64,000 nt of DNA from Bugula neritina (lineage: Eukaryota; Animalia; Bryozoa), in contig OZ037768.1 in assembly GCA_964035545.1 (NCBI GenBank), positions 23,531,319 through 23,595,318 on the forward strand, in the 5' to 3' direction. This document shows, one piece after another, positions 1 through 64,000 of the stretch. The number at the start of each line of letters is the position of its first letter. The first letter of the stretch is position 1. A program made the translations under genes and the position numbers. The notes beneath the pieces were generated by a model that made no database searches, was not told the DNA's origin, and saw only the letters and a list, made by a program, of their open reading frames with translations.

Positions 1-575
1 AATATAGCTTTACATGCAAATTCATCACACAGTGAGACTGCGATTGTGCTGGTATATTCATACATTGAAGAGGCTATCAAGAATTGTAGCACTATTCATA
101 AAGCTACTAGTGATGCATAGAAGATATTTTCAGTAATGAAAGAATTAAATAAGAATGGAATTCTATATCATTGCTATTACATTATTTTATGTTATAGTAT
201 TTATTGTATTATCCTCTGTTATTTTATATCTTCTTATATTGTATTAAGTTATATTATGATGCACTAAAATTAATTATATCATATTTTGTTACATATTATT
301 ATATTATATTATGTATTACAATATATTGTATTATGTTATATTATGCTATATTATGTTATATTATATAACATTATATTATGTTATATTGTATAATTAAATT
401 ATACTAAATGTATTAAATTATATTAACACTTAATAAGAATAAAGTCTTATACATTGGTTAGTTTGAAAATAAATTTACAACTGATTGTCTGAGAAAAAGT
501 AGTTGAAGACTAGATGTAGCCGTTGTATGTTTCTTTGAACAGCATATATACAGAAGAGCACAGGCTAAGGCTTAC

Positions 576-3083
576 CTCAGTAACTCCATTACTAATAGTA
601 AGTCTTTCTAGCTCGGGTTCCACATCTTCCTTTATGTTGTCCTGAGGATCTGCCTTCTCCCGTTGTGAATATTTTGAGCTTTCTCTGCTTGTGTTTATGA
701 GTATTCCTAGATGGGAATATAATATATTAGTTGGTAGATGTCAATGAAACCATAGACATCATTGCTCATAGACTTTTAACTTTTAGATAATATTTTAAAA
801 GAATTTTATCTCTTGTAAACTATGTATAAATTACTTAATAAGATGCAATATATGTTCTCAACTTTTCATTCAATACCACATCTGTATATATGTAACGCTT
901 CAAGTACCTATACTAAATAATTGACAATAAGGAGCAAGTTTCAGCAGACGTATCAGCAGACGTACCTGTTGAGTCATCTTTGACTTCTTCAGATTGAGCA
1001 AGTTTGTCAGCACCAGTCACTGCAACATCCTCTTCGCTCTCCTCTGCTATGTCTGCAATGTTGTCTCCATTGATGTCTTCACTTAGTTGTAGAGAGGAAG
1101 TGATGTCAGGTAATGGCTCCAGAGATCCTACGCCTACCAGAGTATGAATGTGACAATTATGGCCGAAGTGTGAAACTTTAAATATACTTATACGCAGCAA
1201 GATGGCAGTCAATACATTATAACTTTATTGTAGATTAATATAGTAGTAATTAAATAATTATTTATTTAATAAAAAATTTGGAGTTGTACCAATAAATTTG
1301 TTCTCATTAACTTTATCTTTTGGACACAAATATATTCAAAGAAAATTGATTAAAAGTGAAAAAACTTTTTGAGTGGAAAATTAAAATAAAGTTTACCGAT
1401 TTCTGCTTTCAGTAAATCTCCATTAGCCTGTAGAGGCTGTAGTTGAGGCTTAGAAGTGGTGCGTTTGGGTCGAGTTTTAGTGGCTGGGGTGAAGGCCACT
1501 CGGTCGCCATATTCATTGTATCTCTGGAAGATGTCTCTGTGAACTTCTGCAGACGGCTGAGCCGGCGTCTGCTGCAAACCACCAGAGTTATCAAGTCAAA
1601 GAGTTACAAGAGTTGCATAGTATTAGTATATAATTACTTGCAAATGTAAATAACTAAAAGTAATCAATTTGATATATAAAAATTTTAGTTTGGTCTGACA
1701 TATTATGGGAAGTTTAATGACAAACTCATGAAAACTACTACAAAAAATTGTGCTGCACACAACTATGGCAAACTTGAAATAACAAGAGTACGTTATTCGA
1801 GTAATTAACAAGTCTTAAGTTGTAAACTAAAGTCATTGTGAGGTGAAAAACAAAACTTTACAAAAAGCAATAAAATGCTTGACATAAAATGAAAATTCTG
1901 TAAAATAACTCTCAAAGAAAAAGTTACTGGAATATAAATTATTTATATTTTTGATGGTGCGAGACTCTAAATATTGGATTGTACTCTAAATATTGAATTG
2001 TATGTATATGCAATATAACTAAAATGAGAAACATGGTGCACAGTGAACAGTTTGCATGCTGTGAAAGCTTACTATTTTCTCATAGACTAAGTGACTGCCT
2101 CGCCTCGACACGGGAGTGTTTATAAACTCCTCCCTAGCTTTTGCTTTAGCCTTAAATTTCTCTTCTTTCTCATAAATGTGAGCGAGTCTTTTCTCAACTC
2201 TTCTGTTTAACTTTTTCTGAAATAAGGAAATAGTAACTGTTACACTCATACACTAAGTACTCATAGTAGCTGTTACACTGACACGCTAAGTACTCATAGT
2301 AACTGTTACACTGACACACTAAATACTCATAGTAACTGTTACACTCACACACTAAGTACTCATAGTAATTGTTACACTGACACACTAAGTACTCATAGTA
2401 GCTGTTACACTGACACTAAGTACTCATAGTATAGCTGTTACACTGACACTAAGTACTCATAGTAACTCTTACACTGGCACTAAGTACTCATAGTAACTGT
2501 TACACTGACACTAAGTACTCATAGTAACTCTTGCACTGACACTAAGTACTCATAGTAACTCTTCCACTGACACTAAGTACTCATAGTAACTCTTACACTG
2601 ACACTAAGTGTACAAAGCTACACAAACATATGGCTGGATACGTTAGACAGACACGAAATGATATCACAGATGATGCAGAAGCTAGTATTGCTAAAGTTTA
2701 GAGCACAGTAGTTCAGTACACAAACACAGCAAAGTATGGCAATGTATACAGAATTAAAATATTAGTCACGTTTTACTATTAAGTCATTTTTCGTAGAGTA
2801 TTGTTTTACTATTTGATAGAAATTTGATCCTATAAAACACTTTTATTGAAATAAAAAAAAAGTAAACAGTTAGAGCAACACGTTAAACTGCTACTTTTTC
2901 TTAAGTTTAGTACTACTTAGTCCTTAGAGAATATAGTCCTTAGAGGATATAGTCCTTATTATCCACAAAAATGAATCATGCACTTTATTACAACCACCAC
3001 AATTTTCTGACTACCTCCAGTTCATCGAAAATATCGGAGGAGCTTCGTCTGGTAAATCCTGTAGGAAGTGGCGCGACAGCCAT
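576..3083 (-). CDS. Uncharacterised spliced protein, 3'-partial (probably continues beyond window start); basic then acidic low-complexity N-terminus
   Basis: GT-AG exons join in frame: 3083-3015 (MAVAPLPTGFTRRSSSDIFDELE), 2216-2073 (KKLNRRVEKRLAHIYEKEEKF...), 1571-1397, ~1133-966, 706-576. Probable 5'UTR exons at ~3396-3480 and ~5857-5908. No recognisable domain. Confidence 0.6.
2232..2610. repeat. Intronic minisatellite, 33-35 bp unit (ctgttacactgacacactaagtactcatagtaa)
   Basis: About 11 tandem copies next to the splice acceptor at 2217. Confidence 0.9.
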
Positions 3084-6000
3084 TTGTATTAAAATAAGTA
3101 AAACTCAATGTCAGTGTCTAGTAGCAGCAGTTTAACAGAGCACCTGTACTACATGCTAGGCACTGCTCTAATCTGGTGTGTATGCAATCAACAGTAAACA
3201 TAGCTGAGTGGCCAGCATGGATACCAGTCTATAGCTTTTGTTTGTACAGCGGAAAGAAGTCTGTTCTCTCAGTAAATACACTCTTTAGAAAGGAAATTTA
3301 ATTGCATTGCACATATTAAATCGAGAGTATATTAAGCTTCATAGCAAAATAGCATTCGATAAACACCCATTATGGATAGTTTCAATTGAAAATCACCTTC
3401 AAATGGCTGATCACCTTTTGCTCAGTGTGAGGGTGAATTTGTCTGTGATGAGGGGCGTCGAGCTCCATGCCCGGTAATATCTAAAAGTAGAGCATGTAGA
3501 AAATGGTTAACTCAGTCAGGAGTTATGCTTTGCAAAGGGTTGGGAGTTGTGCATCTTTTAATATAAATACAGTGTTTAGATTATATTATAGAAACTCAAA
3601 GTCAATTGATACAAGTTTTAAATTTTAATACACAAAATTTCCCAGAATAAAGATAATTATTACATATACTGTAGTTTAAGGGTGTTGTCTTTTTAAATGA
3701 AAAACTGTTGAAGATGATACCTAGTCAAGCCTGTATGAGTTGCCTACCCATGCATGGAACAAGTGGAGATAATTCCTTAATCATAGGTTTCCAAATTACT
3801 AGCCTATGCCTTAGCATTTTGTTACCTCACAGCACAAAGAGAGAAAACATTTGAATAGCGTAGACAGAAAAATTTCTATAATTTAATGATTATAAATTAG
3901 AAAATTTTAGACTATAGCAGTGGTTATGCCATGTATTTGTCATTTAATAAAAGAAGCTGTACAAATATGTTTAACATCTCCATCTCAATTAAATCTGTTG
4001 TAAACATAAACAGGTAACTATATACACATATATAGCTTTAAATTTCAGTTATGACAAACTATCATAATTATAGTTTCTCAGTATCAAGTAAAAATGGATA
4101 TATTTGAAAACAATTGAGAAAAAGAAGACAACTCTGTCAACAAAATGGAACGACTATGTCAAACTGTTTAATCTAATAATATTATGGACACTTTATATAA
4201 ACTTCAGTTCCATTTTAAAATATTAAGTTATAAAGGCTAAAGGATTGCCAGCAAATTAAAAGGCATGTATGTTGGTTATTTTTATTGCAGCCAAATATTG
4301 AAATAATTAATTTTATGATTTATTGCATAAAAGAATATGCCCTTCCAGGGATTACAGACTGTCATTGAAATTTCAAATTACAAAATGAGCTGCTTGTATA
4401 TTGTTGTATAAAAATTGGCATATAAGCAGTTTAAAGTAGTGAATTCACTTGCATATATTTCCTATCTGAAAATGACTAATGTTGGGCCTATAAATTTGGG
4501 TTAGGAACTTTTCTGGATTTGAAAACACAATAAATTCAGTTAATGCATGAAGAGAAAACTGAAATTGTAATGTCAACATTTGACACTTTGATAGTAAGTT
4601 ACATTTATAAATACTTATTATAATAGTAAACTATGTACAGTTGAGACTTACCTTGAAGTAAGTTACATTTTATACTTGTTTTAATAGTAACTTATATCTG
4701 ATAGTAAGTGCATATTATGTTTCAATGGCTCGGTTTGAAAAGAAAGTGAAGCTATGATGAATAATTTTATTACGCATTTTTGCAATAAATGAGAAAGATG
4801 AGCCAATAACGACATTAAATAGATTGTGCTTTTAGTTGCAATATCAGTTCATATTGCTACTGTACGCTATATATTAGCAAACTCTTTCAGCAAGTTGCTT
4901 TTATGTTTTTCTACAATTATTATACTCAGCTTTCTGCTACAATAAATCAAACACAAGTGATGCATTCCTATTAACCAATTACTGCTAAATCCTTGTATAT
5001 TTACGAAGCTCTAAGAACAATCTACATATTATATTAACACTAACAGTTATGAAATAACTTTCAGTATTTAGCTATTGCTAATATAACTGTATTTCTTATG
5101 TATCTTGTGTCATATTGCTTATTAAACTAATGGAAAAGTTAAGCGAAATTGTTTTAATTTCACCTGACAAGTCAAAATGTCAGGAGTACAAATTTGCTTG
5201 AGGAAATTAAAAATCATTGTTAGACAAAACAGTATTGGTTTTTAGCAGGTCATGTTACATCTATAACTTTCTCAGCACACATACCCATCGATAAAGAACT
5301 CAGTTTTGTTGAACAGAAATGTCAACATATAAGATAACATACACTTACTTTGTTGAGTAGGGTCGCACTAACTATATTGACAAATTTTGCATCTCATTCT
5401 CTAAGAATTTTTCCATCAAATGGTTGAAATGTTTTTAAACAATATTAAATGTATTGCTGATATTAACAGTTCTTAACATTGAAGTATAATTTGTGAGTAG
5501 TATGGGTATGTGTAAGTTTTTGTAGATAGAGAGGGTATATTAGAGTATTTGCCACAAGCAAATGATGATTTTGTTCATAATTGGAGTTAAAAAGTTTGGT
5601 TCAGACTAAAAGGGTTTTATGACTCACTCTTTTATTCAAAGAGACTGGAAACTTTTAGTAAATGTGTGTTAAGAGATGCCCAGACAATATTTTTACCTGA
5701 AGCAATGAAAGCCAGAGTAAATGCAGCTTATTTAGCTTTAGATCAATAACAAAGCACTTTCGTAACGCTTATGAAATGCACACTCTCTAGCTATAGAGTC
5801 AAGGTATTGAAAATTCACTATATTATATTTATCAGCAAAGTAAATTTGTCAGCTTACCTTTGAAGGTTTTGTTTCACTTGAAGTCGCTAATTCTGCATCA
5901 GCAGGTTCCTGTAAATATCCAATAAAGTAGCATACAGAGCTTTCAGCTAGATTCTAGTGTATTATGCATGACTGCTGCCGCAATAAGGTGTCAGCACGAG

Positions 6001-6121
6001 ATGTGAAACACTTTAAACCCGACATTTAAATTCCACTTGATAAGAGATTATCCGTGCGTACACGCATGTGTTGTGCCTTATCCAATGTGGACAATACAAA
6101 CAGGTCGCCATCTATCATCCG

Positions 6122-6134
6122 GTTGCTAGGCAAC
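6122..6134. promoter_or_regulatory. RFX X-box (GTTGCTAGGCAAC / GTTGCCTAGCAAC)
   Basis: Near-perfect match to the palindromic RFX consensus GTTGCCATGGCAAC, just upstream of the putative first exons of the minus-strand gene; CCAAT at ~6082. Confidence 0.6.
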
Positions 6135-9044
6135 CATTGAATCAATTAAGGACTGAATTTCAACACCTCTAGTGCAAATGGGTCTCGGAGTCGCGGTCAA
6201 CTGATAACAAATATAGAAACCATTTCCAAAGGTCATTGTTTGACAGCAGTTCATCAACAAATAAATTAAGTGCTGCCATTATTTGAACAAATAGTATTTG
6301 CGTAGATGAAGTTACAGTGTGAATGTCATAGTATTGCAGCAGCATGGTTATTCCGTTGATTGTATAACATAATATATTGCATCTGTATGTCATATATATT
6401 ACATTTGTTTCATTGCACATTACTATATTACATGAACATAATGTCAAAAGACATGAAACTACCATAGCCTGCAACTTAAAATGTACTTGAAAAGTCACAC
6501 CAAGATTTCTACAACACACTATAGGAGGAGATAAGCTTAAGCACTTGTATCATAATTTATGTGTAATTTATTATAAACTTGAATAAAGCGGGCAAAACCT
6601 GATCATAAATTAGTAGGTTTTATAGAGAGTCAAATGAAAGTCACCTAATTTAAAATAAACTGGTGTACGTTAATAGCATTGGGTTTGGTTTAAACTGAAT
6701 AACATTTTTAGAACAAAAATACTGCTAAATAACCCGGTTTTTCAGTCTGGATAACTACAAGTTTTAAAAAGTTCCAAAGTGTGCACTCACTGCTACAATC
6801 AACATTATTGAGATGTTTTTATTATACTCCAAATATAACTAAAAAGAAGAATACTTTTTACATGCATAATGCAGAGTGTACAGTTTCCGTTTCACATATC
6901 ACCATTTTTAAATATGCAATAGCATAAAATAAAGCATGGACTAAATGTTTGGAAATTCAAAACAAAGATGTGTTTTCAAATTGCTACATAATTCTATAAG
7001 TGTCTTTCACAAAACAATATATATACAAATGAAGTAAGTAAACTGCTTTAACTGGTTGTAGAAAGTTAAGCAAGTAAATTGACTTACACTCAGTGATGAC
7101 TTGTTTCACAAATGTGTTTCTTGTAGAATTATTAACTGATTACAATCTACCAGTAAGAAAGTCTAACTCAATGTCTAAGCTATATAATTGAACACAAATT
7201 AACTGCTACTGCTCATTCAATGAACACAAATAATCAATGACCTTTAATGAAACTAGTTGGAAAGATTAAACTGACTTTGTACAAAAGAAGCCATAGAGAG
7301 CTTGCCAACGACCTCTAGCAATTAGTTACAAGGTTCAAAAGTTAAAATTGCCCGACAGCTGTTAAAATCTCAACTCAGATTATTATTGCTGAAGTATTGT
7401 GTCAGGTAAAGTATTAGGAGTCATCTCCCTCTATGGTAAACTTACCCTTGTATTGTTTACTTCCATCATTTTGAAAAGATGAAGTATCGGTTTAATAAAG
7501 TCCTTACGGTTAGGTGAAAAGTGCAGCCATTAGAGTATGAGAAATGAATACGTTGTGTCAAATATGTTCTTTGCTAAGCAAGCAGTCTTCAAGTTATTAC
7601 ACTGGAGACCATGGCAGGATATGTTAATGTAATAGTTGCAAGTCAATTACTTTCAATTGTTGTTAGGGATACATAATGAAAATACAATTCCAATACAGTT
7701 AATCAAATATAAAGAGCCCATGCTACAAGTGTATAGGCATATATTGAACAGAAGTTGCTTATTATATAGCTTATAATATCTTAGAGGTTGCATAAAAGAA
7801 TTTAAAAACTATTGTCCAACTTGTATACGCTTGAACTGGTTACAATAATAGCACACAGTGCTGCTTCATAGCTGTTGATGATTCTATTTATAGGTCAGTT
7901 GAAAGTTTGCAACTGTATAGAGAGCCGCAGTATCAAGTTACTGTGTCAAGTCTGCTATGAAATGTAGGTGCAGTATAACCAGGTTCTTGCATCTGGTGTA
8001 GAGGGTAATGAAGAACTAGAAATTTAATATTTAAAATAAAATATATTTAGCATAAAGCAATAAATTAAATACATTTAAACAGACGAATGCTCCATAATCT
8101 ATTGTACCACAACAGCAAGTTCACAAAATATATAAGCACATATTCACACTGGACACATGTAATGATACACATATACACAGGTCAATATTAACTAGCTAGG
8201 AAGAGCTATTTTAGAATAAATACTGAATATACAACACTAAGCTAATGAAATACAAGAGTAATGGAAGATGGAGTAATCATACGTACGTACCACAGATAAG
8301 CAAATGCACAACAGCAAATAAAATATGTACACAAAAATATTACATCTACAATAATTTATCACAGCCAATCATAGGCTAATCCTTGAGCTGACAAATATTG
8401 TCAAAATCCATCATTTCAATCCCAACATTGTTTTAGTCTCACTAGAAACGTTCAGCTCCACCTGATTCTCCCAACAAAATTATGAATTCTAGAAAAATGG
8501 TGAAAATATTGAATAGACTAATTATATAGAATCAGAATGAAATCATATCTACATCTTCAATACCAGACAGCGCATAGAACGCTCTGTGTTAGCACAAACT
8601 GGGTAGACCTCAACTTTTCTAGTGAACCAAAGATTATTCAAATGTCAACGAAAAATTAAATGAAGGCTACACTCCAATTTGGCAATTTACATGAAAAACC
8701 AATTATAGAAGTGGAAAAATAGCGAAAAGATACGAATAATTTAGTTTCCAATTTCACTCGTTAAAATATGCTGACACACCACGCTATTTCACACACTTCT
8801 GTAAATAGAATAAAGGCAGTAGAAGAGTTGGAGGGCCAGACGTCACTATGGGAAAGTTAAATTATATAATATATAATAATTAAAAAAACATAAATTGCTA
8901 TTATTTCTAAATAAAATTAACACAATAAATAAAAAGAAAATATAGCTCGTGTGGACTCTATTGATAAGTATACGGGTGTTAAGTTATGGCAATTTCCTCC
9001 AACTACAATGTCACGAGTAAGTACAGGATGTTGTGACAAGAAAT

Positions 9045-12000
9045 TTAGAGGCGGGAGTTGAGTTCCCTCATCCACCCCTTGGCTATGTCAGTCATTAGCA
9101 GCTGGTCATCAGTCTTCCCACAGGCTACCATTAGATAGCCTGGTTTCTACAAACACAAACACACCAGGGTTACAAAACAAGGACGAACGAAGGCTAATAA
9201 CAACAAAAATGTGACTCATAGCTAAGAATCAAGGAAAGAGACAGTCTAACACAGCTAGTAGGGAAGCCAACTTACACACAGCTAGTAGGGAAGACAACTT
9301 ACATATAAATCAGGGGGTGACTTCATGATGCTTTTAGACTTGGTACATGCAGATGCTGGCTTCTTTCTAGGCAATGATTTAACCTGCAATAAGAAATTGT
9401 CTCTTTACAATACCAACACTATGTCCCGTCACAATACCAGTATTATGTCCTCTCACAATACCAGTACTATGTTCTCTCACAATACCAGTACTATGTCCCT
9501 GTCGGAACATTCTAGAATCTAGAATAACTGCTGCACTTCTCTGTAGAGATTACACAAACCTGAGAACGCGAAGAAGCAGACGCGAATGTGTTACTCAAAT
9601 CTGGTGATTGGCTGAGCGTTTCCTTCAGAATGGACGGAGGGGAGAAATTGAGACTAGCGCTACTGAACAGTGACTTGCTCTAAAAAGAGAACAATTCCTT
9701 TATCCCAACTGTCTGCAAACGATACACAATACATGTGTGGAATCAGGAATGTTAAGGTGGGACATACCGGAGTTTCAGGTTTGAAGCCCGGAGAGCTGGT
9801 TGAGACGGCACTCAGCCGGTGCTGCAGGTTCTGCTGCACCGACCGGCCATTCCGGACGAGCCGGTACGAGCCAAACCGCCGATTCAAACTGGTCTTGAAG
9901 GCAGCAATTCCTGCTGCCGCGCCGTAAGTCTCGGTGTCTTGAGCTATGACATCCTGGAGGTCGTCGTGAATGTGCATCGGCGTGTGGTGCTACAATGTCA
10001 AACGTACAAGATACACACAGCTGCAGTCATATAGAGTTGTCTGCCTTTTTCAAACATTACACCGAGACCTCTGCAGCACGCCAAGTCTAACGAAATGAAT
10101 TTTCTGTTAAACAGCCAGCAACAAGTTTCCACACAGCAGGAGAACACAACTCTCACCCCTGTCCGCACTACTCCACTCTTCTTCTCCAGGTTGGCCAACG
10201 CCTTCTTGAAAGGCGTGGGCGTGTGAGGCTCGGTCTGCGGCCCCAGCACTGCTGACGGAGGCGTGCAGAGGATTGACTTGCTGGGAGTTGTGGGCTCCTG
10301 TTTCACTGAGGGAGTGCCGAGCAGCTCAGGCTGGTGGTCTCTCTGGTGTACAGGTGTGGAGGTGATGGCTTCACTAGTCTTCGTACCGCCGGGACTGTTG
10401 AAGAACTGCAACACAACATAGAGTAACAGCTGACTCGTCAACTTACTGCGTGAATGTGAGAGAAACCACAAACTGCTTTAGTAAACTCACTCGAGAGGGT
10501 GAGAAAGGAAGATGTTTGACGGGAGTTTTGAGAGGAGTGAGCTGATTGAATATCACAGAGAGGTTGGCGTCGTATTCGGAGCTGGGCTCTGGTTTCGGTG
10601 ACGGCAAAACCAGAGGAGGTCCCACATTCTCCTGGTTACTTTTCCGCCGCTTGCGTCTCAGTATGCACGGCTGTTTGAGCGCCTTCGAGGTGAGGGGAAT
10701 CAAACCGTCATAACTTGTGACTGCGGCCAACGAAGTTTCATCTATCCTGGCTTTATCTGAGGGAATACAAAAGCAATGAGGGTACATTACACCAAGGATA
10801 CTCTCAATACACATCTTAATGTACCCAACCCCTGTCTAAATAGCGCCTGTATACTCGTTGAGCTGCTATTTATGTCTTATGAGAAATGTTTCTAATCTAA
10901 ATTTACACATTGGATCACCTAAATTAGAAAGATCAATTTAACAAAACAAAGTCCAACAAACCACAGCAATAGCATGTAGCCTCACCATAAGAGCCAGAGT
11001 TCAGCTTGGAAAACTTGATTGGCGTGGAAGAAGTAGTTCCAGAGAGCAGCTCAAAGGTGGTCATGTGGCCGTACTTCTCAGAGCCGTTCATTGCCGCGTA
11101 GAAGTTGGTGGCGCCACTGTACGGCACGGAGGGGCGAGTCTCGCTGTGATACACAGTTTTATACTGAGGCTCCATCACCTCAACCTTTGTGGGGTGTGAC
11201 GGCAGACATTGCTGAAATGAGGAGCAGCACATGATGGAGCCAAAGCTATCCATGACACTGCAAAACTTATTAAATGTCATCACGTGAAATGCTGAGTCTT
11301 ACACCACGCATTACGCTGCGCACAACACGAAGATAACAAAAAAGCTGTACCACTACAACAGCAATCCTATGCATTAGCAGTGGTGAGCAATCAAAGAGCC
11401 TTGAATCAAACACAACAGTAGTTGATATTTTTACACACCTCTGAAGGGGGAGTCGTCTCTCTACGACGGTATTTACTAAACGGGATGGGCAGTTGATACT
11501 CGACACGCCTCTTCAATGGCTGCCCATACTCTGACTTCATATTCCGACAAATCGATTGGGAGTTCCAGTGGTCTCTAACGGCATCAGCAGTTCTGTGGGA
11601 CAGAATATGTGACATTGTATGACAGAACATGTGACAGTGTATGACAGAACATGTGACAGTGTATGACAGAATATGTGACATTGTATGACAGAACATGTGA
11701 CAGTGTATGACAGAACATGTGACAGTGTATGACAGAATATGTGACAGTGTATGACAGAACATGTGACATTGTATGACAGAACATGTGACATTGTATGACA
11801 GAACATGTGACAGTGTATGACAGAATATGTGACATTGTACGACAGAACATGTGACAGTGTATGGCAGAACATGTGACAGTGTATGACAGAACATGTGACA
11901 GTGTATGACAGAACATGTGACAGTGTATGACAGAATATGTGACATTGTATGACAGAACATGTGACAGTGTATGACAGAACATGTGACAGTGTATGACAGA

Positions 12001-15000
12001 ATATGTGACAGTGTATGACAGAACATGTGACATTGTATGACAGAACATGTGACATTGTATGACAGAACATGTGACAGTGTATGACAGAATATGTGACATT
12101 GTACGACAGAACATGTGACAGTGTATGGCAGAACATGTGACAGTGTATGACAGAACATGTGACATTGTATGACAGAACATGTGACAGTGTATGACAGAAT
12201 ATGTGACAGTGTATGACAGAATATGTGACAGTGTATGACAGAACATGTGACAGTGTATGACAGAATATGTGACAGTGTATGACAGAACATGTGACATTGT
12301 ATGACAGAACATGTGACAGTGTATGACAGAATATGTGACAGTGTATGACAGAATATGTGACAGTGTATGACAGAATATGTGACAGTGTATGACAGAACAT
12401 GTGACAGTGTATGACAGAATATGTGACAGTGTATGACAGAACATGTGACAGTGTATGACAGAATATGTGACAGTGTGACACTGTGTGACAGTGAGCCGCG
12501 TACCTTCCTGGAAAGTATTTAGCAATCTCAGCCCACTGGTTACCCAGCTGAGAGTGCAGCATACAGATCAGCCTATCCTCTTCTTCTGTCCAAGATGAGC
12601 CTCTCCTAGGGTCAAGGTGATTGTGCCACCTTCAATACAAAGTGTGTTCACAATCATATCATTTTGAGTATACAGAGTAACTAAGAGTATACAGAGTGAC
12701 TATGAGTATACAGAGTAACTATGAGTATACAGAGTAACTATGAGTATACAGAGTGACTATGAGTATACAGAGTAACTATGAGTATACAGAGTAACTATGA
12801 GTATACAGAGTGACTATGAGTATACAGAGTAACTATGAGTATACAGAGTAACTATGAGTATACAGAGTAACTATCAACTATGAGAATGAGATGAAAACAA
12901 CCAACCTATCTCGACACTGTTTGCTGTTGCGCCCATACAGCGTTGAGGCTACTAAACCCCAGTCCTTGTACCCATAAATCTTGACCACATCAAGGATTTT
13001 TTGATCCTCCTAAAAATTGAATAGTTGTTAGAACATATAAAACTAGAGAGCTTTAGAAGATGGTAGACCACCAGCAGTGAGATGGTAGACCACCAGCAGT
13101 GAGATGGTAGACCACCAGCAGTGAAATGGTAGACCACCAGCAGTGAAATGGTAGACCACCAGCAGTGAGAAGGTAGACCACCAAAAAGATGGTAGACCAG
13201 CAGCAGTGAGATGGTAGACCACCAGCAGTGAGATGTTAGACCACCAGCAGTGAGATGTTAGACCACCAGCAGTGAGATGTTAGACCACCAGCAGTGAGAT
13301 GGTAGACCAGCAGCAGTGAGATGTTAGACCACCAGCAGTGAGATGTTAGACCACCAGCAGTGAGATGGTAGACCAGCAGCAGTGAGATGGTAGACCACCA
13401 GCAGTGAGATGGTAGACCACCAGCAGTGAGATGGTAGACCAGCATGTTCAAATTTTTCTATTATATCAAGGTTTTTAAAATAGTGCAATGCTGAATATGT
13501 TCAATGTTCAGATGATGAAATGAATGACTATACCACAGGGAAACAGACATATATTACCTCCGGGGTCCAAGGGCCTTTCATGCAATCAAACAAAACTTTC
13601 TTCTCCCACCGAGACTTGCACTGGAAGGCTGACTTCTCAGGGAAGTAGAAGGAAAGTCCCTCCCAGTTGACGTCGCCATGAGCCGCAGTCACCAAGTGCT
13701 TCAGTTTCTCGTCCTAAACACCGGAATACACTTTCACACTTCAATCAACCTTCATATATGTGTTTCTACCTACTGTGCAGTGTGCAGCATATAGACGCTA
13801 AACAGGCCATAGAGTATTCAGTGAGCTTGCACTTGCTGTGTGTAGCCGGTCTCTATGGTGAAAAATATTTAAATTTAAAATATAAATGTAGTTTTTTTAT
13901 CTTTAAGTCACCTCAAAAGTAAACACATGAAATTGATTGGATAGTGCTAACTGTGTTATAAGAGAGTGCTAACTGTGCTATAAGAGAGTGCTAACTGTGC
14001 TATAAGAGAATGCTAACTGTGTTATAAGAGAGTGCTAACTGTGCTATAAGATAGTGCTAACTGTGCTATAAGAGAATGCTAACTGTGTTATAAGAGAGTG
14101 CTAACTGTGTTATAAAAGAGTGCTAACTGTGCTATAAGAGTGTGCTATAAGATAATGCTAACTGTTTTTCAACTATAGCAGCTACAGACAGAATCCCTGG
14201 AGAGGCTAACAGTTGCTGCTCAACTCTATACAATCAACTGCTTTGTGACAGAATATATGACAAAGGAAGCCATTGTTATAAGACACAGAGAGTTTATGCA
14301 AGGTGTTTTCATTAATAACTTAATGAGCGTTGGTAAAACACAATGAAGATAGACTGCCAAGTGTCTACTTCTATCCAGAAAAGTGAACAGTGGAAATTTT
14401 TCATATGAGAAGAACAGGCATGCTATAAAACAAAAAAAATGATAACATATTTCTGCTATGGTTTATGTTCTTACTATGATTGAATCTGGTTTTAAGATTC
14501 TAACCTCTATATTAAATTGATATTAAACAATAGCACGTGCCAAGTGTGTTTTGGAGCACATTACATAATGGTAGTGACTAAATGAACAAGTAATAGAGGC
14601 AGGTGGTAGTTGTGTGTTGAAGTACAAGTTAGGAAACAGATGGTATGCACAATGCAGAGAGCTAATTTATATTCTAACTAATAGTTGTACAAGTTTCAAC
14701 TTGGAACCTCCTACCAAACCTAGCTATTACTATAGTATAATCTGCTACGACAAAGGCATAGTGAACTAGCACTTTCACCAGGAGTGGAGAAAGAGGGGTA
14801 AAAAAAGAGGGGAGAGAAGAAGAGGGAGAGAGTGAGAGAGCAGGGAGAGAATGGACATTTCTTTCTCTACAACCTGCTGAAATATATTTTGACACAATGT
14901 GACTGAATAAAAAATAGCCAAGCAATCAAATAAAGATAAAAAAAATTCAAAACAAGTAATTTGGATGAAAATAAAAAAAACTGAACTTACAGCTACAACT

Positions 15001-16219
15001 GTAAAACTTATCCAACTTTAAAACACAATTCTATAAAGTGTGAGAGGATTGAAACCTGATGCACTCATCTACATACTAAACTTTGCACCATTTCTGTGAG
15101 GCAACATATAAAACCTCAGCAAAGAGAACTGCACCAATAGTTTAGCGGATTACTAGAAAGTTGAAGCAACTTGAATCTTTTTGAATAAAAGCCGAGACAA
15201 GCAAATAAAATGTCTTTCAACAGTATTATCATGAAATATTTCTACCACATTTTACTAGACTGACCTCTGAATGGCTCCATATAATTTTGTTGCTGTTGGC
15301 ATCTGTTTCTTCTTCACTCTCCGTTTCACTAAAAGAGTTGTTGGTCAACGAACCACTGCAAGTAATAAACAACTTGGTGCAAGAAGCTAAGTTTAAAATA
15401 ATTACCGTGTTCTTGGAAACTTTGCACACTTAAAAGTTAAATGTAATACTAATAGGAATTGCTCAAAATTACATGAATCTGAATCATTTGGAAGCATATA
15501 TTGAGATTTGGTGATGGGCAAATTTTGACTCAAGTTAAGATTTTAGTCTTCAAATTGAATAATTTCTAATTACAGGGTTGAACTTGAATGTGTATCATTA
15601 TAAAACTTATAATTGACTATTGCAATATTTGTATTAGAATTATGACATTTACTGATACTACAAGAGATATAATAATAATGATAATCAAAGTGATAGCACT
15701 ACTACTAGTAGCAACACTACACTTTACAATAACTAAGCCCAAACCTTATACAAAATAAATTAAAAAAAAACATTATTAATTTAAACTGAAAGTATTTTAC
15801 ATCTAGAAGTTAGAACTATCAAAATTAGGAAGGCACATTAAATTCAATTTTTCAATTTGTTAAAATTAAACTTGATAATTTCACCAATAAGTAATTTCAC
15901 ATTGAAATTTTCAGTCTTTCTGAAACCCGATAGCCGATATGACTATCAATTTTATGGCAACACTGGACCTAGGAGTTGGACTATGTCAGTAGAGTAGATG
16001 ACTAAGAGTAAGTGATAAATCCAACTCTAAGCCTAACAACTACAGTCATGAGTGAGTCACACAGTGACAGTGACTCAGACTGAATGACAGAAACTGAAAG
16101 TCAAAGTGAAAGTGATAATAATAATTACTAAATTAGATTACCAACTGAAAGGTGTTGCTTAATTATTGAAAAAAGAAAAACTTAATGCCTTACTTATTAA
16201 AACAGTGAATCCTATTCAT
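9045..16219 (-). CDS. MYB: Three-repeat (R1R2R3) Myb transcription factor, B-Myb/invertebrate Myb type
   Basis: ATG at 16219 (MNRIHCFN). Spliced repeats IIWSHSE|DEKLKHLV...QCKSRW, KGPWTPE|EDQKILDVVKIYG...KQCRDR|WHNHLDP, WTEEEDRL...LGNQWAEIAKYFPGR|TADAVRDHWNS. Conserved C-terminal region KHLPFSPSR|FFNSP and TPTPFKKAL. Last exon 9146-9045 VACGKTDDQLLMTDIAK resembles the B-Myb MuvB-binding segment. Internal exons near 15355-15265, 13713-13558, 13009-12907, 12630-12504, 11592-11441, 11211-10986, 10756-10491, 10405-10157, ~9997-9768, ~9712-9560, 9383-9303. Confidence 0.93.
11598..12475. repeat. 22-bp minisatellite (gacagaacatgtgacagtgtat), about 40 copies, filling the Myb R3 intron
   Basis: Directly visible; the 22-aa periodicity in all three minus-strand ORFs matches a 22-bp unit. 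Confidence 0.97.
12666..12880. repeat. 19-bp minisatellite (gagtatacagagtaactat), Myb intron
   Basis: About 11 tandem copies. Confidence 0.92.
13058..13443. repeat. 22-bp minisatellite (gatggtagaccaccagcagtga), Myb intron
   Basis: About 17 tandem copies. Confidence 0.93.
13942..14165. repeat. 22-bp minisatellite (agtgctaactgtgctataagag), Myb intron
   Basis: About 10 tandem copies. Confidence 0.9.
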
Positions 16220-16748
16220 GGTCAGAAATTCTTGAAGGCAAAATCCATCTAACTTTCCATATGTAAAGCAAGAAAGAAGGTAAAATCTTGTGTAAACTGA
16301 AAAGTGTAAGCACAAGTCGAAGTTGCACACACTAACTTGTCAATTACATATTGCTCAAATAACGCGGTACGCGTCCTAATAACTCGTCCTAATTGGCGAG
16401 GGTTAATCTTAGCATGATTCTTATTAGCTGAAATGTTAGCAGTTACACCAATCGTAACCATTTTACAATAATATTCTAATTTAGTGCTGAGCTGTTCTCT
16501 TCTTAATTCTAAATATAGAAACATCTCCAACCTACTTATAGTAGGTTATGCTCTAAATTTGTCATTTGATTTTATTCGCGAATATTATTCGTTACTTAGT
16601 CAAGTGCTGCTATAAAGCAACTTTTTTTGAATTGAGTACTACGGATAAAATTTTTCACTTTGCTACAGCGTGTTATTAACGTTGTTGTTTATAAAACTAA
16701 AAAGTAAAACTACAAGTAAATTAAATTTAATAATAATTGACACCAGAA
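16220..16748. promoter_or_regulatory. Bidirectional promoter region between Myb (-) and Ras (+)
   Basis: Only 529 bp separate the divergent ATGs. ATTGG/TTGGCG at 16392-16398, palindrome ATTCGCGAAT at 16574-16583, TTTGAA at 16626-16631. Confidence 0.6.
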
Positions 16749-24091
<7,343 letters not shown>

Positions 24092-25726
24092 ATTATTTTA
24101 TTATAGAAGTCCACAATTGATATATTTTGGAATACCTGTGCTTATGAAGTCACTCGAGTTGTGAGGAGTTGTGACCTCCATATAGGCATGCGCCTTTCAT
24201 TGTACTGCTCTGTAAAGTATGGGAGTTATCCTTTCATTTAACAAAATGTGGCTGAGTGGGATGTACTATTCTAGTGACTGACAATATTTAATAACCTGAC
24301 TGGTAATTTCGCTGATGACTCATGCAATGAGCAAATGATGAAAGACAACTTCCACACCCAGACAATCTCGTGTGTGTGTTAAGGATAAACGTCTAAACTA
24401 GTGAAATAATCTACTGTATAGTCAGTATAATGCTGCTGGTTCAACATGGCTTCAATCAGCCCTGCTTCTATTAGAGTGTGTGCCGGGTATTCCAAAATGT
24501 GGACATATTTGTATATTTTTATGACATTTTTCTTGTATAGGTGCAGTGTTGACTGGGCCTATAGGCTTTACACGTTTGTTAAGAAGTTCCTTTTAGCTTG
24601 TATAATTTATATTAGGATATTGTTTAGAGGTGTTATTTAAATTTCACACTAATTGTTCATATAAGAACGTGCTGAGGTTTTTGTGTATAAATCACTTTCA
24701 TGCGAGATTTTGAAACTTGGAAATATTTTCTCAACACTTTGTCACCCAAGCCCGCTATGAATCTAGCAACACTGTTTAAGTTTATATCAATTATGTTACT
24801 GATGATTGCTGCGTTATTATATATAATGTATTGTATAATATTTACAATATTCGCACTATATAATCTATAGTTACCGTAAATTATATTTCACTCTTCATCA
24901 TTCTATTATATCTTTTTAGTTGTTTAAATAGTTGTGGGAAAATCTCAAATTGTTTTTATAAATGTCAGTCAATTGCCAATTGCTAAATATTGATTAGTAA
25001 GTTGAAACAATATTATATTGAGTTTAAAACCTTATTATTTAATAAATTATATAAATTTTAAAGTACATTATTTTATAATACATTTAGCCAACTACCAATA
25101 GCCATGGAATGCAGACAAAAACTATATTGTAACACATGTAATAGATGTAATGTAGAACAGCATTAATAACAATAATATAAAATATAATAGACATTAAAAC
25201 AGATTGTAGACAATATTGAGACAAATGCAGACATAGAGATTTATAGATTAGAGAGTATAACTAGCAATAAATAGAACACATATGCAGCCCCATGCACCCA
25301 GGCACCAGTTGATAACCTCTAAATACACCAGATACTACTGAATATTAGACTAATTATATGCAGGGCTACGAGTACGTACCCTTATCGGCCCTCATGTGGC
25401 TGAAACAGACAAACTAGAGAAAATGCACACAGGCTATATATTGACAAGTTAGAGATGTGCTAGTGCTTTCTACTTAAAGGTGTTTGAGTTAAAAGATGTC
25501 AAAAATAATCTCCGAGGATTCGACTAGACGTGTTTTGGGAAGTGAAGAAATATAACTAGAAATTAGCAAGAACAATATATAAAATAAAGCATCTGGTTGG
25601 TCAGAGTGATTGTTAGAGGAATGGTGAAGAAAACAACAGCTTTTTTATATAATTTTTGAGTAGAAGGTAGTAGTACTTTAGAAATGTTCACGATGATCAC
25701 AATATTTAAATTACAATATATTATAT

Positions 25727-32766
<7,040 letters not shown>

Positions 32767-34230
32767 AACCAACTATTATAGGAATCAATGACAATCAGCA
32801 CATTTGAACTCCTAAAACAAAATAGTACACTTTCAGCTAGCTCAAGCAACAGCACAACCATCTAACATAATTTTATGAGTGATATTAATTATGATTATGT
32901 ATCAATATTAATAAATATCAACTACTATTACAGTAATACTATTACTCTTAGTATTAGTATTACTATTAATATTAAATTTAATATTATCATTGTGATTATA
33001 CTAAAAACAGCTATAACTATTACTATTAGTATTAGCATCACTACGACTATTAGTATTAGTATTAGTATTACCATTAGTATTAGTATCGAGGATATCTAAG
33101 TCTAAAAACTAAAAGTAAAAGCAGTTAAAACTTAGACTTACAGTTAGTGAGTTAAGGTATGACTATGAGTATGACTATGACTATGAGTAAAAAACTAAAA
33201 GTAAAACTAAAACTAAAAGTAAATGCAGCACTTCTGTCACTTAATCTTAAACTTACAGTTACTGTGCACCAGGGTTCACTCTAGACTCTAGTCACTGGTG
33301 TCTACTGGCTAGCATTTGCTGTTACACTTACTGTTAGTGCCACTGTCAGACTTAGTCTTAGTGTGAGACGTCACAGAAAATCAGTTTAAGTTTTAGTTTG
33401 AATTTCACAGAAATGAAATTCAAATTCAAATTGACTTTGAGTTTGAATTTTACTGATTACTCAACTTTGAGATTTAATATCAACCCCCAGCTCTAAGTAG
33501 TTAAAATTTTAAAAAATCACCATGAGCTTGAAATTGTCCGACTTGATCATTGATTAAACTAGTTTATTAAGGAAAATTTTATAAACATCTGGCTAATTCA
33601 GTTATTCGTAACTAATAGCTGAGTTTTACCCACGACAAAAATCTTCTAGCCTGTAGTATTATTAATATCTATTCTTACCTTCACAAAGCAAAGATTGCTT
33701 GTTCTCTTTACTCACACTTGTTCTTCGTCATTAGTTTGACATAAAAATACAAAAACACGTCTTTATTTTAAAGGGCGTTTTTGCATATCCGTTAGGTGCA
33801 GGTGCAGAACCATTTGCCTAACTCAATTAAGCTTAGCAGTTCTGTAAAAATAAATGTACAACTGCAGTGCCAGTGAACGCAGTGGTTTTAAATAAGTTAT
33901 AGGTGTTTTTAGTTTAGATTATGCTATAAGAATTAGTTACTAATAGTTATATGATATATCGCAATCTTAGTAAAATTCAGTAAATTATTCACTCTCGAAA
34001 ATGCATTTCAACTGTTTTAAGAACTTACAGTCATATACTAGTGTATGAATTACTATCGAAGTTAGTTTATTGTGAACATAATTACGTTTATGTAGCAAAC
34101 TATCGTTATGCATAAAATAATTAATCTTATTTTGTATTTATCACGGATGTTTGCTATTTGTAACTATTTTTATTAGATTATTAAATGTGTTGTTTAACTT
34201 TATTTGCAGCAGTCAAGAGTACATACTCTA

Positions 34231-36952
34231 ATGGAGGGCCATAAACCTTATAAATTGTTTATTAATGCTGATGATTTTGGATACTGTCCCAACAGAAATT
34301 CTGCTATTATCGATTGCTTTAAGGCAGGAGCAATTACAGACACTAGTTTGCTGGTGAACAGCTCCTATGTGTTAGATGCAACAAAGCTGGGTCTGGAACA
34401 CAACCTACCCATGGGCAAGGACTTCTCTTTCTCATTGCATGCTATTTTTGTTTCTCAAATTGAATGTAAATTATGTATGTATATTAATAGGCATTACTTT
34501 AGCTGTTTAGAAAATATAAGACAGCATGCTTATGAGTTATACCGTGTGTATGCACATTTCTAATACTGCTTTGTCAAATTAGAGTAGTCGAAAAATGTTC
34601 ATTTGGTCATGGAGCAAAACATAGATGTTACAGCCAATCATGACAGAATATTTGGGAGACAATTTCTAACATTCTTAGCCCATAACTTGGCTCATTAAAC
34701 TAGACATTAAAGATCTATGCATGTGCAAACATTTTCAACTTTTGATTTGTTTAAAAACTAACATGAAATAATATTATGAGAGGCAGTATCTGTGATTTTG
34801 GTGCTGAATGCTAATCAATTAGCGTGAGGCTGTCTTTATGAATATGCTGCTAAAGAATGAAGGGCTTAAAAGACTTTTTGCTCTAAGCCTGTATGTTATG
34901 ATATTTTAATGTTTTTATTGTTTATATAATAGGCTGTAGTTGCCTATAATGCATCATAAAGTATAAAAGTTTTTTGCAAGCATCTAAACTGAATTATTTT
35001 TTTATAGGGTTACACTTCAATATCAGTGAAGGGAAACCTGTGTCTACGCCATCGGAAATCCCATCTCTATTGTGTGACGGGGAACACTTCAGGGGGAAAG
35101 CTGGGGTGGTGGCTGCAGCAGAAAATGGATCTCTGAAAACAGATGAAGTAATTTTCACATCATATTTCTCTGGGTGTTTCCAGTGCATGAAGCATAACGT
35201 GTTGAATAAATAACCAAAAGCATAGTTTTCCGAAGTTTTTTGTATTGAATTTTCATGCTCTTAAGTTAGAAATCTCAAGATTCATTTTATGATAATTTTT
35301 TTTGTTTTAAAATATTGAGAAAAGAATTTATAAAATTTGTGTTTTGCAATTTTTTATATAGATGAGGTTTTTAATTTCTAAGCAATTTTTTTTCTATTGT
35401 GTAAAAGATATACAAAACTAGATTAAGTATTGCTCTAGTCATGGGTGGCAGCCACAGTGTATGTTGACATATGTTTTTTATCAAAACAGGTGAAAAGGGA
35501 ACTGAGATCACAGATTGTAAAGTTTAAGTCACTCACTGGCAGATTGCCTGCAAGAGTAGACGGCCATCAACATGTTCATGTGTTCCCAATAATAAGACAG
35601 GCTTTTGCTGAGGTAACTTGGCTTTTGGGTTCTTAGCATGTAAATACAAATGAAGGTGTTACAAAATTAATTTGCTTCTCTGTTTATTAACATCAAAATG
35701 AAGTTGAGGTCTAGCTTTATGTGTCAAGTTTGTACTGCAGAATTCAATAGACGCTCTTTATAAAAAACAGCTCTACAATACTTATTGGAAATTGTCCTCT
35801 TTCTAAAAACTGCAAATAAATTTATAAATCAAGACCCATAAGAACTGCCACTTGGCTTCTTTCTCTGTGTTTTAAAGTCATTTCAAACCCTAACATTTAT
35901 GCATTGCAACATGTTGTATCGTAGGTCTTGTCTGAATACGGAGTAAAACTGACACGACTCCCAATTGGTCTGTATTTGGGACCAACCGAGATGTTACCAG
36001 AAGAGTTTCTGCAGAAAGTCAGAGAATTTGCTAAGGACAGTCAGGAGTTGTTCTCTCAACATAATCTCAGGTTTTTTTTGTAATACAATTATTGTGTAAA
36101 AATGTGAATACACTTTGTGAATATAATGTGAATTTTGTGCTGAATTTTGGTATCATTTACTTTTGCTACCAAACCTAGGCAATAATTTCACTTAAAGTGT
36201 GTTTCTATTGATAAATATTGTGAGTGTGCTTAACATTAATTCAGTCCAGAATATTAATAGTAAATAATTTAGTTATATTAGAGGAAAGCTCAAGCTCTTT
36301 GGCCAAGTATCTAGAAAATTACATCAGTTTAGTCCAGCGTTCTAAATACAATCTTATTATCTAATATTTTTCAAATATACTTATAAATCATACAAATTTG
36401 AAAGATTATAAATTGAAAATGTACATCAGTTAGCTCTCTGCTTTTCACGTTAAAATTATTAAAAGGTTCTTTAATCATTCATATTATATTCTTGTTATAC
36501 TTCATATATGATCTTCCTGTATTAAACAATGCAGTTGTTGGTGAAGTTTCATTATCCTATTACTGTAGACATCAATTGAGAGGGCGACTCCTAAAAATGT
36601 TCATCAATTAAGAAGACAACTCCTTACAACACTTTGCGTATGTTGCAGATCATCAGATGCGTTCATTGGCTGCTCTCTAGTAAAGATGGAGGAGAATTCT
36701 ACATCTCAGCAAGTGCTGAACTACTTTCAAGTTGCCATGGAGTCATTACCAGCTAATGTAGAGACTGTTGAATTCATGGTTCACCCAGGCTATCCTAATG
36801 AGGCTGAAGACGGGGGCTGTGGAGTGGGGCCCGACAATTATTCAAAGGATATAAGCAGAAAAATTGAGCTTAACTTTTTACTCAGTGATGATTTGAAAGT
36901 GTATTTTGATAGTAAACCATTAACAATACAGTCGTGGGAAAGAAGCCTTTAA
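34231..36952 (+). CDS. YDJC: YdjC/ChbG-family carbohydrate deacetylase
   Basis: Motifs INADDFG, GLHFNISEG, DGHQHVH, EFMVHPG. Exons 34231-34414 (GC donor), 35008-35147, 35490-35612, 35925-~36070, 36649-36952. Confidence 0.93.
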
Positions 36953-37484
36953 ATTTTATATTATTGAGTTGTTTGTTCTATTATACATCACCAAAAACTA
37001 TTTTATTGAATTACATTCATTATAATACACAATTGTACTTTATATCATCTAAATGTTGTAATTTAAAATATTTGAGTACTTTTTAATAATGCACTTAATA
37101 TTAGAATGTTTTACATATAATGAAGCCCAATTTTATGAGTCATGTCAAAATTTTTCTTCTATAAAACTGGTTATAGTTTATATTTAAACGATCATTACAT
37201 GCACTCGCACACGCACACGCACACACACAACTCGTGGCTGCTCATGTGGCTAAACTCAACTAAGGTATATTTGCAGATATAACTTGTAATTGCAATTTCA
37301 ATAAGGAATTTTTGAATATTGAGCTCAAGACTCATTAACTTGTAAAAAGTAATAAGCCTGGTCAAATTAGCACGATTATTTGAATTGCATGCACTTGGCA
37401 GTTATAAACTTATATAGTTAGAAATAAAATATTTTTGTGGTGCGATATTAGAGCTGGTGTACGCATCTGATTGGCTGAGTTTTA

Positions 37485-37537
37485 CACGGTCTGTTGCACT
37501 GAGCTGGAATAGTTCCAGCTCAGTGCAACAGACCGTG
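37485..37537. repeat. Perfect 25-bp inverted repeat with a 3-nt loop
   Basis: CACGGTCTGTTGCACTGAGCTGGAA-TAG-TTCCAGCTCAGTGCAACAGACCGTG. Confidence 0.95.
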
Positions 37538-38246
37538 AATTATTGAGTTCATTGGTCTGTTGACCCTCGTGCTTACTACAAACCAGGATGTACATCGATA
37601 ATTTTGCTGGTAGTCATAATCATAATGGGTCCATAGTATTACTACTTAAAAAGGCTTGAGCACATTCTATCATGACTTTGAACATGGGCTCGAGGTTAAG
37701 AGCCAAAAGCTTGCAAATTTAGGAGGATACTGAGAATAACTATAAGTGTAAGTTGTTTAACTTTATAATTATTCATATTGAAACTAAAAAAGCTTCCGAA
37801 TTAGTAATACTAAGAGTAAGAGTAATAGTACAAGTACTAAAAGCTACAATCGAAATGGAAATGCATGCTTTGATTTGATTTTGATTGTAATTTTAACTTT
37901 ATGTGACGTTCATATTACTGTTTTATGTTAATTTGTGATATTATTTCAGCTATCGTGAAAAAGAGAGAACGTGCTCAAGTTAGTTGATTAACGGAAGAGG
38001 CGGAAGCCGTGATTTATTACCACAATATATACAAGATAATACTAAAACTATTACAATAAGTGAGACAATTAATTATTAAGATTATGACAAAAATAGTAAA
38101 ATAATAAAATAACAAATTACAAATAAATGTTTACATAAACACCGAACAATTACCTCCCTGTTGATCTTTGTCGAGTTTTTCTTCACACTAAACCACTCTG
38201 ATGGGTAGACGGGGTCATTTTTAATCATGGGTTACATGATGTATAG

Positions 38247-38483
38247 CAGGGGTGGGCAACTAGGGGGCCCTCGGGCCACCTGTCGCCCTTTGTCCATTTT
38301 TAGTGGCCCTTTTAAGATAAGTAAAAAACCTGTTATATGCATTTTGATTAGCACAGTATAGGTTTGGTGACAAATTTCTTTATTATAATAAAATTTGTTA
38401 TGTGTGCAATCATCATCACGTGGAACTTCATTTTGGCTGAACTCTGAACTTGGCTCTCATGCAAAAAACATTGTCCTCCCCTG
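38247..38483. mobile_element. Non-autonomous hAT-type MITE
   Basis: TIRs CAGGGGTGGGCAA / TTGTCCTCCCCTG; 8-bp flanks ATGTATAG / ATATATAG (7/8 match), consistent with a hAT TSD. Confidence 0.75.
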
Positions 38484-38907
38484 ATATATAGTATATGTAT
38501 GTAGGCCTACCTGTAGTCAGTAAAGATATATTTAAAAATGATTTACAGTGGATTCAAACAGGCCTGCTTAGCCTGTCTGTGGTAAGAGTGCAGACACCAT
38601 ATGAGTATGGGACCACGCTGTGGTTGCTGTATTTCATCCAAGTTGTTAAAGTTCGTGTTAGTTGATTTTATTTCATTTGAAGTTGAGTTAATGATTCATC
38701 ATTCATTAGTTTAAAAAGTTGTTTGTAAAGTTGTTTAAAAAGTTGTTTGTAAAGTACTATTGTAGTAGGTACAATAAAATTGCTGAAACGACATATCTTG
38801 TAAAACTAAGTCAAAATGTATTGAAAATATTCGAAGACGTTCAAGTTGTACTTGTTAGTATTTTATAATCATTACTTTTTGCAGACTACCTCGTGATAGT
38901 ACTCGAA

Positions 38908-41900
38908 ATGGGCAATAACAACAGTAGGAACACCCTAAGATATGGTTTGTATTACTGAAAGAACATCACTATTGTTATTCTTTAAATTTCATTTGACATC
39001 AATACTATTATTCATTAAAAGATCCTTTTTTGGACATGAAATTGTTATTCACAAAAGCAGCTCAACATTTTTTTGTATTTAAAATCTCTTGTGACTCAGT
39101 ATAATTCAACGGCCATACTGAAATATTCTGCAATCTCTTTCATGTTTGAGAATTGTATATACATGTCCATGTTGATATGCAAGTCTGCAAATTCTCTCAA
39201 CCACCAAGTTCACAAGTTATTTCTCATATAGATAGAATATATGTTTGCAGCATATAAGCAATTTTATACAGGAAAGCATTGAAATGTAGTTTTGTCTCGT
39301 TTTCTACAGAATTGGGATGTAATGTTTGGTACAGGCACTCTGGGGAGGAAGAAATGGACAAAATAGAAGATGTTAATCTCTCGATGTTGCAGTTTGTACC
39401 TGCAACTGATTACTCTAAGATAGATGCTGGAGAACATTATATCACACATATGTATATAGAGTCAGCACATGTCATGCCTCCTCTAGATGTTGTTGCTCCA
39501 CGACTCACTCATCTCACCTTGTCTTTTCTATCTCCAGACCATGATTTAAGCTGGTAGGCCTAGAGCCTTATTTATATGTAAACAAATCTGAAAAAATGGT
39601 TTCAACTGTTTTTATTGTTGCTTTTACCTGTTCGTTTTATTTATTGTTTTTGTTTACAGTTTGAGCCGTCTGCATCATTTGCGAGTTTTGGAATGCAGAA
39701 AATTTTCGAGGTGGTTGGAGAAACTGCCTCCTGAAATATACAACATTCAGTCTCTTGAAGAGTTTCGGGTTGGCTCCTACAACCGAAACTTTCTTCCAAA
39801 GGGGTAAATACTATGTAAATTGGTAACTCGATCTTCTTATTAATTGTATTTTCTTAAAATTCATTTACCAGACTATTTGTTTTTTTATAGGTTAAGGAAG
39901 TTGCAACAGTTGGTCACTTTGCAAATAGACGGAAGCTATTTAAAAACTTCACCTTCTGAAATTGGCAAGCTAACATCTTTAAAGAAATTGATCATTGAAG
40001 CACCAAATGTTAAAACCCTACCCAAAAGGTTACATTTTCATAGTACCCTATTGTAGGCTAAATCTATGCTATATTTTATCCGACCAAGTGTTGTGTGTTG
40101 GATTTGGGAATATTAAAGAACTTAATTATTATTTTTGTCCAGTTTTAAAGGTTTGAAGAATCTGGAGACTTTGCAGTTTACAAAGTTGAGCTTTTCTCGA
40201 GGGTTTCCAAGCCTAGTAACATTTGTGTCTCTAAAGGAACTACATTTTCATTTTTGTCACTTCCCTCGGCAACAAGGCGGGTAAGAAAATATCATGTCAA
40301 GGTCAATCGATGTTGATGCATCTCTTGTTGTACTACTAACTTCTTCAAATCATTGACTTCAGTCTAACTACAGTAATTGTATATAGAATGTACCTCATCT
40401 ATCTTACTGTACTTGTTCATCAGGTTTAGTAGCAATTGGCAGAGTAATACTTGCGCACTACTCTGTCCTACTCTAAATAAAACTCACGCAAGTTTATAGT
40501 CGCTATTCCTGTGAGAAACCCCTGATGGAAAGGGTTTTTGTTTTAGCGGGCTAAGGACTTATTTTAAATGAGACACAGGAGCAATTATGACTGGATGCTC
40601 TTCCTAACATTACCAATGGCCTTTACTGGGGATCGAACCCATGACCTCGTGTTACTAGGCGAACGCTCTAACCCCTAGCCCACGGCTGCTCCTTAGATAA
40701 ATAGATAAATAGGAAAATATAGGGGAGTGTGTCAATCTGTGAGATAGCTGTATGTAGTTAACACAAATATATAACTTTATTCATAAGTAGTGCAACAGTT
40801 CTATTGACTTATAATATCTAATACTTCAATTATAGGAATGCCAATATTCAGTTAACCTTTTCACATCGCTTACTATTACTATACTTACTATACTACACAT
40901 TTTTTTTATTTGAACGTTGAGTAAGTTGAAAATTGACTGTCTACCAGATAGACACATTTGTCCTAATCTTTATGCTTTGTTTTTTTTTTCTCAGCAATAA
41001 CTCAGTTTGAGCTACAAATAGCTGTTTTACTTGCTTAAAACTTTCACACTGTTTCAGTTAACCAAAATACAGCCTTGTTTAGTTGAAGTTTCAATTTAAT
41101 TTTATTTCAAATAAGTTTAATTATGAATTCGAAAAGTCATTAAATAGTTGTGAATAAAGTGATCGTAACCAAAGACAATTTCTGGCTGTGATTAAAAATG
41201 TGTCTTCTGCAGTTCTGGGCCCCGATTGCCAAAAGAGGTTTCCATGCTGACTGGCCTCACTTCACTTAGTCTCATCGACTGCAATGTTGGCAGTCTACCT
41301 GAGAGGTAAATCTAGCAACAAGAGTTTTGTAGTTGAAGTTGTTATATATCCATAAGTTTTATACAATAAGGAGTGTGGGTGGCACATAACATTTAACAAT
41401 CTGGATAACAGCTTCACAATGTTTGATAGTCTACATGATAAATTTGAAATTTACAGCTTAGTAGAACAAGTTCGATGCGACTTCAATTTCTTGCGTCACT
41501 GAATAATAGTGAGTTTAAATATGTTTAGTATTAGTAACTATTCCATCAAGTCCAATACATCTTTTTGGGACTATTTTGTAGCGCGAGAGCTTTACAGAAT
41601 CTGGAAGTGCTAAAGATTACTACGCATGATTTCTTTGAAGAATTTTCACCCGTGATATCAGAGTTTAGGGCTTTGAGAGAATTACGTTTGACAGCATATG
41701 GGATATCCCATCTTCCCATGAGGTAGCAACTTGATTAACAGAAGTCCTGTCCATTATTGAATACTAGCAGGAGTTTAGATGTCAAAATATCCCATCGGTT
41801 TTATTAATCTGTACAAGTTGTTGAATTCCACAAAAAATTTAATGTCAACTAGATATGGTTTTATTTTATGAAATAGTTTTCAATATAACTGCTTACCATG

Positions 41901-44900
41901 ACAACCTGCCTGACTACATGAACATCAGCTTACAAAGGAACTGTGTGCTGGGCATTCTTGTCAAGTGAAAATTGTATTGCTAAAAATTTTCAGTTTATTA
42001 TTGAATTTCATTTATTTTATATTGTGTTATATATCACCATTTCAGCCTACAAAATCTTGAGCAGCTACACACACTGCACTTCTGTTCTATGAATTTTCGA
42101 TCTGGTCTGCCAGAAGTTATTTCACATTTGCCATCTCTTAAGCGGTTGATGCTAAACAGATGTGGTCTTGCAGAACTTCCAATGAGGTAATAGTTTAACA
42201 TCACCATGTTTTGATAATTTATTTGAAAAATATTCTGATCTATACTTGTTACTAAAAAGGTCGTGTCCAACTGTTTGCCTTTTTCATGTTTTAGTTTGAA
42301 AAGTTTGAAAAATCTAGAAATACTCGACATTTCGGCAAATGATTTTCAAGGAAAACTCCCCTCTGTCGTTTATACACTCATCCAATTACAAAAATTAGAT
42401 GTAGGGGACAACATGCGTCTCACAGAGCTAGGAGCAGATCTGATGAAACTGAGCAAGCTCACAGAGTTGAAATGTGAAAATTGTTTCAATCTTGAGTTTC
42501 CAGACTATACTGTGTGCCAGCAGGGTATTGATGCCATCAAGAAGTTTTACAGGGACTGGGATACTGCAGCTGGCACAGGCGTGACTGTTCTACCAGTTGC
42601 TGTCGTAGGCAATACCCTGGCTGGTAAAACCAGTCTTGTGTTGAGTTTAAAAGAGGAAAAGCAGGTCCTTACATTTCGTGATGAAACGTCGCCTTTGGAT
42701 GAGACTACAAAAGTGTTTGATTTCCACAGTTTGCACCTATCAGATTCAATTGTCAGATTCATTGATTTTGGTGGCCATGAAGTATATCATATGGCCTATC
42801 AGCTAACAATCAATAAGAATTGTGTCCCATTGGTTGTTGTTAATCTAGACGAATATCAAAAGTTGGCAAGTAGCCGAGGCGCCAGAGAGGCAACGAGAAG
42901 GTTGTGCTTGGATTGGCTGTCCCATTTTTATTTAGCATGTCCACATCTGGGTCCGCCAATTCTTGTGCTTTCTCACAAAGATCTTCTCTCAGATGTCGTG
43001 TTCGAGGAATGCAAAAGTCAGTTGCTTAGCTCAGCTGAAACTCTTCGAGTTGAGTTGCTTAAAGAAGAGAACAACATGTCTGAAGGCACAAGCGATTACT
43101 GCCGAATTGTTCATCTGTGTGATACCACTAAACCCTTGTTTCATCCAGATGACATATTTGTTTTTGGTAATGAGCACGAAACAAACGCCAACATTCAAAG
43201 CCTTAGGCAATGCTTTGAAGGGCGCAGTAAGTTCAAAAGCCCTAACCCTAGGTTGTGGGAGCTAGTTGGTTCTTACTTGGAAGAACAACGATCCAAGCCG
43301 CTTATCTCCCTGTCTCAAATAAAGTCTGAGTTTCCCGATGAAAGTGGCATTGAAATCATTTTGAAAACTTTTCACAACAGTGGAAAGATTCTGTGGTTTG
43401 ATCACCTATCAGATTTGCGCGAATATATTTTTCACCAAATACCGGCAATTGTAGAAATGGTTGCTGTTCTTTTTCATCATGCTGGTGAAGAAAGATGGAA
43501 AAATCGAGAAAATGATTTTGTTCCTTTTAAACATAAAAATCGCAATGTAGGGAAAATTGCCTACAAAGACATGGTGAAAAAATTTCTTGTGGAGGGTATT
43601 TTAAGTGAAGCTATTTTGGTAAATCTACTCAAACTAGAGACAGATTTTCCGGTTGACGTGGCTTTGAAGCTACTTACCTCTTTTTGCATAATTCATGGGC
43701 CAATAACACAACAGGGCTGTGACGCTTTCATCCTGCCCTACTTTTCTAAGCAGCTCAAAGACCGAGAATGGAGAACTCATGGCTATCTGCAGCTTAGAGC
43801 AGATGTTGTGTTTGAGGGCCTTCCTCTGCCCGAATATGTTTACCAGTTGATTACTGTAGCGTTTTTGAATCATTTTTCAAACCCCACATATGCCTTGAAA
43901 GCCGCCAACAATGGAGCTACCGCTCAGTTTGGAGGATGCACTGCTCATCTGGTACACGATTGCTACTCTAAAACTATCACCATTCAGGCCTCTACCCCTG
44001 TCGAAGCTGTCGGTAACTCATGGAGTATTTTGGTGCAGCTCCTAGAACTTATTGTAAGACACACAACTAAAGTTTGGAAGGCATGTCGACCAGAAGTGTT
44101 AATCTACTGTTCCCACTGTCTCTTTATCAAAGCTGAAAATCCTGACTACCACGTCACACCTTCCTGGTTTCAATCCCAATTAAATATGACAGACATGCCA
44201 GTGTTTAACCCACTTGAGCCTGTGGCCTGCGAAAATTCTAAACTCGATAGCAACGGGCAGTTGACTGTGCCCTCCATCCTTCGTTTCCCTTGTGAGTAGA
44301 TTACTTTATCATCTTGTACAACCAGATGTTGAAATCATAAAATTAAAATAGGTTATAATATGAAATGCTTTTAACACACTCTGTTGAAGGAAGTTTGTGT
44401 CAGTTTCTTGGGTGTAATTTGTGAAATTATTTTCGTTCTTTGCCCAATTAGCTTGTGCTTTATAGGTTATTTCCTGGAAGGAGATGAAGTGTCAAATCTA
44501 AAGGGCTATCTCAGTGCCCTGGAGAACACTCTTCCATCCAAAACAAGTTAGTGTCAAACTGTTGCCTGCCCTTCAGTGCTATGGGACACAAACTGCAATG
44601 TTTCCAGTACTATTAGTCATTAACTACAGTCTACTGGCATCTAGAATAGTTTTCTTAGTTTGGTTATACACACTTTGAGTTGGTTGATACCAGGTTCCTG
44701 CAATTATTATTATATTGCATATTATCTCATTATTGGCAAGCTGCTTCGTTTTTTATTCTCTTTTTCTTAGTCAATAATCCACTTGCCTTTTCTAGACCTT
44801 CAAATAACTACTTTTCATTTATATTTCATAAGGTTCTACATCAACCAAGACAGGTGAATATTGTGACCTTGATGATCAAGATGACCTCGAAAATGTTGAC

Positions 44901-46826
44901 TGCACGCATGGAAATGAAGAAGAAAGTGACATCTCTGACATCGAGGAGGCGGGTTATGCTGACTTTAATAAAGCTGACCTTGACCCTTATGTCTTCAACT
45001 TGATGCAACTCCAGCCAACCAGCAAAAGGAATATCAAAAAGCTGTTTAACAACAAGAAGGCGGTAAAACTTTAAATTTTTATATTCCAACTTGGATTATT
45101 ATATTCCTATATTCCGTGATATTCTTTGTTGGTTGTGCCATGAAAACTTTCTATTACTGGTAAAACTCCTCCCCCCCCAAAGTTATCCCTGTATACTAGG
45201 TTTAATAGCTCTTATCTACAGTACTGCTATGCCAACCCTGCATGGTGTTTGTTTTTCTTCTACGCTTCTTTTTCTCTCAGGTGTACGAGATGAGTGACCC
45301 TGTTAGAGGTCGTGCGATGATCATAAACATTGAGAACTTTTACAAAGATGGCCGACACCTCCCGGAGCTGACAAGAGAAGGCTCTTATCTCGACTATCAA
45401 AACATTCGCAGACTGTTTCAAGATATGGCATTTGATATTGTAAAGAAGGACGAAGAGATGTCAGATCTGTGCAAAAACGTTTGTATCCAATAAATAGAAG
45501 CATGATCAACACAACCAGACCAAGTTCTATTTTTATATTGATTTTTAATAGAAAAACTGACTATAATTAAGCATGTTTGACCAGCAGTTTAGCTAATTTA
45601 AACTTTTATAAAAACATGGATTAGCTGTAAAGCTGATGCTAAAGTTAATGAAGAGCACACCAGTTAATAGCCTGTTAACTGTTAACACTGACTTTGGTTT
45701 CATTCACTCACAGGAGATACTAGCCGAGATTAAAAAGGAGATGGCATTGTCCGTCCACAAGACACTCGGGATGTTCGTCCTTGTCATCATGTCTCACGGC
45801 TCAGCCAATAACATCTTTTATGACAAGTGCTGCGTACCTGTGAACATTATGACTGAAGTGAAAGACTTGCTTTCGGCCAGTCGCTTTCCAGCTATGAGAG
45901 GAAAACCTAAGCTGATAATACTTCAGGCATGCTCAGGCAGTGAGTCACTGTTTCTGTGTGTTGATGAGTCAGCTTTATACTTCATATTATATACTGCTTA
46001 TATACTACATACTATATACTGTATATGTATACTGTATATTGTGTACTACATACTATACTACATGCTATACTGTATATTATGTACTGTTCCAGGTCAGGTT
46101 GATCTTGGTGGTGCCACGATCAACACTCAAACTGCTTTGCCAACTTCTACCATCTCAAGTGATGACCCTAGCTCTGTTGACGTTGCAACGCCATCTGAAC
46201 CAATCATTCCCTCAGCTGGGCCAGTACCCTCAGCTGGGCCAGTACCCTCAGCCGGGCCAGTATCTCCAGCTGGGCCAGTTACAGAGCTATCAACTTGTAA
46301 AGAAGCGAATATTGACGTTAGCCGACTGGATTACCTGGATGTTGATGATTTCTACATCATGAAGTCAAGCACAGAATGTAAATATAAATAGCTGTCTTTT
46401 ATTAGATGTATACAAAACTTACTATTGGTTAATGTTCCACTAACTTCTTTCCTAAACTCACCTTTCCTCTCATTTAAAGCATTCGGAGCTGGGAGGGATG
46501 ACTCATATGGCTCATGGTTCATCAGAATTCTGGTCGCAACTTTCTACAAGCACAGCTGTCACAGGGACGTAGATCAGCTCTTTCTAATAGTGAGTCAGTC
46601 TGTTCTCTCTTTACTACGGCCTGCTCTCATTGGTCAATTCTTTCTAACCAACAATGTGACTGGTTGTGCATTGTTCTGGTAGATACAGGAGAGAGTTAGA
46701 CAGGCGAGTATTGGGTACATGAAGAAGACTGGCTTAGCTGTTGGAGGAAATGTTCCTTCCAGACCAGATTGTACTTTCACTCATGGCAGGAAACTGTTCT
46801 TCTTCCCGAAGGTCAACGAAAAGTGA
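38908..46826 (+). CDS. Myristoylated LRR-Roc-COR-caspase fusion protein (Roco-caspase), copy 1, about 1448 aa
   Basis: 16 phase-compatible GT-AG exons: 38908-38944, 39310-39553, 39660-39803, 39891-40028, 40143-40280, 41213-41305, 41582-41722, 42046-42186, 42295-44291, 44466-44546, 44833-45062, 45281-45478, 45714-45939, 46093-46377, 46480-46589, 46683-46826 (4347 nt in total, open). N-terminus MGNNNS. LRRs such as LKNLEILDISANDFQGKLP. Roc motifs G1 GNTLAGKT, G3 DFGGH, G4 SHKD. COR-like FHNSGKILWF...YCSHC. Caspase YEMSDPVRGRAMIIN, TREGSYLD, VIMSHG, KPKLIILQACSG, GSWFIRIL, KLFFFP. Confidence 0.88.
40481..40692 (-). mobile_element. tRNA-derived SINE in Roco-caspase intron 5
   Basis: Minus-strand head GGAGCAGCCGTGGGCTAGGGGTTAGAGCG...GGTTCGATCCCC with Pol III A and B boxes; absent from the equivalent intron of copy 2 (~62235). 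Confidence 0.75.
46208..46279 (+). repeat. Coding 18-bp tandem repeat (PSAGPV x4) in the caspase inter-subunit linker
   Basis: ccctcagctgggccagta repeated about 4 times inside exon 14. Confidence 0.9.
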
Positions 46827-47908
46827 CCTTTCTTGTAGTTTTAGCAGTTCATTGAGAATTACTGCTGAGGTGAAAGCAAACCAAACCTGGTCACTATACT
46901 TCACTGTAATAAACAGTCCACATTGACAATTGGTACATATATATAGTCGTCATATGTACATGGCAATGCTTATCTGGTGCATTCATGATACTTCTATTAT
47001 ATGGTGCCAATATCTTTAGAGCTTATAGTGCTATTTTCTATATTCTAAAATTCTAACCAACACTAAATGCACTCTATTTCACCCCTAGTTTTATTAGCTA
47101 CATATTTAATGTTATATAATTTGTGTGTTGCTTAGTTTTTATAGCTATACAATTCATATGCCATATTTATACTGTTTGGTTACTTCTAAATATAAACATC
47201 TATAATACATAATCCTACGGTATATCTACTTGTATCCCTCACAGGGATAGTGACTATGAACTTGCGCTAGTTTACATCTGCTCGTATATTGTTATAATTT
47301 CCAGAATTGTGGGTTAGTGTGCAATCAAGTGACTGTTATTTACTATGTTAGAGAAACTTCGCCAGGATAATTCGAGTTAACACTAATATATTTTATACAC
47401 AAAGATACATCACAAAAACTACAGTTACACAAATACATTCAGCTAATTGATACGGTCTATACAGTTCACCAGTCTAAACTCAACTAACTAAAACGCGGGA
47501 AGCTATCACTACTAAAACTGTCAGTCCTGCCGATTGGTTGTCCGCTGTTCCAGGTCATCTCAATGACCCCGTGCTGCACTCGTGGGGGAAATAACATTTC
47601 CCCGTTATTACGCTGGTAGCTCCACCACACCGCCCCCACCAGCAGAAAGCCCTCTTTCTAATACAAAAAACATAATATCAGTAGACCAAAACATAAAAAT
47701 ACAGACAGGTATATATATAACAATGACAGACATAATCATTATAACAGTTGCGGCATATACAATTGGTTAGCTACGGAGAGAGAAGTAGCACTAGCTGTGG
47801 TAGTGGACAAGGAAGATGAGCTGTCGAGTATTTACATGATCGCAGCGTTAGTCAAGCACTTCCAGGAGGGTAAGGCTTACGGATACATTCCAGGAAGGAG
47901 AACCAGAG

Positions 47909-48691
47909 TCATGGCTTGGAGAGCCGGTGTTTGGCTTGACGTGCACGTAGCTTCTGTTTTATCTTGCCTACGGAGCCTTTTAATTGATAAAGTCCTGTCG
48001 TGGTGTTTAATAGATCTGGGGCTAGTTGGGTGAACTCGACCTGTAACCGAAGGAGCCGCTCTTCTACAGTAGCCAGGCGAGTACGATCTGGAGATGGGGT
48101 CGGGACCTTACAAGGGGGAGGTGCTATCTCCTCTTCTGTGTCAAGGTAGGTGAGTTTTTCGGGGGTATATACAATCTGGGGTCGGTCCGATACCATCGAG
48201 AATTGTTGTTGAGCATATTTCAGCACATGCTGGAACCCGGAGGTCAAAACGGCCAGTACCATCGATTTCTTCACCAAGGGCCGTATCAGTGCTAAAAATT
48301 TCGGGTATAGATCAGCATCTACGACGTAGTTTTCTCCCGGGAAGCATCCAGCTGCTCGATGTCTAATGAATGGGTAGGGATAGACGTCGTGGTGTCCGCA
48401 TGGACAGAATGTCAGTAAGAAATGAGCATCCACGTGTAGTCTCAGCGAGCGGTGAGACGGACTATCCTCATAACAAATTTGGCACTGCGTGCTTCCTTTG
48501 GGTCCCCATGCAGCTTCTATTTTTCTCTCCATCTCTGGCAACACCCACCGCCAGCGGCGGCGCAGTGGCCCGGGTAGTCCGCCATTGGTATTCTCCTCAT
48601 GGTGTGGAGCGAGGAGTGCTCGATTCCGTACCCTGGTTGTAGCGGGTCGAGTGTAACCTGAAAGAGTTTCAACAGCGTTGGTAAAACACAC
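47909..48691 (-). CDS. Accessory ORF of the Gypsy element: C2H2-like zinc finger plus C-terminal coiled coil
   Basis: Uninterrupted 260-codon ORF between integrase and the 3' LTR; CQIC-x12-HVDAH followed by CPCGHH; heptad-like RLATVEERLLRLQVEF...LKGSVGKIKQKLR. True start codon uncertain. Confidence 0.6.
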   Translation of the reverse strand: MCFTNAVETLSGYTRPATTRVRNRALLAPHHEENTNGGLPGPLRRRWRWVLPEMERKIEAAWGPKGSTQCQICYEDSPSHRSLRLHVDAHFLLTFCPCGHHDVYPYPFIRHRAAGCFPGENYVVDADLYPKFLALIRPLVKKSMVLAVLTSGFQHVLKYAQQQFSMVSDRPQIVYTPEKLTYLDTEEEIAPPPCKVPTPSPDRTRLATVEERLLRLQVEFTQLAPDLLNTTTGLYQLKGSVGKIKQKLRARQAKHRLSKP

Positions 48692-49292
48692 TGTAGTGTT
48701 GTCGGCCTTAGACAGCCTGACAACTGCTCGTTCGGTTAAACACTCGCAGAGATTTACGGTAGTGAATAGTTGGAAGAGAACACATACTGCAGTGAGATTG
48801 TGAAATCTCTAAGTCAATCCGAGTTCCTACCACTGTAGTTCACTAGCCTATCTCCAGCTCAATTGACTCAGTCGAGTCGGAGCTGAGTGATGCAATCTAG
48901 TTTCCATATCAAAAACATAGTTAACTCACCCCACGATCCGGTATTGTATGACATACTGAATGTTTGCGAATGGTTTGTACTAGTGACTAGTGGCACGTCT
49001 GCTCTTGACTGCATCAGCGTAAGAAAAGATCGAGCAACGTGGTTGGGGTGCGTGACTAGGACTTTGCACACCCGGCCGATGAATTTTATTTCTAGTTCCG
49101 CCGATGTAAAAGTTGATATTTCCGTGGTGCTGACAACTCCCGCAATTGCTCAATACTTTTCCCGTACGGTTCCCCTCTAGACTTTCATACGTGCCGCTCT
49201 GGACGCAGTCACATACGAAGTCCTTTAGATAGGCTGGGGGTTGTCTCGTACGCTGTCCTCGCTCTAGGGGAGGTGGCGCACTTACTGGTGGA

Positions 49293-52200
49293 CTAGTAGG
49301 TGCCACTGCCGGTGCTTCTAATTCCCCGGTAGTGGCCATTTCTTCTAACTCTCCAGATGGAGCCCCTCCCTCCGTGGGGATTTGCACTTCCGGAATCGGC
49401 TCGGTTTCTGAAAGTGATGGTATCAGACTTGGTATAGGAGGGTAAAAGTGGTCGCTCGTCTCGTACTAAGTCCTCTTCTCGTGGAATGACCACTTCATAC
49501 TCGGGTTCATGCCGCCGTCGCACACGCGTTGTCGTCTGCCTCCTGGGCTCCAACAACGGGGGGGAGGGGGGGGCTTCTCCCACTGCGTCTAGGCTAGCCC
49601 GATATGGCTTGAAGCGAGCCTCATTTTGGATGGACAATTGTCCTGAGCGCTCGATCTTGTAGGTATGGTTGGGCATAGGCTCGACTATCACGTAGGGTCC
49701 CACGAACTTAGGCTGTCATTTAGCCGCCTGCCCGCGACGCCTACGATAGTTGACCATCCACACCCAATCTCCTGTCTGATAGAGGGGTGGTTCCTCGGAA
49801 TCCTCGCGCCGCACCTGCCACTGCTTCTCCCGCAGCATTTCAAGTGCGACCCTCATCCGTTCCACTAGTTCACTGGCATACTCGTGAACCGAGTTGTCTT
49901 GCTCTGGAACGTGGTAGGTAAGATGGTCAGAGACCCGAGTCTCTCTCTCGAGCATCAGGAGGTTTGGGGTCTCACCAGTACTGGTGTGTGGGGTGCTACG
50001 GTATGCGCGCATGACTTGCGGCAACACCATGTCCCATTCCTCCGGACTGCGTCCGAGGAGTAGACTCCGGAGCGCATCGCCTAGCATCCGGTAATTGCGC
50101 TCCACCACCCCGTTACCTTGGGGATGGTAAGGGGTGGTCCTGCTCTGATTTACTCCCCAGAGGCGGCAAAGGTCGCTCATCAGTTGAGACTGGAACTGAG
50201 CGCGTTGGTCAGAGTGTATCTGTTCGGGGAGGCCGAAATAACAGAATGCATGTTGGTCTAGCACCCTGGTCACTGTCGGAGCTGACACATCTGGGATTGC
50301 CAGAGCGTCCGCCCACCTGGTGAAGTGGTCGGTTAATACTAAGATCCAACTGTTGCCTCTGGGGGTTAGGAGCATGGGTCCGACCAGGTCGACAGCTACT
50401 ACTTGCCGCGGCCTTCCAGCATATAACCTTCGCCGTCCCGCTTCACCAGGGAGACGGCCATGCTTGCTGGCCTGGCAGATTTCACACTGTTTTACTCTGA
50501 GTTGGACATCACGCCCCATCTTGGGCCAATACCACCGGAGTTGCAATTTGGAGATCACTCTCTTGACTCCTGCGTGAGCCTGTTTGTGAGTGTCCCAAAT
50601 TAACTCACGGCGTATGGCACTGGGGCAGACTACCCTCTTCCTCTCCGGGTGTCTGCCGTTGGCGGCTAAAGAAATGGTCAGCAGACCATTTTGCCCGATC
50701 CTCAGCGAGTCCCAACGTTGGCAGAATAGCCGAAACTCGGCGCATTCCTGCCGTAGTTGTTCCTCACTGGGTCGTCGTCCTTCCTTTTTGGCCCGATATA
50801 TGTCTGCCACTACTCCAGGCAGCTCTTCTTGAAGCTTCTTCAGCTCCCGGACATTATCGGCCAAAACAGGGTTGGCGGGGAGGTTTCGTACAACCTCCGG
50901 GGACTCGTCAACCTTCTGTTTGAGTTGACCCTGGTCCCAGTCAAACTGTGCTCCGTGGTGAGCCAGTGTCTCTAACTCACATCGTGGGGGACCTCCATCC
51001 CTCTTTTCGATGTTGAGACACTGTTTACAACCTTCATCAGGTCGCCGGCTCAAACCATCCGCATTGCTGTGCCTCCTACCCGGCCGGTGTTCGATCCGGC
51101 AGGAGAACTCAGCTAGGATTTCGAGCCACCGGGCGACCTGACTGGATGGCTCTGCTCTCTTGCACAACCAAATCAGGGAGGCATGATCCGTACGCAGCCG
51201 AAACTTCCTGCCATACAGGTATGGTCTGAAGTGCTTCACTGACTTGGTTACTGCCAGCAACTCCTTGCGGGTAGTTCAGTAATTTCGTTCAGTGGGTGAG
51301 AGAGACTTGCTGTAGTAAGCTACTACTACTTCTCGGCCTTCCTGCACTTGGGACAGCACAGCGCTAACATTCTGGTCACTGGCGTCTGTGTCAAGGATGT
51401 ACTCCAGAGTGGGGTCTGGGTAGGCCAAGATGCGTGCCGTAAGTAGGCAACCCTTGAGGCGGTCGAACGCTCGTTGTTCGACTGGGGTCCACTGCCACGT
51501 CACTCCCTTTGCGGTGAGCCGGTTTAACGGCTGTGCTATCCCCGTAAAGTCTGGTATGTATTGCCTGTAATACCCCACCAGACCCAAGAAAGCCCGGAGT
51601 CCGGTCAAATCTTGGGGGGGTGACCCAGTCTTTTATCGCCCGTACCTTCTCGGGATCCGTTGCAACGCCGTTTCGACCGACAACGTGCCCCAGGTACTTG
51701 ACCTCCGGCTGCAAAAGAGTGCACTTGGAAGGTTTTAGCTTCAGACCGGCACCTTTGAGTCTTTCGAAAACCTCCCGCAGACGACTGACGTGTGTCTCAA
51801 AGTCTGGGGAAATCACGATGACGTCGTCGAGGTAGATCAGCAGTGTTTTCAAGTGGAGTCCGCTGAGGACTTACTCCATCAGCCTCTGAAAGGTGGCCGG
51901 GGCGGAAGTTAACCCGAAGGGCAGCACCTTCCACTTCCACAGTCCGTCCCGTGTGATAAACGCCGCCTTCTTCTGGGCGTCGGGACTCAGAGGGACCTGC
52001 CAGTAACCGCTCAACAAATCTAACGTACTGAAGTACTTGCTGCCGGCTAGGGCGTCCAAGGATTCATCATTACGAGGTAGAGGGTAGGCGTCCTGTATGG
52101 TCACGCTATTGAGCTTGCGGTAGTCCACACAGAACCGCCAACTTCCGTCTTTCTTCCGGACCAAAACGACCGGCGAGCTCCATGCACTGTGGGCTGGCTC

Positions 52201-54401
52201 TATAAGGCCGCGGTCCAGAAGATCCCGGACTTGTCGGCTGACCTCCTTCTCCGGCCCCAGCCTGCGCGTGGGTTGCCGAATAGGGACTGTCCCTGCAGTC
52301 AGCGGTATTTCGTGTCTGACAGCTCTGGTCAGTCCCGCGCCATGATCTCCGCTGCTGAACACATCACCGTAGTCGCGTAGCAACTTCGCCATAGCCTGGC
52401 GTTCCTCATTGCTCGCACAGCCACCACAAGCTGTTTCCTATAACTCCTTGATGTGTGGTGGGACAGTCCCCCGACCCTTTGACGGGCGCCGAGGGGGGCT
52501 CTTCCGTCGCATTTCCCAGCGACGGGCCCACGTCTTCTTGGACAGAGTGGAACCGGCCCAGCATGGATCCAGCTGGTAGTTTTATGAACTCTGTGAAGGG
52601 GTTTACGCACTGCACCAAGATCTCTCCTCGCGCAGTCAACTGGTTCAAACTGCTATCGAGCTGGATTCTTTCGTGCCGCCTTCTACTACCCCGAGTCCAG
52701 AGATCCGGCTATTGTTCACCCTGCAGTGGATAGTAGCCCGGGAGTGGCCCGGTATAGTACAGTTCCGTACTACCTGCACGCCTCCCACTAGAAGGCGGCC
52801 GGACATCACCATTGCAGACTTGCTAAAGTCAATGTGACATCCGTGCCGTTTCAGAAACGGCATCCCGAGGATAGCGCCTTCTTTGAGCTGACTGACGATG
52901 AACGTCTCTTGGATAGCTTGATCTCGGACGCATCCCGTCAGCTCAATTATACCATAAAAGGGAATGCACGACCCGTCAGCCAGGGTGCCATACTCCTCCT
53001 CATACGGTTCCATCTCGCCCCTGACCCTAAGGCTGAGGGTATCGAAGAGTTGGCGACTTATGAGGTTCGTGGTACAGCCCGAATCAAGCAGGAAGGTAAC
53101 AGCTTTACCCGCTACTTTGCCGGGTAAGAAATAGCTATTTCCATGGGGCTGTACCGGTACTCTCTCTTCGTGCCGTGCTCTTGCAGGGAACACCTCCCTC
53201 GCTATAGGTCGGGAAGGCGGTCGTTTGGAACGGTGGTAGAGTGTCCTCAGAGGTGGGAAAGGCAAGTTTCCTGTCGCCTGTACTGGTTCCCATTCTGATT
53301 CTTGGGCCGGAAGCCCGTCGAATCGGTTGTGGAGTGGCATAGAGAAGGTAACAGCGGGGCGGGGCCCCTTACCTGTCCGCCGTGGTTGTCGCCACTCCTG
53401 GTTGTCAGCACGCAGTACCCGTCTGGGTGACCTACGTTTCCTCTTCCCTGGGGGATTCATCGTCAGCCCGCAGGAGGCGGGAACATCTGCGGGCCGCGGT
53501 AGTTTAACCCCGGAGCAAGAAGAGGTCAATACCTGCAGAAATGTCCTAGGTTTCCACATTCCCAGCAAAAACTGACTGCTTCCCGCGGTGGCGGCGCCGG
53601 CGCCCGCGGAGGCTTGTAGGCGGTACCTACTGGGGTTTGGTGTGTCAGTGCTGTTACCAGTTTAGCCAACATGTCGATCAGTTGGGCGACCTTCGGTGCG
53701 GCAGTTAACTGTCCCACAACAGCGGCTGCGGGAGGCGGAGCCTCCCAATCGACCGGAGCGTCTGTGGACTCTATCTCTACCTGGCCGGAGGCCTCGCGAT
53801 TTCTATGCATCTGGTTTGCCAGGAAATAATTTTCTATTTTTGCCAGAGCGCCTTCGACTGTGGTAACTCCCCTAGCTAGAAATTGATGGTGGAGTCCCAA
53901 GTCGTTGACGGATTGCACAAAGGCGTCAAAGGTATACCTCTCACAGTTAGCTTGGGGCAGATCACTATACGCAATCTGCGCCAGCTTCATCACCGTGGCG
54001 GCATGTTCTTGTAGCGGGGTGTGGGAATCACGCCGCAGCCTTTGTAGTCGGGCCCGGGCGTCTATGGCAGAGATGCCGAAACGGGCCCATAGAGAAGCAA
54101 AGATACTATCGATGTCTGGTCCTAACCCATAGGGCTTGGCCTTATCCATCAATGACATTCTGAGCTTCAGCAGGGCCACCCTGGGTTGCCCCTGGGCGAC
54201 ATCCATCACGTCGCTAAACTCTTATATGAATTGTTCCACTTCCTCTTCGCCCGTGAAGGTGGGTGCCTTTAACCGGTAACGGTCTTCGTTCAGCTCACTC
54301 GGAACTTTTCGCTCTTCTACTACTTGATTCACAGGAATAACATCATCTCTACGCTCACCTTCTACCGGCTGTGGGTGTGTTCCAGCATCCTCAGTCTCCA
54401 T
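49293..54401 (-). pseudogene. Gypsy gag-pol, broken by stops and frameshifts
   Basis: ORF track pieces 53526-54209, 52645-53568, 51871-52392, 51391-51852, 51276-51608, 49716-51260 and 49293-49703 form one gag-PR-RT-RH-IN series across frames. Confidence 0.9.
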
Positions 54402-54553
54402 CGTTGATGTGCACAGTATCCCACTGCTGCCACCACTGTTGTATTTTTATACTGTGGGTTGGTGTGCAATCAAGTGACTACTTGTTCAGTATGCTAGATC
54501 AACTTCGCCAGTGTGATTCTAGTTAATAATAATATATTTTACACAAATGATAC

Positions 54554-54958
54554 TGTAATGGATTTTAGTGGTGTAATTATTGTTAGTATTATATCGAAAG
54601 GGTCGACTCTATATTGTATGCTATTGTGGAGATCGACTACATCGACCTCCAGCGACTTGTAGCTATGGCACCACTAGTAACAACCAATCAGGACTGATAC
54701 ACTAATTGATAGCAGGTGGAGCTAGCTACTCGTAGTGGAAGCGCGCTGAGTAGCTAGCCAGGCAGAGCAGCTTGGGACTTCATTTAGAGTAGTTGTGTAT
54801 AAAGCTCACTAATTATGTAATCGTTTCAATTCATGTTAGCAGTAAGTAAAAATTCTTGCATCTTGTAATAAATAAACTTATCATAACGTAAGCAACCTGG
54901 TGTAGTAGCTTTGTTTAAGTCGACCCACATAATATAGTGAATTGCGAAATTCACTACA
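54554..54958. mobile_element. Solo LTR (about 405 bp) of another family nested in the Gypsy 5' LTR
   Basis: Inverted ends TGTAATGGATTT...AAATTCACTACA; ATAC target duplication at 54550-54553 and 54959-54962; segment absent from the other LTR. Confidence 0.85.
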
Positions 54959-56379
54959 ATACATCCACAAAAACAACAGTTATCAGACTACATTCAACTA
55001 TTCGATACAGTCTATACAGTTCACCAGACTAAGCCTAACTAACTACAACGCGGGAAGCTGTAACTACTAAAAACTGTCAGTAATTCTGATTGGTGGTCTG
55101 CTGTTCCGGGTCATCATAATGACCCCGTACTGCTCTCGTTATTACGATCGTAGCTCCACGAGCCACCACACCATTAGTTATTCTATCGCAAGTCTATGTT
55201 GTTGTCTGTACTAAAATTAAAAATAAATGAAGTGACGTGAAGCAATTGAAATTGTAATAAAAGAGGATGCTGCAAGCATATTGATCGTTGCTGTAAGTTA
55301 TTGTATTAAATTTATATCGTTTTCAGTTGAACTTGATGTTAACAATTAGTTATCAATTGCAATAACTTAAAGAGTTGAACTAAAACAATATGAATAACAT
55401 TATGATTATCATTATTCATTATGACATTATCATTAACAATAACTGATTAAGTTAAAGTTTGTAATAGTATTATAATTCTACTTGAAGTTCACTAAAATAT
55501 CTTTATTTGGAAAGCACAACTGATCACTACGAACACATATCTAAAACTGACAATATGAATATATACAAACAACAAAGATAAAGAGATTTAGAACACAAAG
55601 GAAAAAAGCACAACTATAATAATATTTATAAAACAGGTTACATAACTGCATGCACATGCACATTACAAAATTTAATGATTATCTTTACAGTTTACACTTA
55701 CAGATTATGATTAACATAGCTCTAAGTCTATCGCTATGACTATCAGTATCATACTCATAGTAAGTCTAATAGTAATACTCATAGACTCGTAGTCATACTC
55801 ATACTTTAAGTTTATAGACTTAAAGTTAAAGTTCTAAGTTTAAGTTAAGCAATTATTATATTTACAACCATAATCATACTGATAATCATATGACTATGTC
55901 TAGTAAAAATATTTTTCAAAGGATAAATCAATTTATTATTTAATAAGTAATAATTATATTTCCTCAGATTGAAAAACAAAAATTGTCACTTTAAATTTGA
56001 TTTTCATTTTTGTTGCAAGTATCATCGTCATTTAATTTTATGTTCATCATTAGACCGTCTGACTAAGAATTAGTACATCACTATCAATATCATGATAACT
56101 ATGATAATGTTTATAGTTATGAAACTGTGGGTCTAATTTTAATGCTGATTTAGATTGATAATGTGATATCATTCACTAACAGTAACTCTAGGTCTACTCG
56201 ACTATGGTTATCAGCATCAATGTTTTTTGGGTTTGGAATACTATACCCATTACTTCTACTAATTGGAATTCAGATTCATTCATTATGAACTGTTACATTG
56301 CCTAATGGAATGCTTCTGTGGTTAGTGGTGGAGATATGCTGATACAATTTTGAATTGGTTTCATGGCAATATTCATGTA

Positions 56380-56930
56380 CCCTGTGTGATAGGCGACGTC
56401 CAGTTTCGTCTACATATGCTTATTGACATGAAGCTTCAGGGCAGGTTATTTTGTAAACTAGGTTTTGTAGGTGTTCTTTACTGGTTTTGTTTTTGAGATT
56501 AAAGGGGGTTCCTTTGAATAAAATTCGTGCGTTGAGCTCATTTGGCAGTGAGTCTGCAATTAATTTGTGGAGGGAATGAAATAGTTTTTCTCCTGTTACT
56601 CCTTTATAAGGTAGTTGAAGTAAAATGTGTTTCCTGGTGTCTTTTTCACTAAGTAGTCCGTCACTAATGTTGTTAATAGTTTTTCTATTACATATTTAAG
56701 GTAACCTTTTTATGTTCAAAAACATTTCGAATATATTTTAGTTCTTGGGTCTTAAGTGCTGGAGTAGAACAGATTTTATTAGCCCTTAATACTAGCGATT
56801 TCAGTGTGCTTAGCTTCCACATTTTAAGTGAGAAAGAGTTCCAATGCAAATATGTATCATTATGATGTGCTGGCTTACGGAATACTGTGGTTTCCACTGA
56901 GCTATTGTGTCACAAAACTGTAACATCCAA
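56380..56930 (-). mobile_element. Degraded Penelope-like element fragment (RT thumb region)
   Basis: ETTVFRKPAHHNDTYLHWNS...LKSLVLRANKICS matches the PLE RT C-terminal pattern (T-V-Y-R-K-P-T...Y-L-H-W-x-S). Confidence 0.7.
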
Positions 56931-57006
56931 AAAAGAAATATATATATACATAATGTAGTGCTTTCAGATTGTTGAAGATATATATTTTTTATTATAAAAA
57001 AATCTC

Positions 57007-57051
57007 ACACGACTAAATAGTTTCGTACAGTGAACTGCACTCGTCAGGTGT
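57007..57051 (-). ncRNA. Minimal type I hammerhead ribozyme at the 3' end of a Penelope-like element
   Basis: Minus strand: ACAC-CUGACGA-GUGCAG-UUCA-CUGUAC-GAAA-CUA-UU-UAG-UC^GUGU. All core nucleotides, stems I-III and a GUC cleavage triplet are present. Confidence 0.88.
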
Positions 57052-57936
57052 CAGACTAAAAATAAATAAAATAAATAAATACAATCTATAAGGCATTCCG
57101 ATTATAAAAGGATTAGACTATGAAAGCTAGTTATTCAATGGAAAAAGCTAATTTATACTAGGTAATAAGTGCTTGTATTGTTATGTAATGTTGCCCAAGT
57201 GGTGCTTTCGTGCATGTCTGCATGTGGATAAAATCTCATTTCTGTTAAGGGAAGATTTTTGGGCTGGTATACTATGAAATACTTTTCCAATCGGCAGAGG
57301 TTGCGCTTTTTAGTAACTTTGTTGTATGAGTTGGTCTTTTTCATAATTTTCCATGTTATGTTAAAATTAGTGTTCGTTTTTTAATTCTCAGATGTATTTG
57401 CTCAATTCAGTATGGTTCTTCTTTGTTTTGTTGTTAACAGTTGATTTGTGGTTATATAATATGGTTTTTAATTCTGTTTCTGATGTTCCCACGTAGGTTT
57501 GGGGTTGGTTGCCATCTTTGGTTGTAACTGTAGCTTGGTATATGATGCACTTTGTGAGGCATTTTCTATCTATGGGGCACACTGTGTTGCTTCTGCAGTT
57601 CCATTCTTGATGGGGTTGGATTTCTGGGTTGAGTAATCTTTAATTGTGGCTGTTGATTATGTTGTTTAAATTTCTGCAGCAACTGTAACTGAGTTTAATG
57701 TTGTTTTTGTTGAAAATTTTTTTAGAGTTTGTGACCTCTGGGTATTTCTTCCTCCAGGATTCTAAAAAGTTGCTTTCCCAGGTTACTTGTTACACTTTTG
57801 GAAAATGGGGAGTTATACCATGTGATATTTCGTCTTCTTCCTTTTTTTGGTCTGCTAGTCAACATAATCAACAGCCACAATAAAAGATTACTCAACCCAG
57901 AAATCCAACCTCCTCGAGAATGCAACTGCAGAAGCA
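57007..57936 (-). mobile_element. 5'-truncated Penelope-like element (linker plus GIY-YIG-type endonuclease) with an inverted 5' segment
   Basis: RRRNITWYNSPFSKSVTSNLGKQLF; CPIDRKCLTKCIIYQATV...YVGTSE; CRLEKYFI. 57859-57936 is an inverted copy of ~57588-57664. Confidence 0.8.
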
Positions 57937-57949
57937 CTGTTGCAGCCAG

Positions 57950-59860
57950 CCCTTGGAAATCCAGCTTTCCAGCTCAGCATAATAGCGCTCATGCATCAAG
58001 GGCGCTTGAGTGCACTTATACTCAGTTACATGAGTTTGCAAGCCTCTTAGAATTTCGCTGGACCATCGCCAACTCACAGTCCACCGGCCCTTGAAAAACT
58101 TTGCCACAAAGTCAGGGTCCTACACTTGCAGTGTCTCCTGATCACTGTTACGCCTGGCAATGACCGCATCGCCCGCAACATATGCCAACCTTCGGTCTGT
58201 ATTCACTTGCCGGGGAGAATCACAGCACCCTGCTGAACTAAGCGCACCCCAGACAACCGAATAGCTCGAGCTAGGCAACCTTTTGGCTGTGACCCCTCCT
58301 ATGTGATCAATTACGTCTCCCCCAAGGAGACAGTCAACACCAAGGTTGCCCAGCTTACTCATAACCAGCCCAGTGACACTAAAACAGTGCCTCTGCAGCC
58401 CTACCAAAATGCGGCTCAAGCCACTCACATGAGAAGCACTTACATCCGCTGTCAAAAGCGGCCTACTTAGCCGCAGGCCTATTCCCACCTCTACCCGCGG
58501 ACTGACCAAAGCTCGCTCGCTTCCAGTATCAACCAACACAAACATTGACCATTCAAAACAGCCAGGACAACTGGCATTCAACCTGATGTTAATTTAACAC
58601 CAGGTGCCCTCGACAGGTCCAACCTGCCACACGGCACACACGCACCGCTCAGCAACTCTCTCTTGGGAAAAAGCTGCCACTTTCGGTAGGTCTGGCCTAC
58701 TCGATCTCCATCAGAAGAGGTGCGTCGCCCCGGTCTGCACCTCCCACCAGAAAATCTTGCGCACTGACAGCTGCAGTTGCCTGCAGGCAGCTACTGATAT
58801 AGTGCTCGATGCTTCCACACCGAAAACACCCGGACTTCCTGGGTCCCCTCGTACTAGGTGCCTTACGTTTCTAGGTGCAGTCCTTCACTTTGTGAGGACC
58901 ACCACACCAATATCAAGCATTGCTATCCAGCTGCTGCTTCCCAGAAGCCGTCGCAGCAACCACACCCTGGCCTACTTTGCTACGGCTGGCCACTGCTCTC
59001 CGCGAGACCACCTTGTCTCGCACCCGTGCCAGCACTGACCCAAAATCGGCCGTGTAGGCATGGTCGTGAGTCACTGCCCACTCGTGAATCGCGGGCGGCA
59101 AGCCTTCATAGCACTGAGCTCGAAAGCCCAGGTCATTGCAGGACATGCAAGACATGCCGAACCTGCGGCCGAACCGCTCCAGGCAGTCCAAGAAGGTGTC
59201 AATGGTGTCACCTTCTTCCATCTTACTCGACAAAAACTTGCGCCATGCCTCCTGCCTGGGCATGGCATACTCGGCCCAAAGCGCCTCCTTCACGACGTCC
59301 CACTGGGACGCCTCCCCCATCATCATTCTGCTGTACACGCGAGCAGCATTGCCTCACAGCATTTAGGCTACACCAGGAGATCCGTCGAAGAAATATTCTC
59401 CACACGACGGTACCCCTCGTACTTTGCCAGCCACTCCGAGATGTCTTCGCTTCCATCTCCGGTGAAGGGATTCGCCAACTGACGAATCCTGGTGAGAATC
59501 GGCTCCCTTGGCCTGGTTTAGCATAGTAGCTAATATTTTAACGTCCACAAGGACCGGCACAGTCTCAGCTGCCGAGGTTGGAGGCACAGCTACGCTAGCT
59601 GCGCTGTCAGCCTTCAAACTCTGAGCCACGCTTCCAGAGTCCACATGTCTTTCTCCAGGCTTGGACATCTTGAACTAATCGCAAAAACTGCCGAAATAGC
59701 TTGTTATCTAATTATAATAGACGGCAGCTCCAAGCTGCCTCCGTGACCTACCACCCCTGCGTCACACCAAGCGCCACTTCGACTTGCCCCACGCAAGCCA
59801 ACACAATTTGGCTCCCCAAACTGCCAAGCAGTACACACTGACGACTACACTAGTAGCCCC
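57950..59860 (-). mobile_element. Second, truncated LTR-retrotransposon relic (gag plus aspartic protease)
   Basis: gag-like WDVVKEALWAEYAMPRQEAWRKF...FLDCLERF; protease VLVDTGSERALV...CLLGGD; no RT or integrase seen. Confidence 0.7.
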
Positions 59861-60658
59861 CTACCAGTAACACTTTACTGGTAGGCAACTAAACTTAAAA
59901 CTATAAATAAGAAACTGAAAGACTAACAATAACTAGACTATTAATATACACAAAGAAATAACTACCTACTGATAATACTAATTAAATATAACAATATAAG
60001 TATTCTAATAATAGTTATAGTTCAATGCTCAGACATTTATAAAAATGACTGATATTTTACATTACGGCGTACGATACGGCAATGTGTGAACAGGGGGTAA
60101 GAGATTGAGGACTATTATAATATAATATTGATTATTAGTTGATTATACAGATAATGTTATTGTTATCTCAAAACCCAAATTATATCACCAAAATACAGAC
60201 TATGAGTATGTCGACCAAGTTAAATTTAATAAATATTGAATTTAATGACTCGTGCTTAAGAACTAGAAGCTTTAAACTTACACAGTAACATTTATTATGA
60301 TAGTAGGACTAAGAGAAAGTTTTTCAGCCTCAGACTTATTTAACTCTAACATGTATAAGATTAGTGAAAGCTAAAGTTGAGAAGTACCTGCCGATTCAAT
60401 TTGATTTATTATATGCCGTTCATGTTGTTAAAGTTTTTGTTTAGGTTATTTAATTTTATTTCATATTCATTTGACATTGAATAAATAAATTATTGGTTTA
60501 GGAAGCTGATTGTAAAATATTTGTAGGGTCATTAAAAATTCTGAAACAACATATGTTGTATATGGAAAATAGTCGATGATTTGAAGATTTCAATTTGTAT
60601 TTGTTAGAAGCCTATTTTAAAGTTACTTTTTGCAGACTACCTCAAGTCCGTCTGTGAA

Positions 60659-63600
60659 ATGGGCAACAATAACAGTAAAAACACGCTAGGACATGGTTTG
60701 TAATACTGAAAATACATCATTATTGTTATTCTTTTAAAAGTCATTTGGCATCAATATTATTATTTATTTGAAAGATCATTTTTAGGCATAAATACTAATA
60801 CTTCATTTACAAAATTAGCTTAAGAGTGTTTTGTAATTGAAATCCGTTGTTACTCATTATAATTTAAAAAAGGTTATGTTTGACAATTGTACATGTCCAG
60901 TGTTGATATCTAAGTCAGCGAATTCTCAAAATGTAGTTCACTAAGGATTGTTGTTTCTCAAATGAAAACGTTTACTTGTAACAAATATGCAATTTAACTT
61001 AAGAATTAAATTAAAATGTAGCTTTGTCTCCTTTTTTGCAGAATTGAGATATAAAATTTGGTTCAGGCACTCTGGGGAGGAAGAAATGAACAAAATAGGA
61101 TTTACTGGGAGATGGATGTTGCAGTCTGCACCTGTGACTGATTACTCTAAGATAGATGTTGGAGAACATTACATCACACATATGTACATAGAATCAACAC
61201 AGGTTATGCCTCCTTTAGATGTTGTTGCTCCACGACTCACTCATCTCACCTTGTCTTTTCTATCTCCAGACCATGATTTAAGCTGGTAGGCCTAGAGCCT
61301 TATTTATATGTAAACAAATCTGAAAAAATGGTTTCAACTGTTTATTCATTGTAGCTTTTACCCGTCCCTATTGTGTATTGTTTATGTTTACAGTTTGAGC
61401 CGTCTACATTATTTGCGAGTTTTGAAATGCAAGAATTTTTCGGCATCGTTGAAGAAACTGCCTCCTGAAATATACAAAATCCGGTCTCTTGAAGAGTTTA
61501 GATTTGGCTCCAACCATTTAGATTTGTTTCAAAATGGGTAAATAATATATAAATCGCTAAGTTGATGTTTTTAATAATTTTGTTTGTTTGAAAATACATT
61601 GATTAGATCATCTATTCTTTTATAGAACAGAAGAGTATCAACAGTGGGTGACTTTGCCAATGGGCAGAAGCTATTTAAAAACTTTACCTTCTAACATTGG
61701 CAAGCTAACATCTTTAAAGAAATTGGTCATTGAAGCACCAAGTATTAAAACTTTACCAAAAAGGTTGCATTTTTATAGTGCTCCATTATCGACTGAATTT
61801 ATGCAATTTTTTTGTCAAATCAAGTGTTAAGTGTTGGATTTGAGAAAATAAAATGGTTTCATTTTTATTTTTGTCTAGTTTTAAAGGTTTGAAGAATCTG
61901 AAGACTTTGCAGTTTAAAGGTTTAAATTTTTCTTGTGGTTTCCCATGTCCGATAACATTTGTGTCTCTAAAGGAATTACATTTTGACTCGTGCCGGTTCC
62001 CTCAGCCACCAGATGGGTAAGGAAATGTTTCAGTAGATATGATGTTGCTCGTGTAGCAGCTTTTGCTATACTGGTAGCTCCTTTAACTCATTTACTTCAG
62101 TCTGACTACAGTACTGTAATTGTATATAATGCATCTCTACTATCTCAAAGTACCTGTTTATGTTTTATCTGGTTCCTGACCCTCAGGTTTAGCAGCAATT
62201 GACAGAGTAATAATTCTACACTATTCAGTGGTACTCTAAATGATAAATATGATAATAATTATAGGAGAGTGTGTCAATCTGTGAAATAGCTAAGTTCACT
62301 CTTTAATTAACCCAAGTATATAACTTTCTTCATAAATAATGCAACCGTATTATTGACCCATCGTGTGGAATTACTCAATCATCAAAGCCAGTAGTCAATA
62401 AAAACCTTTTCACATCCAAAGCTAAGCAACCAGCTAGCACATTTTATCTATTCATTTGATTGAGGCTTTTCATGGAGTAAGTTAAAATTTAATTACTTTC
62501 CACATGTTTGGATTCATATTCAAAAGAAGAATTTATCATAAATGCATGTTTTAATTTATATTAGATTACAAACCTGACAGTGTTGGCTGTTATAAACATT
62601 TTGCAACTTTCACAAGACTCCTTCCTAAATGCTGATTTGACTGTCAACCAGTGAATGATCTACCTGAACAGAAAGTCAAACTGGTTCTAATCTTAATTCT
62701 TTTTTTTTCAGCAATAGCTCAATTTAAACAATAAATTTAGCTGTTTTAGTCGCTTAGAAATTTCATACTGTTTTCAGCTGATCAAAACACAACCATGGTT
62801 AGTTGAAGTTTCAATTTGATTTTATAAGAATAAGTTTATTTATAATTGCGAAAAGTCAATAAATAGTGTATTGAAGAGCCGTCAATGCAGTGACTGTAAC
62901 CAGAGATAACTTCTGGCCGTGTCTTCTGCAGTTCTGAGCCCCAGTTGCCAAAGGAGATTTCCATGCTGACTGGCCTCACTTCACTGAGTCTCATTTACTG
63001 CAATGTTGGCAGTCTACCTGAGAGGTATGTATACGTGAGAGATTAGTCTAACAACAAGGTTTTTGTAATTGAATTTGTTTTATAATTTTTATCTAATAAG
63101 AGGTGTGGGTGACATTTAACAATCGGAATAATAGCTTCACCATTGTTGATAATCCGCATAATAAATTTCCATTAACAGCTTATTAGAACAAATTCAATAT
63201 GACTTCAGTTTCTTGGCAACTTATATCTCAAATTCAAAGTTTTAGGGATACTGAGTTTTAGAATTGTAGTGAAATTTTACGATAATAGTTTAGCGTGTGT
63301 TTTACCTAGAGTTGTCTTTTCAAATTTTATACTTATTTTCATAATAGCTTTATGATTTATGATCATATAAATCGATCCCGGCTGAAAATCAGAACATATT
63401 CCGATGTCTGTAAGCGCGACAATTTATCGGAATGACCGACAATTTGTTGGTGTGTTCGACTTTCGAATGTGACCGATAGAAGTTTCCAGAAGGGTTTTTG
63501 TCCCTGTATATAAAGAGGTGAGCTCACAGAGTAGATCAGTCTACCACTGGAGCTTGCAGGGTACAGACCTACCTATACACACTACTTTTCATACTACAAT

Positions 63601-63878
63601 AAAGATTCTTCTCTCAAGACTACAACTCTACCTGGTTTCTTCTATATTGGAGTTATGCTCCCCACTTAATTTCATTCTACCCACAAAACTACTACAGTAT
63701 TTAACCATTCAATCAACTTTTTGAAACTATTTTGTAGCGCAAGAGCTTTACAGAATCTGGAAGTGTTAGAGATTACTACGGATGATTTCTTTGCAAAATT
63801 TTCACCCGTGATATCAGAATTAAAGGCTTTGAAAGAATTAGACCTGGTAGCTCATGGAATATCCTCTCTTCCCATGAG
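60659..63878 (+). CDS. Roco-caspase paralogue, copy 2 (N-terminus and LRR exons; runs off the window end)
   Basis: MGNNNSKNTLGH. Exons 60659-60695, 61042-61285, 61394-61537, 61626-61763, 61879-62016, 62932-63024 and 63738-63878 have the same sizes and phases as copy 1 exons 1-7 and all are open. The Roc and caspase parts lie outside the window, so the fusion is inferred for this copy. Confidence 0.85.
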
Positions 63879-64000
63879 GTAGTAACCTGATTAAAAAAGT
63901 CCTGCTTTAACTTTTATAAGATACTAACAGGACTTTAAATATCAGATTAGCCCATTGGTTTGATTTATCTGTAAAAAATTTTTGAATTACATAACTAAAT

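What the first reader, a model, noticed from the sequence alone, without database searches (positions are those of the whole stretch)
38908..46826. Single-chain LRR-Roc-COR-caspase: candidate GTP-gated, adaptor-free death/immune receptor
Seen: 16 exons splice into one open frame of about 1448 aa carrying LRRs, a Roc GTPase (GNTLAGKT, DFGGH, SHKD), COR and a full caspase p20+p10, with no CARD, DED or death domain. Established: Roco proteins (LRRK2, MFHAS1/MASL1, DAPK1, bacterial Roco) couple Roc nucleotide state to COR-mediated dimerisation, and initiator caspases are activated by induced dimerisation. Inference: ligand binding to the LRRs could switch the Roc-COR dimer state and activate the fused caspase directly, collapsing an NLR/apoptosome-like sensor-adaptor-protease pathway into one polypeptide driven by a GTPase rather than a STAND ATPase. 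I know of no characterised animal protein with this architecture, but I could not run a search.
Basis: partly seen in the sequence, partly recalled or inferred. Interest (0 to 1): 0.93.

Follow-up and report, generated by a model that had tools for sequence, protein, structure and literature searches.

The report
Bryozoan LRR-Roc-COR GTPase fused to caspase
This is a real, spliced and transcribed gene of a moss animal (bryozoan) that joins a variable leucine-rich-repeat surface, a Roc-COR GTPase switch and a complete death protease (caspase) in one protein, so it looks like an untested, one-piece sensor-and-executioner of cell death or immunity.

Summary
Observation confirmed. Sixteen GT-AG exons give one 1448-aa frame: LRRs, Roc, COR-A/B, an acidic linker and a caspase with intact catalytic and Asp-pocket residues. 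RNA-type contigs from four studies show every junction from exon 6 to 16; one 721-nt contig runs from COR into the caspase. Three of four runs use acceptor 44854, not 44833 (7 aa shorter). The fusion is a family: at least 11 Watersipora and 3 Bugula proteins carry it, one Watersipora gene has the same intron positions, and a tandem paralogue starts at 60659. No death fold was detected between COR and caspase. The architecture is not unique: an amphioxus model has it, apparently by independent fusion (AU p=1.3e-5). Other invertebrate relatives end in CARD, Death, OTU or GT4, and bacterial LRR-Roc-COR-caspase was described computationally (PMC8195603). I found no paper on the bryozoan family and no experiment on any such protein. 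The 'GTP-gated dimerisation' direction is doubtful: the best-studied Roco becomes monomeric on GTP. Most likely an autoinhibited sensor whose opening frees the caspase. This scan already reported the family on other pieces of this genome.

The parts
38908..38944 (+). Exon 1; starts MGNNNS, an N-myristoylation-type MGxxxS start (predicted only)
39310..39553 (+). Exon 2; family-specific N-terminal cap region before the LRRs, no Pfam or Atlas match
   Evidence: 36% identical to P0204 aa 46-120, E 1e-11
39660..42186 (+). Exons 3-8; LRR exons, all phase 2-2, mostly 138-144 nt with two repeats each (exon 6 is 93 nt); exon 7 skipped in frame in one run
42295..44291 (+). Exon 9 (1997 nt): last LRRs, Roc GTPase (about 42575-43237; P-loop from 42608, Lys at 42626), COR-A (about 43247-43747), COR-B with conserved CxHC...C cysteines
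44292..44465 (+). Intron 9, with in-frame TAG at 44297-44299 and ATTAAA at 44342; spliced out in RNA-type contigs
44466..44546 (+). Exon 10, 27 aa; same size and position as in Watersipora P0204
44833..45062 (+). Exon 11, acidic linker with conserved SD(I/L/V)SD motif; alternative in-frame acceptor at 44854 used in three of four runs; no Pfam domain
45281..45939 (+). Exons 12-13, caspase large subunit: Arg of TREGS, His codon 45795-45797, Cys codon 45930-45932 in QACSG
46093..46377 (+). Exon 14, long intersubunit linker with short repeats and several Asp residues; start of small subunit
46480..46826 (+). Exons 15-16, caspase small subunit with conserved Arg (aa 1370) and GSWFI; stop at 46824-46826
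46827..47100 (+). 3' untranslated region, AATAAA at 46908, covered by RNA-type contigs
60659..63878 (+). Tandem paralogue, exons 1-7 with identical sizes and phases, 78-91% nucleotide identity per exon; runs off the window end

Best explanation
A cytoplasmic, probably membrane-tethered, single-chain danger sensor and protease of cheilostome bryozoans. Shown: one transcript-type joins LRR, Roc, COR and a caspase with intact motifs, and the family is expanded and old within bryozoans. Inferred mechanism: at rest the LRR arc folds back on Roc-COR and the caspase is kept inactive. A ligand or a perturbation acting on the LRR face opens the protein together with a change in Roc nucleotide state. 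This frees or repositions the caspase on its roughly 100-residue flexible linker, so that caspase domains of neighbouring molecules pair, cut their intersubunit linker and perhaps the conserved acidic linker site, and cleave targets after Asp, causing cell death or an inflammatory output. No separate adaptor is needed. Which nucleotide state is the active one is not known.
For: Splicing from COR into the caspase in four studies. Same intron positions in Watersipora P0204. At least 11 Watersipora and 3 Bugula proteins with the fusion. G1, G2 Thr, G3 and G4 nearly invariant; Arg, His, Cys and second Arg kept in the caspases. Among six Watersipora paralogues mean identity is LRR 0.39, COR 0.43, Roc 0.52, p20 0.58, p10 0.70, and LRR-motif counts run from 4 to 32. 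The same scaffold carries CARD (Lingula), Death, OTU, GT4-conflict or caspase in other animals, as the bacterial counter-invader systems do (PMC8195603). In C. tepidum Roco a nanobody in the LRR curvature is incompatible with the closed dimer and favours the open GTP state (PMC11052575). Forced dimerisation activates fused caspases (cited in PMC2575513).
Against: No experiment on any family member. No ligand is known. The one paralogue pair in the window shows no excess of amino-acid change (LRR exons pN 0.147, pS 0.257; exposed positions pN 0.22, pS 0.35). LRRs are only slightly more variable than COR. No infection-responsive expression was tested. I could not model a dimer.
Confidence: 0.55

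Rival explanations
1. COR-dimer activation with GTP as the brake: the COR-COR dimer of the empty or GDP state brings two caspases together, and GTP loading keeps the protein monomeric and off. The protein would then guard GTP supply or GTPase-targeting effectors, or the LRR ligand would act by promoting hydrolysis.
For: C. tepidum Roco is dimeric when empty or GDP-bound and monomeric with GTP (PMC5714945). The caspase follows COR-B, the dimerising part (PMC4104024). GTP binding lowers DAPK1 activity (PMC6337361).
Against: A constitutive closed dimer next to a dimer-activated protease would be dangerous unless geometry keeps the caspases apart. The long disordered linker would couple COR and caspase only loosely. 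Dimer state was not tested.
Confidence: 0.2
2. The family serves regulated developmental or self/non-self death (larval metamorphosis, polypide regression, colony contact) in response to host signals, not microbial detection.
For: No positive-selection signal in the pair tested. Transcripts are present in several runs not known to be infection experiments. Cyclic polypide regression in bryozoans is established knowledge (from memory).
Against: A large, multi-locus, tandemly duplicated family with variable LRR numbers and relatives carrying conflict-type effectors fits immune repertoires better than a developmental switch.
Confidence: 0.13
3. The Roc-COR part acts only as a scaffold or localisation module; the caspase is activated by an upstream protease that cuts the linkers, independently of Roc state.
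For: Flexible linkers with many Asp residues and a conserved SD(I/L/V)SD motif could be cut in trans. Sequence matches to solved caspases do not separate initiator from effector type (CED-3, caspase-9 and caspase-3 score alike).
Against: GTPase motifs are nearly invariant across the family. A prodomain of more than 1100 aa and a long intersubunit linker are typical of proximity-activated caspases (established knowledge).
Confidence: 0.09
4. Two separate genes, or a minor read-through: most transcripts stop in intron 9 and the caspase is expressed alone.
For: TAG at 44297-44299 and ATTAAA at 44342 lie in intron 9. Several Watersipora RefSeq models lack the caspase. Logan contigs are not single molecules, and they differ from the window by about 2-5%.
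Against: The 44291/44466 joint is seen in three runs and bridged in the fourth. The caspase exons have no own start: exon 12 opens on a splice acceptor. Two 'caspase-less' Watersipora models checked have caspase exons downstream on the same strand. The frame and introns are conserved across genera.
Confidence: 0.03

Closest known systems
Bacterial LRR-AP-GTPase(Roc)-COR-effector counter-invader proteins (Kaur et al. 2021, PMC8195603)
   Same: Same order: variable LRRs, Roc, COR, C-terminal effector; caspase is among the at least 24 effectors listed; multiple paralogues per genome.
   Different: Computational description of prokaryotic proteins. Here the gene is a spliced animal gene with a metazoan-type p20+p10 caspase. 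Its Roc-COR groups with animal, not bacterial, sequences in my sample.
Amphioxus LRR-caspase hybrids (Zhang et al. 2008, PMC2575513) and B. floridae BRAFLDRAFT_67388 / XP_002614028.1
   Same: XP_002614028.1 has LRR-Roc-COR-A-COR-B-caspase. The paper proposes LRR-caspase genes as direct links from recognition to apoptosis.
   Different: The paper does not mention a GTPase, and I could not confirm that 67388 is its model. The amphioxus protein is a predicted model nested among amphioxus Rocos with OTU and GT4 tails; a joint clade with the bryozoan genes is rejected. Its motif is QACRG, against QACSG here.
MFHAS1/MASL1-like group-1 Roco proteins, including Lingula LRR-Roc-COR-CARD and Trichoplax CARD/Death Rocos
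   Same: LRR-Roc-COR core; nearest named relatives by sequence, features and fold.
   Different: They end without an enzyme, or in CARD or Death domains that would recruit a caspase; here the caspase itself is fused.
LRRK1, LRRK2, DAPK1
   Same: Roc-COR coupled to an enzyme in one chain; same fold.
   Different: The enzyme is a kinase; single-copy conserved genes; about 15% identity.
NLR inflammasomes and Apaf-1/CED-4 apoptosomes
   Same: Repeat sensor, nucleotide switch, proximity-activated caspase: the likely working logic.
   Different: They use a STAND ATPase, C-terminal repeats, death-fold adaptors and a separate caspase. None of these is present here.
Brown algal LRR-ROCO candidate immune receptors (PMC11378527)
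   Same: Expanded family; phase-2 LRR exons; LRR exon skipping; one group has a C-terminal peptidase.
   Different: One LRR per 72-bp exon there, two per 138-144-bp exon here. Their peptidase is IPR009003 (trypsin-like clan, from memory), not a caspase.

Membership tests
Roco proteins | Roc GTPase domain with G1, G2, G3, G4 motifs | tested here: met
   Pfam below cut-off, fold match clear
Roco proteins | COR-A and COR-B directly after Roc | tested here: met
Roco proteins | GTP binding and hydrolysis with a monomer-dimer cycle | not testable with these tools
   needs biochemistry
Metazoan caspases (C14A) | p20 + p10 fold with His-Cys dyad and QACxG | tested here: met
   fold of the Watersipora homologue matches caspases, TM about 0.8 by target
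Metazoan caspases (C14A) | Asp-specificity residues (two Arg and Gln of the S1 pocket) | tested here: met
   Arg 1160, Gln 1265, Arg 1370 align with family and CED-3
Metazoan caspases (C14A) | Proteolytic activity after Asp | not testable with these tools
   needs an assay
Canonical initiator caspases (caspase-2/8/9) | CARD or DED prodomain | tested here: not met
   no Pfam hit on exon 11; the homologue's linker is disordered with one short helix; exon 2 has no match
Canonical initiator caspases (caspase-2/8/9) | Orthology of the catalytic domain to one named caspase | tested here: inconclusive
   CED-3, caspase-9 and caspase-3 score alike; no reference caspase tree could be built
NLR / STAND receptors | NACHT or NB-ARC ATPase | tested here: not met
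   central domain is a Ras-like Roc GTPase
NLR / STAND receptors | Diversifying selection on the repeat surface | tested here: inconclusive
   one paralogue pair, pN below pS; LRRs least conserved and variable in number
LRRK / DAPK | Protein kinase domain | tested here: not met
   none in any exon or homologue
Bacterial LRR-AP-GTPase-COR-effector systems | LRR-Roc-COR-effector order with caspase as effector | tested here: met
Bacterial LRR-AP-GTPase-COR-effector systems | Direct descent from the bacterial caspase-bearing proteins | tested here: inconclusive
   Roc-COR falls among animal sequences, away from the two bacterial rows; no bacterial caspase-bearing member was in the sample

The most novel reading that the evidence does not exclude
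Bryozoans run a large repertoire of single-chain receptors in which a Roco GTPase does the job of the NLR ATPase and directly fires its own caspase: a GTPase-switched, adaptor-free inflammasome or apoptosome equivalent that arose separately in bryozoans, amphioxus and bacteria. It would be the first protease read-out of the Roc-COR cycle.
Probability: 0.4. Interest if true: 0.9.

Novelty: new variant of a known kind. Interest (0 to 1): 0.72.

Why it matters
If the mechanism holds, animals have a second way to build an intracellular death or immune receptor, with a GTPase in place of the STAND ATPase and no adaptor. It would give direct support to the idea that non-kinase Roco proteins (MFHAS1-like, brown algal, bacterial) are receptors. 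It also offers a test of an open question: whether the GTP monomer or the GDP dimer is the signalling state of Roc-COR, which is debated for LRRK2. A fused, dimer-activated caspase is a built-in reporter of that state.

Tried and rejected
The joined 1448-aa protein was used only inside a script to check the frame and was not sent to any search or fold tool, so the joined search and a fold of the joined protein were left out. The full-length fold is of the natural Watersipora protein P0007. P0165 has no contig on record, so the amphioxus model could not be checked against DNA. The first tree run timed out; the tree used is a quick LG+G4 tree of 40 rows with long branches flagged. The Atlas gave only MFHAS1-like and bacterial Roco look-alikes below 0.9 and nothing for exon 2. 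Nine literature searches found no paper on a bryozoan or any animal Roc-COR-caspase; most subscription journals are not covered. Rejected: a hidden death fold in the linker; a natural caspase-less subfamily, at least for the two Watersipora models checked; bacterial contamination (15 spliceosomal introns, animal relatives); positive selection in the local pair.
Full report
Observation. I rebuilt the model from the sequence. Sixteen exons from 38908 to 46826 are separated by 15 GT..AG introns and give 4347 nt in one frame, 1448 aa, with the only stop at the end. Pfam on single ORFs finds LRRs, Roc (E 3e-4), COR-A (E 6e-3) and Peptidase_C14 (E 3e-11). The Roc and COR scores are below Pfam's cut-offs, so I folded the exon-9 ORF. 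The model is confident (pLDDT 89.6, pTM 0.89) and its best matches are LRRK1, C. tepidum Roco, M. barkeri Roco and LRRK2. The caspase keeps the His-Cys dyad, QACSG, and both Arg residues of the Asp pocket.

One transcript. Seventeen public runs hold the stretch; their RNA status is the tool's guess. Four runs from four studies were laid on 41150-47100. Coverage falls on the exons, and the joints match every modelled intron from 6 to 15. In run X7 one 721-nt contig covers 44030-44291, then 44854-45061, then 45280-45448, with an 81-nt gap in the record that equals exon 10. It therefore bridges COR-B to the caspase. Three runs use the acceptor at 44854 and one uses 44833; both keep the frame (1441 or 1448 aa). 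One run also skips LRR exon 7 in frame. Caveats: these are assembled contigs, not molecules. They differ from the window by about 2-5%, so they are alleles, a cryptic species or a very close paralogue. Intron 9 holds an in-frame TAG and an ATTAAA, so a minor short form is not excluded.

Family. The closest named proteins are from the bryozoans Watersipora subatra and Bugula neritina, at 30-41% identity over the exon-9 ORF. The host is thus a cheilostome bryozoan, probably Bugula; I did not show the species. Watersipora has at least 11 proteins with this Roc-COR and a caspase in one chain (P0050, P0203-P0208, P0066, P0075, P0213, P0110, P0214) on several chromosomes, and Bugula has P0027, P0216 and P0223. 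The Watersipora gene for P0204 has the same plan: one large Roc-COR exon ending at the same Pro-Cys, a 27-aa exon, a linker exon, and five caspase exons with matching boundaries. Two Watersipora models annotated without caspase have caspase exons downstream on the same strand. A tandem paralogue begins at 60659 with the same exon sizes and phases. GTPase motifs and the COR-B cysteines are nearly invariant, and catalytic residues are kept in almost all members. Among six Watersipora paralogues identity rises from LRR (0.39) and COR (0.43) through Roc (0.52) to p20 (0.58) and p10 (0.70), and LRR-motif counts run from 4 to 32. The local pair shows no positive selection: pN 0.147 against pS 0.257, with exposed positions higher in both.

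No adaptor domain. The full-length model of Watersipora P0007 (pLDDT 84.8) shows LRR, Roc, COR and caspase folds. Between COR-B and the caspase lies a low-confidence stretch with one short helix. Exon 11 has no Pfam match. The linker carries a conserved acidic SD(I/L/V)SD motif in both genera, a candidate cut or phosphorylation site (inference). The start MGNNNS, and MG starts in several Watersipora members, suggest myristoylation (inference).

Wider relatives. B. floridae XP_002614028.1 has LRR-Roc-COR-A-COR-B-caspase. In a Roc-COR tree the window gene sits in a fully supported clade of 22 rows whose named members are all bryozoan, while the amphioxus protein nests among amphioxus Rocos that end in OTU or GT4-conflict domains. 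Forcing it with the bryozoan clade is rejected (AU p=1.3e-5), with the caveat of long branches and a quick tree. Lingula relatives end in CARD and another relative in a Death domain. So the LRR-Roc-COR scaffold swaps C-terminal outputs in animals, and a caspase was probably attached at least twice.

Literature. Kaur et al. 2021 describe bacterial LRR-AP-GTPase-COR proteins with at least 24 effectors, caspase among them (PMC8195603). Zhang et al. 2008 name amphioxus LRRs-caspase genes as possible direct links from recognition to apoptosis, without mention of a GTPase (PMC2575513). Trichoplax Rocos with CARD and death domains (PMC4104024), Aplysia Roco-TIR proteins (PMC9334734) and brown algal LRR-ROCO repertoires (PMC11378527) are recorded. 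A Roco review has no mention of caspase (PMC6337361). I found no paper on the bryozoan family and no experiment on any Roco-caspase.

Mechanism. Shown: architecture, splicing, intact motifs, conservation, expansion. Inferred: sensing, gating, death. My best reading (0.55) is release from autoinhibition: ligand-driven opening frees the tethered caspase to pair with a neighbour, helped by membrane tethering. The main rival (0.2) has the COR dimer activating the caspase with GTP as the brake. Non-immune death (0.13), Roc-independent activation (0.09) and two genes (0.03) follow.

Earlier notes of this scan. At least nine follow-up notes report the same family on other pieces of this genome, with counts of 50 to 109 genes. 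I confirmed the architecture, the bryozoan relatives and the amphioxus and bacterial parallels myself. I could not check those gene counts or the claimed scarcity of NLRs.

Limits. The joined model was not sent to any search or fold tool; searches were exon by exon or with public proteins.

Verdict. Real, and a new variant of a known kind: a Roco protein and a true caspase, not an NLR, working probably like one. The design has computational precedents in bacteria and amphioxus; the bryozoan family appears undescribed and all such proteins are untested. Interest 0.72.

Noticed in passing
window 60659-63878 (+): Tandem paralogue, exons 1-7, runs off the window. Its exon 4 has several LRR consensus positions changed at the start, and its intron 6 is 713 nt against 276 nt, suggesting an insertion.
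   Followed up: partly
window about 47900-54200 (-): Broken LTR retrotransposon of Gypsy-type order (protease, RT, RNase H, integrase in several frames) between the two paralogues. Observed only.
   Followed up: partly
window 58120-59526: GC-rich ORFs on both strands without Pfam match; look like a second mobile-element remnant.
   Followed up: no
window 34204-36952 (+): Spliced YdjC-like gene ending about 2 kb upstream of the Roco-caspase gene.
   Followed up: partly
window about 9990-12560 (-): Exon-like pieces that resemble a Myb-family gene (from memory), with a long tandem repeat in an intron that produces spurious ORFs.
   Followed up: no
window 45278-45335: Loose ends in all four runs show other caspase transcripts sharing the start of exon 12, that is further expressed paralogues.
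   Followed up: no
window 41305/42046: In-frame skipping of LRR exon 7 in run X1 only; recalls LRR exon skipping in brown algal ROCO genes.
   Followed up: partly
P0213 (Watersipora, 1869 aa): Family member that continues past the caspase into about 650 aa with fibronectin type III-like Pfam hits; real extension or a merged model.
   Followed up: no
P0170, P0185, P0186, P0190: Amphioxus-clade LRR-Roc-COR proteins ending in OTU and/or GT4-conflict domains, matching the bacterial effector list.
   Followed up: partly
L001:331-4560 (P0187): Single-ORF LRR-Roc-COR protein with a weak C-terminal CARD from run SRR17902662, placed near the bryozoan clade on a long branch; organism not identified.
   Followed up: partly
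P0215 (Amphiura filiformis, 943 aa): Model with ZU5, caspase and kinase Pfam hits; the caspase lacks a clear QACxG.
   Followed up: no
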